A DNA stretch of 64,000 nt from Candidatus Multivoradales bacterium (GTDB taxonomy: Bacteria; Acidobacteriota; Thermoanaerobaculia; Multivoradales; J023): NCBI GenBank assembly GCA_965248925.1, contig CBDFLE010000006.1, positions 1,056,001 through 1,120,000 on the forward strand, read 5' to 3'. Positions 1-64,000 of this stretch are shown here, piece by piece. Position numbers and translations under genes: made by a program. The notes under the pieces were generated by a model. The model saw only the letters and a list, made by a program, of their open reading frames with translations. It was not told where the DNA came from and made no database searches. The number at the start of each line of letters is the position of its first letter. Within the stretch, counting starts at the first letter, position 1.

Positions 1-1036
1 AAGACACCTACATCTACACCGCCGACGAAGAGCGCCTGTGGACCTTCCACTGGCAGGGCTCCTTCGAGAGCCTGGTCGAGACCTGGACCGTCCGCGATCT
101 CGACGCCAAAGTGCTAACGATCTTCGAGAATCCCAAAGGCACCACCCCTTGGAGCTTTCTCAAGGATTACGTTTACCGCGGCGGCCAGCAGCTGGCCGCC
201 GACACCCACTTGGCTAGCCCTCGGTCGCGACAGCACTTCAGCCTTGACCACTTGGGCAGTGCCCGACTGACCACCGATCGCAACGGCACGCCGATCTTCA
301 GCCACAATTACTACCCCTATGGCGAAGAAGTAGGTGCCGCCTTCGACTCCGAGCAACTCAGGTTTACCGGCCATGAGCGGGACTTTGCTGGCGGGACCTA
401 TGATTTGGACTACATGCACGCTCGGCATTGCAGCCCGCAGTTGGGTCGGTTCTTGAGTGTGGATCCGATACTGTCATCCGACGTACAGAGTCCTCAAAGC
501 TGGAACCGCTTCGCCTACGCTTTAGGGAACCCACTAGCTTTCATAGATGAAGATGGTCTCGAAGTAACCTACTCCACTGAGAACCTGCGGAAGTTCTACG
601 AGAAAGCCGCTGCAAAGAACTCTCTAGCTGCCGCGACGTTGGAGCTGTTTTCGGGTGACCTGAACCTGGCAATCCGGGAGGTCTCGGGTAGCCTTGGGAC
701 AGCCGAAGGGCAACTTATAGCAGGGGAATTCGTGGCCACGTTGACCGATGTCTCTTACGATGGGAACATCGATGAGATGGATGCAAAAATTAAACAAGGA
801 GCAGCTGTTTTCTTTGACTCTACTCCAGAGTACGTCACTGGAGTGACGTACTCTAAAAACACAACGATAAGCCTAGTCAAGGCTGCTGATGCCCAAGCAA
901 AGCTTCATGAGTTGGGGCACGCCGATCAGTTTGCTAGAGACCGGTTGCAGTTCTTTAATGATTCCCACAAAGCAACAAGGTCTAATAGGGCGCGCAACAA
1001 ACAGCCTGGCGAAATGTACGCGACCAAGTACTCTAA
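1..1036 (+). CDS. Rhs-family polymorphic toxin, 3' part (5'-partial); toxin tip with HExxH motif, interrupted by IS at 1037
   Basis: Frame open from base 3 (DTYIYTADEERLW...). Rhs core motifs DHLGS, YYPYGE, FTGHERD, YMHAR...GRFLSVDP, NPLAFIDEDGL, followed by a lower-GC tip containing LHELGH. The ORF-track stop at 1109 lies inside the IS. Confidence 0.9.
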
Positions 1037-2567
1037 CTCTACTTTGTCAGATTCCCAGAGCCGGGAAATGTCCCGTCTCGCGCCCGTCGTTTCTGGTAAG
1101 CAGACCTAGTAGCAGCCTGTCGTCGCTGATGTCGTTGTTCCATGAGATGTAGCACTTCATCAAGGCCAACATCCCGTCTTGGTAGGACCTTGGCCAACAA
1201 GATCTTGAGGTCAGTACAGCTGAGCAAAGGGTGGGTCGATTGATGTTTCTGGCGTTGTTGAAGGAGAAAGAGCAGGGCCATCATGACCAGCGCCATGTGG
1301 TGATGCCAAGCCTTCCAGCTGCGGGCCTGGTACTCGGCCATTCCGGCCTCTCTCTTGGCGTCTTGAAAAGTGCGCTCGATCCAGTAGCGCTGACGCTGGA
1401 TCTGGGCGAGCCGGCCTGCCGGGGTCTCGGCGGGTGCATTGCTCAGGCTGTATTTCAGGCTCGCAGGATCGCTGGGATCGCGGGTCACCAACAGGTGCCA
1501 GCAGCGGGCCGAGGCTTCTCGGCCATCCCACAGCCAGACCATGCCTCGCATCACATCCAGGTGCAACTCGCCTTTCGTCGTATGACGAATCCACTGCCGC
1601 TTCCAAGCCGACTCCGGCCGTTGTGCCAACCAAGCATCCACTCGCATAGGTTTCATCTGGGTAACTCGTCGGCGAGAACGTCCCGACGGCGAAGTCGGAA
1701 TCTTCGGCTTCGGGTCTTCGGCGTAGATGCGTTGATCGCGATGGATATCGATGACGAAGACTTCGCCCGCGTCGTCCAGGCCCCGAAGAAATGCTGGGTT
1801 GTTCCCATAACCACCATCAGCGGCAACCCAACGAAAGCGAAGGCCCTGAGCCCGCGCTCTGTGGACCATCTCAAGAGCCAATTCCGGCTTGGTTTGAAAC
1901 GTTCGTGCCGATTCCGGAACACCCGCTTGACGGCAGCGCTTCGGCGAGTTGGTCCACTCGCGGGGCAGGTACAACCGGGCATCGATCAAGGACGCGCGAT
2001 TGCCGTGACCGAGGCTGGCGAAAACGCCCACCTGACAGCTGTCGGTCTTGCCCCGAGTTCCGCACCATTGCCGGGCCACTCCGACAGATTTCTTCCCCTT
2101 CTTCGGGAAACTCGACTCGTCGATAACCAGGCACGAATCCAGGGTGCCGCCCAGCTCGGCATCGACTCCCGCAGCAACCTGGTCCATAACCTTTTGACTC
2201 TCCCAGTCCGACACCGACAGGAAGTGATGCAAAGCTTGGGAATCGGAATCGGGGACAACTTCAGCCATTTGCAGCATGGTAGCGCATCGCGCCTGCATCA
2301 GGCCGCAAAGATACTGCCCCGCCTGCGGCAGCACACTGCGTGTAAAGCGAGAGAAACAAAGGGCAAAGCCCTGGGCAAAATCCCAGAACTCGCGCCCCAG
2401 ATTTTGGTAGGAAACTGGGGCATCGCTGATCTCCGAACGACTAGGGAACTGGGGGCTCAAGCTGAGCCATGAGTTCCTCCACGGGTTTAGTGACGGCCTT
2501 CATCGGGGCCGACAATACAGGATAAAGCCCTTGTCGTCAACAATTTAAGTAATCTGACAAAGTAGAA
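1037..2567 (-). mobile_element. IS701-family insertion sequence, 1531 bp, with 17-bp terminal inverted repeats and a 4-bp CTAA target duplication
   Basis: CTCTACTTTGTCAGATT at 1037-1053 vs AATCTGACAAAGTAGAA at 2551-2567 (1 mismatch); CTAA at 1033-1036 and 2568-2571. Confidence 0.92.
1039..2460 (-). CDS. IS701-family DDE transposase (start codon uncertain)
   Basis: Motifs IDESSFPKKGKKSVGVARQWCG..GK..SCQVGV, LYLPREW, ADGGYG, RYWIERTFQDAKREAG, WHHH. Confidence 0.93.
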   Translation of the reverse strand: MSPQFPSRSEISDAPVSYQNLGREFWDFAQGFALCFSRFTRSVLPQAGQYLCGLMQARCATMLQMAEVVPDSDSQALHHFLSVSDWESQKVMDQVAAGVDAELGGTLDSCLVIDESSFPKKGKKSVGVARQWCGTRGKTDSCQVGVFASLGHGNRASLIDARLYLPREWTNSPKRCRQAGVPESARTFQTKPELALEMVHRARAQGLRFRWVAADGGYGNNPAFLRGLDDAGEVFVIDIHRDQRIYAEDPKPKIPTSPSGRSRRRVTQMKPMRVDAWLAQRPESAWKRQWIRHTTKGELHLDVMRGMVWLWDGREASARCWHLLVTRDPSDPASLKYSLSNAPAETPAGRLAQIQRQRYWIERTFQDAKREAGMAEYQARSWKAWHHHMALVMMALLFLLQQRQKHQSTHPLLSCTDLKILLAKVLPRRDVGLDEVLHLMEQRHQRRQAATRSAYQKRRARDGTFPGSGNLTK

Positions 2568-2571
2568 CTAA

Positions 2572-2638
2572 GAATGCTGCAAAGCGTGATAAATCTAGAA
2601 AGGGCAAGAAGGCCAAGAAAAAGAAGGGGGATGGGTAA
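2572..2638 (+). pseudogene. Displaced native 3' end of the Rhs toxin (Lys-rich tail)
   Basis: Removing the IS and one CTAA copy restores the frame: ...TKYSK-NAAKRDKSRKGKKAKKKKGDG*, stop TAA at 2636-2638. Confidence 0.8.
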
Positions 2639-2751
2639 CGACACGGAACTTCTTCTGGTTTAGCGTGTTCTGTTGAGCTGCTTGGATCGATTGCATGCAG
2701 GCGAAGGTGATTTGCCAGGAGCTACAAGTAACGGCAATAAGGTGGTTAACG

Positions 2752-3279
2752 ATGCGAAACTACATCAATGTTCTTCTTTTTACTACAGTGCTACTAGTGA
2801 GTCCATTGACGGCAACGTCCGTCATTCGCGATGATCTCGTAGAGATAACAGAGGCTACGTTCAGATTCAGCGCCCACCTGAGTTTCGGCGCTGACGATGA
2901 ACTCAAACCACTGGCACGGAAACTGGATTTGGCCGGAAACGGAGGGCGATTCGAAAAACAGCTGAAAAAATGCGGCGTAACAGTGATTGATGGCGGAGGT
3001 AGTGGTTCAATTCATGTTGATGTCTACTTATGGCCCAGAGAACGTGCCGGCGCGGAAGACGATCGAGTATTGGTTTCCGTCAGTGTCTACGTGACGCGAA
3101 AGGGGTTTGTTGAAAGGGACGCCGGGACAGACCCAGCCTACATCGAGATCTGGAGTCAGTTGAACATCTTTGAACTCGCTAGAGGAGATGTTATCTCCAC
3201 CGTCCTCGGCGAAACTGAAGATTGGCTCGGCATGCTGTGCTCACAAATTAGAGCTGCCAGGGACTATGTCCAACGATAG
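2752..3279 (+). CDS. Putative exported immunity protein for the first Rhs toxin
   Basis: Directly downstream of the restored toxin end; low GC; ATG 2752 follows AAGGTGG; signal-peptide-like MRNYINVLLFTTVLLVSPLTA. Confidence 0.6.
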   Translation: MRNYINVLLFTTVLLVSPLTATSVIRDDLVEITEATFRFSAHLSFGADDELKPLARKLDLAGNGGRFEKQLKKCGVTVIDGGGSGSIHVDVYLWPRERAGAEDDRVLVSVSVYVTRKGFVERDAGTDPAYIEIWSQLNIFELARGDVISTVLGETEDWLGMLCSQIRAARDYVQR

Positions 3280-3482
3280 TAGTGCGTAGAATCGGGGGTT
3301 CGCTAGTGGGACTCCCGACTCTCAGCAGTCGCCGGTCTGGCGGGGCATGGAAATCTTCCGAAGAAGACAGCCTCGCACCCACTGGGAAACGCCCCGCCTC
3401 CCTCACAGCCCGCCGGCTAAGACGGCAACGGGTTTGCGCCTTCTTCGTTGTCGTCAATGCAAGAAGCAGCTGCCTGAAAGGA

Positions 3483-4187
3483 GATCTCGACTACATGCAT
3501 GCCCGGCATTGCAGTCCGCAGTTGGGGCGGTTCTTGAGTGTGGATCCAGCGGTGGGCAGCCGACTCTCCCCGCAAAGCTGGAATCGCTTTGCCTACGTGA
3601 CCAACAATCCGCTGAACTTCACCGACCCCTTCGGACTCCTCCCCTGTGGAAGCTGGGAGTGCGATGGTGTTATCGATGTAGTCGCCGACTTGCCGTCGCC
3701 GAGCGAGTACCTGACGCCCTTCCAAGCCGGTATCGAGTACGAGCTGTTCAAGCGCGAATTTCAGGCACGAAAGAACGGCGACTACCGAGATCCCAACCTG
3801 GCGATCATTCGCGCGGTTGCGGATCAGACGCGGTTCATTGCAGATATCGCCGAGACTGCCACAAGCCTGGTAGTCCCGACTAGTACCGCGGAGCTAGGAA
3901 CCGAGCCGGTGTTTGCGATAATCCCGGGGCCGGTTGACAACATCCTTGGGAGGGCGGCCAAAGGGGGGAGGGCGGCAAGGAAGGGGGTGAGGTCAGCTAA
4001 GCAAACCAAGCTCTCGATTAAGAGATCTGAAGAGGATTTACGTCGCAACAAAGAGTTTCGCCGCTGGTTTCACCGCGAATTCAAACCTAGCCAGAGACAT
4101 TCAAGAGGGCCTCGAAGAAATCCTGAACTCTCAGGAGAGCAGGTTCTTGAGGCTTATGACGAATGGCGGAAACTAGGAGGGCAATGA
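3483..4187 (+). CDS. Orphan Rhs C-terminal toxin module (short core remnant plus basic toxin tip, no proper start)
   Basis: DLDYMHARHCSPQLGRFLSVDP is identical in protein to the segment starting at 402; NPLNFTDPFGL core end; different tip ending FRRWFHREFK...EAYDEWRKLGGQ. Confidence 0.82.
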   Translation, partial: DLDYMHARHCSPQLGRFLSVDPAVGSRLSPQSWNRFAYVTNNPLNFTDPFGLLPCGSWECDGVIDVVADLPSPSEYLTPFQAGIEYELFKREFQARKNGDYRDPNLAIIRAVADQTRFIADIAETATSLVVPTSTAELGTEPVFAIIPGPVDNILGRAAKGGRAARKGVRSAKQTKLSIKRSEEDLRRNKEFRRWFHREFKPSQRHSRGPRRNPELSGEQVLEAYDEWRKLGGQ

Positions 4188-4576
4188 TGTATACGGTTAT
4201 CCGATTTACGTCAAACTCTGTGACGCAGAGTGTGTATGAGTGCATCGGATCGGAAGTGAATAGTGTTTTTCCCGGCGCTTACAACGGGCTGCGCCGGGCC
4301 GGTGACGGATTTGTTTGCGTCGTCTCCAGCTCCGACAGCTGGGCAGATCATCGTGCCGCAATCCTGGAGTTTATTCGTGCTGGCCGATTAGCAATATCGA
4401 ATGCACAGCACTTGAACGTTGATGTCAGTTTCGATGTTGCCATCGAGCCGGAGGATTTCTCCGAAACGAACGCCTTGTCAGTCTATGTCGATCCTGAGCT
4501 TAGCAAAGGTCTTACTATGATGGCCGTGTGTCTCGAACTCTCCGTCTATGGAGGTACTTCTGGTAACGACGGGTGA
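4184..4576 (+). CDS. Putative immunity protein (DUF4279-like) for the orphan Rhs tip
   Basis: ATGA overlap with the toxin stop; small, low-GC, acidic; C-terminal pattern VSFDVAI...LSVYVDPELSKGL..MAVCLELSVY. Confidence 0.65.
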   Translation: MMYTVIRFTSNSVTQSVYECIGSEVNSVFPGAYNGLRRAGDGFVCVVSSSDSWADHRAAILEFIRAGRLAISNAQHLNVDVSFDVAIEPEDFSETNALSVYVDPELSKGLTMMAVCLELSVYGGTSGNDG

Positions 4577-4841
4577 TACTCACGAACGTTGAGCTGCGTG
4601 ACAATTGTGTTACACCTCACCTCCGCCTCGATGGCCCCAATTATCGTGCCACACTCTTGGGCAAGAGCGCCGGTGAGGGCCGCTCTCCGGTCTTGAGAAT
4701 AGCGCGAACGTCGGTGCGCCGCTTGGCTTCATTGATCTCACCACTCGCGGCAGCAAGAGCGAGTCGGCGTGCCGGTCGCCGGGCCCGCCGAAGACTTCGT
4801 CGGCCGCGTCTTCTTCCTCAAGCTATTCGGCAACTAGGCTC

Positions 4842-5147
4842 TTGGCGCGCTCCGAGAACCGACCCGATCGCCTACCGGTCGAGCCGTTGGAGATGGCAAT
4901 CACCGACGTGCTCGACCTCCACTGCTTCCGCCCAAAAGAGATCGGCGACTTGGTCGAGGACTATCTGCGGCTAGCCTGGCAGCAAGGCTTGCGCCGGGTG
5001 CGGCTGATCCATGGCAAAGGCATCGGCGTACAACGCCGCCGCGTGCATGCCATCCTGGAACGCCATCCCCAGGTACTGGCCTGGGGCAATATGCCGCCCG
5101 AGACGGGGGGTTGGGGGGCGACTTGGGTGGAGCTGGGGGACGCCTGA
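4842..5147 (+). CDS. Smr/MutS2 C-terminal domain protein
   Basis: VLDLH, VRLIHGKGIG, GGWGATWVEL motifs. Confidence 0.9.
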   Translation: MARSENRPDRLPVEPLEMAITDVLDLHCFRPKEIGDLVEDYLRLAWQQGLRRVRLIHGKGIGVQRRRVHAILERHPQVLAWGNMPPETGGWGATWVELGDA

Positions 5148-5359
5148 AGAGCACACCACCGGTAGACCCAAAATAGACCCGACGGGTGCGGAAAATGACT
5201 TGACTGCGCATAGCCATATGCGTACGCTTCGCCGGTCAGTTGATTCGCATTTTTTTATTGAGAGTCTTTTCGTCACATTTGATCATTTATGTTCTGGGCG
5301 GGTTTTTGAAGCCGTCCACTGGGGAAGTCCCGCACACTTTTTCTTTTGGAGGCTATCCA

Positions 5360-5713
5360 ATGAAGCAACTCACCATTTTCTGCTTCTCTATCGCCTTGGC
5401 TCTAATGCCCGTAGCCGCGTTCGGCCAAGCAGCGGTCAACATCGTCTATCCGATCGACGGTAGTACCTACCCGATTGTCGATATCACGCCCATCGGCGTG
5501 GTCAGCTCGACCTACTTCACCTCCAGCTTCAGCACCACTTGCCCAGGTGGCCAGAACACAGTCAGGTGGGGTTTTGATGGCAACTCGACAGGCTCGGCTA
5601 CTTTCTATGATCAGTTCAGTGCCCAGTTTGTTCACAAGCTGGCTGCTGGCGTTCACACCTTCGATGTCGTCAGCTCCTGCGGCTCCGAGACGGTTACCTT
5701 CAGGATCGGCTGA
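5360..5713 (+). CDS. Small secreted beta-rich hypothetical protein (117 aa)
   Basis: GGAGG RBS before ATG 5360; signal peptide ending AAFG/QA; two Cys in the mature part; 9-bp hairpin 5726-5754 downstream. Confidence 0.72.
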   Translation: MKQLTIFCFSIALALMPVAAFGQAAVNIVYPIDGSTYPIVDITPIGVVSSTYFTSSFSTTCPGGQNTVRWGFDGNSTGSATFYDQFSAQFVHKLAAGVHTFDVVSSCGSETVTFRIG

Positions 5714-5875
5714 TAGTAACCTGCCGTGGCGGCATCCTGAAGGGTTGCCGCCACCCGCGGCCGATCCAGCCAACTCGCTGCAGCTAATAGGTGGATCTCC
5801 GGCCGCGGTTGAACGAGTCAGCAACTCGCGCTCGTTGGCAGCCTGACTCTCGACCCCGGCTGCTACTCTAGTCGG

Positions 5876-7690
5876 GTGAAGCCCTCCACTCACCTACTGC
5901 CGCGCTTTGCCCGGCGGGCGCTGGCCATCGGCTGGCGAAGACTACTGCGACCGGCGGTGGACCTGGTCTGGGATGAACGCTATAACGCCGCTTTTCCTGA
6001 TCTACCCAACGACCCTCTAAGGGCCGATCGCATCCTCGCCTTTCTAGCCTCCGAAGGTCTGGTACTGCGGCGCTGTGTGCATCCTCCGCGTGCTGCCTCG
6101 ATCAACGACCTCGAACGCCTGCACGGCCAGGGCTATCTCGACCGGGTGCAAGACACCGGCGCGCTGACCTCGATCATGGGCAGCGAGATCAACCACGGCC
6201 AAGTCGATCGCATCTTGGATCTGCAACGGCTGATGGTCGGCGGCACCCAGCTGGCAACTAGCTTGGCACTACGCAACCGAGCTCTGGCGGTGAACCTAGG
6301 AGGAGGCTTGCACCACGCTCACCGGAGTTCCGGCAGTGGTTTCTGTGTCTTCAATGATGTCGCGGTGGCCATCGAAGCACGGCGGGCCAAAGGCTGGCAC
6401 GGCCGGGTCCTGGTGGTCGACCTCGACCTGCACGATGGCGACGGCACCCGAGCCATCTATCGCCAGGACCCGGAGGTCTACACTTTCTCCATCCACGCTC
6501 GCCATTGGGGTGACACCGAGGCGCTGGCTTCGACCAGCATCGAACTCGGCTCCAAAGTCGACGACGCCACCTATCTCGACGCCATCCGCCGCCATCTGCC
6601 GGCGATCTTCGAGCACCATCGACCCGAACTGGTGTTCTATCTGGCAGGCTGCGACCCGGCCAAGGACGATACTCTGGGTGATTGGCGCATCTCGCCAGCC
6701 GCGATGCTCGAACGCGACCAATACGTCGATCGTCTGACCCGCCAAGGCCGTCGCCGCCTGCCGACCGTCTTGCTGCCCGCCGGCGGCTACGGCCACCAGG
6801 CTTGGCGCTATAGCGCCCGCTTTCTCAGTGGGCTGCTGCGCTTCGGCGGACCCCTCGAACCTCCTACGAGCGAGCACATCGCCCTCAAACGCTACCGTTA
6901 CTTGCAGCGGCTGCTGCGCCGTGAACGCTCCAGTACTCAGACCGACGACTTCAATCTGCGGGCCGAGGATCTGGTGCTTCCCGGCTGGGGGATGCAGCCG
7001 GAGACCCGGCTGCTGGGACACTACACGCGCATGGCGCTGGAGCTTACCCTCGAGCGCAGTGGCTTGATCGACCGCTTGCGTGACCTGGGCTATGCGGCTC
7101 CAGATCTAGAACTCGATCTGCACGACCCTGCCGGCCAAACGGTGCGGATGTGGGACGGCCCCGATCACCACGAGGTGCTGGCCGAGCTTCGGCTGAATCG
7201 CGATCGCCGAAGTTTGACCGGTTTCGAACTGCTGTCGATCGACTGGTTGCTACTGCAGAACCCGCGCGGACAATTCGCAGAGGGCCTCGGGGCCCTCCCC
7301 GGCCAGACCCATCCCGGACTCGGAGTGGTCGCCGATGTAGTCGCCATGCTGGCCCTGGCTGGTGAGCAGTTGCATCTGGACGGACTGATATTCGTCCCTT
7401 CGCAGCTACATGTGGCGAAGCTCGGGCATGGCCACATGCATTTTCTCGAAGCCGCTGCTGAACAACGCTTCAAAGCCCTGCTCGAGGTCCTCGGTGACCT
7501 GTCCACGGCAGCGGCCACTCGGGCTCTTGCCAACGGTAGAGTGATCGACCAGAGCAGCGGCGAGGCGGTTCGCTGGCAGCCGACGGCGATGGTCTTGCCG
7601 ATCAGCAAGAAGCTGCGCCATTTTCTTTCTGCCCGGCCCCCGGTGGCGCTACCCTCACCACCCGCTTTTCGACTCCTCGACAAGGCCTGA
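5876..7690 (+). CDS. Histone deacetylase-family (Zn-dependent) protein with extra C-terminal domain
   Basis: GGGLHHA..SGSGFCVFND, DLDLHDGDGT, GCDP..DDTLG, GGYG motifs; about 270 additional C-terminal residues. Confidence 0.9.
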   Translation: MKPSTHLLPRFARRALAIGWRRLLRPAVDLVWDERYNAAFPDLPNDPLRADRILAFLASEGLVLRRCVHPPRAASINDLERLHGQGYLDRVQDTGALTSIMGSEINHGQVDRILDLQRLMVGGTQLATSLALRNRALAVNLGGGLHHAHRSSGSGFCVFNDVAVAIEARRAKGWHGRVLVVDLDLHDGDGTRAIYRQDPEVYTFSIHARHWGDTEALASTSIELGSKVDDATYLDAIRRHLPAIFEHHRPELVFYLAGCDPAKDDTLGDWRISPAAMLERDQYVDRLTRQGRRRLPTVLLPAGGYGHQAWRYSARFLSGLLRFGGPLEPPTSEHIALKRYRYLQRLLRRERSSTQTDDFNLRAEDLVLPGWGMQPETRLLGHYTRMALELTLERSGLIDRLRDLGYAAPDLELDLHDPAGQTVRMWDGPDHHEVLAELRLNRDRRSLTGFELLSIDWLLLQNPRGQFAEGLGALPGQTHPGLGVVADVVAMLALAGEQLHLDGLIFVPSQLHVAKLGHGHMHFLEAAAEQRFKALLEVLGDLSTAAATRALANGRVIDQSSGEAVRWQPTAMVLPISKKLRHFLSARPPVALPSPPAFRLLDKA

Positions 7691-7695
7691 AGTCT

Positions 7696-9681
7696 ATGTT
7701 CGAAAGACTGCGCGACTCACGATCCACAGCTCTCGAAGCGGCAGCCTTTTTCGCCCTGACACTGGCCTTGGCGGCTACCTTCTACGCCCGCCATCCAGTG
7801 CCCTATGACTCCGACACCTACTTTCACCTAGCCATCGCCCGCCTCTATGCCGCAGAAGGCTTCCTGGATCAGCTGCCCTGGCTGCGCTACAGCCTGCTGC
7901 GCGACGGCTTCGGCGACAAAGAGCTCGGTTTTCACGTTTTGCTGGCACCCTTCGCCAGTCTCTCCGATCCACTGGTCGGCAGCCGCTGGGCGTTGGCCCT
8001 GCTGAGCGCCGCCTTGGCCACCACCGTGGGTTGGCTGGCCCGCACCGCGATCGGCCCTTGGGGTTGGGCCGTGGCTTTATGGTTGCCCTGGGCCTCGACC
8101 GAGCTGAGCTGGCGACTGGTGCGCCTGCGGCCCGAACTTTTGGCCTTGCTGCTGATCTTGCTGGCCTTGCGCGCCGCGGCGCTCGAACGCTACCGCTGGG
8201 TCGGCGTCTGGGGCCTGGTCTTCGCCCTCTGCTACACCGCGGTGCACGCTTATGTCGGCTTGTTCGGGCTGATTTTCCTGTGGCTCGGCTGGGCGCGCCG
8301 AGACTGGCAGTGGCGGCTGGCCCTCTACCCATGTCTGGGGGCCGGACTGGGTCTGCTGCTGCACCCTAACTTCCCCAAGAATCTGGAAGTGTGGGCGGTG
8401 CAGAACGTCCAGTTTTTCTTTCACAAAGGACAACTCGATGTGGGCACTGAGATCCGCCCCAACACCACCGATGTGACCCTGTTGGTCAACCTCGGTTGGA
8501 TGCTCGGCCTGGCTCTGCTGTGGCGAGCCAGCCGACGGCACGGCGAAGTGCCGAAAGCGGCTCGGCGGCAAGCCGACTTGCTGGGAGTGGCGGGGGTGGT
8601 GTTCGCGGCTCTCTATCTGTTGATGGCAAGATTCTCGATCTATGCCGTACCGCTGCTGACTCTGTGGCTACTGTGGGAACTAGCCGCCCGCGGCCGACGG
8701 CCTAGCGCCAGGGTGCGATTACCAGGCCGCCGCTACCTGCCGGCTTGGCTCGCGGTGGGCCTGTGTTTGCTGGTCAGCTTGCCCGAGGCTCGACGCCAAC
8801 TGGCCAACTTCGATCAGCGCACCGACCCCGGCCCCGGCGGCTCTCGCCTGGCCGACCGCCAGGCTTTTGCCGATGCACTGCCTGCTGGCGCGCGGGTCAT
8901 CGCGCCGTGGGGGCAGACGGCTATCTACTCCCTCTGGGCGCCCCACGGGCTTTACACCAATGTGTTGGAGCCGGCCTTCATGGCGGTGCCTGAACCCGGC
9001 GCTTACCGCATCCAACGAGCGATTCTCGATGGCACCCTGACCGATATTCCTCTCGCTGCCGCTGAGCACTTGGACAGCGAGTACCTCGCTCTGGCGATAC
9101 CTCGTACCGCACCGCTGCTCACCGATCGCCTGGCGGCGGACCCGCGGATCGAGACCTTGCACCGCGGCAGCAACTGGCTGCTGCGCTTCAGCCCGCCGCC
9201 AGCAGCCAGCTTCGTGCGCGATTGGCGCTTGCTGCCAGCAGATCTAGCGCCACCCAACGGCAGCGGGCTCGACGCCTACACCCTGGCTCCATACCCTCGC
9301 CATCCCCAGCCCGAGCTGGCGCAGCTTGAAGCCTACATCGATGCCCAGCGAGTCGTACCCCCAGGCAGCTGCGCCGCCTTCGCCCGGCGACTCGAAGTCG
9401 ACCAAGCCGTGCGGATCGACTACGAAATAGCGCCATCCGGTCCCACGGTGATGTGGCTCGACGGAGTGCAATTGATCGAACTCCGGGTGGGAGTCGACGC
9501 TGTCCTCGGCCGCGGGCCGCATCTAGAATTGCGGCTTTCCCCCGGCAGCCATTGGCTGGAGGTGTTGACCTGCCCCGCTGCCGGCGACCCACAGAGCGGC
9601 TTCTATCTGCTCGCCCATGGCCGCACCTTGGCGCCGCCTACGGACCGCCCGGTCGAGGCCGGCGACCCGCGGCACCGATGA
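7696..9681 (+). CDS. Polytopic membrane protein, possible GT-C-type glycosyltransferase, with soluble C-terminal beta domain
   Basis: About 11 hydrophobic segments; DSDTYFH acidic motif after the first TM helix; soluble C-terminal half. Confidence 0.55.
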
Positions 9682-10354
9682 TCAACCTGGCACTGCGATT
9701 GCGAGTGGTGTAGCCCCAGCCCCACTGCACTAACACCAGCACCCGATTCTGAAACTCTGCCAAGTACATCAGATGCACGAACAGCCAGGCCAACCAGGCA
9801 AACAACCCGACAGCCGCCAGCGGCCAATCACGGCCACCGCCAACTGGCGGCCAATGGTGGCCATATTGCCTTTGTCGCGATAGCGAAACGGCTTACAGGT
9901 CCGGCCGGCCAGGCGCCGCCGGATGAGCCGCGCAACATAGCGCCCTTGCTGCATGGCCACCGGCGCCAAACTCGATCTCGCTACCCACCACCAGATCACC
10001 ACCCAGCGCCGACGCCCGAACGCCCGCGGCCCACAGCACGACACCGCAGGAAAGCTCCTCGCTCTCGCCGCGGCTGCGCATGCCGATCACCCCCGCGCCG
10101 ATCTCCTCTACCTGACAACCTACCCTAACTTCGACCCCCAACCCCTGTAGCCCCTGAACCGCGTGCTGGGCCAGCGTCTCAGAGAACCCCAAAAGGATAC
10201 GGTCTGCTCCTTCGAGCAGGATCACTCGGGCGGCGGCGGGGTCGATCTGGCGAAATTGGTCGCGCAGCGTGTGACGGGAAACCTCTGCCAAGGCACCCGC
10301 CAACTCGACTCCGGTGGGACCTGCGCCGACCACTACAAAGGTCAGTACTTTCAT
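9676..10354 (-). pseudogene. ndh: Type II NADH dehydrogenase remnant (N-terminus missing, internal deletion, frameshifts)
   Basis: Three frames give TFVVVGAGPTGVELAGALAE...WAAGVRAS, then [13 protein letters not shown]...[14 protein letters not shown], then [23 protein letters not shown]. Confidence 0.85.
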
Positions 10355-10466
10355 CGTCCTCGGAATCTCCGCGAGTCCTCTACCAGGGCCAGACCTGTCG
10401 GTCGTAACAGACCGTCGAACCTCCTTGGACGTGCTATATTCAAAGGGTGAAGGGCACCTTTAGACC

Positions 10467-12158
10467 ATGACTCAGACAACCGCACCTTCCCAGGAAGCCG
10501 GCTTGTTGGAACTCGCTCAAGAGCTTCTTCAACTGGAAGATTTGGATCAGATGCTCGACGCGGTGATGCGCCATTCGCTGCGCCTGCTCGAGGCTGACCG
10601 CGGCTTCGTGGTGCTCAAGCGGAGCGAGGGATACGACTTCAAAGTGATCCGCAATTGGCGTCGCGAAGAACTCGAGGGCGGCGGGGAACCGGTCAGCCGC
10701 TCGATCGTCGCGCGGGTGCTCGCCGGCGGCAAGCCAGTGGTCATCGAAGATGCCCTCTCCGACGAGCGCTTCGCCAAAGAAGAAAGCGTGCTGCGCATGG
10801 GCATTCGCTCGGTACTGGCCGCGCCGCTCGAAGACGAAGGCCGCGCTCGCGGGGTGATTTACCTCGAATCGAGCACCCTGAGCCGCTTGTTTGGCTCTCG
10901 CCACCTCAGTTTGTTCCAGCGCATCCTGGAAATCTCGCAGCGGGCGCTGGAGCGTTCTATCCGGCAGCTCGCCTTGCAGCAGCGCCTCAGCCTGCTAGAG
11001 AAGGACTTTCTAGCGCGGCACGAATTCCCCGGCATCATCACCGCCGACGAGGGATTCATAGAACTGCTCAAGCAGGTGGCGCAAGTCGCCAAGTCTGATC
11101 TGCCGATCCTGGTCGAAGGTGATTCCGGCACCGGCAAGGAGCTAATCATCCGCGCCCTGCACCTGAACAGTCCACGCGCCCAAGGGGCTTACGTGCCGGT
11201 GAATTGCGCGGCAATCGCTCCTGAGCTGATCGAGTCGGCCCTTTTCGGCCACCTGAAGGGCTCTTTCACCAGCGCCGACCGCGCCAACCCGGGCCTGATC
11301 GCCTCGGCCGACGGCGGCACTGTATTTCTCGACGAAGTCGGTGAGCTACCGCAAGCGGCGCAGGCCAAGCTGCTACGAACCCTACAATTCGGTGAGATTC
11401 AGCCGGTGGGCGCGGTGCGTCCGCTCACCGTCGACGTGCGTTTCCTGGCGGCCACCAACCGAGATCTGGAAGCCGAGGTCGCGGCCGGTAACTTTCGCGA
11501 GGACCTGCTCTACCGGCTGAACGTGGTCACTCTCCAGCTACCACCGCTGCGCGATCGGCCGAACGATATTCTGCCGCTCTTTTACCACTTCTTGAAACGC
11601 ACTTCGCAGCGTGCCGGTAGAACTGCTCCCGAGGTGTCGCCGCGCCTCGAACGGGTGTTGCAGCAGCATGCTTGGCCCGGCAATGTGCGGGAACTGGAGA
11701 ACGAAGTCAGCAGGCTAGTGGCGGTGACTCCTGAAGGCGAGCCGTTGTTGGTCGATCGGCTGTCACCGCGGCTGCTCAAGGCTCTCTTCGGTGATCAGCC
11801 GATCCCCACCGAAACAGCGCCGGAACCAGCCCGGCAAAGCACCGACCCTGAGCTTGAGGACCGGGCACCGACCAGCCTCGCCGAGCACGAGAAAGAACTG
11901 ATCGAGCACACGTTGCGCGCCGAGGGTTACAACAAGACCCGCGCCGCCAAGCGCCTCGGTATCAGCCGTGAGGGCCTGCGCAAGAAGATGAAGCGGCTCG
12001 GCATGGAGCCCGAAGTCGAGACCATTTCAGCCGCTCTCAAGCAACACCGAGGCGATGCTCGCCTGGCTGCCGCGGAACTAGGAATGAGCTTGGATCGCCT
12101 GCTCTGGCTGATCGAACGCCTTGGCTTGGATCCTGCCGCGACACCTCCCAGCAGCTAG
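10467..12158 (+). CDS. Sigma-54-dependent transcriptional activator (GAF + AAA+ + two Fis-type HTH)
   Basis: GAF region; GDSGTGKE, VNCAAI, ESALFGH.KGSFTSA, FLDEVGE, FREDLLYRL, WPGNVRELEN; two C-terminal HTH-like segments. Confidence 0.95.
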   Translation: MTQTTAPSQEAGLLELAQELLQLEDLDQMLDAVMRHSLRLLEADRGFVVLKRSEGYDFKVIRNWRREELEGGGEPVSRSIVARVLAGGKPVVIEDALSDERFAKEESVLRMGIRSVLAAPLEDEGRARGVIYLESSTLSRLFGSRHLSLFQRILEISQRALERSIRQLALQQRLSLLEKDFLARHEFPGIITADEGFIELLKQVAQVAKSDLPILVEGDSGTGKELIIRALHLNSPRAQGAYVPVNCAAIAPELIESALFGHLKGSFTSADRANPGLIASADGGTVFLDEVGELPQAAQAKLLRTLQFGEIQPVGAVRPLTVDVRFLAATNRDLEAEVAAGNFREDLLYRLNVVTLQLPPLRDRPNDILPLFYHFLKRTSQRAGRTAPEVSPRLERVLQQHAWPGNVRELENEVSRLVAVTPEGEPLLVDRLSPRLLKALFGDQPIPTETAPEPARQSTDPELEDRAPTSLAEHEKELIEHTLRAEGYNKTRAAKRLGISREGLRKKMKRLGMEPEVETISAALKQHRGDARLAAAELGMSLDRLLWLIERLGLDPAATPPSS

Positions 12159-12165
12159 CAAAGAC

Positions 12166-14814
12166 ATGTCCCAACCGATCGGCAACCTGGCCCACTACCG
12201 AATTCTGCAAGAAGTCGGTCAGGGCGGAATGGGCGTGGTCTACAAAGCCCACGACACTAGCCTGGACCGGCTGGTGGCGATCAAGGTGATGCCGGCGGCG
12301 GTGAGTTCTGACCCCGAACTACGCAGTCGCTTCTTGGCCGAAGCGCGGCACGCGGCGCGGATCAGCCATCCCAACATCGCCACGGTCCACCAAGTCGACG
12401 AGGCCGAACTCTCTCTCGACACCGAGCACCGGTCACGAACCGTGCTCTACATCGCAATGGAGTTCATCGACGGGGCCGACTTGGAAGAGAAAATGTTGAG
12501 CGGCGCCATGACCCTCGACGAAACTCTGGACATCGCCATCCAGATCAGCGCCGGTCTCGAGGCCGCGCACGCGCAGAAGGTGGTTCACCGCGACCTCAAG
12601 CCGCACAACATCTTGCTGGCCGAGGACGGCCGGGTGAAGATCGTCGACTTCGGTCTCGCCAAAAGCTTCCGTGATGACGGCGGTATCAGCCCCGGTGAGC
12701 CGACCCAGATCCGCCCCCAGCTCACCCGCACCGGTATGATGGTCGGCACGCCGGGCTACATGGCGCCAGAGCAGGCCGAGGGTACCGAGGTCGACTCGCG
12801 CACCGACCTTTTCTCCCTCGGCATCCTGCTCTACCGGATGACCAGCGGCAAGTTGCCGTTCTCGAACACCAACTATGTGAAGTTCTTGCGCGCCTTGCTC
12901 TCTGAGGAGCCCGAACCGCTAGCCAACTCCAACCCGGCGATCCCCGGCGAGCTGCAGCTGATCGTCGAGCGGCTGTTGCAAAAAGACCCCGAACAGAGAT
13001 TCCAATCGGCACATGAAGTCCGTCTGGCACTGCGCCGCCTGGCCGGCGGCTCCACCGATGAGCTAACCGTCGGCTTGCCCACGCCACCCATCACCAGTTC
13101 GGCAACCAGGGTCCGCTCGCCCGGCGGCAGGAAATGGCAGGCGTTCGGCCTGACGGCATTGGCGCTTCTGTTGGTGGTTGCTGCTGGGCTGTGGCGGTGG
13201 AGCATCTCAGCAAACCGCTCTAGCGCAGCCCCTTTGACTATTGCCGTCCGCTTTTTGGGAAATGTTAATGATGCTGAGATTGTTTCCCACTGCCGTCAGC
13301 TAAGCGAGCAGCTGCGGCGACGACTCGGTCAAACCCCAGGAATCGTTACGACCACCTCGGAAGTTGTTAGCAAGAATGCGGTGGATCAAGAAAATCTCGA
13401 GTACGTGACACTCGAATTCTCTTGTAGCAGCAAAACAGCGCCCACAGAAATCGGTCTTCGGATGGTCGACCCCAGCAGTCAATTGACATTATGGGACCGC
13501 TCGTTCTTGTTCAAAGGAATCCCTGAAGATTGGCAGCTGTTCAGCTCAGAACTCGCTTTCCAAGCAGCTCGCGCGGCAAAGACCCTCGCTATGGCACGCA
13601 CGATCGACAGTGCAGGAAGTTCGCCGCAACGGCTGGCTGACTTCCTCAGTAGTTTCGACGAAGCAGTGCGACAACTTGAAAACCACAATCAGCCGAGCAC
13701 CCTGCCGCGAGCTATCGCTCAGTTCGAGGAGCTGGCGAGTTACGGACAAGGTTTTGGGCCTGCAATCACCGGACTACACGAGGCCCTCTATCGGCGTCAT
13801 CGGGGAACGCCCCAACCGGCGGTCGATGCGAGACTCTCGGAAATTGCAAATCGGGCAATACGAGTGGCTCCCGAGCTGCCCGGAAGCAAGATAGCGCAGG
13901 CCAGAGTCGCTTTCATCAATGGCGCCAAGAAGGAAGCGTACTCGGTTCTCGAGAATCTGATCGAGAGCGACTCGGATGCCGCTTCTGCCAGCTACGAACT
14001 CGGGATATTTCTCAAGAAAGACGGCCACTACGAGCGCGCGAAACTTAGCTACAGCAGAGCGATCAGGCTACGTCCAGGTTTCTGGCGCTACCGCTATCAG
14101 CTCGGCGCCGTGCTACTCGCTGAACACGATCTCGCGGCAGCCAGACATATCCTCCGGCAAGCTGCTCGCCTAGCACCGCCGGAGGTCAATAGACCAGCGA
14201 TTTCTCTAGCCGTCAACGAGATCGTCGTTGGCAATTTCGCCGAAGCACTCTCGGCCATCAACCTGCTACCGCCACCCATCGTGTCGGTCTATCACGCGAA
14301 CACCAAGGCAACCGCCCTGTTCTATCTCCGGCAATTCGCAGATGCCGAGCCGCTTTTTCGTTTGGCTGCAGACATTGAGCCCGAAGACCCTAGCCACCGC
14401 GCGGCACTAGGCGACAGTCTTCTCATGTTGGGCAGAACCGAGGAAGCGCATCAGGCATACGAGGTAGCTCTCAAAAATGTAGAGCACCGGCTGGCTATCA
14501 ACGAGAACGACCTCCGCTCTCTCGTCTGGAAACCAGCCTACCTGGCCAAGCTGGGCAGATGCAACGAAGCACTGTCTCTCCAACGGGACCTACCAACATC
14601 GCGACCTGCAGATGCTCATCTGCTGAACACCATGGCAAAGACATACGCTCTTTGCCAACAGATCGCTCCCGCTACTAGACTACTGCGGCAAGTCTTAGAG
14701 AAGGGCATCTCGATAGAATTGCTGCGCAACGAAATTGAATTCCGCGAGTACTTCGACGACCCTCTTTTCGAGAAATCCCTCGGTCGCGTTACTGATCGAA
14801 GAACCCAGCCTTAG
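12166..14814 (+). CDS. Membrane-anchored Hanks-type Ser/Thr protein kinase with C-terminal TPR region
   Basis: GQGGMGVVY, VAIK, HRDLKPHN, DFG, GTPGYMAPE; TM segment FGLTALALLLVVAAGLW; TPR-like repeats. Confidence 0.95.
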   Translation: MSQPIGNLAHYRILQEVGQGGMGVVYKAHDTSLDRLVAIKVMPAAVSSDPELRSRFLAEARHAARISHPNIATVHQVDEAELSLDTEHRSRTVLYIAMEFIDGADLEEKMLSGAMTLDETLDIAIQISAGLEAAHAQKVVHRDLKPHNILLAEDGRVKIVDFGLAKSFRDDGGISPGEPTQIRPQLTRTGMMVGTPGYMAPEQAEGTEVDSRTDLFSLGILLYRMTSGKLPFSNTNYVKFLRALLSEEPEPLANSNPAIPGELQLIVERLLQKDPEQRFQSAHEVRLALRRLAGGSTDELTVGLPTPPITSSATRVRSPGGRKWQAFGLTALALLLVVAAGLWRWSISANRSSAAPLTIAVRFLGNVNDAEIVSHCRQLSEQLRRRLGQTPGIVTTTSEVVSKNAVDQENLEYVTLEFSCSSKTAPTEIGLRMVDPSSQLTLWDRSFLFKGIPEDWQLFSSELAFQAARAAKTLAMARTIDSAGSSPQRLADFLSSFDEAVRQLENHNQPSTLPRAIAQFEELASYGQGFGPAITGLHEALYRRHRGTPQPAVDARLSEIANRAIRVAPELPGSKIAQARVAFINGAKKEAYSVLENLIESDSDAASASYELGIFLKKDGHYERAKLSYSRAIRLRPGFWRYRYQLGAVLLAEHDLAAARHILRQAARLAPPEVNRPAISLAVNEIVVGNFAEALSAINLLPPPIVSVYHANTKATALFYLRQFADAEPLFRLAADIEPEDPSHRAALGDSLLMLGRTEEAHQAYEVALKNVEHRLAINENDLRSLVWKPAYLAKLGRCNEALSLQRDLPTSRPADAHLLNTMAKTYALCQQIAPATRLLRQVLEKGISIELLRNEIEFREYFDDPLFEKSLGRVTDRRTQP

Positions 14815-15620
14815 CCATCTTCTTCGATCCAGATTTCCGGATCCTTGCGGATAATCACCTTACCATCCCTGATCACCTCGACATCGTAGAACCACTCCAA
14901 CCGCCGCGGTAGACTTCCGGGCTCGCCAGCAAAGTCAGGCTCCTGAGGTAGGCCACCGTAAACACTGTTGAAGGGTGCTTTGATGACAAACTTCTCACCA
15001 TCAACTCCCTTGAACAACATCTCTTTCTTAGAGATCGACGGGCGCCGGGCGTAGCGCGAAGAGCTGTAGCTGGCGCCGTTGGAGAAGCGCTCTTTCATCG
15101 CCGCCCTTTTCTCTTTGGTTTTGTCGGCCGGAGTCGGCCGAATCACTACCGCGTCGAGCAGCTCCTGCGGACACGCTCTGGTCACGCAATCGACGTTGGG
15201 ATCACTCTCGCAGCTAGCATTCGGACTGCCGTCTTGAGCGCTGTAGCACCTCACCACCCACTGCACCTGACGGGCCAGGCCGGGCCGGTAGGAGGGGTTA
15301 TCTGGCGGAGTATTGAGGAAACGGATTTCGTACTCCGGGTTGTAGAATAGCTTGGCATGCACCGGCGTCACATAGATGCACTCGGTATTGCACTCCTCAC
15401 CCTCTCTACACCCCCCCTTCGCACAACGAGGCGCGATGCGAATCTCCACCACGCGAGTCTCGGTATAAGAAGGAACTCCAGCCGCGATCGGCTCACAGTC
15501 GGAACAATCCTCGCGGCCACCTCCCGCCATCCGTGGAGTATCGGCTTTCACATAATGAGTGCAACCACTTGAGACGATTACACACCCGGCGATCAACAAC
15601 AAGAACGGTATCTTTCGCAC
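14811..15620 (-). CDS. Cys-rich putative lipoprotein of unknown function
   Basis: GTG start after GGAGG; lipobox-like VSSG-C; about 12 Cys; stop overlaps the kinase stop. Confidence 0.7.
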   Translation of the reverse strand: MRKIPFLLLIAGCVIVSSGCTHYVKADTPRMAGGGREDCSDCEPIAAGVPSYTETRVVEIRIAPRCAKGGCREGEECNTECIYVTPVHAKLFYNPEYEIRFLNTPPDNPSYRPGLARQVQWVVRCYSAQDGSPNASCESDPNVDCVTRACPQELLDAVVIRPTPADKTKEKRAAMKERFSNGASYSSSRYARRPSISKKEMLFKGVDGEKFVIKAPFNSVYGGLPQEPDFAGEPGSLPRRLEWFYDVEVIRDGKVIIRKDPEIWIEEDG

Positions 15621-15808
15621 CTCTAGGTACCTCCATCGGGCGATCTTGGCTCAGCCATCTCGCCGCGTTCCACTCCAGCTCCACTACCCGACCCCAGCTC
15701 TCTGTGGTCGGGCCACCGAGCCGATCCCCATCGACTATCGGTGACACGTAGTCAAAGCAGGAATACTTTCGCTCCAAATCCTACTTGCAGACTGGTTCTA
15801 CACGTATG

Positions 15809-15824
15809 TGCAAGACGAGTGCCA
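15809..15824 (-). promoter_or_regulatory. Sigma-54 (-24/-12) promoter
   Basis: Minus strand reads TGGCACTCGTCTTGCA, matching TGGCAC-N5-TTGCW, about 190 bp upstream of the lipoprotein gene. Confidence 0.82.
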
Positions 15825-15864
15825 ATGGTAACACCCGCTGGAGGGAGGTAGAGGGCATTAAATC

Positions 15865-15920
15865 GCCTACACGGTTGGCAGCCCCGCCAACCGTCGGCGC
15901 CACGCGGCAACTTTCTGGGC
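15865..15920. promoter_or_regulatory. Candidate enhancer array for the sigma-54 activator
   Basis: Three GCCAAC-N3-GTTGGC-like sites at 15865, 15886 and 15906 (20-21 bp period); includes the perfect IR ACGGTTGGC-N6-GCCAACCGT (15871-15894). Could instead be a pyrF terminator hairpin. Confidence 0.45.
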
Positions 15921-15981
15921 GACCGTAGGGTCAGTCCCCTCCCTGCGCCGCTGAATTCTGTGCCAGTGAATCGGCGAATTC

Positions 15982-16917
15982 TCAGCTACTGACCGCCTTG
16001 GCAAGCTCGTCCGTGGCCTGGTCGATCACCCCATCTATCGCCCGATCCCAGGCCTTGGCGTCGGCCGCTGCCGCCGCGGCCGGAAAAAGGATGCCCCGCG
16101 ACGAGTTCACCACACCGCCTTCTAGCTTCCCCCCGGGGCCGGCAACGAATCCACCCACCGCCGCCGCCGCGCTGCCCCCTTGAGCACCGTAGCCCGGCAC
16201 CAGGAAGAGGCTGTTGGGCAAGCGCTGACGGAGGTCTTGGTGCTCTTGCGGGTAGGTGGCGCCAACCACTACCCCGAGGGACGACCAGCCGGTCTCGGGG
16301 CCACGTAGCGCGGCAACCTCAGCCGCCAACGCGGTCGCTAGGTGCTGGTGCAGCAGCTCGCCGCTGTCGAGCCGCAGTCCTTGCAAATCAGCCGAACCCG
16401 GATTGGAGGTCTTCACCAACACGAAAACCCCACCCCTCGAACGCCTCGCCGCGTCGAGGAACGGTCGCAGGGTATCCCGACCAAGGTATGGATTGAGGGT
16501 CATCGCATCGACGGCGCAAGGCGCGCCAGGCGCCAAATAGGCAGCGGCGTAGGCAGCAGCGGTCGAACCGATATCGCCACGCTTGGCATCGAGCAACACC
16601 AGCAAACCCAGCTGACGGGCTTTCCTAACTACCCGCTCCAGCACTCGCAAACCGCGCCAACCCAACTGCTCGAAGAAGGCAATTTGTGGTTTGACCACCG
16701 CCACCCTGCCGGCAATACGGTCGAGAATAGCGATAAGGAAGCCCTCCACCGCCAGCGCGGTTCGCGGATCGGCGGGGAGCATCTCGCCACGGCGAAAAAG
16801 CAGCGGAATTCGCTCCAGATGCGGGTCGAGGCCCACACACAGAGGTTGACCAAGGCGCCGCACCGCCAAGATCAAGCGATCGGAAAAACACCCGAGGGAC
16901 TCGTTCTCGGCCCTCAC
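15982..16917 (-). CDS. pyrF: Orotidine-5'-phosphate decarboxylase
   Basis: LCVGLDP, VKPQIAFFE, DAKRGDIGST, TSNPGS, VVGAT, LVPGYGAQGG, NSSRGI; GTG start overlaps the rfbF stop. Confidence 0.95.
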   Translation of the reverse strand: MRAENESLGCFSDRLILAVRRLGQPLCVGLDPHLERIPLLFRRGEMLPADPRTALAVEGFLIAILDRIAGRVAVVKPQIAFFEQLGWRGLRVLERVVRKARQLGLLVLLDAKRGDIGSTAAAYAAAYLAPGAPCAVDAMTLNPYLGRDTLRPFLDAARRSRGGVFVLVKTSNPGSADLQGLRLDSGELLHQHLATALAAEVAALRGPETGWSSLGVVVGATYPQEHQDLRQRLPNSLFLVPGYGAQGGSAAAAVGGFVAGPGGKLEGGVVNSSRGILFPAAAAAADAKAWDRAIDGVIDQATDELAKAVSS

Positions 16918-17684
16918 CACAGCTTCCAAGGCGCCTTGCCTGCTTGCCACAGCCCTTGCAGCAGCTCTTTCTCCCTCAGGGTATCCATCGACTGCCAGAA
17001 ACCATGATGAAAATAGGCCGAAACCTCGCCAGCGGCCACCAACTGCTGCATCGGCGCGTGCTCCCAATGGGTCGGGTCACCCTCGATGTAGTCGATTACT
17101 TTAGGCGAAAGGACGAAGAAGCCGCCGTTGATCCAGCCCCCTTCGCGCTCCTGCGGCTTCTCTTGAAAGCCGGTCAGGCGGTCGCCGTCGAAGCTCAGCA
17201 CGCCATACTTGGAGGGCGGCTGGATGGTGGTGATGGTGGCCAAGCGACCCTGCTGACGATGAAAGCGCACCAGACTGTCGATATCTACATCGGCCACGCC
17301 GTCGCCATAGGTGAAGCAGAAATCTTCGTCGCCGAGGTAGTCGCGGACCCGCCGCAAACGGCCGCCGGTGCCGACCTCGTCGCCAGTGTCGACCAGGGTC
17401 ACCCGCCAGGGCTCGGCCGCCGCTTGATGCACCTGCATATCGTTGGTCGACATGTCGAAACTGACATCGGAATTGTGCAAGAAGTAGTTGGCGAAATACT
17501 CCTTAATCATGTAGCCCTTGTAACCACAGCAGATGACAAACTCACGCATGCCGAAGCTCGAGTAGATCTTCATGATGTGCCACAGAATCGGCTTGCTGCC
17601 GATCTTGACCATCGGCTTGGGGCGCAACGAGGTTTCTTCAGCCAACCGCGTACCGCGGCCGCCAGCGAGAATCACCACTTTCAT
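16914..17684 (-). CDS. rfbF: Glucose-1-phosphate cytidylyltransferase
   Basis: MKVVILAGGRGTRLAEET..RPKPMV, YFANY, TYGDGV, WINGGFF, FWQSMDTLRE, APWKLW. Confidence 0.95.
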   Translation of the reverse strand: MKVVILAGGRGTRLAEETSLRPKPMVKIGSKPILWHIMKIYSSFGMREFVICCGYKGYMIKEYFANYFLHNSDVSFDMSTNDMQVHQAAAEPWRVTLVDTGDEVGTGGRLRRVRDYLGDEDFCFTYGDGVADVDIDSLVRFHRQQGRLATITTIQPPSKYGVLSFDGDRLTGFQEKPQEREGGWINGGFFVLSPKVIDYIEGDPTHWEHAPMQQLVAAGEVSAYFHHGFWQSMDTLREKELLQGLWQAGKAPWKLW

Positions 17685-17866
17685 GACTTCACTCCGATTC
17701 GCTCTGCTGAGCTGCGCAATTTCAAGTCTCCCTCAAGCCGGTACCGGGCTGGGCCGATTCCAGGTCCGGGCCGACGCCCGGCGGCCTAGACTAACCCAAG
17801 CTCCCCATCTGAGCACCCGGCAGCTGGTGGCGCAGCCTGATAGCCTGCCGCCGACCGAGGAATCCC

Positions 17867-18406
17867 ATGTTCGAGAATCTACGCGCCGACAGCAAACGCC
17901 TGCGAGCGATCAAACGTAAGTCCTTTCCGTGGTACGTGCTGGAGTCTCTGCTGTTCGAGAACGGCTATCAGGCGGTGGTGCTCTACCGCATTGCCCATGG
18001 CTTCAAGAGTCGCGGCATTCCGCTGTTGGGGCCGTTGTTCGCGCGCCTGTCGCTGTTTCTCACCGGCGTCGACATCGCCCCTGGGGCAGCGATCGGACCG
18101 GGACTGATGATCAGTCACGGGGTTGGCCTGGTGATCGGTGATCGAGTGCGGATCGGCAGCAACGCGCTGCTGCTGCACCAGGTTACTCTGGGCGCGTCGA
18201 GTAGCCGGCGACTCGACGCGATGCCGACGGTGGGTGACGATGTTTTCATCGGTGCCGGTGCTCGGCTGATCGGCGGAATCACCGTCGGCGATGGGGTGTT
18301 CGTCGGTGTCAACACCATAGTGACCGGCGATGTGCCATCACACTCGAAGGTGATCTCGACGGCTGAGACCCGCATCGAGCAAAGGTCGCCGGCGGCGGCG
18401 CCTTAG
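17867..18406 (+). CDS. Serine O-acetyltransferase-like hexapeptide-repeat acetyltransferase
   Basis: LTGVDIAPGAAIGPGLMISHGVGLVIG, QVTLG, PTVGDDVFIGAGA. Confidence 0.85.
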   Translation: MFENLRADSKRLRAIKRKSFPWYVLESLLFENGYQAVVLYRIAHGFKSRGIPLLGPLFARLSLFLTGVDIAPGAAIGPGLMISHGVGLVIGDRVRIGSNALLLHQVTLGASSSRRLDAMPTVGDDVFIGAGARLIGGITVGDGVFVGVNTIVTGDVPSHSKVISTAETRIEQRSPAAAP

Positions 18407-18552
18407 ACCTTCACCAGCTCAGCCGAGCGGTGCTTTTGACTGGCGCCGAGGGCAGCCATAGAATCCTTTCGCTTCCTGAACCGTATACTAGGGTCTATCC
18501 CAGCTCAACCAGAGCCTTTTCTGCTAACCCAATCGTCATCGAGGTCCAAAAG

Positions 18553-20136
18553 ATGAGGGAACGAAGAACGCTTGGCCGCCAGCGGCCCACGGTAGTCTGC
18601 GCGCTGGCGCTGACCGGACTGATCCTGCTAAACGTCCTACCGACGCTGGCAGACTCTTCGCTGCTGCAGGATTTTGAAGACAAGACCACCGTCCATGTCC
18701 TGGACAACGGCTGGACCTTCATCATTGTCGAACGGCCGGTGGCACCGGTCTTCAGCTTCGCCACCATCGTTGACGTCGGCAGCGCCCAGGAAGTGCCCGG
18801 CATCACCGGTCTGGCGCACATGTTCGAGCATATGGCTTTTAAGGGCAGCCCCAACATCGGCACCACCGACTACGCGGCTGAGAAGCTGGCGTTGGCCGAG
18901 GTCGAGGCTGCCTATCAAGGCTACGAACTAGAGCATCACAATCCACAGGTCGATGAACAGCTGGTGGCCGAGCTGCTGGAGACTTTCCGCGCCAAGCAGG
19001 AAGCGGCCTTCGCCTTTGTCATCCCCAACGAGTTCGGCGACATTATCGAGCGCGAGGGCGGCGCTGACCTGAACGCCTTCACCAACACCGACATCACCGG
19101 CTACTTCTACTCGCTGCCGGCCAACAAGCTGGAACTCTTCGCTTACCTAGAGTCTGAGCGCTTCCTGCATCCGGTTTTCCGCGAGTTCTACAAAGAGCGC
19201 GACGTGGTCCAGGAAGAGCGCCGACTGCGTACCGAGAGCCGGCCGATAGGCCGGTTGATCGAGCAGACCGTCTCCACCGCTTTTACCGCCCATCCCTACC
19301 AGCAGCCGGTGGTCGGCCACATGAGCGATCTCAAGTCGTTCACCGCCACCGACGCCGAGGCCTTCTACAAGTTGCACTACGTGCCTTCCAACATGGTGAC
19401 AGCCTTGGTTGGCCAGCTCGACGCAGAGCAGATCATTCCGATCTTGGACAAGTACTTCGGCCGTATTCCGGCCGGCGCCGAGCCCGCCCGATTGCGCACC
19501 GTCGAGCCCGAACAGATCGGCGAGAAACAGGTGGTGATCGAAGACGCTTCGCAGCCCTGGTACGCCGAGATGTACCACCGCCCCAGCGGCAGCCACCCCG
19601 ACAACGAGGTCTATAGCGCGATCGACGACGTGCTGTCGAACGGTCGCACCTCGCGCCTCTACCGCTCGATGGTGCGGGACAAGAAGATCGCCACCTTCGC
19701 CTTCTCGATCAGCTCCTTCCCCGGCTCCAAATACCCTTCGCTGTGGGGTGCGCTTGGCATCACCGCCAAGAACCACCAAAACGAGGAAATTCAAAGCGCG
19801 CTGCGGGTCGAGCTCGAACGCCTCAAGACCGAGCCGATCAGCGACGGCGAACTGCGCCGCTTCCGCACGCGGGCTACCGCCAACCTAATCCGCTCGCTGT
19901 CCAGCAACATCGGTATCGCCCGGCAGTTCTCCATCACGCAGACCCTCCTCGGCGATTGGCGCGAGTCTTTCCGCCGCCTCAATCGCATCCAGCAAGTGAC
20001 GCCAGGGGATATCCAACGGGTCGCCCGCGAGACCTTTGTGGCATCCAACCGCACGGTGGGCATGATCGTCACCCAGACGGCAGAAGAAACCAGCGACAGC
20101 GATGGCGCCATCGCTGAACAGGAAGCCTCACCATGA
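18553..20136 (+). CDS. M16 (pitrilysin-family) zinc peptidase, catalytic subunit, exported
   Basis: TGLAHMFEHMAFKG (HxxEH), NAFT, ERDVVQEER; signal-like N-terminus; GAGG before ATG 18553. Confidence 0.93.
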   Translation: MRERRTLGRQRPTVVCALALTGLILLNVLPTLADSSLLQDFEDKTTVHVLDNGWTFIIVERPVAPVFSFATIVDVGSAQEVPGITGLAHMFEHMAFKGSPNIGTTDYAAEKLALAEVEAAYQGYELEHHNPQVDEQLVAELLETFRAKQEAAFAFVIPNEFGDIIEREGGADLNAFTNTDITGYFYSLPANKLELFAYLESERFLHPVFREFYKERDVVQEERRLRTESRPIGRLIEQTVSTAFTAHPYQQPVVGHMSDLKSFTATDAEAFYKLHYVPSNMVTALVGQLDAEQIIPILDKYFGRIPAGAEPARLRTVEPEQIGEKQVVIEDASQPWYAEMYHRPSGSHPDNEVYSAIDDVLSNGRTSRLYRSMVRDKKIATFAFSISSFPGSKYPSLWGALGITAKNHQNEEIQSALRVELERLKTEPISDGELRRFRTRATANLIRSLSSNIGIARQFSITQTLLGDWRESFRRLNRIQQVTPGDIQRVARETFVASNRTVGMIVTQTAEETSDSDGAIAEQEASP

Positions 20137-22265
20137 CTCAAATTAGAACTACGATCCTCCGCTTCGCGGCCTGCTCCTTATTAGCCGTACTACTCTTCGC
20201 TTCGCTCGCGAGCGCCCAGGCAACCCGCGTCGAAGAGCTCGAATACCCGGCGCTGCCCGAGTTCAAGGTTCCTCAACCCAGCCGCTACGAACTCGCTAAC
20301 GGCCTGGTGGTAATGCTGCTCGAAGATCACGAATTGCCCTTGGTCAACGCCCAAGTCCTGGTCAAAACCGGTTCCCGGTTGGAACCCGCCGACAAGATCG
20401 GTTTGGCCGGCCTGGTGGGCCAGATGATGCGCAGTGGCGGTACCCAGAAACTGGCCAGTGACGAACTCGACGATCTACTTGAGGATCGCGCGGCGCGCAT
20501 TGAGACCTTCATCGGCACCTCCACCGGCAATGCTTCGCTGAGCTGTCTCAAGGACGACCTCCCCGAGATCCTGGTCGTGCTCGCCGACGTCTTGCGGATC
20601 CCGGCTTTCGAAGAAGACAAGCTGGCGGTGGCCAAGAATCAGCTGATCTCCGGCATCTCGCGCCAAAACGACAACGCTGGCGGAATTCTCTCCCGGGAAT
20701 CCCAGGAGATTCGCTACGGCGCCGATTCGCCCTACACGCGAATTCCGACTTACGCTAGCTCTGGAAGTATCGTTCGGAATGATTTAATGGCCTTTCACGG
20801 CCGCTACTACCATCCCGATCAGATGATCCTCGGCTTGGTCGGGGACTTCGATTCGAAGACGGTCAAGAAGTTGATCGAGCAGACCTTCGGCAACTGGCCG
20901 CAGGGCCCGCAAATCCAACAGCCGGCGGCGCCCTATCGCCAGAACGCCAATCCGGGCATCTTCTACATCGAGAAGAACGACGTCACCCAGAGCAACATCT
21001 GGATCGGCCATCCCGGCATCTTGCGCAGCAACCCGCACTATTTCGAGATCGAAGTGATGAACCAGATCTTCGGCGGCTCCTTCGCCTCGCGTCTGTTCTC
21101 GAATGTGCGTTCGAAGAAGGGCCTGGCCTACTCAGTGCGCGGCGGCGTCGGTTCCCGGTGGGATTACGAAGGCACTTTCTCGATGCGCTTGAGCACCAAG
21201 ACCGAGACCACGGCCGCCGCTATCGACGCGCTGATCGAGGAGGCTCGCAACCTGGTGGACAAGGCTCCCAGCAACGAAGAAGTCGCCAAGGCCAAGACCT
21301 CGATCTTGAACTCCTTCGTCTTCAGAAGCGACTCGACCGCCGAAATCCTACGGCAGCAGATGGTCTACGAGTACTACGGCTATCCGCTGGACTGGCTGAG
21401 CAGCTACCGCACCGGCATCGAGCAAGTCACCGCCGATCAGGTGCGAGCCGCCGCCAATACTTATGTACGGCCGGAGGATTTCTCGATCCTAGTGGTCGGC
21501 CCCAAAGAAGGCCTGGATCGGCCGCTGAGCGACTTTGGCACAGTGCAGATCGTCGACATCACCATCCCCGAACCCGAGGCCGAAGCGGTAGAGACCACCG
21601 CCGAAGGCATGGCTCGCGGCCGCGAGCTGCTGACCAAGGCGGTCGCGACGATCGGCGGCGGCGAGCGCCTGGCTGGGCTGAAGACCCTCAGCGTCAAAGC
21701 CGCCAATTCCCTAACCACGCCGCAAGGAGAGATGTCCATGGCGGTCGAGTCAGTGGTGGTGCTGCCTAACCAGATGCGCGCCCAGATCACCTTGCCAATG
21801 GGCACCATGACGCGGATTCTCAATGGCGACAAAGGGATGATGGAGATGGCTGGCCGTAGGCAGGGGCTGCCCGAGTCACAGGTCGCCGATCTGAAGAAGA
21901 GCCTCAATCGGCAGCTGCTCATCTTGCTCAGCCATCACGATAGCCTGACTGCCAATGCCAGCGGTACGGCAAAAGTAGGCGACAGCAGCGTCGAGCTGGT
22001 CCACGTCGAGTTCGACGGCGACACCACTATTTTGGGCATCGAGCCTGAGAGCGGCCGGGTGTTGTCCTTGACCCACCAGGGAACGGGGATGGGCAGCACA
22101 CCTGGAGAGATCCATCAGGTAAACTCCGATTTCCGTGAGATCGATGGCTTCGAGCTGGCCTTCAAGATCGTCGTCACCTTCAACGGCGAACCGATGATGA
22201 CCTCGATTCTGGAATCGGCGGTGATCAACGGCCCGGTCGCCGAGGATACCTTCGCCATCGAGTGA
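20133..22265 (+). CDS. M16 peptidase non-catalytic partner subunit with extra C-terminal domain
   Basis: ELANGL..ML.EDHELPLV, SRLFSNVRSKKGLAY; no HxxEH; ATGA overlap with the upstream gene; about 230-aa beta-rich extension. Confidence 0.9.
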   Translation: MTQIRTTILRFAACSLLAVLLFASLASAQATRVEELEYPALPEFKVPQPSRYELANGLVVMLLEDHELPLVNAQVLVKTGSRLEPADKIGLAGLVGQMMRSGGTQKLASDELDDLLEDRAARIETFIGTSTGNASLSCLKDDLPEILVVLADVLRIPAFEEDKLAVAKNQLISGISRQNDNAGGILSRESQEIRYGADSPYTRIPTYASSGSIVRNDLMAFHGRYYHPDQMILGLVGDFDSKTVKKLIEQTFGNWPQGPQIQQPAAPYRQNANPGIFYIEKNDVTQSNIWIGHPGILRSNPHYFEIEVMNQIFGGSFASRLFSNVRSKKGLAYSVRGGVGSRWDYEGTFSMRLSTKTETTAAAIDALIEEARNLVDKAPSNEEVAKAKTSILNSFVFRSDSTAEILRQQMVYEYYGYPLDWLSSYRTGIEQVTADQVRAAANTYVRPEDFSILVVGPKEGLDRPLSDFGTVQIVDITIPEPEAEAVETTAEGMARGRELLTKAVATIGGGERLAGLKTLSVKAANSLTTPQGEMSMAVESVVVLPNQMRAQITLPMGTMTRILNGDKGMMEMAGRRQGLPESQVADLKKSLNRQLLILLSHHDSLTANASGTAKVGDSSVELVHVEFDGDTTILGIEPESGRVLSLTHQGTGMGSTPGEIHQVNSDFREIDGFELAFKIVVTFNGEPMMTSILESAVINGPVAEDTFAIE

Positions 22266-22281
22266 CGAAGTCCGAGCTACT

Positions 22282-23292
22282 ATGGAAGTCGCGCCACTGC
22301 TGGACCAGATTGGTCTGATCATCGAACGCCATCAAGGGCGGCGTGTGGTCGTGCCCTTCGACACCGGTATTTTTTCGCTCGACAAGGATGTCCTTGAGCA
22401 GGTTGGTACCCTGCTCGAGGGCTCATCCGTCTTGATGAGCGCGGCCCTCGATCACTACGATCAGCTCTGCGCCGAGAGTGACGGCGACGCTCTGGACCGC
22501 TTGAGCCAGATGCCCGCCGCGACCTCTAGCGAGGTGGCTGCGCAGCAGATCGCCAGCGTTGCCTTCGTCGGCAACGCCCAGGTGCGCGAGCTGGGCGAAG
22601 AGTTGCAACGGGCTAAGATCGACAGCAACCACTGGCGACAAGCCGCCCTGAGCGACACTGCCGTGCGCGAGACCGTGCGCGCCCTGATCGCCCTTGAAAG
22701 CGCCATGCTGGAGTACGAGGGTCTGCCGCAAAAAGAGCGCCAATGGGCCGAACTCGAAGATTCGCTAGAGATTCGCCTGCTCTACACCCAATTACGCCGC
22801 ACCGTAATCGAGGGCGGCGAGCCGCGGGACCGCGAAGAACTGGTGCGGCGGCTGCGCAAATCAGCCCGTCGAATCGCTATTTTGCGGGATCTCAAGATCT
22901 ACCCATTTCTGAGAATTTCTGACCGCTTGGAAATTCGCGGTCTGCAAAAACGCATCATGGCCTGGCTAGAGCGGGCCGACAGCGATCGGCAGTCCGGCCT
23001 ACGCTTGTGGCAAGATCTGGCCAGTTTTTCCCGCTTGCTGCGGCAGATCAATCGCCGGGAAGAGGTTCGCGAGCACGACCGGCGGACTGTTCTCGAGACC
23101 TACCGGATGCTCTTCGGCGCCTTCGAACAACCCACCAAGATGCCCGCCGCGACCCGCCAACGCTTAGAGTCGCTAGCCGGTCGCGACGACCAACTCGACA
23201 GCCTGCTGCGCCTGCGTGAAGCCCTGACCCCGGATCTGCTGCGCACCGTGCTAGAGCGCCTCAAAGTCGAGGTCCAAGGCTCCCACCCCTGA
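22282..23292 (+). CDS. Hypothetical alpha-helical protein
   Basis: 336-aa ORF with host-like codon usage, 16 bp downstream of the M16 pair. Confidence 0.75.
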   Translation: MEVAPLLDQIGLIIERHQGRRVVVPFDTGIFSLDKDVLEQVGTLLEGSSVLMSAALDHYDQLCAESDGDALDRLSQMPAATSSEVAAQQIASVAFVGNAQVRELGEELQRAKIDSNHWRQAALSDTAVRETVRALIALESAMLEYEGLPQKERQWAELEDSLEIRLLYTQLRRTVIEGGEPRDREELVRRLRKSARRIAILRDLKIYPFLRISDRLEIRGLQKRIMAWLERADSDRQSGLRLWQDLASFSRLLRQINRREEVREHDRRTVLETYRMLFGAFEQPTKMPAATRQRLESLAGRDDQLDSLLRLREALTPDLLRTVLERLKVEVQGSHP

Positions 23293-23323
23293 GCGAGACC
23301 GCTCGACGGACCGCTGCCGCCGA

Positions 23324-23935
23324 TCAGTAGTCCGTAGCGGCAGCGGCATCAGCCTGGCGCCGAGCCTTGAGCGACTGAAAGACCAGGAAACCGCCGAAGA
23401 CGAGCAGTAGGTATGGCCACTGGCGGACCAACCAGGTTAAGTCGAAGTCGAAGAAGCGCAGCATCAGGCCATAGGTACCGACCACCATCAGCATCACTCC
23501 GGGGACCAGCGCCCCGCCACCGACCTGCGGCCGATCGGCGATCCCCAAATCGGTAGACTGACCAGAATTGATCAACGTAGCCTGGCGAAAAGCATCAAAG
23601 ACGTTGAAAAAGAACAGAAAAGCGATACTCGGCGCAAGGAAGGCGATCTCACTCTCTGGGGCATCGCCTCCAGTCACCGAGACCACCAGCGAGATCAAAC
23701 CGACGAAGGCCAAGAAGAAAGCCACGCCGCGCAAGTAGAGTCCATTGTAGATATTGCCCAGGCCCGGCATAAAGCTCAGCACCGCGGCCAACATCGGCGA
23801 CTTGTAATGGCCCCCCACCGGCTCAGCGGCATGGTGCCCTGGGTAAACGGGCCTTGGTGGCGGCGGCGCTAAGGGCGCCGCGGCTTCCTCAGGCCCCGTC
23901 TCGTTCTGGATCTCGTCGTGCTCGCTCATGCTCAT
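23324..23935 (-). CDS. Membrane protein of the ECF sigma operon (TM2/DUF5668-like)
   Basis: KSPMLAAVLSFMPGLGNIYNG.Y.RG; C-terminal WPYLLLVFGG; several TM helices. Confidence 0.78.
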   Translation of the reverse strand: MSMSEHDEIQNETGPEEAAAPLAPPPPRPVYPGHHAAEPVGGHYKSPMLAAVLSFMPGLGNIYNGLYLRGVAFFLAFVGLISLVVSVTGGDAPESEIAFLAPSIAFLFFFNVFDAFRQATLINSGQSTDLGIADRPQVGGGALVPGVMLMVVGTYGLMLRFFDFDLTWLVRQWPYLLLVFGGFLVFQSLKARRQADAAAATDY

Positions 23936-24671
23936 CTCCTTCGCTGTTCTTGTTCAGCGTCTGATCTATCTTCTGCCAGAGTTCTCTGGCGGCGGGTACT
24001 GCTCCACTAACTTCGACGACTCGGCCTCCGAGGTGGGAAATCTGTGCGAGATGGCTGCTGGTGTAGACGTAGGCAGCGCCGATACCGCCGCTGAAGCTGC
24101 GCCAGGTCCGGTGACCAACATCTGAGCCACTAGCTACCCAGCCGACAGCTTGGGTCCGCGCTTGTCTGGCTTGAGTACCCAAGGGTTCGGCAAGCTCAGG
24201 AGCCGCCGCCATCAGTCCGAGAGTGAGCAAGCAGCAGGCTGCCAGTCCTTGCCACAGATCCGGAGTCTGTGTCCGCGGCGGTCGCCGAGCCAGCGCACTC
24301 AGCCGCTGCGCCAGGCTCTCTGGCAGACGAAACCGGCGAGGCACCAAGGCCGTGACTAGGGTGTCGTAGAGATCCCTACAGCGACCACAATGCTCAAGAT
24401 GGTCAACCACTTCCGCGGTGGGCAGCTCACCCCGAGCGGCGGCTCGGGCGGCCCGGTAGAGGCGTTGCTGTTGCACGCAGCGGGCGGCGCGTCGGGGAAT
24501 CTGCCGCAACCGATCTGCCAAAGCCGCCGGTAGCGGCCGGCGAACGATGCTGTCGGCGGCGCCTTCAAGACTCGCCGCCCAGGCAGCACAAGCCGCGCAG
24601 CGGCCCCGATGGGAGGCGCTCAGACCGATCTCGAACTCAGCGCGGAAGCGACGGCAAGAGGGCCTCAACAT
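23889..24671 (-). CDS. Zinc-binding anti-sigma factor with two HxxxCxxC motifs and a TM helix
   Basis: HRGRCAAC and HLEHCGRC; overlaps the 3' end of the ECF sigma gene. Confidence 0.75.
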   Translation of the reverse strand: MLRPSCRRFRAEFEIGLSASHRGRCAACAAWAASLEGAADSIVRRPLPAALADRLRQIPRRAARCVQQQRLYRAARAAARGELPTAEVVDHLEHCGRCRDLYDTLVTALVPRRFRLPESLAQRLSALARRPPRTQTPDLWQGLAACCLLTLGLMAAAPELAEPLGTQARQARTQAVGWVASGSDVGHRTWRSFSGGIGAAYVYTSSHLAQISHLGGRVVEVSGAVPAARELWQKIDQTLNKNSEGDEHERARRDPERDGA

Positions 24672-25270
24672 GGTGACACCTGCTTCATCGCCAGCCCCGC
24701 GGAGTCTGCGATGAGCCGTAGGTCCAACCGACGCACCAGCTCACGGCGGGCGCGATTGAGACGTGACTTGAGGGTGCCGCTGGGCACCTCCAAAAAAGCA
24801 GCCATCTCGTCGTAGGCCAGACCTTGGAGATCGCGCAGAGTCAGGACCAAGGCTAGCTGCTCTGGGAGTTCTGCCAGCACGCTCGCCACCAGGTCTCGAC
24901 GCTCGCGACGCTCCGCGCGAGCGGCCGAATCGTCGCTTGCCGGCATTCGCGCCAGGGCTTCCTCTCCAGCCGTCTCTGCCAATTGCCGAGCCCGGCCGCG
25001 GCGATAGAGATCGATGCACAGATTGCGCGACAGCCGCAGAGCCCAAGCCACCAAGGGAACCTCGCCCCGGTAGCGACCCAGCTGGCTGAAGAGCTTGAGG
25101 AAGATCTCCTGGGTCAGATCCTCAGCCTCCGCCGGCTGGCGAGCAAAGCGAAAGGCCAAGTTGTAGATCCGTTCACCGAAGCGCTCGACAATCTGATCCC
25201 AGGCGGCAGCGTCGCCGCGCGCCGCGCGCCGCGCCAGGAAAAGATCGGGGGAATGAGTACTCGATGCCAT
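24665..25270 (-). CDS. ECF RNA polymerase sigma factor
   Basis: AEDLTQEIFLK, W..RLSRNLCID, LRDLQGLAYDEMA..L.VPSGTLKSRLNRAR. Confidence 0.95.
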   Translation of the reverse strand: MASSTHSPDLFLARRAARGDAAAWDQIVERFGERIYNLAFRFARQPAEAEDLTQEIFLKLFSQLGRYRGEVPLVAWALRLSRNLCIDLYRRGRARQLAETAGEEALARMPASDDSAARAERRERRDLVASVLAELPEQLALVLTLRDLQGLAYDEMAAFLEVPSGTLKSRLNRARRELVRRLDLRLIADSAGLAMKQVSPC

Positions 25271-25497
25271 CTCACACCCTAAGACGCAGCGCCGCGGAAA
25301 AAAGTTCGCGCCATGCGATCAGCCATTCTCGGGGGAGCAGCTGCTCAGCTGCTAGGTCGAGGAGCCTCCCTTTCGACATCTCGCCCAGCCCTGCGCTGCC
25401 CGGAGATCGACCTCGCTTTCGCCCCCGGCACTGAGGTCAGAACGCCACCGTCCGGCGAGCCGCTTCCAAGTCGCCACCGCAATATTGGTCTTGGCGC

Positions 25498-27465
25498 TCA
25501 GAGATTCCCCACCATCAACTCCGCCACCAGCTGGTTGAACTTGGCCGGCTGGTGAAGATCGGAGCCTTCGGCCAGCAGACCGTAGCCGAGTAGCAGGTGG
25601 GCGGCATCGGCCAGCTTGCTGTCGCCCGAATCGGCGAGCAGGCGCTGATGCAGCTTGAAGACCAACTCGTGCTTGGGATTGAGCTCCAAGATGCGCTTCT
25701 GCCGCGGCATCGCGGAGCCCTCGGCTTCACGCATCAAGCGTTCGAGCTGCGGACTCATGTCGAACTCTCCACCCACCAAGCAAGCGGGCGAGGTGGTCAG
25801 GCGGGTCGATAGACGAACTTCACTGACCCAGTCATCAATCGGCTTCTGTAAGGCGCTGAGCAGGTCGCCGAACTCTTCCTGTTTTTCCTTGAGGGCTTCT
25901 TCGGCCTCTTTCTTCTCTTCTTCGGTGCCCAACTCGACGGTACCTTTGCCAACCGACCTGAGCCTCTTACCGTCGTGTTCAGGGAGGCTCTGCACCCACA
26001 TCTCGTCGACCGGATCGACCAGGTAGAGCACTTCGTATCCCTTGGACTGGAAGGCCTCCAAATGGGGCGACTCCTCGACCACCGAACGCGATTCGCCGGT
26101 CAGGTAGAAGATCTCTTCCTGACCTTCCTTCATCCTCTCGACATACTCGTCGAGGGTGGTCAGCTTCTCGGCATCGGCCGAACTTTGGCACAGCAACAGC
26201 GTTACCAGCCGGTCGCGGTTGTCGTGGTCGCTGCCGACCCCTTCTTTGAGCACGCGGCCGAACTCACCCCACAGCTTTAGGTATTTCTCGGGCTCGTCCT
26301 GGCGCAGCTTCTGCAGATGATCGAGCACCTTGCGGGTCAGCCATTTGCGCATCTGGGTCAGATGGCGGTCCTGCTGCACCAACTCGCGAGAGACGTTGAG
26401 CGGCAGATCGGCCGAGTCCACTACCCCGCGCAGGAAACGCAGGTAGCTCGGCAGCAGCTCTTGGCAGGCGTCCTTGATCAGCACTCGGCGCACGTAGAGT
26501 TGCAAACCAAATTGCTGATCGCGGTAGTAGAGATCCCACGGCGCCTTGGAAGGTAGGAATAACAGGGCACGATATTCGATCCGCCCCTCGGCGCTCAGCG
26601 ACAGGTGGTCTAGGGGTTCGCTCCAATCGTGGGAGATGTGTTTGTAGAACTCGTCGTACTCTGAGTCTTCGACCTCGGCCGCCGGCCGGGTCCAGATCGG
26701 CTTCATCGAGTTCAGAGTCTTGTCTTCGACCACCACTTCGGTCTTTCCTTCGATCGGCTTGCCTTCTTCATCGAGTACCGGTTCTTGGCGCTCGTGCTTG
26801 ATGCGCACCGGATAGGCAACAAAGTCGCTGTAGCGTTTGACGATGCCTTCGAGAGTGGAGAATTCGGCGAAGTCGTCGAGACCGGCGTCGCGATCTACCT
26901 CTTTCAAGTGCAAGGTGATGGTGGTGCCGCGCAGGAAGCGACTGCCTTCGGCCAACGAGTAAGAGCCGTCGCCGGTCGACTCCCAGACAGTGGCATTCTC
27001 GTCGCCGGACCGCCGGGTGGTGACCGTCACTCGGTCGGCGACCATGAAGGCGCTGTAGAAGCCAACACCGAATTGGCCGATCAGCTCAGCCGCCGCGGTG
27101 GTCGATTTCGATTCTTTGATCTGCTGCATCAACTCGCGGCTGCCGGATTTGGCGATGGTGCCAAGGTTGGCAATCACCTCCTCGCGGTTCATGCCGATCC
27201 CGTTGTCGAGAATCCTCAGGGTGCGGGCCTGGGAATCGGCTTCGAGACGGATCTCGAGCTCTTCGTCTTGCTCCAGGATGCCGGGCTCGGTGAGGGCCTC
27301 GAAACGCAACCGATCGAGAGCGTCGGAGGAGTTGGAGATCAACTCGCGGAGGAAGATCTCTTTGCTGGAGTACAGCGAGTGAATGACAATATCGAGCAGC
27401 TGCCGGGCTTCGGCCTGAAATTGATGCGACTCGGTCTGCGGCGCTTCTTCGGTCTTGACGGTCAT
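25498..27465 (-). CDS. htpG: Molecular chaperone HtpG (Hsp90)
   Basis: FQAE..QLL....HSLYS.KEIFLRELISN, GTIAKSG, IGQFGVGFYS, DLPLNVSRE, LELNPKH; ATG 27465 after AAGGA. Confidence 0.98.
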   Translation of the reverse strand: MTVKTEEAPQTESHQFQAEARQLLDIVIHSLYSSKEIFLRELISNSSDALDRLRFEALTEPGILEQDEELEIRLEADSQARTLRILDNGIGMNREEVIANLGTIAKSGSRELMQQIKESKSTTAAAELIGQFGVGFYSAFMVADRVTVTTRRSGDENATVWESTGDGSYSLAEGSRFLRGTTITLHLKEVDRDAGLDDFAEFSTLEGIVKRYSDFVAYPVRIKHERQEPVLDEEGKPIEGKTEVVVEDKTLNSMKPIWTRPAAEVEDSEYDEFYKHISHDWSEPLDHLSLSAEGRIEYRALLFLPSKAPWDLYYRDQQFGLQLYVRRVLIKDACQELLPSYLRFLRGVVDSADLPLNVSRELVQQDRHLTQMRKWLTRKVLDHLQKLRQDEPEKYLKLWGEFGRVLKEGVGSDHDNRDRLVTLLLCQSSADAEKLTTLDEYVERMKEGQEEIFYLTGESRSVVEESPHLEAFQSKGYEVLYLVDPVDEMWVQSLPEHDGKRLRSVGKGTVELGTEEEKKEAEEALKEKQEEFGDLLSALQKPIDDWVSEVRLSTRLTTSPACLVGGEFDMSPQLERLMREAEGSAMPRQKRILELNPKHELVFKLHQRLLADSGDSKLADAAHLLLGYGLLAEGSDLHQPAKFNQLVAELMVGNL

Positions 27466-27534
27466 TGAGTGTCCTTCCTTGCGGGTCGTCGCACAGCGCT
27501 GCCCGGATCCGTGGGCAGCTGAGACTGTTTCGAG

Positions 27535-27560
27535 AAATGGGCGGCGAGGGCCCTGAAAAG
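27535..27560 (-). promoter_or_regulatory. Possible sigma-32-like heat-shock promoter of htpG
   Basis: Minus strand CTTTTC-N13-CCCATTT vs consensus CTTGAA-N13-17-CCCCATNT; the -35 match is weak. Confidence 0.3.
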
Positions 27561-27636
27561 TTGTTTGACGGTAGAACAAAACCTACCACTGGCGCTGTAT
27601 TATTCCCCCCTCCCTGATCCAACCTGAGGAAAAGCA

Positions 27637-27984
27637 ATGCTCGAGCTGATCTGCAAACGCACCTGAAGCACCTGTCGCAAGGCGGTCGCCTTGCTCGAAG
27701 AACACGGAGCTGAATACCGCTACCGTGAGTACACCCAAGAACCGCTCGATGAAACCGAGCTACGACGCGTGCTCACCCTGCTCGGTGTCGAACCGCAGCA
27801 GGTGTTGCGCCGCCGCGACCGCGCCTACGCGGAACTGGGTCTGACCGGCGAGGAATCCGCCGACCAGCTGATCACCCACATGGCTAGCCACCCGACCCTG
27901 CTGCAAAGGCCGATCGGCGTCCTCGGCAAGCGGGCGGTGGTCGGCAGACCGGTGGAACGATTGCTGGAGCTGCTACAGTCCTGA
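27637..27984 (+). CDS. ArsC/Spx-family selenoprotein, copy 1 (Sec at codon 10)
   Basis: GAGG RBS, ATG 27637, MLELICKRT-TGA-STCRKA; TGA (27664-27666) occupies the catalytic Cys position; HPTLLQRPI..GRP motifs. Confidence 0.88.
27677..27694 (+). promoter_or_regulatory. Bacterial SECIS hairpin, copy 1
   Basis: GCAAGGC-GGTC-GCCTTGC, perfect 7-bp stem with a G-initiated loop, starting 11 nt after the TGA. Confidence 0.82.
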
Positions 27985-28028
27985 GTCTTCGGCCCAGCGT
28001 CGGCAATCCACTGTGGAGATTCAAATCA

Positions 28029-28183
28029 AAGTCGTCAATAATGACGACTTAACGCCTTCTCTGACGATAAGTCGTCTAAAAAGACGACTTGGACTTGGAA
28101 ATGACAGTAGGCAGAAGATATGATTCGTAACACCTGACGACTTAGGGTCAATTCAGTCGATAAGTTGCCAGCCTGGTCGAGTT
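28029..28183. promoter_or_regulatory. Four palindromic operator-like boxes AAGTCGTC-N6-GACGACTT upstream of hipB
   Basis: Perfect at 28029-28050 and 28069-28090; degenerate at 28122-28143 and 28162-28183; two pairs with 40-bp spacing. Confidence 0.8.
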
Positions 28184-28187
28184 GTAG

Positions 28188-28529
28188 ATGATCACTAAAT
28201 ATTTGAGTGACGATGCCTTCCTAAGCAAACTTGGCGAGCGCCTTTGCCGCTACCGACTCCGACTTGGCCTAACCCAAGCGGCATTGGCCGACAAAGCGGG
28301 AATCTCGAAGCGCACCGTCGAACGCATCGAGGCGGGAAGCTCGGCCCAGCTGTCGAGCTTTATTCGCCTGTGCCGCGCACTCGACTTGCTCGACGACCTC
28401 GACCGCCTGGTCCCGGCGTTAGCCCTCAGCCCCATGGAGCAGCTGAAGCTGGGCGGCAAGCAACGCCGCCGGGCCTCATCTCAGCCACCAAGACCCCCTA
28501 CCAGCGCGTGGGTTTGGGGCGATAGTTGA
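28188..28529 (+). CDS. XRE-family HTH antitoxin (HipB-like)
   Basis: LGERL.RYRL..GLTQAALADKAGISKRTVERIEAG; SPMEQLKL..KQRRRAS; overlaps the hipA start. Confidence 0.9.
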   Translation: MITKYLSDDAFLSKLGERLCRYRLRLGLTQAALADKAGISKRTVERIEAGSSAQLSSFIRLCRALDLLDDLDRLVPALALSPMEQLKLGGKQRRRASSQPPRPPTSAWVWGDS

Positions 28530-29845
28530 CCACCAACGCGGAGGTTCGCCTCTGGGGCCGCACCATCGGTGCGGTTTCGTTGTCCGACGACTCAACCCAC
28601 GCAACTTTCGAATACGACCTCGAATTCGCTCACAGCGGCATCGAGATTGCACCGCTCATGATGCCGCTGGCAGCACGGCGGATCTATGCCTTTCGCGAGC
28701 TACCGACCAGAAGCTTTCACGGTTTGCCGGGTCTGCTGGCAGATTCCCTACCTGACCGATTTGGCAATGCCCTGATCGAGGCATGGCTGGCCTCCGTTGG
28801 CCTTCCGGCCGAGAAGTTCAATGCCGTTCAAAGACTGTGCTATGCCGGTTCTCGGGCAATAGGAGCCCTTGAGTTCGAACCCGCGGAAGGTCCCGAACCG
28901 CAGCGATCGACAGAGATCCAAGTAGCTGCTCTGGTCGAACTCGCCGCCGAGGCGGTGGCAGATCGAGCCCAACTCCGCGGCTCTTTTTCCGATACCTCCA
29001 AGCAAGCCGCGATTCAAGACATCCTACGCGTCGGCACCTCTGCCGGTGGTGCCCGAGCCAAAGCGGTGATCGCTTGGAATCCGCAAACCAACGAGGTCCG
29101 ATCCGGACAGCTCGATAGCGGTAGCGGCTTTGAACATTGGCTACTCAAATTCGATGGAGTCACGGGTGACCGCGACAAAAACTCTGACGATTCGCAGGGG
29201 TTCGGCACCCTCGAATACGCCTACTACCTGATGGCCCTGGCGGCCGGTATCGAGATGAGCGAGTGCCGCCTGTTCGAGGAGAACGGCCGGCGCCATTTTA
29301 TGACCCGCCGATTCGACCGGCCTGCCAGCGGTGACAAGCTACACATGCAGTCGCTAGGCGCGCTGGCTCACTACGATTTCTACCTGGCCGGTGCCTACTC
29401 TTACGAGCAAGCGCTGCTGGTTCTTCGCCAGCTCGGTCTCTCGACCCGCGTGATCGAACAGCAATTTCGGCGGATGGCGTTCAACATTCTGGCGCGGAAT
29501 CAGGACGACCACGTCAAGAATATTGCTTTCCTGATGGATAGGACGGGCACCTGGACACTCTCACCGGCTTTCGACCTCACCTACAGCTTCAACCAGCGAG
29601 GCGAGTGGACCTCGGAACACCAAATGACCCTCAACGGCAAACGCCGTGGGTTTACCCTGGACGATTTCCGTCAATGCGCCAAAACGGCCGCCATGAAACG
29701 AGGCCGGGCTGAGATGTTGGTGGAGGAAGTCCACTCGGCAGTCGAGCGATGGCCTGAATTCGCGAGCCAGGCTGGTGTCACAGAGTCTAGGCAGAAGAGA
29801 ATCCAAGAGCAGCATAGGCTCGCATTGCTCTCTTCGGGCCGCTGA
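28526..29845 (+). CDS. hipA: HipA-family kinase toxin
   Basis: AEVRLWGRTIGAV, DSLPDRFGN, GTSAGGARAKA, WLLKFDG, RRFDR, NQDDHVKN, LSPAFDL. Confidence 0.95.
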   Translation: MTTNAEVRLWGRTIGAVSLSDDSTHATFEYDLEFAHSGIEIAPLMMPLAARRIYAFRELPTRSFHGLPGLLADSLPDRFGNALIEAWLASVGLPAEKFNAVQRLCYAGSRAIGALEFEPAEGPEPQRSTEIQVAALVELAAEAVADRAQLRGSFSDTSKQAAIQDILRVGTSAGGARAKAVIAWNPQTNEVRSGQLDSGSGFEHWLLKFDGVTGDRDKNSDDSQGFGTLEYAYYLMALAAGIEMSECRLFEENGRRHFMTRRFDRPASGDKLHMQSLGALAHYDFYLAGAYSYEQALLVLRQLGLSTRVIEQQFRRMAFNILARNQDDHVKNIAFLMDRTGTWTLSPAFDLTYSFNQRGEWTSEHQMTLNGKRRGFTLDDFRQCAKTAAMKRGRAEMLVEEVHSAVERWPEFASQAGVTESRQKRIQEQHRLALLSSGR

Positions 29846-29855
29846 CAGAGCAGCC

Positions 29856-29920
29856 GATAACTCGCTAAAGATGACGAGTTATCCAAGACACTTCTTTCTG
29901 GTCACCAAGACTGACGAGTT
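29856..29920. repeat. Two further degenerate palindromic boxes downstream of hipA
   Basis: GATAACTCGCT-AAAGAT-GACGAGTTATC (29856-29883) and a half-conserved box ending GACGAGTT at 29920, 40 bp later. Confidence 0.6.
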
Positions 29921-29952
29921 GGCGCGCTGAGCCGCTCCCACCAAGGAAGTAC

Positions 29953-30516
29953 CTACCAACCGCCACAGATCCGGCGCACCTCGCGCTCTAGCAAGCTCAA
30001 CAGGGCGACGTCGGGCTTGACGTTGGGGCGCAGTTCGCCGACCAGTCCGGCCAACCTTTCGATGGCTTGGGGGTGCCGGGCGAGAAAGCCCTCGACCGCC
30101 GAGCGCGGCCGGCGAGCCGCTTCGGACACCGCCCACCGGGTGAGGTCGGCTTGGTGGTGGAAAAGGTCGAGCCCCATCGCCTTGGCCACCTGCCGCCGCC
30201 AACGACTCTTCGGGTCAGCCTTGGCCGCCCAACGGCGGATGCGATCGAGGCCCAAGCGCTCACCGAGGAGAAAGTAAATCTTGCCGACCCGCTCGAATTC
30301 CTCATCGGCAGCACGGCCAATGCGCACGATATCGCCACAGCAGGCCAGATAGTCGAGAGCCGAGATCTGCTGGCTGAGACGCCTAGGAACCTTGGCCGTC
30401 TCGAAACGCTTGCGCCGCCGACGCACCTCCGCGCGGGCTCTGGCCGGCAACAGATCCTCCAAGTTGTCGGCCAACCCACCAATCGCCGCGCGGTAGGCGT
30501 CAACGTGTTTGGACAC
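29953..30516 (-). pseudogene. Duplicated 3' fragment of NAD-glutamate dehydrogenase (partner 34707-35270)
   Basis: Last 187 codons nearly identical to the intact gene, with several substitutions; similarity stops abruptly at 30516. Confidence 0.93.
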
Positions 30517-30785
30517 CCGACTGTACCGCTCTTGCGCTCGTTTGCATTCCCTGCCTCGTAGCTACCCCGTACTCGAAGTCGCGCCCCGCAGCGCCGCTGC
30601 GAAGCCATGGACCAACTGGCCAACACCCTCACGCAATGTGCCCTCGAAACAGCTCTGGTCGACAGCCAAGTCAATGACCGCCGGTGAAATTTTTCGACGC
30701 CCGTTGTAACGAAGCCGGCCCATTTACGCCTATAGATACTGAAGCGATTCTCCGAAACCCGTGTCCGCGAAAGGAGCAAACCCCA

Positions 30786-31019
30786 ATGCCGAGCCATCAC
30801 CTCCCTCTTGCCCTACCGGTTCTTCTACTCACCGCCCTGCTCGCCCTGCCATCCCCAACCCAGGCTCTCGACCTGAGCTTCGACAGCCATGCGGCCACCG
30901 CCGTCGGCCTGGCGGCCGACACCCCGGTGGCCGATATCGAGTGCTGGTGTCTATGGGCTGCACCCTCGATCGCGAGGCGTTCACAAGCGCGCACGAAAAC
31001 ACAACCCGCTGAACCCTAA
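30786..31019 (+). pseudogene. Truncated exported protein (signal peptide plus short N-terminal piece)
   Basis: AAGGAG RBS; MPSHHLPLALPVLLLTALLALPSPTQA; GC and codon style change near 30935. Confidence 0.4.
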
Positions 31020-31160
31020 GGAGGAAACATGAAATGCGCTGACCAGCCTTAGGCGCTCCTTGTAAGTCCGTAGAAAAGCAAGCCGAGATCTGCTAGCGTT
31101 TCCCTCGCTATCTGATTTCGCGCTAGATGGACCGCGATAAACTCCCAATTGGAGGCATGA

Positions 31161-31802
31161 ATGATGAAAGTACTCCCTACCCTGGCCGCGATCCTCGGCC
31201 TTCTCTTCTCCACGATCGCCGCCGCGCAGCAAGTCGCCGGTGAGCTGCCAGGCCTTTCGTATAAGTACGATAAGCAGGAAATTCCCAAACATATCCTGTT
31301 GCATCATTTTTTCCTAGCCGTCCCGACTCAACTCGAGCATTCGGGATCGACTGAGGTTCTGCTCCAATCAATCAACCTCAAAGATCCTCGGGTGTCTTCG
31401 ATTCTCCTCGCCGCAGCCAACCGATATCTTGATATCGTAACAAATGGTCAACCGATGATTGTGCGTGAAACACAGGAAGAGGACGGCTCGACAACGGTTC
31501 TGAAATATGGAGATTCAAGTGCTCCGGATTCGATTGAGCTAGCCGGTCTGGTGGGTGATGCCAGGATACAAGCAAATCACGAGCGGTCTCTAGACCGAGT
31601 GCGACATCTTGCTGAGATCTATGCAAGCCTGGATCGGGATCTGAAGACCATAGGTCTCGATACGAGTGGAATTGACATCTATCTGGACCGAGACCTGCGT
31701 ATGAACACTTCTGTAACGAGCGACAAGCCGTTTCTAGTGGGTAGTTCTGTCTGGGAAGTCGCTGAAACTTTCGAACGTCATTTCGCAACCCAAGAACACT
31801 GA
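31161..31802 (+). CDS. Secreted hypothetical protein (213 aa), low GC
   Basis: GGAGG RBS; signal peptide ending IAAA/QQ. Confidence 0.75.
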   Translation: MMKVLPTLAAILGLLFSTIAAAQQVAGELPGLSYKYDKQEIPKHILLHHFFLAVPTQLEHSGSTEVLLQSINLKDPRVSSILLAAANRYLDIVTNGQPMIVRETQEEDGSTTVLKYGDSSAPDSIELAGLVGDARIQANHERSLDRVRHLAEIYASLDRDLKTIGLDTSGIDIYLDRDLRMNTSVTSDKPFLVGSSVWEVAETFERHFATQEH

Positions 31803-31818
31803 ACAAAGGAGGCTTGCT

Positions 31819-32238
31819 ATGCGAAAGATTCGAATAATCACCGTGGTGGCTCTTTGTCTTCCGGCCGCTTCCCAAGCCATTGCTATCTCGGTTACCGCCC
31901 AGGCAATGGCGCCCAATTGCTCCCTCGCAGTACAGGTACAGTTCATTTATACAGTAGAAGTTACAGGCACTATTCCGGCGATCTGGGCAACCGAGCCGAT
32001 TCGATGGCAGACTACTCACGACCTGTTCAACTGTATCCCTCACGTAGTTAGAAATATTACCTTCTGCTGTGTTAGCGATGGGAACAGTGCGATCCTGAAC
32101 AACTCCCACGAGGGCGTTCCATGCCCGGTTCGGGCCAGCTGCGAAACATTTGCGACGATTGGAGGTGGGCTGTTGCCGATCTTCTCGGACTCTGATTTCA
32201 GTAGCTGCAGAGAGCCGTGTTTGGATCCCTTCTTCTGA
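31819..32238 (+). CDS. Secreted Cys-rich hypothetical protein (139 aa), low GC
   Basis: AAGGAGG RBS; signal peptide ending SQA; 8 Cys in the mature region. Confidence 0.75.
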   Translation: MRKIRIITVVALCLPAASQAIAISVTAQAMAPNCSLAVQVQFIYTVEVTGTIPAIWATEPIRWQTTHDLFNCIPHVVRNITFCCVSDGNSAILNNSHEGVPCPVRASCETFATIGGGLLPIFSDSDFSSCREPCLDPFF

Positions 32239-32251
32239 TCCTCTAACCAAG

Positions 32252-32294
32252 GCTCGGTGGCGGCCGGACACTGCTTGCTCGGCCGCCACCGAGC
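32252..32294 (+). terminator. Strong hairpin after the two-gene cassette
   Basis: GCTCGGTGGCGGCCG-N13-CGGCCGCCACCGAGC, perfect 15-bp stem, weak U tail. Confidence 0.55.
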
Positions 32295-32299
32295 GGACT

Positions 32300-32750
32300 T
32301 GTCTACTCAACACCAACCAAGCCTGGATCCTCGGTACCTACTCGTACCAGACCACCGTCGACACCGGCGGCGCCACCTTGCGCCGTGACACCTGCTTCGA
32401 TTCCGCGACCGGCTTTTTGAAAGTGGAGCGGCTGCGCCAGGCCAACCCCTCGCCAAGCTCGGACGACGTGGTGCGCGCGATGAGCTACGTCCGCGATGCC
32501 GCGAGTAAGGTCGAAACCGTGGTCGAGCGCCATTTCGGCGGAGATACGGGTGCCGTGGCGGCGCCCGGCGACGTCTGCGCGCTGAATCCGGCGCACAACA
32601 CCAGCCACGTTGCCCTGGAGCACAAGTGGCGGTACGGCTCGGGCCGCTCAAGCCAATACTTGAAACTCGATGGCAGCCGCTTCCCCTTCTTCGAAGTGCT
32701 CCAGACGGTGGACCGGAACACCGGCTTGATCAGCGCGAGTACAGCCCCCT
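32300..32750 (+). pseudogene. Internal fragment of an Rhs/YD-repeat protein
   Basis: TCFDSATGFL..ER, SYVRD, EHKWRYG, VDRNTGLISAST are YD-repeat-like; no start and no core end. Confidence 0.55.
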
Positions 32751-33023
32751 TAGCGGCTGGCACCGCGCCGAAAACGTCCAAGCGATCGGCAAGCACTTCC
32801 TGCTCGACACCTGGCGCGACGCCATGATCTTCGTCGACTTCGTGCTCTTCACCGGCGAGCGGCTGGCCATCACCCCGCGAATCGTCATCGTCGGCCGCCG
32901 GCTCAGTGTCCAGATCGGACCCCGACCCCCAGCCAGCCTGAACAGCAGGCATTTCGAATATGCCCACTCCCTCGACCTCCCATGCGGATCCGGCGAAGAA
33001 ACCCTGAGGTCGCTGGAGCCCTC

Positions 33024-33065
33024 CCTCCGGGCCGGGCCTCTCTCCCGGCCCGGAGGCTCTTTTTT
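33024..33065 (+). terminator. Rho-independent terminator
   Basis: CCTCCGGGCCGGG-N7-CCCGGCCCGGAGG followed by CTCTTTTTT. Confidence 0.75.
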
Positions 33066-33089
33066 CACCCGGTCAGACCCTCACCCGAC

Positions 33090-33360
33090 GGAAAAGGTGC
33101 CAGGCACATTATCGGCCGGCGGAAAAGGTGCCGGCGGAAAAGGTGCCAGGCACATTATCCGGAAAAGGTGCCAGGCACATTATCGGGCACATTATCGGCG
33201 GAAAAGGTGCCAGGCACATTATCCGGAAAAGGTGCCAGGCACATTATCGGGCACATTATCGGCGGAAAAGGTGCCAGGCACATTATCGGCGGCGGCGATT
33301 GGCGGCGGAAAAGGTGCCAGGCACATTATCGGCGGGCACATTATCGGCGGCGGCGATTGG
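33090..33360. repeat. Irregular tandem array of an imperfect palindrome GGAAAAGGTGCCAGGCACATTATC(C)
   Basis: 7 full copies (33090, 33136, 33161, 33200, 33225, 33264, 33307) plus half copies; no unique spacers. Confidence 0.95.
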
Positions 33361-34005
33361 CCGATCCGGCTCCCAGCTACTTTGAAGCCGATCTGGTCGC
33401 GCACTGTGGCGGGTCGATGGCCGGCAGCTTCGTGCATAGCTTCGTCTTGACCGACATCGAAAGCGGTTGGACCGAGGTCGTTCCTCTGTTACTTCGCGAG
33501 CAGGGGCTGGTAACCGTGGCCCTCGACCCATTCAGTGGGCGACTGCCGGTGACGCTATGGGACCTCGACACAGACAATGACAGCGTCTTCATCAACGGCA
33601 CATTGGTGCGGTACTGCGCCCGTCACCAAATCGAGCAAACCCGTTCGCGTGCTTACCGCAAGAAGGATCAAGCGTGGGAGGAGCAAAAGAATGGCTCCGT
33701 GGTGCGACGTCTCGACGGCTACGGCCGCTTCTCCGGAATGGCGTCGGCTCATTCCCTGGCTCGGTTGTTCAATATCGCGCGCCTCTACGTGAACTTCTTC
33801 CAGCCGTCGTTCAAACTCCGAGACAAAACTCGAGTCGGTGCTAAGGTGAACCGTCGGTCCTTCGCGCCAGCGACGCCGTGTGAGCGGCTCCTTGCCCATG
33901 CCACCGTTACCGAAGAAACCAAAGCTCGACTGAGACGGTGCAGAGACGAACTCGATCCCGTCAACTTGATCAAGGGGATTCGCGACGCGCAGGCCGACCT
34001 TGCCC
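33352..34005 (+). pseudogene. Integrase-core (rve/DDE) transposase fragment, ISNCY-like, truncated at both ends
   Basis: FEADLVAHCG, LTDIESGWTE, DTDNDSVFIN, TRSRAYRKKDQA..EQKNG..VRR, NFFQPS.KL, TPCERLL. Confidence 0.85.
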
Positions 34006-34114
34006 GGTAAAGGTGCCAGGCACATTATCGGCGGTAAAGGTGCCGGTAAAGGTGCCAGGCACATTATCGGTAAAGGTGCCAGGCACATTATCGGCGGTAG
34101 GCACATTATCGGCG
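34006..34114. repeat. Second array of the palindromic repeat (GGTAAAGG variant)
   Basis: 3 full copies of GGTAAAGGTGCCAGGCACATTATC plus half copies, ending at the duplication breakpoint 34115. Confidence 0.95.
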
Positions 34115-34562
34115 GTTTCGAGAAATGGGCGGCGAGGGCTCTGAAAAGTTGTTTGACGGTAGAACAAAACCTACCACCGGCGCTGTAATATTCCCCCCTC
34201 CCTGATCCAACCTGAGGAAAAGCAATGCTCGAGCTGATCTGCAAACGCACCTGAAGCACCTGTCGCAAGGCGGTCGCCTTGCTCGAAGAACACGGAGCTG
34301 AATACCGCTACCGTGAGTACACCCAAGAACCGCTCGATGAAACCGAGCTACGACGAGTGCTCACCCTGCTCGGTGTCGAACCGCGGCAGGTGCTGCGCCG
34401 CCGCGACCGCGCCTACGCGGAACTCGGCCTCACCGGCGAGGAGTCCGCCGACCAGCTGATCACTCACATGGCTAGCCACCCGACCCTGCTGCAAAGGCCG
34501 ATCGGCGTCCTCGGCAAGCGGGCGGTGGTCGGCAGACCGGTGGAACGATTGCTGGAGCTGCT
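34115..34562 (+). repeat. Direct repeat copy A2 (partner 27527-27974)
   Basis: Begins GTTTCGAGAAATGGGCGGCGAGGGC, as at 27527. Confidence 0.95.
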
Positions 34563-34572
34563 GAACACCTGA
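34225..34572 (+). CDS. ArsC/Spx-family selenoprotein, copy 2
   Basis: ATG 34225, in-frame TGA 34252-34254, identical SECIS at 34265-34282. Confidence 0.88.
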
Positions 34573-34610
34573 GCTTCCGGCCTAGCGTCGACTGGCACCT
34601 CGGAATTCCA

Positions 34611-34642
34611 CCGGCAAGTCGTCAAGAGCGACGACTTGCCGG
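34611..34642. terminator. 13-bp inverted repeat between convergent arsC and gdh; contains a perfect hipB-type box
   Basis: CCGGC-AAGTCGTC-AAGAGC-GACGACTT-GCCGG. Confidence 0.55.
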
Positions 34643-34706
34643 TCAAGAAGGCGACAACACGCCGATTGTGGCGAGTTAGCGCGCTGAGCGGCTCCCGCCA
34701 GACTCC

Positions 34707-37700
34707 CTACCAACCGCCACAGATCCGGCGCACCTCGCGCTCTAGCAAGCTCAACATGGCGACGTCGGGCTTGATGTTGGGGCGCAGTTCGCCGACCAGT
34801 CCGGCCAACCTTTCGATGGCTTGGGGGTGCCGGGCGAGAAAGCCCTCGACCGCCGAGCGCGGCCGGCGAGCCGCTTCGGACACCGCCCGCCGGGTGAGGT
34901 CGGCTTGGTGGTGGAAAAGGTCGAGCCCCATCGCCTTGAGCACCTGCCTTCGCCAACGACTCTTCGGGTCAGCCCTGGCCGCCCAACGGCGGATGCGATC
35001 GAGGCCCAAGCGCTCACCGAGGAGGAAGTAGATCTTGCCGACCCGCTCGAATTCCTCATCGGCAGCACGGCCAATGCGCACGATATCGCCACAGCAGGCC
35101 AGATAATCAAGAGCCGAGATTTGCTGGCTGAGACGCCTGGGAACCTTGGCCGTCTCGAAGCGCTTGCGCCGCCGACGCACCTCCGCGCGGGCTCTGGCCG
35201 GCAACAGATCCTCTAAGTTGTCGGCCAGCTCACCGATCGCCGCGCGGTAAGCGGCAACGTGTTTGGACACCTCGCGCGGTGAATCGCCATAGCGTAAGAA
35301 CCAACGAGTCGCCCGCTCGATCAAGCGGATCGAATGCAGGAATAGCTCCGCTTGCAGCTCTGCCGGTACCCGATTGTCGAGTTTCTCGATAGCCCCCCAA
35401 AGGCGACGAATGCGAAAAGCATCGCGAGCCGCGGTATAGGCCCGGGCAATGTCGGGCACCGGGAAGCCGGTGTCGCCGCGCAAGCGCTCGACAAAGGTGG
35501 GCCCGACCCGATTGAGCATGCTGTTGGTGATCGAGGTGGCAATGATCTCGCGCCGCAGCCGATGGCGCTCGGCGAAGCCGCGGAAGCGCTTGGCCACCGG
35601 CTGGGGAAAGTAGCGCAGTAGATCGCCCACCAGCTGCGGGTCGTCGGGTAGATCGGAACTGAGCAGTTCCTCGTAGACGTAGATCTTGGCATAGGCCAGC
35701 AACACCGCCGCCTCGGGCCGGGTGAGGCCGCGCTGCTGTTCTTCCCGCTCGGCCAGAGAAGCTTCGTCAGGCAAGCGCTCGAGCCGCCGATCTAGACGGC
35801 CAGCGCGCTCGAGCTGGAGCAGAAAATGGCGTTGCTCAGCCAGCAGCTCGGCTCCCTGGGCGATGGAGAGGGTCAGCGCCTGGCTCTGCAGGTAGTTATC
35901 GCGCAAGACCAAGGCCACGACCTCTTCGGACATCTCAGCCAGCAATTGATCGCGAGCCGCCTGATCGAGCTGCCCTTCAGCCATCGCCAAATCTAGGGCG
36001 ATCTTGATGTTGACCTCGTGATCCGAAGTGTCGACACCGCCAGAGTTATCGATGAAGTCAGTGTTGATGCAGCCACCGCCCATGGCGTATTCGATCCGGC
36101 CTGCTTGGGTCAGGCCCAAGTTGGCGCCTTCGCCGATCACCCGGCAGCGCAGCTCACTAGCATCGATCCGCACCGAGTCGTTAGCCCGATCGCCAACCTC
36201 AGTGTCGGTCTCCTGGCGTGCTTTGACATAAGTACCGATTCCACCAAACCAAAGCAGATCGACCGAGCAGCGCAGGATCGCCGAGATCAAGTCGTTGGGG
36301 GTCAGGCGGGTTTCGCTCAAACCCAACATCCGCTGAACTTCTGGCGACAGCTCAAGCCGCTTGGCGGAGCGCTCGAAAACCGCTCCACCGGCCGACAGCG
36401 CGCCTCGCTGGTAGTCACTCCAGGTCGAGCGCGGCAAGCGAAAAAGACGCTGGCGCTCAGCATAAGAAGGCTGCGGATCGGGATCCGGGTCGACAAAGAT
36501 CTGCAAGTGATTGAACGCCGCCAACAAACAGGTGTGCTCAGACAGCAACATGCCATTGCCAAAGACATCGCCCGACATATCACCGACGCCGATGGCGGTG
36601 AAGGGCTGCTTTTGAATGTTGTGGTCCAGCTCGCGGAAATGTCGCTTGACCGACTCCCAAGCACCACGAGCGGTGATGCCCATCGCCTTGTGGTCGTAGC
36701 CCACCGAGCCGCCCGAAGCGAACGCATCGCCAAGCCAGAAGTCGTACTCCCGTGCGATTTCGTTGGCCAGGTCGGAAAAAGCCGCCGTGCCCTTGTCGGC
36801 GGCCACCACCAGGTAGGGATCGGGGGCGTCCCGGCACACCAGCCGTGGAGGGGTCTCAATCCTCTCGCCACGACGGTTGTCGGTCAAATCGAGCAGGCCG
36901 CGAATCATCGTTCGGTAACAGCGTTTTCCCTCGGCCAGCAACTCCTCCCGACCACCGGAAGCAGGCGGCCGCTTGACCACGAAACCCCCTTTGGCCCCCA
37001 CCGGCACGATGACCGCGTTCTTGACGATCTGGGCTTTGATCAAACCCAACACTTCGGTGCGGAAATCCGCCGGCCGATCCGACCAGCGCACCCCGCCGCG
37101 AGCCACTAGGCCGCCACGCAAATGCACCGCCTCGACCGCCGGTGAGTAGACGAAGATCTCGAACTCAGGCCGCGGCTCGGGCAACTCGGCAATGCGCCGG
37201 GCCGCCAGCTTGAGCGACAGGTAGGACTTGGGACCGCCGTCCTCGGCAAACTGGTAGAAGTTGGTGCGCAAAGTCGCCGCGACGACACCGATCAAGGCCC
37301 GCAGGATGCGGTCCTCGTCGAGACTGAAGACCCGGTCGAGAGCCGCCCACAGCTGTTGCTCGAGCTGCTCGGCAAGCTGCTTCGCACTTTGCTGCCGATC
37401 CGGATCGAAGAGAGTCTCGAAGAGGTCCACCAAACCGCGGGTGACCTCACCATTGCGGAACAGGGTCTGGGCCATGTAGACCCGGCTGAAAGGCAGATTG
37501 GCTTGTTGCAGGTAGAGCACGTAGGCCCGCAGTACCAGCACCTGCCGCCAGTTCAAGCCGGTGCCCAGGACCAGCCGGTTGAGACCGTCGCTCTCGATCT
37601 CACCGCTCCACAGGCGACTGAAGGTGGCGACGAAACGGTGCTGGCAATCCTCGAGATCGACCTCCTGGCCGGCGATAACGAGTTCGAAATCGCGCACCCA

Positions 37701-39515
37701 AACTGGGTTGACGGCACCTGTCGGGCGCACCTCGAAGGGAATCTCGGCCAAGACCTTGAGCCCCAGATTCTCGAGCAAGGGCAGGAAGTCGGCCAGCGGC
37801 CTCGGCACCGCGAGTTCAAAGGTGCGCAACCTCAGTCGCGACGCCACCGCGCCCGGCCGGCGATAGAGTCGCAGCCCCAGCTGGCCCCGCCCCAGCACTT
37901 GCTCGATCACCGCAATGTCCTCCAGCGCCACTTCGGGTGAAGAGTGCTCCTGGTAGGAAGCGGAGAATGCCATGCCATAGCGCCTGAACACACCCAGGCC
38001 ACCTTCCTCGCCACCGGCGCCGACGAGCCGAGCCCGCAGCCGGTCGCTCCACGAACGCGCCGCTTCCAACAACCGCGCTTCGAGGCTCGGCAGGTCGATC
38101 TCCGGCAGTGGCCCCGACGGCAAGCGGAAGGTATAGTGCAGTTGCGCCAGCGGCAACTCAGAAATCCGCGCGCTGAACGAAGCCTGCTCGCCGGCGAAGG
38201 CTTGTTCGAGGATCTTGCCGATCCGCCGCCGCAGCTCCGTCGAATGCTGATCCCGCGGCACGTAGACGATCGAAGAAGCGAAACGCTCCAACTCGTCGTA
38301 GCGCACCAGTAGGATCACCCGCGGCCGCAAATGCAAACGCAAGATGCGGCGAGCAAAATGGTAGAGATCGTCCTCGGAGATTTGAAAGAGTTCGTCCCGA
38401 GGATAGAACTCCACCACATGCTTGAGCAGCTTGGCGTCGTGGCTGGCCGGCGGCAACGCCGCGCGCTCGATCACCCGCGCCGCCTTCAGCCGCACCAGCG
38501 GTATTTCACCCGAGGGGATGGCGTAGGCCATCGAGGTGAAAAGCCCCAACATACGGTACTCGCCGATCAGCTGGCCATCGGCGGCGAAGCGCTTGAGTGA
38601 AATCACGTCCATGTGCACCGGCCGATGGACGGTGGCGGGGTGATTTGACTTCGAAACCATCACCAAGCGGTCACTATCGAGAAAACGGGCCGCCAACTGG
38701 CCCAAGGGCTGCTCGCTGCGGGCTCGGGCTTCGAGAGAGACATGCCGCCGCACGCCGAGGCCGGATTCGGCCACCGGCCGCAGAAAGCGCTGCTCGCCAT
38801 CACTGGCCAGCCGATACTCACGATAGCCGAGGAAGGTGAAATGGTCGGCCGTCACCCAGACCAAGAAGGCGCGGGTCTCAGCCACCTCGGCGGCGGGCAC
38901 CGGCGGCGGCTGGGCGTCGAACTCACTCAGCAGGTGCTCGGCCGCTCGACGCATCAGCGGCCAATCGTCGACCGCTAGGCGAACCTCGTCGAGGATCTTG
39001 CACAGAGCGGTCTCAAGTTCTACCAGCGGCGCCTTCTGGGTCAGCTGATCGACCTGCAGGTGGATCAGCGACTCCCGGTCACCCTCGGCAGCGATCTCCT
39101 GCAATCGACCGTCGCTATCGCGGCGCACACCGAGCTGCGGGTGGACCATGAAATGCACCGCCAAATCACGCCGCGCCAACTCGCCAGTCACCGAGTCGAC
39201 CAGGAAGGGCATGTCGTCGTTGACCATCTCGATCACCGTATGGTCGCTCGACCAACCATGCTCCTGTTGGGTTGGGTTGTAAATCCGTACCGACGCCCGG
39301 CGCGGCTGGCGCGCGCGACCGAGTCGAAAATGACAGAGCACGGCGCCGCAAAGATCTGCGGTCTCCATGCCCTCGAGGTCTTCCACCTCTACGTGGGCGA
39401 AAAAGCGTCGGGCATAGCTCTCTGCCAGATTCCGCTCCGGCTCTTCGGTACGCTGCCGCAGCAGGCCGAGAATCGCCTCCAGGACCTGGTTCATCGTTCG
39501 CTGTCGAGATTTCAT
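34707..39515 (-). CDS. gdhB: Large NAD-specific glutamate dehydrogenase
   Basis: 1602 aa; DDMPFLVDSV, HLRGG.VARGGVRWSDR, KNAVIVPVGAKGGF, YLVVAADKGTA, GYDHKAMGITARGAWESV, GDMSGDVFGNGML. Confidence 0.97.
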   Translation of the reverse strand: MKSRQRTMNQVLEAILGLLRQRTEEPERNLAESYARRFFAHVEVEDLEGMETADLCGAVLCHFRLGRARQPRRASVRIYNPTQQEHGWSSDHTVIEMVNDDMPFLVDSVTGELARRDLAVHFMVHPQLGVRRDSDGRLQEIAAEGDRESLIHLQVDQLTQKAPLVELETALCKILDEVRLAVDDWPLMRRAAEHLLSEFDAQPPPVPAAEVAETRAFLVWVTADHFTFLGYREYRLASDGEQRFLRPVAESGLGVRRHVSLEARARSEQPLGQLAARFLDSDRLVMVSKSNHPATVHRPVHMDVISLKRFAADGQLIGEYRMLGLFTSMAYAIPSGEIPLVRLKAARVIERAALPPASHDAKLLKHVVEFYPRDELFQISEDDLYHFARRILRLHLRPRVILLVRYDELERFASSIVYVPRDQHSTELRRRIGKILEQAFAGEQASFSARISELPLAQLHYTFRLPSGPLPEIDLPSLEARLLEAARSWSDRLRARLVGAGGEEGGLGVFRRYGMAFSASYQEHSSPEVALEDIAVIEQVLGRGQLGLRLYRRPGAVASRLRLRTFELAVPRPLADFLPLLENLGLKVLAEIPFEVRPTGAVNPVWVRDFELVIAGQEVDLEDCQHRFVATFSRLWSGEIESDGLNRLVLGTGLNWRQVLVLRAYVLYLQQANLPFSRVYMAQTLFRNGEVTRGLVDLFETLFDPDRQQSAKQLAEQLEQQLWAALDRVFSLDEDRILRALIGVVAATLRTNFYQFAEDGGPKSYLSLKLAARRIAELPEPRPEFEIFVYSPAVEAVHLRGGLVARGGVRWSDRPADFRTEVLGLIKAQIVKNAVIVPVGAKGGFVVKRPPASGGREELLAEGKRCYRTMIRGLLDLTDNRRGERIETPPRLVCRDAPDPYLVVAADKGTAAFSDLANEIAREYDFWLGDAFASGGSVGYDHKAMGITARGAWESVKRHFRELDHNIQKQPFTAIGVGDMSGDVFGNGMLLSEHTCLLAAFNHLQIFVDPDPDPQPSYAERQRLFRLPRSTWSDYQRGALSAGGAVFERSAKRLELSPEVQRMLGLSETRLTPNDLISAILRCSVDLLWFGGIGTYVKARQETDTEVGDRANDSVRIDASELRCRVIGEGANLGLTQAGRIEYAMGGGCINTDFIDNSGGVDTSDHEVNIKIALDLAMAEGQLDQAARDQLLAEMSEEVVALVLRDNYLQSQALTLSIAQGAELLAEQRHFLLQLERAGRLDRRLERLPDEASLAEREEQQRGLTRPEAAVLLAYAKIYVYEELLSSDLPDDPQLVGDLLRYFPQPVAKRFRGFAERHRLRREIIATSITNSMLNRVGPTFVERLRGDTGFPVPDIARAYTAARDAFRIRRLWGAIEKLDNRVPAELQAELFLHSIRLIERATRWFLRYGDSPREVSKHVAAYRAAIGELADNLEDLLPARARAEVRRRRKRFETAKVPRRLSQQISALDYLACCGDIVRIGRAADEEFERVGKIYFLLGERLGLDRIRRWAARADPKSRWRRQVLKAMGLDLFHHQADLTRRAVSEAARRPRSAVEGFLARHPQAIERLAGLVGELRPNIKPDVAMLSLLEREVRRICGGW

Positions 39516-39812
39516 CGCCGGCCTCCACTCCGCCGACGAACGCCGGCTCGGAGGCGGAGCCTAGCCCAAGTGCGACGAGGGTGGAAGACGTAGGGCGAAT
39601 CTCTTTTGGCTCCCCCCCCGGTCGTTGGACAGACACCAAAGTAGACAGTGATCTAAGAATGGCCTAGCCCACGAGCTGGGCGGGGAACCACAAAGGATTC
39701 AACCGCCGAGGGTCCGCCAGCACCGCTGCTTTATGCCACAAGCGCCGGCAACTGCCTGATACAGAAAGGTTTCTTCACTCTCGCCAAACCCCCTTGTCGG
39801 CCACCAAGAACC

Positions 39813-39828
39813 CGGCACGTAGCTTGCT
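39813..39828 (+). promoter_or_regulatory. Sigma-54 (-24/-12) promoter
   Basis: CGGCACGTAGCTTGCT with correct GG-N10-GC spacing, about 60 bp upstream of GTG 39890. Confidence 0.75.
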
Positions 39829-39889
39829 AAGTGTGCTGTGCATAGCGTCAATAAATACCAACCATCCCGAGATCGGGAGGAGGCTACAC

Positions 39890-42112
39890 GTGAGCTGGAA
39901 AATCAAAGTAAGTTACGACGGTAAGCCGGACGGAGAGTTGCAGGTGGTGGCCTACGCCTTCGATTCAAGAGGCAGGTTTCTTGCCCAGGCACCGATCAAG
40001 AACGGCAAGGCGAAATTCGATCTCGACCCGTCACAGGCCAAGCGTGCTCGCCTGCTGCTGGGCCCAGCGGCGCCCGACGACCTGCGTGCCGACCGTCCAC
40101 CGACCCTAGAACAACTACAACGCTACAACGCCTTCGAAGCCGTGCGCCGGCCGGTAGGCAGCGACCGCTTCGAGGAACTGCTGTCGATACCAGAGCTGAA
40201 TTGGGCTTGGTGGTGGTGGTGCCAGTGCCGGGTGCGCGGGCAGGTGGTGCGGCCGGTCGATATCGGCGGTACGGTGCAGGATCTGCCGGTGTGCCACGCG
40301 CGGGTACACATCTGCGAAGTCGATTATCTTCCTTGGCTGCTAAAGCAGCTGCCAAAAGAGGACATCTTTCGCTTGCGCGACGATCTGCTGATGATCGTCG
40401 AGCGGCCTATCCCCCGGCCGTTGCCCGGCCCGCCGACATTCCAACTCGACCCGCGGGTGATCGATCCAACCCCGATGAACATCGTTGGCCGACGATCTCG
40501 GCCCGACCTGAGCCGCGCCGAAGCTAAATTAGCGCTAGACAATAACCCTCTGGACGGCACCAAATTAATCTCCAGCTTACGCCTCGACCCTGAGCTGCAC
40601 GGCGCTCTGATATCGAATTCGGTGACCTTGATGCGCCGCAGCTTGATCAAGCACTTCAGATTGCTTTTTCCTTATCTCTGCTATTGGCCGTGGTTCCTCC
40701 GTCGCCTCAAATGCGACCAGGTGCGAGTGGTCGAAACCGATAGCCAAGGCTGCTTCGATACCACCATCTACTATCCCTGCGCTGGCGACAAACCTGACCT
40801 CTACTTCTGGGTCGAAGCCATGGTCGGTGGCAGCTGGACGACAGTCTACAGACCACCTTTGGCCTGCAACACCTATTGGAACTACGACTGCGGTAGCCCG
40901 GTGATCCTGCGCACCCACGACCCGCGCGCCCCTATCTGCCAAGACCCGTACGAGCCCCCCGGCCGCCAGATCGCCGTCATGTCGATCGGCAATGGGGTCT
41001 CGATCGCCGAGATTCAGGGAACGGCGGCGGGCACCGCCGAGGGCCTGACTACTAACGGTCAGCCGTTCGGCGCCCGCTTGGAGCCCCATGTGGTCTTCGG
41101 CCGCAGCGGTCTGGCCAGCGCCGGCATCGACCACTACCGTTGGTCCTACCGGCGGCTGACCAACGCCGTTGGCGGCGCGGTGAGCGATTCGTGGCACGCC
41201 ATGGACCGCACCGTGATCCGTCACTACGGGGTGATCGATCCAACCCCCCCTGATTTCCCCCTGACCTTCCATCCCCACACCCTGGGTCCGGACCCTGCTC
41301 ACCCTGGGCTCAACTTGTTCGAGATTCAAGGCGATGCGCCGGCCGGCTCCATCGGCTGGACACCGATCGACGCTCGCGAGGACTCTGCCAGCGCTTTCTT
41401 CAAAACCCACCTGCTGGACGGCGGCGACATGGCGGCGGCGGCGGGCAACTATGAACTCAAATTGGAGCTGTTTATGAGCAATGGCTCGCTGGCCAATCTC
41501 ACCACCGAGAGTGTGCTGGTCAAGGAGGCCGCCGACCCGGCACCCTTCGGCGCCGGCACGGTCAACACCATCCCGGCACCCAACGAGCACTTGTTGCGCA
41601 ACGGCGCTGGCGACGTGGTCGGTTTTCGCATCACCCTGCGGGTCGACAACAACCCCTGTGATGCGGAGATCATCGCCACCACCGGTAGCGGCTTATCGGT
41701 CGATGCCGATTGCGGATTTATCGAGTATCAGGCGGGAGCTTCGGTCGACCTGGCCTTCACCGCCAGTCATCCGAACAACTTCGCCAAGTTCCGCTTCAGC
41801 ACTTTCCGCGGCCCATCGATCGACGTGCCCGAGGCTTCGGCTCCCCAAGCGGGGCAGCCAGCGGCGAGTGTCGGCAGCGCGGTGGTCAACGGCTTCGGGC
41901 GCGACGCGGCGAGCGTATTCCGCAAGAATGTGCCGGTGCCGACAATGCTGACCAGTAACAAACCGCCCTTGAGCGCCGACTGCGACAGCGCCGCTTTTGC
42001 CGAGACCCTCCACGTCACAGCGATGGCGACCGATGGTTGGAGCCGACTCCAGCACCTCGACCGTCACGCCACGCCGAAGGCTTTCGCGTTGGCACCCACC
42101 ACGACACCATAG
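39890..42112 (+). CDS. Large hypothetical protein, Cys/Trp-rich, with a possible transthyretin-like domain
   Basis: GGAGGAGG RBS before GTG 39890; VRGQVV...ARVHICEVD and ETDSQGCF...DKPDLYFWVE resemble prealbumin-like fold motifs. Confidence 0.8.
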   Translation: MSWKIKVSYDGKPDGELQVVAYAFDSRGRFLAQAPIKNGKAKFDLDPSQAKRARLLLGPAAPDDLRADRPPTLEQLQRYNAFEAVRRPVGSDRFEELLSIPELNWAWWWWCQCRVRGQVVRPVDIGGTVQDLPVCHARVHICEVDYLPWLLKQLPKEDIFRLRDDLLMIVERPIPRPLPGPPTFQLDPRVIDPTPMNIVGRRSRPDLSRAEAKLALDNNPLDGTKLISSLRLDPELHGALISNSVTLMRRSLIKHFRLLFPYLCYWPWFLRRLKCDQVRVVETDSQGCFDTTIYYPCAGDKPDLYFWVEAMVGGSWTTVYRPPLACNTYWNYDCGSPVILRTHDPRAPICQDPYEPPGRQIAVMSIGNGVSIAEIQGTAAGTAEGLTTNGQPFGARLEPHVVFGRSGLASAGIDHYRWSYRRLTNAVGGAVSDSWHAMDRTVIRHYGVIDPTPPDFPLTFHPHTLGPDPAHPGLNLFEIQGDAPAGSIGWTPIDAREDSASAFFKTHLLDGGDMAAAAGNYELKLELFMSNGSLANLTTESVLVKEAADPAPFGAGTVNTIPAPNEHLLRNGAGDVVGFRITLRVDNNPCDAEIIATTGSGLSVDADCGFIEYQAGASVDLAFTASHPNNFAKFRFSTFRGPSIDVPEASAPQAGQPAASVGSAVVNGFGRDAASVFRKNVPVPTMLTSNKPPLSADCDSAAFAETLHVTAMATDGWSRLQHLDRHATPKAFALAPTTTP

Positions 42113-42140
42113 GTCTCGATCCATTCTTGGGAGGGAATCT

Positions 42141-42197
42141 GAAAAAGGGGTGAGGAGCCCGTTCGGCCCCCCGGGCGAACGGGCTCCCCCCCTCTTT
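42141..42197. terminator. Probable bidirectional intrinsic terminator
   Basis: GGAGCCCGTTCG-N10-CGAACGGGCTCC flanked by AAAAAGGGG and CCCCTCTTT, between convergent genes. Confidence 0.7.
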
Positions 42198-42383
42198 ATC
42201 GCGGCATCTGAGCGGGCTGCTGAGCCTTAAGGGGTCCATCCACCGCGGAGGAGCTTTGATGATTCGTCTAGATACTAGGACCGAACCCAGGGATCGTCAT
42301 CTGCCGAAAGTTATGACTTGAGAGAGTGGCAGAAAGGCAGAAAAAAGATGTCACGAAAGGCGCGAAAAACCCGTCCAGGAGGC

Positions 42384-43058
42384 TCAGTCAGCCTTGGGCT
42401 CTTCCTCATGCAGTGACGCCAGACCTTGGCGCAGGGCCCACAGGGCGGCCTCGATGCGGTTGGTAACCCGCAGCTTGGCAAGGATGTGGCTGACATGCAC
42501 TCGCACCGTGCCGCCGGTGATGTGGATGCGCTCGGCGATCCGTTGATTCGAGTAGCCCCGTGCCACCCACAACAACACCTCGACCTCGCGCGCGGTCAGC
42601 GCCTCGGGGGCCGGGCTAGCATCCAGCCGCTCTGCCAGACGGCTGGCAAGCTCGGGAGACAAGACGGTCTCGCCGCGAGCGGCCCGCCTTATCGCGTCAA
42701 CCACCTCGGTCCAAGCGGTGTCTTTGGAGATAAAGCCGAGAGCGCCGGCGCGGATCGCCGCCACCGTTCGCGCCTCGTCGCCGACCCCGGAAAAGGCCAG
42801 AATGCGAGCCGGCGAGGCACTCTCAAGAATCGCCCGGATGGCATCGACACCACTCATCACCGGCATCAGCAAGTCCATCAGAATCACATCCGGCTTGAGC
42901 TCCGCGGCAGCCTCGACCGCCGCCTGGCCATCGGCCACCAGGCCGACGACATCGATGTCCTCGGTCTCACCCAACATCGCGCTGATCCCGCGACCCACTA
43001 AATCGTGGTCGTCGGCAATCAGGACTCGGATGGCTGTCTTGGCTGGCTGTTCGCTCAC
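42384..43058 (-). CDS. NarL/LuxR-family response regulator
   Basis: VLIADDH, PDVILMDLLMP, LTAREVEVL...GYSN..IA. Confidence 0.95.
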   Translation of the reverse strand: MSEQPAKTAIRVLIADDHDLVGRGISAMLGETEDIDVVGLVADGQAAVEAAAELKPDVILMDLLMPVMSGVDAIRAILESASPARILAFSGVGDEARTVAAIRAGALGFISKDTAWTEVVDAIRRAARGETVLSPELASRLAERLDASPAPEALTAREVEVLLWVARGYSNQRIAERIHITGGTVRVHVSHILAKLRVTNRIEAALWALRQGLASLHEEEPKAD

Positions 43059-43201
43059 GGTGCTATTTCAGAGTCATTGGTGACACTTTTCCTGGTTGCG
43101 ACTCTAGCAGGACTGGCGGCTGACACCCAGCAGCAGAGCCACTCTTGCCATACAATTACCCGAACCGAGAGAACCCTCCCAGCATCTGAGGATCCCAGGC
43201 C

Positions 43202-45859
43202 ATGGCATTGGACAAGTACTTCGAACCGCAGCAGAACGAGACCGAGATCTACCGCCAATGGGAGGATTCTGGCGCCTTCCGCGCCGCCGCCGACTCCACC
43301 AAACCCCCCTTCACCATCTCGATGCCGCCGCCCAACGCCACCGGCACCCTGCACTTGGGCCACGCCATCATGCTGACCCTCGAAGACATGATGATTCGCT
43401 GGCGACGCATGGCCGGTGATGAAGCATTGTGGCTGCCAGGAACCGACCACGCGGCGATCGCTAGCGAAAGCGTGGTCATCAGCAAGCTGCAGAAGGAAGG
43501 TATGGCCGACCCCCGTGGCGAACTCGGGCGTGCAGGACTGGTGCGACGGATAGCCGATTTCGTCGCCGGCTCACGCCAACGCATCCGCCAGCAGATTCGC
43601 GCCATGGGTTGCAGCTGCGATTGGTCGCGTGAGCGCTACACCATGGACCCGCAGCTCAACCGGTTGGTCGGCGAGGTGTTCGCAAGGATGTATGGCGACG
43701 GCCTGATCTACCGCGGACCGCGCATCGTCAACTGGGATCCGGTGCTGCAAACCACGGTGTCCGACGACGAGGTCTACCACGTCGATCGGGCGGCAAAGTT
43801 CTACACCCTGCGCTACGGCCCCTTTCTGGTCGCCACCAGCCGCCCGGAAACCAAGCTGGGCGATACCGCCGTCGCCGTCCATCCCGACGACCCGCGTTGG
43901 CAAGAGCACATCGGCAAGACCTATGAAGTGGCTTGGCCCAAGGGGCCCACCCTCACCGTCCGGGTGGTTGCCGACGACCACGTCGACCCGGAGCTGGGCA
44001 CCGGCGCTCTGGGAGTGACGCCAGCCCACAGCCAGGCCGACTTCGACATCGCCAGCCGCCATGATCTGCCGCTGGTGCAGGTGATCGGTGAAGACGGCCG
44101 GATGACCTCCGCCGCTGGCGAATACTATGCCGGGATGACCGTCGAGGAATGTCGCGCGGCCTTTGTCGCCGAGCTCGACGCCGCCGGTCTGCTCGCCGAA
44201 GTGCGCGACTACACCCAACCCATCGCCCTCTGCTACCGCTCCAAGCAGCCGATTGAGCCGCTGCCCAAAGAGCAATGGTTCGTCGACGTCGAGCGCCCGG
44301 CGGTATCCTGGAAGGGTCAGACCCTGAGCCTCAAGCAGGTGCTGCACGACGCCGTCAGTTCAGGCGACATCCAACTGGTGCCGGAGCACCAAGCAAAGAC
44401 CTATTTTCATTGGATCGACAACCTCCGCGACTGGTGCATCTCGCGCCAAATCTGGTGGGGTCACCGGGTCCCGGTTTGGTACCGGGAAGGTGAACAACCC
44501 CACGTCGGCAGCCAAGCGCCCGACGGCGAGGGCTGGCGCCAAGACCCCGACACCCTCGACACCTGGTTCTCCTCCGCCCTGTGGACCTTCTCGACCCTGA
44601 TCGACCCCGAAGTAGCCGCCGATCAGCGGTTGGATCTCGCTGACTTGCTAGCACAGAGCCCGGATTTCCGTACCTTTCACCCCACCTCGGTGATGGAGAC
44701 CGGCTACGACATCCTCTTCTTCTGGGTCGCGCGGATGATTCTGATGACCACCTATGCCACCGGCCAGGTGCCCTTTAAAACCGTCTACCTGCACGGCCTG
44801 ATCCTCGACCGCGACGGCGACAAGATGTCGAAGTCGAAACCGGAAACCTGTATCGATCCACTCGACACGATCGCCGACAGCGGCTGCGACAGCCTGCGCC
44901 TAGCCCTGGTGGTCGGCAACGCTCCGGGTCAAGACCTGAAGCTCACCGAAGAACGCATCGTCGGCTGCAAACGCTTGGTCAACAAGATCTGGAATGCCGC
45001 CAAACTGGTCGAACGAGCAGTGGGTGACCAGCAGCTGAGCAATGTCTCTCTAGAGCACATAGAGCACCCGATGAATCGCTGGATGCTGGCCGAGTTGCGC
45101 CGCTTGGTAGGGACTGTCGACCGACGGCTGGCGGCCTATCAATTCGGCGATGCCGCCGAGCACATCCGCCATTCGTTCTGGAGTACCTTCTGTGACTTTT
45201 ATTTGGAAACAATCAAGGTCGAACCGCTGGCCGAGATGAAAGAAACCAGCGCCGTGTTGCTGGCCACTTTCACCACCTACCTGAAGCTCTTTCATCCCTA
45301 CATGCCATTCGTCACCGAAAAGCTGTGGCAAGAGCTGGGCTGCGAGGGACAACTGATCAGCGCCTCCTGGCCACAACCCAACCCGGCTCACGAATTTGCC
45401 GAAGAGGCCACCGGCGTCGGCGCTGTCGAGCGGCTGGTCGCCGAGGTACGGCGCATCCGCGCCGAGCAGGGACTTCAGCCCGGCGCCAAGATCGAACTCG
45501 CGGTTCGGACCCACGACCACGCCCAAACCTTCGCCGCTTGTCGCGAGATCGTCGCCCGGCTAGTACGGGCCGAGCAGCTCGAGCTGGGTCCGGAAGTCGC
45601 CCTGGACGGCGCCGGCGCCACCGCCGTCGACGCCGCTTTCGAGGTCGAGGTCCGCCTGGGCCAGGCCGACCGCAACGCCGAACGGCAGCGCCTCGAGAAA
45701 CAACTTGAGCAAGCCCTCGGCCATCTCAACGGGGTCGAAAAGCGGCTGGCCAACGAGCAGTTCATCAGCCGCGCCAACCCGGCTGCAGTCGCTGGCGCTC
45801 ACGCCCAGGCAGAGCAGCTCCGCACCACCATAGCCGCGCTGCGAGACCGACTGGGTTGA
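43202..45859 (+). CDS. valS: Valyl-tRNA synthetase
   Basis: PPPNATGTLHLGHA, PGTDHA, WCISRQIWWGHR, DTWFSS, DILFFWVARM, KMSKS, C-terminal coiled coil. Confidence 0.97.
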   Translation: MALDKYFEPQQNETEIYRQWEDSGAFRAAADSTKPPFTISMPPPNATGTLHLGHAIMLTLEDMMIRWRRMAGDEALWLPGTDHAAIASESVVISKLQKEGMADPRGELGRAGLVRRIADFVAGSRQRIRQQIRAMGCSCDWSRERYTMDPQLNRLVGEVFARMYGDGLIYRGPRIVNWDPVLQTTVSDDEVYHVDRAAKFYTLRYGPFLVATSRPETKLGDTAVAVHPDDPRWQEHIGKTYEVAWPKGPTLTVRVVADDHVDPELGTGALGVTPAHSQADFDIASRHDLPLVQVIGEDGRMTSAAGEYYAGMTVEECRAAFVAELDAAGLLAEVRDYTQPIALCYRSKQPIEPLPKEQWFVDVERPAVSWKGQTLSLKQVLHDAVSSGDIQLVPEHQAKTYFHWIDNLRDWCISRQIWWGHRVPVWYREGEQPHVGSQAPDGEGWRQDPDTLDTWFSSALWTFSTLIDPEVAADQRLDLADLLAQSPDFRTFHPTSVMETGYDILFFWVARMILMTTYATGQVPFKTVYLHGLILDRDGDKMSKSKPETCIDPLDTIADSGCDSLRLALVVGNAPGQDLKLTEERIVGCKRLVNKIWNAAKLVERAVGDQQLSNVSLEHIEHPMNRWMLAELRRLVGTVDRRLAAYQFGDAAEHIRHSFWSTFCDFYLETIKVEPLAEMKETSAVLLATFTTYLKLFHPYMPFVTEKLWQELGCEGQLISASWPQPNPAHEFAEEATGVGAVERLVAEVRRIRAEQGLQPGAKIELAVRTHDHAQTFAACREIVARLVRAEQLELGPEVALDGAGATAVDAAFEVEVRLGQADRNAERQRLEKQLEQALGHLNGVEKRLANEQFISRANPAAVAGAHAQAEQLRTTIAALRDRLG

Positions 45860-46106
45860 CGATCTAAGAGCTTTGATCTCTATCGACAAAGAATATTTCC
45901 CAAACCACAACAGATCATCAAATCAAGAGATCAACACGAAGATCTAGCTGCCATTTCATGTTACCGTAGAAGTAGCGGAGGCGATGGATGATCGGAAAAT
46001 GGGACTCCTCTCCTATCATTTTTTTAGAAAACATGTTTATACGTTCACTGCGGCCCAGCATTCAATCGACAGCCGCCGCTCACCTCCGGCTCGACAAAGG
46101 CAACAG

Positions 46107-48026
46107 ATGAGCGGCCCAGATCAGAGCGCCCCACCGGCGCAACCCGGCGATCTATTCCAATCCCTTCCGGTACCCCTTTTTCGCTGCACGCCCGAGGGGC
46201 AGTTTCTCGAAGTCAATCAAGCCTTGGTTGCCGTCCTCGGCTATCCGACCCGACCCAGCTTGGAGGCCGCCAACTTCGCCGGTCTGTTCGAGGACCCGGC
46301 GGACTTCAAGCGCCATAACCGGATACTGAGACAAGAAGGCCGGCTGCTGGGCCTGGAAACGCGGCTGAAACACCACCACGGCGGTGCCATCTGGGTGCGA
46401 GAGCGCTGCCAGGCCTTTCGTGAAGCCAACGGCCAGATCTACTACGAAGGCAGTTTCGAGGACATCACTCGCTGCAAGCAAGCAGAAGCCGCGCTACAGG
46501 TCCGAGAGGAGAAATACAGCTGCCTGTTCCATCAATCGAGCAGCGCCATTCTGATCCAAAATCTTGAGGGAGGGATCATCGACGTCAATCAGCAAGCCCT
46601 CGAATTGACCGGCCTCGATCGGGCCACTCTGCTTGGCCTGAAGGCTATTGACCTGCTCTCGCCAGCGAACCGCGACCAGGCCGCGCAGATCTCCAGTCAG
46701 CTCGCTCTAGAGGGCCCCTCGGAGTTTGGCGCCCTGCTCACCGCCAGGAACGGCGAAGACTTCCCGGTGAAGATCTCGGCCAGCACCTTCGAAGTTGCCG
46801 AGCGCACCTTGGTGCAGTGGTCGATGCGCGATGCACGGGAGCGCAACAAGCTGGAGAAACAGCTCCGCCAAGCCCAACGGATGGAGGCTGTCGGCAGATT
46901 GGCTGGCGGAATCGCCCACGATTTCAACAACCTGCTCACCGTGATCTCCATGTATTGCGACTTGCTACTCAGCCGCCTCGACAGCGACAGCCCGCCGCGC
47001 ACCGACGTTGAGCAGATCAAGAAAGCCGGCGAACGAGCCGCCACTCTGACCCGCCAGCTACTGGCCTTTAGCCGCCAGCAAGTGTTGCGACCGCAGATCC
47101 TCGATCTTAATCTGGTGGTCTCCGATCTTGGCCGCATGCTGCGCCGGCTGATCCGCGAGAACATCGAATTGGAGACCGCGCTCGACTCTGATCTGGGACG
47201 GATCAAGGCCGATCCTGGCCAGCTCGAGCAAGTGCTGATGAATCTGGTGGTCAATGCCAGCAACGCCATGCCAGCTGGCGGCCGCTTGCGGGTGAGGACC
47301 GAGAACCTCAACCACCGTCGGGGCGACAATGAGCACAACCCCTTGTTGCAACCGGGACACTGGATAGTTTTGTCGGTCAGCGACAGCGGCATCGGCATCG
47401 CTGCCGCGGCGATGCCGAGGATCTTCGAACCCTTCTACACCACCAAGGACCCAGGCAAGGGGACCGGCTTGGGCTTGTCGACGGTCTATGGCATCGTCAA
47501 GCAAAGCGGCGGCTTTGTGTTCGCTAATAGCGAACAAGGCGTGGGCACCCAATTCCGGGTCTACCTGCCGCGGGTTGAAGATGAGGTCGAACCGCACATC
47601 ACTAGCCCCAGCGACACCGGGCTGCCCGGGGGCTCGGAGACCATCCTGGTGGTCGAAGACCAGACCGACCTCCGAACCTTGGTGGGAAAAGTCCTACGAG
47701 ACCAGGGGTATCGGGTGCTTGAAGCCGAAAACGGCGCGGAAGCACTGGCTAAGATCGCCGAGTATGACGGCCAGATCCACCTGATGGTTACCGACCTGGT
47801 GATGCCCGGAATGAGCGGCAGCGAGTTGTCGAACCAGGTCAGAGACACCGCCGCGGCGATGAAGGTGCTGTTCATGTCGGGCTATAGCACCGAGGCCATC
47901 ACCCAACACGGCCTACTAGAAGAAGGCACCTTCTTCCTCGAAAAGCCCTTCACCTCCCAGACCTTGGCTCGCCAAGTCAACGAGATGCTGCAAAGCAGCC
48001 GGGCAGAGGACACGGCCAAGCCCTGA
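46107..48026 (+). CDS. Hybrid sensor histidine kinase (2 PAS + HisKA + HATPase + receiver)
   Basis: GRLAGGIAHDFNNLL, NLVVNA, FEPFYTTK..GKGTGLGL, receiver TDLVMPG; start chosen at ATG 46107. Confidence 0.95.
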   Translation: MSGPDQSAPPAQPGDLFQSLPVPLFRCTPEGQFLEVNQALVAVLGYPTRPSLEAANFAGLFEDPADFKRHNRILRQEGRLLGLETRLKHHHGGAIWVRERCQAFREANGQIYYEGSFEDITRCKQAEAALQVREEKYSCLFHQSSSAILIQNLEGGIIDVNQQALELTGLDRATLLGLKAIDLLSPANRDQAAQISSQLALEGPSEFGALLTARNGEDFPVKISASTFEVAERTLVQWSMRDARERNKLEKQLRQAQRMEAVGRLAGGIAHDFNNLLTVISMYCDLLLSRLDSDSPPRTDVEQIKKAGERAATLTRQLLAFSRQQVLRPQILDLNLVVSDLGRMLRRLIRENIELETALDSDLGRIKADPGQLEQVLMNLVVNASNAMPAGGRLRVRTENLNHRRGDNEHNPLLQPGHWIVLSVSDSGIGIAAAAMPRIFEPFYTTKDPGKGTGLGLSTVYGIVKQSGGFVFANSEQGVGTQFRVYLPRVEDEVEPHITSPSDTGLPGGSETILVVEDQTDLRTLVGKVLRDQGYRVLEAENGAEALAKIAEYDGQIHLMVTDLVMPGMSGSELSNQVRDTAAAMKVLFMSGYSTEAITQHGLLEEGTFFLEKPFTSQTLARQVNEMLQSSRAEDTAKP

Positions 48027-48659
48027 CTACTCCACCAACCCCTCTTTGATGCCGTATTGCATGATCTCGGCGTTGTTGCGCAACTTCATCTTTTGCAAAA
48101 TGCGGGCGCGGTAGGTGCTGACGGTCTTGACGCTGAGGACGAGTTCGGCGGCAATTTCCGAAACCGTCCGCCCCGAAGCGATCATCCGCAGCACCTGAAA
48201 TTCCCGATCTGACAGCGTTTCGTGCAATGGCCGGCCGAGATCGCTTTGCAAGCTGAACGCCAGCTGCTCGGCCAACGCCGGGCTAATGTACTTGCCACCG
48301 GTGCGAATTCGGTGGATCGCCTTGATCAGCTCGTCCGACGCCTTGTCCTTGGTCATGTAACCATCAGCGCCACCCTTGAGGCAGCGAATAGCATAGTGAT
48401 CCTCAGGTAGGGCTGAGAGCATCAAGATGTGGGTGTCGCTGTTCCGCTTCTTCAGGTCTTGAGCGATTTCCAGGCCCCCTCGACCTGGCATGGAGACATC
48501 CAAGAGCACCACATCCGGGGCGGTCTTCTTCGCCATCTCCAAGGTCTCTTGGCCATTCGCCGCTTCGCCGACGACAACAAAACTCTCCTCGGCGGCGAAA
48601 ACACTCTTCAAGCCCTCGCGAAACATCGTGTGGTCGTCAGCTATCAGGATCCTGATCAT
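48027..48659 (-). CDS. NarL/UvrY-family response regulator
   Basis: MIRILIADDH, LDVSMPG, LSDREFQVL, LSVKTVSTYRARI. Confidence 0.95.
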   Translation of the reverse strand: MIRILIADDHTMFREGLKSVFAAEESFVVVGEAANGQETLEMAKKTAPDVVLLDVSMPGRGGLEIAQDLKKRNSDTHILMLSALPEDHYAIRCLKGGADGYMTKDKASDELIKAIHRIRTGGKYISPALAEQLAFSLQSDLGRPLHETLSDREFQVLRMIASGRTVSEIAAELVLSVKTVSTYRARILQKMKLRNNAEIMQYGIKEGLVE

Positions 48660-49191
48660 CTCGTCTCCCTCACCGGCTTCAATTGCCCGCCGCAGCTGTT
48701 CGCACCATCCGCTGGTGTGTCCCCAGCCCCTCCCTGGAGGGGCCGCGATAGTCTATTGCTCTGGACGTGATCCTTCAAGATAGACCGCCGCAGATCAGAC
48801 CACAAACTCTGCATGCAATGATCCGCGACACCACTCCAACAACCTGCCTCGGCTGGCGACGCTTGCCTCCCACCATGGCCAAGTGCCGGCCAGCTTGTCA
48901 CGGCGGTAACCGTCGGGTGAATCTTCACGGTGGCGGCGCTTCGAACAGCCGGCAAAGACAAGGCCGAGGGGTCTCGCGACCTCATGCCTCAAACACCCCT
49001 AAGCTAAAGCAACCACCATGCCAATTCGAAGAAAATCAGTAAATTTCTTACTTCAGCCCCCCAGACTCATTGAGCTATATGGGACTATCCACCAACCGTC
49101 AGGTCCTCCGAGAGGCGATATTGGGTCTGTAGCCAGTTCGACAACAAGGTAAGAACCTCCTCTTGCGGAAGAACTCCAGATTTGAACTGGA

Positions 49192-51672
49192 ATGATCCGA
49201 GAACAGATGCCGACCTACCCACCAAGCCGCCGTGGCCGCTTCTTGCAGCTCACCGGCCTCTCCAGCCTGGCGCTGACCCAGCCCCTGCTCGATCTACTGC
49301 GCGCCTCGCCGGAACTACTGGTGGCTCACCGCGCGACCCCTTCAGACCTGCTGCTCATCGCTGTCTTGCCCACCCTGCTGCCGGTGGTGGTGGTGCTCAC
49401 TGTCGAATTCGCCGCTAGCCGCCTATCGAGATCTTTTGCGCGGTGGATACACAACTGTAGCATCGGCCTGCTGGTGGCTCTCTTGGTGCTGGGCATGATC
49501 CGCGGGCTGCCTCTCGGCAGTCCGCTGGCAATCGGGTTGGCGGCACTTGGCGGTGTCGCGGCCGGCTGGGGGGTCCAGCGGACGAAGTCGCTGTCCTTGT
49601 GGCTTTCCTACCTATGGCCAGCGGCCTTGGTGGTACCCCTGGTATTCTGGCTGTCGCCGGGCATTTCGGCATTGTGGCCAGACATTGGAGGCCGCCCGGT
49701 GGGCGCGACCCCTGAGGGGGCGGCAGGGGCCGGCTCAACGGTCGTGGTGGTAATCTTCGACGAGCTGCCAGTAGCATCGCTCAGCGGCCCGGACGGCGGC
49801 CTTGACCGCCAGCGCCTGCCGTCATTCGCTGATTTCGCCTGCTCGGCCACCCTCTACCCTAGGGCCTATTCGGTCAGCGACTTCACCGTCCAGGCGGTGC
49901 CGGCAATTCTCACCGGCCGCTACCCAAGAAGCCGCCGCTTACCGATTGCCGCGCACCACCGCGACAGCCTGTTCAGGCTGCTAGCGGCAAGTCACCGGAT
50001 GAATGTCGTCGAATCGGTCACCCAGTTGTGTCCGGTCGACATCTGCGCCGCAGATCCCGGAAGCGAAGTCGACCGGCGACTGCAACTTGCCGACGATCTG
50101 GGGATTGTGCTCGGCCATCGGCTATTGCCCACCGTGCTGAGTGCCAAGTTGCCACCGATCCAACTAAGCTGGGGGCACTTCGCCGGGTCCGGCGGCTGGC
50201 TTGCCGAATGGCGCCGGCGAGGTCGTGCCGACCGCCTGGACCAGGTCGCGCGCTTCCTGGCGGCTATCGACAACCCATCGCTGCCCACTCTGCACTTCTT
50301 GCACGTACTGCTACCCCATCCTCCCTTTAATTATCTGCCGTCGGGCAAGATCTTCAGCGCCGCCCCCTCGATTCCTGGACTTGAGGGAGAACGCTGGGGC
50401 AAAGAGACCTGGCCGATCACCCAGGCCCGCCAACGCCACCTCCTGCAGGTAGGTCTGGTCGACCGCGTCCTCGGCCAGATTCTCGCCCGACTACGCCACA
50501 GCGGAGTCTACGACAGCGCCACCGTGGTAGTGACCGCCGACCATGGTGTCAGCCACCAGCCAGGGGGCTACCGCCGCCATCTGGCGCCGGAGAACGCAGC
50601 ACAGATCCTCGCCGTTCCCTTGTGGATCAAAGCTCCCGGCCAACAGCGAGCGAAGGTCGACGATCGCCTGGTCGAGAGTGTCGACATTCTGCCGACCGTC
50701 GCCGCCCTTCAAGGCATCGAGCTACCCTGGCAGACTGACGGCCGCTCGCTCACCGTCCCCTGGTCAAGATCCCACATCACCGTCTTCCCACACCGCCAAC
50801 ACGGCGAGCGGTCGCTACAGCTGACCGCCGCCGAGCTGGAAGTTGGAGCTGAACTTCAAATCAACGACCCGTTCGCTCTTGGCCCCCACCCCGAATTGGT
50901 CGGCAGACGGCTCGAGGATCTTGAGTTGGGGCCGCCCTCGCAACTCACCACCGCCCTCGAGTTACCCGTCTCGACGGTGGTTGTGGGCCGTCCATCGCCC
51001 TACGCCGCGGCGTTGGTCAACGGCAGGATCTTCGCCCCTGACAACCCGCCGATGCCTGCCCTGGCAGTAGCGGTCGCGGGTATCGTGCGGGCGGTTACCC
51101 AAATCACCTCGGGCACCGAACACTCCTTCTCGGCTTTGGTTGGCGACCAGGCTTTCACCTCTGCCCAAGATGCCATCAGGGTTTTCGCTGTCACCACGGG
51201 GCCGGAGGGTCTACAACTACGGTCGATCGCTGAACGAAACGGCGCCGAGGGCCACGGTGGCGACCGGAGGTACAACCTGGTTTCCTCGATGCTGGGGCTC
51301 GAACACGACGGTTTCTTTGCCGCAGAGAGGTGGAGTGAGGGCGTCGTTCGCTGGACTGATGGCGACGCCAGAATCACCATCCCAATCGACCCTCGTTTGA
51401 TGCCGCGAGCCTTGCACCTGAAGATCTTGAAGTCCGGACCGCGTGGCGCCCGGCTGAGGATCACCGCCAACGGCAACGAGATATTTGATCAGTGGGTGCC
51501 CCGAATTCGCGGTACCAGCTGGCAGCGACGCGTCAGTCTTGCCGGCCTCGCGCCAGCGGATCAGCTGGAATTGCGACTACGCAGCGGCACCCACATTCCC
51601 CGCCGCGAATTCCACGCCAGCGACGATGGACGCCGGCTCGGCCTCGCCCTGCACGAGTTGCGATTGGACTAG
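49192..51672 (+). CDS. Membrane-anchored alkaline-phosphatase-superfamily (sulfatase-like) hydrolase/transferase
   Basis: About 5 N-terminal TM helices; IFDELP, DFTVQAVPAILTG, HVLLPHPP, TADHG, VPLWIK, DILPT. Confidence 0.85.
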   Translation: MIREQMPTYPPSRRGRFLQLTGLSSLALTQPLLDLLRASPELLVAHRATPSDLLLIAVLPTLLPVVVVLTVEFAASRLSRSFARWIHNCSIGLLVALLVLGMIRGLPLGSPLAIGLAALGGVAAGWGVQRTKSLSLWLSYLWPAALVVPLVFWLSPGISALWPDIGGRPVGATPEGAAGAGSTVVVVIFDELPVASLSGPDGGLDRQRLPSFADFACSATLYPRAYSVSDFTVQAVPAILTGRYPRSRRLPIAAHHRDSLFRLLAASHRMNVVESVTQLCPVDICAADPGSEVDRRLQLADDLGIVLGHRLLPTVLSAKLPPIQLSWGHFAGSGGWLAEWRRRGRADRLDQVARFLAAIDNPSLPTLHFLHVLLPHPPFNYLPSGKIFSAAPSIPGLEGERWGKETWPITQARQRHLLQVGLVDRVLGQILARLRHSGVYDSATVVVTADHGVSHQPGGYRRHLAPENAAQILAVPLWIKAPGQQRAKVDDRLVESVDILPTVAALQGIELPWQTDGRSLTVPWSRSHITVFPHRQHGERSLQLTAAELEVGAELQINDPFALGPHPELVGRRLEDLELGPPSQLTTALELPVSTVVVGRPSPYAAALVNGRIFAPDNPPMPALAVAVAGIVRAVTQITSGTEHSFSALVGDQAFTSAQDAIRVFAVTTGPEGLQLRSIAERNGAEGHGGDRRYNLVSSMLGLEHDGFFAAERWSEGVVRWTDGDARITIPIDPRLMPRALHLKILKSGPRGARLRITANGNEIFDQWVPRIRGTSWQRRVSLAGLAPADQLELRLRSGTHIPRREFHASDDGRRLGLALHELRLD

Positions 51673-51686
51673 TTCTGGCGGCCAGG

Positions 51687-52415
51687 TTAGGGTTGGTTAC
51701 GCTCGGATTCGAAGCAGAATTGCTGCTGCTCCTGATGACGTTCCCGCAGCACCTTGAAAACGCAGCGGCCATCGCCCTTTTGGAAACTTTCTTCCCGCAC
51801 CACTCGCCGACCGAGCAACCGCGACAGGGTCTCGACCGTGAGACTGCACAATGCCGGCCGACGGCTGGCCACTCTGAGGTATGGGCAATTGCGTTCCACC
51901 AAGCGCAAAGCACCGTCGTTGCCGCGCTCGACGCTGGTGTAAGGATCGTCGCTTTGGTAGAGGTTGCGCAGGCGCTCGAGTTTCTGCTCGTGGTCGAGCC
52001 CTTCAAGCATCGGCCGCCAACCCTCTTCGCGCCGAGCGACTAGCTCTGCCATCGTCCGACGCATGCCCTCGAGCCCATCACGCTCGGCGATCACATCGAT
52101 CAACTCGGTCGACAAGTCGTGATAGCTCTTGGGAAATAGATTCTCACCGGCCATGGTTAGCCGGTAAAACACCGTCGGGCGACCGACACCGCGGTCAAAA
52201 GGTCGCTCGGCGCGCTGATCTACCCAACCCGCCGAACGCAGGTGAACGACCTGCTGCCGAACCGCTTCATAGGACAGCTCGACTGCCGCCGCGAGCTCGG
52301 AAATACTCGCTTTTTGACGCTGTTTGATGGTCTCCAACAGCTGACGCCGGAGAGAGGTTAGCTGCGCGGTCGAAGTGGCTTCACTTGCCTGGTGCTGAAT
52401 CATCTTGCTGACCAT
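51687..52415 (-). CDS. SufR-like winged-helix transcriptional regulator
   Basis: ELAAAVELSYEAVRQQV..L, GVGRP...Y.LT, FPKSY, NCPY...LC...E...C. Confidence 0.85.
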   Translation of the reverse strand: MVSKMIQHQASEATSTAQLTSLRRQLLETIKQRQKASISELAAAVELSYEAVRQQVVHLRSAGWVDQRAERPFDRGVGRPTVFYRLTMAGENLFPKSYHDLSTELIDVIAERDGLEGMRRTMAELVARREEGWRPMLEGLDHEQKLERLRNLYQSDDPYTSVERGNDGALRLVERNCPYLRVASRRPALCSLTVETLSRLLGRRVVREESFQKGDGRCVFKVLRERHQEQQQFCFESERNQP

Positions 52416-52570
52416 TATCCCATCTTTTCCCGGTAAAATACCCACGGCTAGACAAACTACCTACCTAACCCGTGCCGGGTGAGATACGGCAGCGGCAGGC
52501 ATTCACCGACAGATGTCGAGCTACGCCGCCCGCCACAAGACCAAACCGCGACCTTCGAGACGAGCTGCCG

Positions 52571-54190
52571 CTAACCACTGGCTGTGTCGGCGGCGCGAAA
52601 TAGCTGGCGCAAGCGGCGGATAACAGCATCCTCACTTCGCAGGTCTGCCACCGACACCGCTTGATGAAACATTGACGCCATCTGCCGCGGTTGGGGCCGA
52701 CATTCCACCGCCCGGCGATAACCCTCCAGAGCTCTCTCGCCAGCGCCCAAGACCAGCCAAGCTTCACCCTCGGTGGCCCACCGCCACAGGCCCTCGGGCG
52801 CCGCCGCGCAATGCTCGAGAGCCCGCTGGGCGTGTTCCTCGGCGGCTGGCGGCTGGCGCAGGAAGGCCAGCTGCAAGAAGGCGACGTTGATGGCGTGGTA
52901 ATAGGCTTGCTCTCGGTCCTTGGCGGCCTCGGCCGCGGCCAGAGCCTGGCTATACAACTGTAACGCCCGCGCCCCGTCGTCCTGGCGCCGCTCTTTCAGC
53001 CAGCGACGCTTGAGGCGGCCGGCCAGAGCTCCCATGGGATCGGTGCCGCTGGCACTCTTGAGCACCGCGATCGCATCGTCGCTGCGGCCATCGGACTCGA
53101 GGGCCAAAGCCAAGGTTACGCGAGTGGCATCGTCGAGTTCGTCGCGATGCGGCCACAGACTGTCGATCGCGTCGCGGAAACGGCGTCCTTCCACCGCCAA
53201 CCGAGCGCTGTTCCAAGGGCCCGCCGGGGCAGCTTCGCCGATCAGTTGTTTCTTGACCAGTTCGACGCTGAGCTGTTTCGCCGAACGCGGATTGACAATA
53301 CTCAAATGGTCCCCTGGAACTACCGCCTGGAAATCCTCAGGAAACGAATCGAGCACCGATTCGGCCGCGACGAATTCGTCTTCGTCACCGGCGACCGCCA
53401 AGAACTCGAACGGCGGGTTCTTGCCGATGAGCTCCCGCCAACGCTGCCGCAGATCGGTGATGAACGGACTGCCCTGCGCCATGTCGCGAATCTGGCGCTT
53501 GTAGAAGCTCATTAGCGAGGCCTTGGCCAAACCACCGCTAGGGGTTCCGAACAGAATCAGATGGCTGATCCGCGCTCGCAGCTCGGGTAGGTCGAGCAGC
53601 GCCCGCTGGGTCACCAAGCCACCCATCGAGTGGGCAATGACCGCCAAGCTGCGGTATTTGGCAAAAGGCGAATGGTCGGTGATAGTGCCGAAGAAGCTGC
53701 CCAACCGAGAGATTGGCGGCGACGCCGTCCACAAGCCGGAGAAATCGAGCCACAGGTTGGTCGAATAACCGATGCTGTAGACATCCCACGATTGGAGCAG
53801 TGGGTCGCCGAGCAGAATATTGGGAAACTCACCCCAGGTCTTCGCTGAATTCTGCCCGAATCCATGAACGAAGATGATCGCCGCTTCCTGGCCAAGATCG
53901 CGGAAAGTTGTGTAACTCGGCAAGTCGCTCTCGGCATCGGCTGCCGGCGGCAAATCACCCATCAGCCCCTCGAGTTCGTCAGCATATTCCAACAACGCGC
54001 GGGACAGGGCGCGGGGGAATAGCGCTGAAGTGCGGGCCAGTCGCCGAGCCGGCTCGGTGGCAATACCCTTGGGAAGCAACTTAAACGGCAGGGTCGAGGC
54101 TCGCAATCCTAGTCGGGTCACGGATTCGAAGAGGCTCGCCACCTTGTCACCGACCGCGTGCCCTCCGGCCTCCCCGGCAATACGTTTCAT
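52571..54190 (-). CDS. Alpha/beta hydrolase fused to a C-terminal TPR-S-like domain
   Basis: FVHGF, AHSMGG, FGTP, GDEDEFV, GDHLSIV; C-terminal GALAGRLKR, YYHAINVAFL, WRWATEGEA. Confidence 0.82.
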   Translation of the reverse strand: MKRIAGEAGGHAVGDKVASLFESVTRLGLRASTLPFKLLPKGIATEPARRLARTSALFPRALSRALLEYADELEGLMGDLPPAADAESDLPSYTTFRDLGQEAAIIFVHGFGQNSAKTWGEFPNILLGDPLLQSWDVYSIGYSTNLWLDFSGLWTASPPISRLGSFFGTITDHSPFAKYRSLAVIAHSMGGLVTQRALLDLPELRARISHLILFGTPSGGLAKASLMSFYKRQIRDMAQGSPFITDLRQRWRELIGKNPPFEFLAVAGDEDEFVAAESVLDSFPEDFQAVVPGDHLSIVNPRSAKQLSVELVKKQLIGEAAPAGPWNSARLAVEGRRFRDAIDSLWPHRDELDDATRVTLALALESDGRSDDAIAVLKSASGTDPMGALAGRLKRRWLKERRQDDGARALQLYSQALAAAEAAKDREQAYYHAINVAFLQLAFLRQPPAAEEHAQRALEHCAAAPEGLWRWATEGEAWLVLGAGERALEGYRRAVECRPQPRQMASMFHQAVSVADLRSEDAVIRRLRQLFRAADTASG

Positions 54191-54285
54191 CTCAACTCCT
54201 CTCAGCAGTTCTCAATTGCCGACAACAGCGGTCCACTGTGCGGTACTGCCACTCTCAAAACCGTCCACGAAAAGGGTGTACTGCC

Positions 54286-55956
54286 CTAGATCAAAAAAAC
54301 ATCCAGCATCGGTGCCGGGCTGCCGTTAATCTCCGCCAGTCCTTGGTGGACAATCGAGCGCAGCAGCACTTGCCGCTGCACCACGCTGCCGTCAGGCGCC
54401 AGCTCTTCGACCCACTGCACCGTGCTGCGCAGCCGCTCGGCACCGCGCAACAGCTGCCCGTCGCCAGTGTGCAGGTCGATCCGGTCGACCCCAGGATCAG
54501 TCTGCGGGAAACTCAAGCGTAACTGGGTCAGACCCGTAGGATCGATCGCCGCCAAACCAGCGGCGGTCAAATCAACCCGAAGAGCGTAGAACTCATCGCC
54601 AAGGCTACCGACGAAGCAACCAGCATTCTCGGCATCGGCGGGGGCGGTGGCATCTGCCGGCTCGACCACGGCAGCGCCGAAAGTCCCCCGCTTAACATCC
54701 AGCCGGGGCACTCCCAAATCGCCCGAAAGGAAGGGATTGCTGCCACTAGCCGCCGCCCGTAGCAAATATAGACTGGCGCCGGTAATCACCACATCGTCCG
54801 GCAGCCCTGAGGTGTCGAAAGATACCAGCCCGGCGTAAATCGCGCTGCCGTCGTCACCAACCCGGATCGCCTCCGTGCCACTGCCACTGCCATCGCTCCA
54901 GCCATCGTTGGCACCACCTTGAGAAAAAAAGCTTGCCGCCGGCCCGCCGCGAAAGTGGTCGAAGAAATAACTCTGAGTCTGCTGCGCGATCTTGTATTGA
55001 TAACCATCGAAATCAAGGTGGATCGGATCGGCCGAGATACCTGCCACCTCTCGAAAATTCTGCCGCAGGGTCGGCCGCTGCGGGTTGCCACCGGGGAATG
55101 GATGGTGCAGAGGTGCGGCGATTCCGGGCCGCGGCAGCTCGCCGGGAGCGGCCACCCCATCGCCGTAGTAATAGTGCATCAGGCCTACCGAATTATCGTA
55201 TTCGAGCCCCGCGCGGTCCAAGGTCCACCCCAGGCGCCGACTCTCGATGCCGACCATCATCGAGTTGAGTTCCTGATCGGAGATCAGATCGCCGTCTGGA
55301 TCGCGGGACAGATCATCCCGCTTAGGGCAAGCGTAGATCCAACACCAGAGGAAGTTGACGTTGAAATTCGGATACTCGTAGCTCGACAGCAAGACCGTCG
55401 GCTGATTTGCATGGCCGGCAATGGAGTCGATGATCGTCGTGGTGTCTTGGCGAATGGTGGCGAACAGAGCCGCTTCAGAACCCGCCTGGTCGAGGTCCAT
55501 ATCCTTGTACCAACCGCCGTCCGAACGGCCGGCAAGAAGATCGTTGCCACCGATCGCCAAGACCACCGTATCGATCGCCGGTTGAGCATCGAGTTCGGCC
55601 AGCAGATTAGCGATCCAGGGATAGTTGGTTGTGTCGGCCCATTGCCGCGCCTCGCTGCCCGAAATGGCGTACTCCGACCCGCCGTAGCCTGCTCCCGGAT
55701 CCACATCCAGCGAACGCGCCAACATCAACTTGTCGGCGTGGCCGAAACGATCGAAGACATCGTTGTGCGAACCGTCATCCCACATGAACTGGGCCCAACT
55801 ATCGCCCGCCATCAACGCTCGTGCCCGCGGCGCCGGGCAGGAAGGGCCGCGTTGACTCTCCGCTTGCTCAGCCATTGCAGAATCGGCGGCAGCGCCGACC
55901 GCCAAGCTCACAGTCAACACCGCGAGCAGCAGCTTATCTAGCTGGATATTCGCCAT
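54286..55956 (-). CDS. Secreted SGNH/GDSL hydrolase with C-terminal beta domain; 3' end frameshifted (probable true end 54212)
   Basis: Signal peptide; GDSWA, GGNDL, DPIHL; FDTSGLP..VITGASLYL resembles a DNRLRE-type domain. Confidence 0.8.
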   Translation of the reverse strand: MANIQLDKLLLAVLTVSLAVGAAADSAMAEQAESQRGPSCPAPRARALMAGDSWAQFMWDDGSHNDVFDRFGHADKLMLARSLDVDPGAGYGGSEYAISGSEARQWADTTNYPWIANLLAELDAQPAIDTVVLAIGGNDLLAGRSDGGWYKDMDLDQAGSEAALFATIRQDTTTIIDSIAGHANQPTVLLSSYEYPNFNVNFLWCWIYACPKRDDLSRDPDGDLISDQELNSMMVGIESRRLGWTLDRAGLEYDNSVGLMHYYYGDGVAAPGELPRPGIAAPLHHPFPGGNPQRPTLRQNFREVAGISADPIHLDFDGYQYKIAQQTQSYFFDHFRGGPAASFFSQGGANDGWSDGSGSGTEAIRVGDDGSAIYAGLVSFDTSGLPDDVVITGASLYLLRAAASGSNPFLSGDLGVPRLDVKRGTFGAAVVEPADATAPADAENAGCFVGSLGDEFYALRVDLTAAGLAAIDPTGLTQLRLSFPQTDPGVDRIDLHTGDGQLLRGAERLRSTVQWVEELAPDGSVVQRQVLLRSIVHQGLAEINGSPAPMLDVFLI

Positions 55957-56035
55957 CGCCGCAGGATAGCAGAGGCCGAGGATCCCACTCAGCCGGCGGC
56001 TTGGGCGCGCTACTATCGTCAGCACTGAGATCAAA

Positions 56036-57679
56036 GTGCCCAGCCCCAATCACCAACTTACGCCCGCGAGCCCACCACGGACCGCCGCCTTGCTCGAGGT
56101 CCGTGGTCTACGAGTGCGCTACCGAACCCCGACCGGCGAGGTCACGGCGGTCGCTGGCGTGGACTTCGACATCCACCCCGGCGAGGGAGTGGGTCTACTC
56201 GGCGAGTCGGGCTGCGGCAAGACTAGCTTGTCGCTTGCCGTGGCCGGGTTGCTGCCAGCAAGCGCCGTCACCAGCGGCGGAGTGCATTGGCGCGGCCGGC
56301 GGCTCGATACCCTGCCGGCCGCGGCACGGCGTCGATTCCGCGGCGCCGAGGTGGGCCTGGTCTTTCAGCACCCCGATCGATCGCTCGACCCGCTGCAGCG
56401 GGTCGGCGGCCAAATCGCTCAGATTCTGCGCGCCCACCATCGAGCCAGGGGTCGGCAAGCACAGCAGCAAGCCCGGCAAATGCTCGCCGAGGTCGGCTTC
56501 GCAGATCCGGCAGCCACCGCTCGGGCCTACCCGCATCAACTCAGCGGCGGCCAGCGTCAGCGGGTGGCGATCGCCCAAGCTCTGGTTTGCCGGCCGGCAT
56601 TGGTGATCGCCGATGAACCCACCGCGGGTCTCGATTCGGTATCGCGCGCTCACCTGCTGCGGCTACTGCTACGGCTGCGCCAGGAGCGTCGAACCGCCTT
56701 GCTGGTGATTAGCCACGATCCTCTCGTACTGGCGGCGACCAGCGATCGTTTGCTGGTCATGCAAGAGGGTCGGTTGATCGAACGGGGCGCCGCCAGCGAA
56801 GTTCTCCACCACCCCCGGCAACCCCAAACCCGGCGCCTGCTGAGCGGCCTGTCGGGACCCCGCTCTAGCGCCCGAGAACAGCGGTCCATCACCACCGAGC
56901 GCTCTCGGAGTCCCTTGCTCGAGGCACTCGCTTTGACCAAGATCCACCCATCCCGCGGCCGCTCGGAACGGCCCGCGGTCGACGCAGTCAACCTTCGTTT
57001 GGCCGCCGGCGACACTCTGGCGTTGGTCGGGCGAACCGGTAGCGGCAAAACCTCTCTAGCCCGCTGCCTGGCCTTGCTCGATCGGCCGAGCGCTGGTCAG
57101 ATCCTGCTCGATGGCGAGGAGTTCCACCGCCTCCAGCGGGCTGCCAGAGCACGGATCCATCACCAGGTACAGCTGGTGCCACAGCATCCGGCCAGTGCCC
57201 TCAATCCGCTCTGGCGAGCTGCCCAAGCGGTTGCAGAGCCACTGTTCATCCACCGCCGCGGCAACCACCAACAGCGTCATCACCAGGCCCTCGAATGGAT
57301 GGCCGAGGTCGGCTTGGGCGCCGAGCTGGCACAACGCCCGGTCGGCCGACTCAGCGGTGGCCAAAGGCAGCGCCTGGTATTGGCTCGGGCGCTGGCTGCC
57401 CGACCGCGCCTGCTGATCCTCGACGAAGCTCTCTCGGCCTTGGACCTACCACGACGCGCACAGCTAGCGCAGCTGCTCGACGAGCTACGCCGCAAACACC
57501 ATCTAGCACTGCTGTGGATCTCGCACGACCTGCACACCGTCAGCCGGCTGACCGAGCGCATCGCGGTACTCGACCAGGGTCGCATCGTCGAGCAGGGAAC
57601 CTGTCGAGAAGTGCTCTCGGCGCCCGCTCACCCGGCCACCCAAGCGCTGATCGATGCCCTGCTGGAGCCCCCGGGATGA
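56036..57679 (+). CDS. Peptide/nickel ABC transporter, fused double ATP-binding subunit
   Basis: GESGCGKT, YPHQLSGGQRQR, ADEPT; second GRTGSGKT, LSGGQRQR, LDEA. Confidence 0.95.
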   Translation: MPSPNHQLTPASPPRTAALLEVRGLRVRYRTPTGEVTAVAGVDFDIHPGEGVGLLGESGCGKTSLSLAVAGLLPASAVTSGGVHWRGRRLDTLPAAARRRFRGAEVGLVFQHPDRSLDPLQRVGGQIAQILRAHHRARGRQAQQQARQMLAEVGFADPAATARAYPHQLSGGQRQRVAIAQALVCRPALVIADEPTAGLDSVSRAHLLRLLLRLRQERRTALLVISHDPLVLAATSDRLLVMQEGRLIERGAASEVLHHPRQPQTRRLLSGLSGPRSSAREQRSITTERSRSPLLEALALTKIHPSRGRSERPAVDAVNLRLAAGDTLALVGRTGSGKTSLARCLALLDRPSAGQILLDGEEFHRLQRAARARIHHQVQLVPQHPASALNPLWRAAQAVAEPLFIHRRGNHQQRHHQALEWMAEVGLGAELAQRPVGRLSGGQRQRLVLARALAARPRLLILDEALSALDLPRRAQLAQLLDELRRKHHLALLWISHDLHTVSRLTERIAVLDQGRIVEQGTCREVLSAPAHPATQALIDALLEPPG

Positions 57680-58644
57680 TCCTCCGGTTGGCTCGCCGGC
57701 TACTCGCCAGCGCCTTGCTGCTGCTGCTCATCTCGGCCCTGAGCTTCCTCCTTGCCGAGCTGGCGCCGGGCGACTTTCTCGCCGAGATGCGCTTCCACCC
57801 AGGAGTCTCCGCGGAGACCCTCGAACATCTGCGCCAACTCCACGGCATCGACCGGCCGCTCAGCGAGCGCTATGTGGGCTGGCTGATGGCGATCGGGCGG
57901 GGTGAACTTGGCCATTCCTTTGCCCACAATCTGCCGGTCGTCGAACTCCTCGCTCCACGGGCTCGCAATACTCTGATCTTGACCATCACCGCGACCTGCG
58001 GGCTGTGGTTGCTGGCACTGACCCTGGCCAGCGCCGCCGCTCGCCACCCGCGAGGCGCTGTCGATCGCTGGGCCACCGCTGGCTGCGCGCTGCTCCTGGC
58101 CCTACCCCGACCGCTGCTGGCACTCGCCGCCTTGCTGCTGGCGGCTCGGGTCAGTTGGTTGCCGAGTAGCGGCATGCGCTCGCTGCCGCTGGTCGAGACC
58201 GGCAACTGGCACCCGCTACTGGACGGTGCTCGCCACCTGCTTCTACCTGCCGCGACTCTGATCCTGGCCGGCTTGCCAACCCTTTACCGGCACCTGCGTG
58301 GGGCACTCAGCGAGGCGTTCGGCGAACCCCATGTGGCCGCCGCCCGAGGCCATGGCATCGGGCGGCGAAGGTTGTTCTGGCGCTATGTGCTACCGAGTGC
58401 CGCCGGCCGCCTGACGAGCCTGCTTGGACTTTCTATCGGCGGCTTGCTATCGGGCTCGCTGGTCGTCGAGGTGGTGCTTGGCTGGCCTGGCTTGGGGCCA
58501 TTGATGCTCGACGCAGTGCTGGCCCGCGACATCTACCTAGTGGTCGCCGGCACCCTCATGTCAGCCACTCTGCTGATTGCCGGCAACCTACTCGCCGACG
58601 GCCTGCTGCTGGTTATCGACCCTCGGCTGCGGGAGCACGAGTGA
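57676..58644 (+). CDS. Peptide ABC transporter permease (DppB/OppB-like)
   Basis: ATGA overlap; LAPGDF, GELGHSF, AARGHG, GSLVVEVVLGWPGLG..L.DAV..RD. Confidence 0.93.
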   Translation: MILRLARRLLASALLLLLISALSFLLAELAPGDFLAEMRFHPGVSAETLEHLRQLHGIDRPLSERYVGWLMAIGRGELGHSFAHNLPVVELLAPRARNTLILTITATCGLWLLALTLASAAARHPRGAVDRWATAGCALLLALPRPLLALAALLLAARVSWLPSSGMRSLPLVETGNWHPLLDGARHLLLPAATLILAGLPTLYRHLRGALSEAFGEPHVAAARGHGIGRRRLFWRYVLPSAAGRLTSLLGLSIGGLLSGSLVVEVVLGWPGLGPLMLDAVLARDIYLVVAGTLMSATLLIAGNLLADGLLLVIDPRLREHE

Positions 58645-59480
58645 TGGCCAAGACTCGGCGTCTGGCGCTTGGCTTGCTGGTGTTGCATCTGTTGGTTCTC
58701 GGCGCCACCTGGACCGCCCCTCACTCGCCAGAAGCCCAGGATCGCCAGCATCCCTTGGCGCCACCCTCCTTGAACCACCCCTTGGGCACTGACGAGTTCG
58801 GCCGTGACCAGCTTTCCCGCCTGATCTGGGGCGGTCAGATTTCACTCTTCGCAGCCTTGCTCGCGGCCTTGCTCTCGCTGGTCTGCGGCCTGACCGTAGG
58901 GGCGTTGGCAGGCTTCTACGGCGGCCGGGTCGACGCCTTGCTAATGCGCCTGACCGAACTCTTCCTGTCCCTGCCGTGGCTCTATTTGCTGCTGGCGGTA
59001 CGGGCCTTTCTTCCCCTCGACTTGGCGCCGGCAACAGTGTTCGCCCTCTTGATTGGAGTGATCGGTCTGCTGGGATGGCCGCGCACTGCTCGGCTAGTCC
59101 GAGGGGTCACCGTGGGCCTGCGTCATCGACCTTATGTCGCAGCCGCGCGCGGTTTCGGCGCCGCGGACTTCTACTTGCTGCGCCATCATCTGCTACCGCT
59201 GGTGCGGCCGGTGCTGCTGACCCAGCTCACCGTCTTGGTGCCGCGCTATGTCGTGGCGGAGGTCAGCTTGTCTTTACTCGGCCTGGGAGTAGCTGAGCCA
59301 GCCCCGAGTTGGGGCGGCTTGCTGGCCATGCTGCGCCGCTACGAGGTTTCCCTCTGTTGGTGGATGTGGTTGCCAGCTGCCAGCTTGGCGGCAGTCGTTT
59401 GGGGCTATCACCGGCTGGCCGATGACTTTGAGCGACAAACCGCCGTTCTATCGGATCAGCAGATCACTAACGACGAGTAG
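58641..59480 (+). CDS. Peptide ABC transporter permease (DppC/OppC-like)
   Basis: HPLGTDEFGRDQLSRL, WPRTARLVRG, AEVSLSLLGLG, PSWG. Confidence 0.93.
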   Translation: MMAKTRRLALGLLVLHLLVLGATWTAPHSPEAQDRQHPLAPPSLNHPLGTDEFGRDQLSRLIWGGQISLFAALLAALLSLVCGLTVGALAGFYGGRVDALLMRLTELFLSLPWLYLLLAVRAFLPLDLAPATVFALLIGVIGLLGWPRTARLVRGVTVGLRHRPYVAAARGFGAADFYLLRHHLLPLVRPVLLTQLTVLVPRYVVAEVSLSLLGLGVAEPAPSWGGLLAMLRRYEVSLCWWMWLPAASLAAVVWGYHRLADDFERQTAVLSDQQITNDE

Positions 59481-59482
59481 AC

Positions 59483-61456
59483 TTGCTGAGCTATCATTCA
59501 CCAGAGGTCCATCTCAAATGCTGCGATCTCAAACGCTGCGATCTCAAACACCGTGAAATCAAACACCGCGATCCGGCACCCGACCCCGGCAACCCTCTGA
59601 TGCAATGGTCACCCAGCCAGCCGGCCGCCCCCGGTCTCGAGCCGCGCAACACCCTGCCGCTGTGCTGTTGGCTGCCGCTGTGCGGCTGGCTGCTGCTCTC
59701 CTGTTCTCTGTGGTTCAGCCCTCAACCGCTAGCGGCCGAACTCCCCCTTTCAGCCAGCGCGGCTGGCGTGCAAGGAGCAGACACCGCCGCCGAACTACTG
59801 CGAGTCGAGATTCCAAGCGGCCAACCCGGCGGCCTGCTACGGGCTGTGTTGCGGGCCGAACCCAAGACTTTCAATCCGGTGATCAGTGCCGACGGTCCTT
59901 CACTGGCCATCGCCGGCCTAACCATGGCCAACTTGATTCGGATTGACCGCCACAGCTTGCACACGGTGCCCGCATTGGCTCACCGCTGCACCCCTTCAGA
60001 GGATGGCCGGCGGCTGCGCCTGGACTTGCGTCGCGGGCTGCGCTTCTCGGACGGACACCCGTTCGACGCCGACGATGTAGTGTTCTCTTTCGCGGTCTAC
60101 ACCGATGCCCAGGTCAGCTCGCCGAGTCGCGACTTGCTGAAAGTCGCTGGGCGACCGATCACCGCCCACCGCCTCGGTCCCTATGCGGTGGAGATCGAAC
60201 TGGCTGCGCCCTATGCGGTCGGCGAACGCCTCTTTGACGGTATTGCCATCCTGCCCCGCCACAAGCTAGAGCGGGCCTACCGTAAGGGACGGTTGCGCCA
60301 GGCTTGGTCCTTGGGCACGCCAGCTGAAGAGATCGTCGGCATGGGCCCCTTTCGCCTGCGCCGCCACGTCGCCGGCCAATATCTGGAATTGGAGCGCAAC
60401 CCGCACTACTGGAAGGTGGATTCCGCAGGCCAGCGGCTGCCCTACCTGGAGCGGCTGATCTTTGCCTTCGTCCCTGACCAGAGTGCCGAAGCGATTCGCT
60501 TGCAGAGCGGCGAGGCTGACTTGGTGGAACGGCTCGCCGCCGACAATTTCGAGCGTCTCCGGCAGGCGCAGAGCAAGGGTGATTTCCGAGTCCAGGATCT
60601 CGGCGCGGGGCTGCAGATCGAGTTTCTGTTTTTCAATCTCAACCCGTTATCCGCCAGTGCTTCGGCAGCCCGCCGCCACCGTCAGCGCTGGTTTCGCTCC
60701 GCTGCTTTTCGCCGCGCGATCTCGGCCGCTATCGATCGGCAAGCGATCATCCGGCTGGTCTGGCGCGACCGCGCGCAGCCCCTGCGGTCGCCGGTTAGCC
60801 CCGGCAACCGCGCCTGGTATGACAGCCGCTTACCACCGAAGGCAAGATCGCTCGCCCGCGCCCGTAGCGAACTGCTCAGCGCCGGATTCCACTGGAACGA
60901 CCGCGGCGACCTGCTCGATTCGCAGCAGCATTTGGTCGAGTTATCCTTGATTACCAGCGCTTCCAACAGTCAACGACGAGGCGCGGCAACGTTGATTCAG
61001 GAAGACCTACGCCAGCTCGGCATCCGCCTGCGGGTGACCTCGCTCGAATTCCGCGCCCTGGTCGACCGGGTGACGGCAAGCTTTGACTATGACACTTGTC
61101 TGCTCGGCCTCGGCGGTACGGATACCGACCCAAATCCGATGATCGCCTTGCTGCATTCGCAGGGTGCCACTCACTTCTGGCAACTTGGCGGTGGCGGGAT
61201 CGAGCCCTGGCAAAAGATGATCGACCAGTTGCTCGAGGACCAGCTGATCAACCTCGATCCGCTAGCCCGCAAGCGCCAGTTCGACCAAGTGCAGCAGCTG
61301 GTCGTCGAGCACCAGCCGTTCGTTCCGCTATTGAGTCCCAACGTGTTGGTCGGCGCCCACCGCCGCCTCGGTGGCTTTCGCCCCGCCATCTTGGCACCGC
61401 ATACTCTGTGGAACGCCGACCAGCTCTACTGGCTCAGCCCACCGAGCAAACACTAA
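59483..61456 (+). CDS. Peptide ABC transporter substrate-binding protein (family 5); true start probably near 59600
   Basis: EPKTFNP, LRRGLRFSDGHPFDADDVVFS, GMGPF, LERNPHYWK, FRRAISAAIDR. Confidence 0.93.
   Translation: MLSYHSPEVHLKCCDLKRCDLKHREIKHRDPAPDPGNPLMQWSPSQPAAPGLEPRNTLPLCCWLPLCGWLLLSCSLWFSPQPLAAELPLSASAAGVQGADTAAELLRVEIPSGQPGGLLRAVLRAEPKTFNPVISADGPSLAIAGLTMANLIRIDRHSLHTVPALAHRCTPSEDGRRLRLDLRRGLRFSDGHPFDADDVVFSFAVYTDAQVSSPSRDLLKVAGRPITAHRLGPYAVEIELAAPYAVGERLFDGIAILPRHKLERAYRKGRLRQAWSLGTPAEEIVGMGPFRLRRHVAGQYLELERNPHYWKVDSAGQRLPYLERLIFAFVPDQSAEAIRLQSGEADLVERLAADNFERLRQAQSKGDFRVQDLGAGLQIEFLFFNLNPLSASASAARRHRQRWFRSAAFRRAISAAIDRQAIIRLVWRDRAQPLRSPVSPGNRAWYDSRLPPKARSLARARSELLSAGFHWNDRGDLLDSQQHLVELSLITSASNSQRRGAATLIQEDLRQLGIRLRVTSLEFRALVDRVTASFDYDTCLLGLGGTDTDPNPMIALLHSQGATHFWQLGGGGIEPWQKMIDQLLEDQLINLDPLARKRQFDQVQQLVVEHQPFVPLLSPNVLVGAHRRLGGFRPAILAPHTLWNADQLYWLSPPSKH
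59510..59572. repeat. Short degenerate 15-bp tandem repeat (about 4 units)
   Basis: CATCTCAAATGCTGC GATCTCAAACGCTGC GATCTCAAACACCGT GAAATCAAACACCGC. Confidence 0.7.
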
Positions 61457-61483
61457 ACCGAGCGAACGCCAAACCGAGCGACG

Positions 61484-62068
61484 ATGACCGCGAGATTGAG
61501 CCCACAGCCGAGCTGGGAAGACCCCAAGCTAGTCGCCGCTTGCCTGGCAGGCGACGAGCGCGCCTGGCGAGCGTTGGTCGACAAGTATAAGAACCTGCTC
61601 TTCGCCATCCTGCTCAAACGCGGCCACGATCGCGAGCAAGCTGCCGACATTTTCCAGACGGTCTGGCTCGATGCCTACAACGACTTGCCCAAGCTGCGCC
61701 AGGGTGGCGCCCTCAAAACCTGGCTGATCTCATTGGCCCACCACAAGAGCTACCATGCGACGCGTCACAAGCGGCGCTTGGAGAGCCGCGAGCAAGGAAC
61801 CGATGAAGAACTGGACGTGGCCGACCAAGGCCCCGACGCCGGCACCTTCATGATCGAGTTGGAACGGCACCAGCAAGTCCGGCAAGCCGTCGTCGGGCTG
61901 CCAGACCGATGTCGAGAACTGATCCGCATGCTGTTCTTCCGCTCTCCGGCCCTGCCCTACCGGCAAGTCGCCGAGCGCTTGGGGCTGGCGACTGGCTCGA
62001 TCGGCTTCATTCGCGGTCGCTGCCTGAAGAGGCTGCAACGAAGTCTCGAGCAAAGCGGGCTCGGGTGA
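61484..62068 (+). CDS. ECF RNA polymerase sigma factor
   Basis: LVAACLAGDERAWRALVDKY, AADIFQTVW, LPDRCRELI..LF, GSIGFIRGRCL. Confidence 0.93.
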   Translation: MTARLSPQPSWEDPKLVAACLAGDERAWRALVDKYKNLLFAILLKRGHDREQAADIFQTVWLDAYNDLPKLRQGGALKTWLISLAHHKSYHATRHKRRLESREQGTDEELDVADQGPDAGTFMIELERHQQVRQAVVGLPDRCRELIRMLFFRSPALPYRQVAERLGLATGSIGFIRGRCLKRLQRSLEQSGLG

Positions 62069-64000
62069 TTCGCCCAGCCACTGCAGAAGAACTCGCCCGA
62101 CGCCTCGCCAAGCTCGACGAGGCTGGACGCCAGCGGCTCGTGGCGCGCCATCCCGAGCTTAGGTGCCGGGCTCGAGTGCGGGAGTTGTGCAAGGCCAGTG
62201 CCGCCAATGCCGGCGCCGACCTGGAGCAGATGGACCGCCTGGCCGGCGCCGCGCAGTGGCTGGCGGGAGTTTTGAAAGAACCTCTGCCGCAGGCGCTGGC
62301 GTTGCGCGCCCGCGCCAACACCGCCCATTTCCAGGGCGAACTAGAGCAAGCCCAAGATCAGTATGGCGAAGCCCTGGCACTGCTCGAAGACGCCGGTGAG
62401 CAGCAGGAAGCCGCCATCACACGCTCCAGCGCCTTGCTCAATCTGGCCTATTTAGGCGACTACGACGGCGCCCGGCGGTGGTACGAGGCAGCGCGATGCG
62501 CGTTTGAAGAGCTTGGCGATCGGCAGCGGCTGGCAGTGCTCGAACACAACCTGGCGAACGTCCTCTACCGCCGCGACAGCTGGAGCGAGGCGCTCGATCT
62601 CTACCGTCACGCCCAGAGCGAGCTGGAACAGTTAGATCGACCTCTCGAGGCCGCGATCTGCTTGCGCAATGTGGCCGTCTGCCTGATCAGCCTGCACCGT
62701 TTCGACCAGGCTCTAGAGGCTTATCGCCAAACCCGCGCCTACGCCAACGCTCACCAACTCGATCGCATCTGCCTGCAAGCCGACTACAACATCGCCTACC
62801 TGCACTACCTGCGCGGCGAGTACATGCAGGCTTTACGTTTGTTCCAAACCGTCCGTCGCGATTGCGCCGACCAAGGAGATCTCTACCACCAGGCGTTGTG
62901 CGATCTGGATCTTGCCGAGATGTACCTCGAACTGAACCTGGTCGACGAGGCCGCCGAACTCGCCACCAACGCCCGGCAGAGTTTCACTGTCCAGCAGCTC
63001 ACCTACGAAGCAGCCAAAGCCGAGACCTTCCTGGCGTTGGCGCGCAGTCGGCTGGGTGACACTCAGACGGCGCTCGACGGGTTGGTCAGCGCCCGGCTCG
63101 CGTTCAGCGCCGAAGCCAACTTGCTGTGGCCGGCGCTGATCGATCTCTACCGCGCGGTGGTGCATTACCGACGCGGTGAACTCAGCGCCGCGCGGCCCTT
63201 GGCGAAGCAAGCCCGTAGCGCCTTCGCCGATCCGGCCACGGCGCCCAAAGCAGCCCTCTCTGCTCTGGTGCTGGCGGAGATCGAGTTGGCCAGCGGCCAG
63301 GCGGCCGCGGCCCGCCAAAGCACCGAGGACGCTCTGCGCCAACTCGCCGGCCACGACCTGCCGGTACTCGAGCATCAGGCCTACCGAACTCTCGGGGAGA
63401 TCGAAGAGATCGCCGCCGAATACCCTCGCGCCATCGCCGCCTACCAGCGCTCTCTGGAGCTTCTCGAGCGACTCCAGAGTCAGCTCCACGGCGAGCACCT
63501 AAAGATCCCCTTTCTTAGCGATAAGCACGCCGTCTACGGCAATCTAGTGCGCTTGATCGCCCACGACCGCAAACGCGTCGGCCGCGGGCGGCAAGTGTTG
63601 AAGATCATCGAGCAGGCCAAGTCACGGGCCTTGACCGATCTCCTGTGGTTTCGCAGTCACGACTTACCCTCGACCTCAGCGGCGGGCGATAAGCTAGTTG
63701 TCAGTCTCGCCAATCGGCGGGCCGAGCTGAGCACGATCTACCACCACCTCGACCGCCTGCAGCTGGCCAGCGGCGCTCCCGCTTTGGACCAACTACGCCA
63801 GCTGTGCGATCAGGCGCGGCGCTGCGAGAGTGCCTTGGTCGACCAGCAACGCCAACTCCTGGCCATCGACCAAGACCTCGGCTCCTTGCAGCCAGGGGCG
63901 CCGATCGACCTCGAAGCGATCGCTGGAGCCCTCGGCGACGATCAGCTGCTAGTCGAGTACTTCATCGCTCGCGACACTCTGCTGGCCGCGGTGGTCGATC
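62065..64000 (+). CDS. TPR-repeat protein, probably CHAT (caspase-like) domain-containing; 3'-partial, absent from the ORF track
   Basis: GTGA overlap with the sigma stop; many TPRs; IEQAKSRALTDLL and LVEYF motifs, which typically precede a CHAT domain. Confidence 0.85.
   Translation, partial: MIRPATAEELARRLAKLDEAGRQRLVARHPELRCRARVRELCKASAANAGADLEQMDRLAGAAQWLAGVLKEPLPQALALRARANTAHFQGELEQAQDQYGEALALLEDAGEQQEAAITRSSALLNLAYLGDYDGARRWYEAARCAFEELGDRQRLAVLEHNLANVLYRRDSWSEALDLYRHAQSELEQLDRPLEAAICLRNVAVCLISLHRFDQALEAYRQTRAYANAHQLDRICLQADYNIAYLHYLRGEYMQALRLFQTVRRDCADQGDLYHQALCDLDLAEMYLELNLVDEAAELATNARQSFTVQQLTYEAAKAETFLALARSRLGDTQTALDGLVSARLAFSAEANLLWPALIDLYRAVVHYRRGELSAARPLAKQARSAFADPATAPKAALSALVLAEIELASGQAAAARQSTEDALRQLAGHDLPVLEHQAYRTLGEIEEIAAEYPRAIAAYQRSLELLERLQSQLHGEHLKIPFLSDKHAVYGNLVRLIAHDRKRVGRGRQVLKIIEQAKSRALTDLLWFRSHDLPSTSAAGDKLVVSLANRRAELSTIYHHLDRLQLASGAPALDQLRQLCDQARRCESALVDQQRQLLAIDQDLGSLQPGAPIDLEAIAGALGDDQLLVEYFIARDTLLAAVVD

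Follow-up and report, generated by a model that had tools for sequence, protein, structure and literature searches.

Little is understood of the ways in which toxin-antitoxin modules of chromosomes pass from one genome to another. For hipBA of Shewanella oneidensis, passages of PMC4150777 give the operators as GTGTA-N6-TACAC occurring four times, 34 bp apart, and for hipBA of Escherichia coli the same passages give operators separated by 10, 21 and 10 bp. HipA proteins of the E. coli, Caulobacter and Shewanella type, which cluster with E. coli K-12 HipA, are termed clade I by Gerdes et al. 2021 (PMC8262856). Binding of E. coli HipB at extra-operonic sites, namely the relA, eutH and fadH promoters, is mentioned in a passage of a review (PMC3920263, citing Lin et al. 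2013). Here we describe a hipBA module whose operator-like palindromes are found in its promoter, after hipA, and again 6.6 kb away within the window (the whole 64-kb stretch of DNA analysed), at a duplicated site which has no hipBA.

The module lies on the forward strand and consists of hipB (28188..28529), encoding an HTH (XRE) antitoxin of 113 aa (Pfam HTH_31/HTH_3), and hipA (28526..29845), encoding a kinase toxin of 439 aa (Pfam Couple_hipA, E 1.8e-17, and full-length HipA_C, E 1.1e-50, profile positions 1-213 of 213). The two genes overlap by 4 nt, with hipB upstream, and are translationally coupled. HipA domains, a coupled HTH gene upstream and repeated palindromic operators in the promoter, all of them found here, characterise a type II hipBA module, for which neutralisation of HipA by HipB and operator binding are predicted. 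HipB matches the TIGR03070 couple_hipB model at 45 bits, below the cut-off of that model, and in NCBIfam HipA shows just a sub-threshold match to YjjJ. When HipA was compared with the PDB by phmmer, three sequences had an E of up to 0.001, and neither the E. coli nor the Shewanella protein was among them; the matches were confined to HipT(Lp) and HipA_C proteins of Legionella, at ~1e-13, and covered just the C-terminal half. The best HipA match in the same taxonomic family shows 51 % identity and those in other phyla 66-69 %; since HipA is closer to other phyla than to its own family, the module is, judging from its protein sequence, a horizontally acquired one. Searches with hipA in genome and metagenome collections revealed this hipBA type in many phyla and returned none above 69 % identity. 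In the genome itself hipA is present in single copy, and tblastn detected no remnant of another hipB or hipA elsewhere.

A search of the 64-kb window for the box AAGTCGTC-N6-GACGACTT, allowing up to 3 mismatches, gave four matches, three of them perfect (28029-50, 28069-90 and 34616-37) and one with 3 mismatches (28122-43), against 0.14 expected in shuffled sequence, where four were reached in none of 100 shuffles. The four boxes in 40-bp-spaced pairs that the first-pass annotation had described upstream of hipBA are indeed present, two of them perfect and two weaker (all boxes are given here without strand). O1 (28029..28050; AAGTCGTC-AATAAT-GACGACTT) and O2 (28069..28090), 40 bp after it, are perfect operators scoring 27.4 and 24.9 bits respectively on the family matrix introduced below. 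O3 (28122..28143; 17.2 bits) is degenerate and lies at about -64 of hipB, with a promoter-like -10 (TATGAT, ending at 28124) overlapping its left edge; altogether four promoter-like hexamers were found among the upstream boxes, against 0.5 expected. O4 (28162..28183, core 28165-80), 40 bp after O3, is very degenerate and occupies the canonical -23 position of the family; as its score is only 1.2 bits, it is assigned as an operator by position and not by score.

From their position and conservation, these palindromic boxes are predicted to be the operators of HipB. In the 35.3 kb upstream of hipB in 144 related hipBA loci there are 214 occurrences of the core word TCGYCW-N4-WGRCGA, one mismatch being allowed, and these are spread over 91 of the loci; only two were found in 33.8 kb downstream and four in 239 kb of coding DNA. 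Positions of the core word peak at -23, -63, ~-100/-108 and ~-140/-148 of hipB, giving the same 40-bp-phased pairs near -23/-63 and -108/-148, and under the pair criterion there are 122 pairs upstream, none in coding DNA and none far upstream. A family matrix was trained on the 214 sites of the relatives with the window left out; the consensus of the family is TAATTCGTCATATATGACGAATTA, the third arm base being variable across it. Sites in the relatives number 346 in 36.7 kb of promoter DNA, whereas 237 kb of coding sequence contain 3. The relatives sharing the core and the 40-bp pairing come from many phyla, and the earlier suggestion of HipB-type operators is well supported by this conservation. 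The arm-6-arm geometry, which had been noted for its resemblance to tyrosine-recombinase sites, is general to the operators of the family. The comparison also provides a widely transferred and uncharacterised group of hipBA modules with an operator word that is conserved, and with a layout of two operator pairs whose distances from hipB are fixed.

Downstream of hipA two boxes 40 bp apart are present as first annotated, but they carry a variant word (AACTCG...CGAGTT) and not the upstream one. Od1 (29859..29880; AACTCGCT-AAAGAT-GACGAGTT; 23.1 bits) starts 13 nt after the hipA stop and is extended by GAT...ATC to an 11-6-11 palindrome at 29856-83 with 2 mismatched pairs, and Od2 (29899..29920; TGGTCACC-AAGACT-GACGAGTT; 8.6 bits), 40 bp after Od1, is weak. 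Both lie between convergent 3' ends, outside promoters. Such an arrangement is rare, with one comparable case among the 144 related loci, the remaining 143 having boxes in the promoter only. In that one relative, L267, an operator-like pair follows the stop codon of hipA at 8 and 49 nt and just the proximal pair is present upstream, which indicates that the arrangement may be more than an accident. At present, with 2 of 145 loci (the window's own included) having one, the extra pairs are a curiosity.

The site without hipBA belongs to a duplication of ~1.1 kb which is interrupted by a mosaic of repeat DNA. The left flanks of the copy with hipBA (copy A, 27527-28002) and of the copy without it (copy B, 34115-34590) are 96.2 % identical and the right flanks (29912-30517 and 34669-35271) are 95.1 % identical, which agrees with the first assignment of the two sides of the B pair to the hipBA-upstream and hipBA-downstream sides. 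Between the flanks there are 1909 bp in copy A and 78 bp in copy B. The flanks have diverged by ~0.1 differences per synonymous site, the differences being mostly synonymous. The left side carries, on the forward strand, the gene first annotated as arsC, which belongs to the ArsC family (Pfam ArsC; 27637..27984 in copy A and 34225..34572 in copy B, with 12 of 348 nt differing) and has an in-frame TGA, at codon 10 in copy A; the TGA and a hairpin after it are kept in 10 of 10 loci, and the product of copy A is probably a UxxC selenoprotein. On the right side, on the reverse strand, the 'gdh' placed beside hipBA is truly NAD-glutamate dehydrogenase sequence, but merely a 3' fragment of 187 codons (29953..30516; Pfam GDH_C, partial), a copy of 34707-35270 with 96 % amino-acid identity and 21 of 564 nt different; the full-length gene (34707..39515, 1602 aa; Pfam Bac_GDH_CD and seven more GDH domains) adjoins copy B. 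Copy A accordingly has the full htpG and a gdh stub, and copy B has the full gdh and an htpG 5' stub of ~53 nt (34115..34167, reverse strand), a copy of 27527-27579. The 3.6-kb spacer X between the copies (30518..34114, without strand) consists of pieces of a dispersed repeat in permuted order and, after them, tandem-repeat arrays, and its repeat family is linked to RHS-repeat ORFs. Among 40 related genomes searched at the DNA level none was of the same genus and none shared the order htpG-arsC-gdh, and Rfam gave nothing at gathering level in 25000-36000.

Since the copies differ by 3-5 % throughout and are separated by dispersed repeats, where assemblers err, one could think of a mixed sample in which one haplotype had hipBA and another lacked it, the two having been joined in series during assembly, so that the empty site would not exist on the same molecule. 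Such an artefact is extremely unlikely, as the copies are truncated on different sides and have unique junctions to the 3.6 kb of other DNA, which is unlike a collapsed or expanded bubble, and the assembly is near complete (6 contigs).

Within the 78 bp of copy B, a single pair is found, as had been noted for this arsC-gdh gap. Ob1 (34616..34637; 16.5 bits) has perfect operator arms, and Ob2 (34656..34677; AACACGCC-GATTGT-GGCGAGTT; 16.7 bits), 40 bp after Ob1, is a symmetric variant box that is closest to Od1 (15 of 22 positions, as counted from the sequences). The 40-bp phase is retained in all three pairs, namely the upstream perfect pair, the Od pair and the Ob pair. Two classes of boxes can be distinguished, the O-type, perfect three times, and the Od-type, comprising Od1, the right arm of Od2 and Ob2; in Od1 and Ob2 the arms have changed in concert on both sides (AAC...GTT). 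On the left, homology between the copies ends 27 bp before the box, and on the right it begins within the second box, in its right arm (Od2 in copy A); between these junctions the boxes alone align. If the box arms and a core of 13 nt in the spacer are left aside, the B gap shares only ~45 % identity with each end of the hipBA insert, and neither the 25 bp left of Ob1 nor the right part of the gap has a significant match in the hipBA insert (both strands) or elsewhere in the genome. Aligned with the reverse complement of the spacer between O1 and O2, the spacer of the B pair agrees with it at 12 of 13 positions (P ~6e-4), which ties the solo pair by descent to the distal operator pair. With ~45 % identity in the gap against 96 % in the flanks, the 78-bp gap is not a clean recent excision site. 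The proposal that the module was gained or lost precisely between box pairs stands in that the difference is bounded by the pairs, but the left break outside the box and the low identity of the gap do not support the event having been precise.

In our view the extra pairs are probably what is left of an old event in which the module was gained or lost through its operator repeats, and not dedicated recombination sites. The four upstream operators, arranged in two 40-bp-phased pairs as in the relatives, would serve HipB as an HTH autorepressor; we infer that they would be bound by dimers of HipB, probably in complex with HipA, and that the promoter would thereby be shut off. The Od and Ob pairs would be operator-derived DNA with no promoter role, left where the end points of the gain or loss fell within repeated operators. 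Recombination or replication slippage between similar operator repeats in the same phase is the likely route to a 'solo pair', comparable to a solo LTR, and the event may have been either gain or loss. The two gaps would then be old, separately evolved alleles of one locus, brought into one genome by the 1.1-kb duplication interrupted by repeat-family DNA, and no dedicated site-specific recombinase would be involved. A simple deletion that turned an A-like copy into B, or a simple insertion that turned a B-like copy into A, of the same age as the flanks would leave ~90 % identity in the gap, and only ~45 % is seen outside the boxes; hence an extra assumption is required, such as alleles from other lineages, cassette turnover at a hot spot or gene conversion of the flanks. 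If operators do mark the end points of gain or loss, this would suggest operator repeats to be fragile or recombinogenic DNA, and a solo pair could serve as a usable marker of past toxin-antitoxin occupancy.

Ob1 is embedded in a perfect 14-6-14 palindrome (34610-34643), and this stem of 14 bp is longer than that of any of the 311 promoter operators in relatives (maximum 13). Together with the symmetric changes in both arms of Ob2 and Od1, this suggests selection or palindrome homogenisation rather than passive decay. The extra pairs could be auxiliary or decoy sites for HipB or HipA-HipB, acting by looping with the promoter, by titration of the repressor or by blocking convergent transcription, or their palindromes could have been co-opted as hairpins, in RNA or DNA, by which the convergent transcripts (of hipBA; of the ArsC-family gene versus gdh) are ended or stabilised. 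The scores of Od1, Ob1 and Ob2 (16.5-23 bits) agree with such roles, as do the perfect arms of Ob1 next to 25 bp without significant similarity; however, the 16 of 16 arm bases kept in Ob1 are not improbable alone at ~10 % neutral divergence. The B gap folds better than its shuffles (z -3.35 and -2.93 on the two strands) and forms strong stems, but these lack T-runs, and no intrinsic terminator (stem and T-run) was predicted in 27900-30000 or 34500-34800. Long perfect palindromes (arms of at least 13) are recurrent in the genome (138 rows), and binding outside the operon is on record for E. coli HipB in the review passage cited above (PMC3920263); the Ob boxes, nevertheless, lie between the convergent 3' ends of the ArsC-family gene and gdh, and at neither site is there a promoter to regulate. 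The downstream pair, moreover, is absent from all but one of the 144 relatives, and scans of the whole genomes of five relatives with ATTCGYC-N6-GRCGAAT showed no orphan operator pair in any of the five. All AT-centred matches in these scans were at the genome's own hipBA promoter, including two at contig ends in G044 that represent the same promoter, and two other single matches had GC-rich centres and no partner box. On balance a function for the extra pairs appears unlikely.

The two box classes, with the arms of the Od-type altered in concert, also invite the thought that the Od-type boxes, including Ob2, are what remains of the operator region of another hipBA copy, either older or in tandem, whose operators differed slightly, the site being a hot spot of hipBA gain, duplication and erosion. 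The resemblance of Ob2 to Od1, gap DNA far more diverged than the flanks, and the position of the Od pair right after the hipA stop, like a unit-to-unit junction and likewise seen in L267, would all fit. We consider this quite improbable, given that tblastn detected no second hipB or hipA in the genome, that the third arm base by which the classes differ is variable family-wide and may not define specificity, and that only the boxes remain as a testable trace.

Box occurrence beyond the locus bears on whether the pairs are recombination sites. In the genome of 7,980,589 bp the perfect box occurs three times, always at the hipBA/duplicate locus, which also holds 6 of the 12 family-matrix sites of at least 13 bits. 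Loose pairs number 24 genome-wide, and box-type flanks are present in only the three at this locus; AACTCG-N10-CGAGTT has six matches, Od1 being alone at the locus and the other five elsewhere. In other genomes the exact box was found in at least 112 stretches, about the number estimated from collection size for a 16-base word (an uncontrolled estimate), and of 80 such loci fetched none adjoins hipBA, one of them (L159) showing a weak 26 % HipA-like match.

The first-pass annotation had proposed that the operator-like sites double as cassette recombination sites. A tyrosine recombinase (Xer-like) or another site-specific activity would have excised or integrated hipBA between box pairs, O1-O2 representing attL, Od1-Od2 attR and the solo pair an empty attB. 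The topology fits, since the module has one pair to its left and one to its right, the paralogous gap has precisely one, and every pair keeps the 40-bp phase; L267 looks like a circular unit opened elsewhere (proximal pair upstream, pair after hipA), the hipBA type is spread across many phyla, and Xer-site modules with toxin-antitoxin genes are described from Acinetobacter plasmids. Even so, the proposal has become very improbable. Boxes restricted to the region upstream of hipB, which that annotation itself had named as contrary evidence, are the rule in 143 of the 144 relatives, and other cargo between box pairs was found neither in the genome nor in the 80 exact-box loci. None of the 37 Phage_integrase (PF00589) matches of the genome falls in the window (C6:1056001-1120000), the nearest being ~115 kb away; a tyrosine recombinase is thereby absent from the window. 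Homology on the left breaks off 27 bp before the box, and box-adjacent DNA is unconserved between filled and empty sites. A dif site, 28 bp long, has distinct XerC and XerD arms, whereas the two arms of the box are identical inverted copies.

One may further imagine that the 40-bp-phased operator pair is itself the substrate by which hipBA exits and enters as a unit, with the solo pair as landing site, an idea we regard as rather improbable. Recombination of the upstream with the downstream pair would yield an excised circle and a solo pair, and might be promoted by a host recombinase, or by a sharply bent, tightly bound HipA-HipB-DNA complex at which forks stall. On this view the window would display the left, right and solo pair states and L267 a permuted unit, and the solo pair may persist through HipB binding or as a hairpin with a 14-bp stem between convergent genes.

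Amongst known systems, solo LTRs and the scars of direct-repeat deletion resemble the locus in having a unit between similar repeats and a paralogous site with one repeat; they differ in that the 62-bp operator pairs are now only about half identical and no recent clean product is seen. The dif/pdif modules of Acinetobacter plasmids are likewise small, some include toxin-antitoxin genes, and they are bracketed by short arm-6-arm sites; pdif, however, recurs many times per replicon with varied cargo, whereas one locus and one cargo are found here, and the box, whose likeness to pdif is one of general geometry, fits the HipB operator matrix. A site recurring in the replicon with different cargo, the mark of Xer modules, is not seen in this genome, and compared with an integron there is a single 'cassette', no array and no PF00589 match in the window. 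The extra-operonic sites of E. coli HipB, in the passage that mentions them, share with the extra pairs an antitoxin palindrome outside its own promoter, but those sites are in promoters of other genes, whereas the orphan pairs described here sit where 3' ends converge and share descent with the module's own locus. Compared with hipBA of E. coli and Shewanella, the operator word (TAATTCGTCATATATGACGAATTA) is another one, the operators form two 40-bp pairs, HipA is distant by sequence from those solved proteins, and extra pairs occur downstream and in the paralogous gap; alike are the hipB-hipA order, the HTH character of HipB, the Couple_hipA and HipA_C domains, and the four palindromic operators upstream.

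A search of the window for AAGTCGTC-N6-GACGACTT with up to three mismatches returned 4 boxes against 0.14 expected, in agreement with the first-pass annotation of paired boxes upstream and downstream of hipBA and in the gap of a duplicated block. The perfect word occurs 3 times in the whole genome (7.98 Mb, 62 % G+C, 6 contigs, with the window at C6 1056001-1120000), each time at the locus of hipBA (copy A) or of the gap in the duplicate (copy B). Upstream of hipB (28188-28529), O1 (28029-50) and O2 (28069-90, 40 bp from O1) are perfect, O3 (28122-43) has 3 mismatches and O4 (core 28165-80), 40 bp after O3, is barely recognisable; promoter-like hexamers lie among O2-O4. Downstream of hipA (28526-29845), Od1 (29859-80) and Od2 (29899-920, 40 bp from Od1) are variants in which both arms have an exchanged third base (AAC...GTT), and the gap of copy B contains Ob1 (34616-37), with perfect O-type arms, and Ob2 (34656-77), a symmetric Od-like box.

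Loci with HipA relatives (160, at 49-69 % identity) were drawn from genome and metagenome collections, including Verrucomicrobiota, Planctomycetota, Proteobacteria, Acidobacteriota, spirochaetes and others; 144 with hipB upstream of hipA on the same strand (tblastn) were kept and the other 16 left out. The DNA upstream of hipB (35.3 kb) has 214 occurrences of the core TCGYCW-N4-WGRCGA (up to one mismatch), spread over 91 of the 144 loci, as against 2 in the downstream DNA (33.8 kb) and 4 in the coding DNA (239 kb). Core positions cluster at -23, -63, about -100/-108 and about -140/-148 of hipB, and pairs 39-42 bp apart number 122 upstream and none in coding (241 kb) or far upstream DNA (301 kb), the window's own being the sole downstream pair in that run. 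A matrix trained on these 214 sites, the window excluded (consensus TAATTCGTCATATATGACGAATTA), finds 346 sites at 8 bits in the relatives' promoter DNA (36.7 kb) versus 3 in their coding DNA (237 kb), and scores O1 at 27.4, O2 at 24.9, O3 at 17.2, O4 at 1.2, Od1 at 23.1, Od2 at 8.6, Ob1 at 16.5 and Ob2 at 16.7 bits. Sites of at least 13 bits number 12 in the genome of the window, 6 of them being O1, O2, O3, Od1, Ob1 and Ob2. Given the promoter enrichment, the pair spacing, the matrix scores, the own-genome sites and the promoter-like hexamers, the boxes are very probably operators of the HipB family of this hipBA group, arranged as two 40-bp pairs; the earlier proposal of HipB-type operators thus gains from both the conserved promoter core and the matrix scores. 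The best match outside the locus (contig C5, 307201-307224, 18.8 bits), whose left arm is exactly O-type, falls within possible ORFs 115-155 codons long.

The hipBA module is complete and single-copy in the genome, and its HipA is a distant relative of those with solved structures. Since HipA identity reaches 66-69 % in other phyla but 51 % at best within the host's own taxonomic family, the module looks foreign by sequence comparison. The group to which it belongs is newly delineated and widely transferred.

Operator pairs beyond the promoter are rare. One relative in 144 (L267) has an operator-like pair directly after the hipA stop (29.5 and 11.8 bits, spaced 41 bp), and whole-genome scans of 5 relatives with the operator word of the relatives found no orphan pairs; the downstream and solo pairs of the window are therefore real operator-derived DNA, and rare. 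L267 is a metagenomic hipBA (2570-4400, hipA 55 % identical) with only the proximal pair upstream and the operator-like pair 8 and 49 nt past the hipA stop, an arrangement resembling a circular permutation of the unit; a higB-type module (higB plus HTH/M78) follows.

Copy A consists of a whole htpG (25498-27579, minus strand), an ArsC-family gene (27637-27984), hipBA and a 187-codon 3' fragment of the NAD-glutamate dehydrogenase gene gdh (29953-30516, minus), whereas copy B, 6.6 kb further along, has a 53-nt 5' stub of htpG (34115-34167), the second ArsC-family gene (34225-34572), a 134-bp gap with two boxes and the full gdh (34707-39515, minus); the gdh fragment and the htpG stub delimit the duplication at its outer ends. 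In self-BLAST, the left flanks (27527-28002 and 34115-34590) are 96.2 % and the right flanks (29912-30517 and 34669-35271) 95.1 % identical, enclosing 1909 bp in copy A versus 78 bp in copy B. The ArsC-family copies differ at 12 of 348 nt (8 synonymous, 3 non-synonymous codons) and the gdh fragment differs from the full gene at 21 of 564 nt (13 synonymous, 7 non-synonymous), roughly 0.1 per synonymous site, so that orthologous neutral DNA would be expected to be about 90 % identical.

Both ArsC-family copies have an in-frame TGA at codon 10, within a U-S-T-C motif that corresponds to CxxC in relatives of the family, and a hairpin (GCAAGGC-GGUC-GCCUUGC) 10 nt after it; TGA and hairpin are kept in 10 of 10 loci, from this genome and 9 related ones (L002, L003, L005-L009, L011 and L012). 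A tRNA-SeC is present (contig C6, 1930728-1930827), and with Sec at the TGA the Pfam ArsC match becomes longer and a Glutaredoxin match appears. The gene is probably a conserved selenoprotein with two intact copies in the window.

The 3.6 kb separating the copies is not unique DNA: 30588-32286, 32308-32739 and 32743-33085 have further copies at six or seven other genomic sites (81-99 % identity), in the order third, first, second and adjoined by ORFs with RHS repeats. The A/B duplication is a rearrangement product involving an RHS-linked dispersed repeat family. Window 30588-33085 comprises three permuted pieces of this ~3.6-kb family, with intervening segments missing; copies lie on C6 at 1048458-1052026, 2415896-2419465, 3279220-3283054, 4658714-4662669 and 4912156-4916129 and on C5 at 1074971-1077657, full copies containing ORFs that match RHS-repeat and, weakly, Pterin_4a. 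Beyond them, a 12-64-nt motif (GGTGCCAGGCACATTATCGG...), which also occurs at scattered sites in the genome, is repeated in tandem at 33086-33350 and 34005-34115, with no Rfam family matching at threshold; a 650-bp unique stretch lies between the two arrays, and the second runs up to the start of copy B. Comparable arrays occur at C6 1196879, 1206405-1206690 and 2177197-2177508, and window self-comparison also showed a 65-nt direct repeat (402-466 and 3483-3547, 91 % identity).

The copy B gap had been regarded as the matching empty site, and in topology it is one: a single pair with the same 40-bp phase is present, the left flank runs into the ArsC-family gene and the right flank matches the DNA after Od2, homology restarting in the second box, within its right arm. 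At the sequence level the match fails, as the left homology ends 27 bp ahead of the box and the 25-26 bp from there to the box show no significant similarity. Besides the box arms, the sole match is a 13-nt spacer core, which agrees with the O1-O2 spacer in reverse complement at 12 of 13 aligned positions (P ~6e-4 over four comparisons); the rest matches nothing in the hipBA insert or elsewhere in the genome. The gap DNA falls far below the ~90 % expected, which excludes that copy B arose after the duplication by simple deletion from an A-like state, or copy A by simple insertion into a B-like one. The two gaps are alleles older than their flanks suggest, possibly through alleles of different lineages, cassette turnover or homogenisation of the flanks by gene conversion.

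It had also been proposed that the box pairs are dedicated sites of a site-specific cassette mechanism, an idea prompted by their arm-6-arm geometry, which is however that of HipB-family operators. Against it stand the single relative in 144 with a downstream pair, the lack of any other bracketed cargo, the left homology break outside any box, and the 37 tyrosine-recombinase matches in the genome, none of them in the window. Exact-box stretches elsewhere number at least 112, about chance for a 16-base word (estimated from collection size, without a control), and in 0 of 80 fetched loci do they adjoin hipBA. Neither this mechanism nor a clean empty site is supported.

Some features fit continued selection on the extra pairs, which may bind HipB in trans or form a hairpin between convergent genes, or fit palindrome homogenisation. 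Ob1 lies inside a perfect 14-6-14 palindrome (34610-34643), its arms exceeding the perfect arms of all 311 promoter operators in relatives (maximum 13; with arms of 9, O1 and O2 also rank within the top few per cent); on either strand the copy B gap has a better predicted fold than its shuffles (z -3.35 and -2.93), with no T-run terminator predicted, and in Od1 and in Ob2 the two arms have changed alike. These observations keep a functional role alive, and in E. coli, HipB has been reported to bind beyond its own operon (PMC3920263). Overall we lean towards HipB operators of which the downstream and solo pairs are rare relics: an old gain or loss of hipBA through operator repeats would have left them behind, and they would now lie within a duplicated, rearranged locus.

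Titles and opening abstract lines of the literature searched contained no downstream or orphan hipBA operators. The nearest known analogue of the cassette idea is the Xer-bounded modules of Acinetobacter plasmids, some with toxin-antitoxin genes; their hallmark of many sites bracketing varied cargo is not seen with the boxes here. The hipBA operons of E. coli and S. oneidensis have four operators each (PMC4150777), like the promoter described here, although the operator word and spacing differ.
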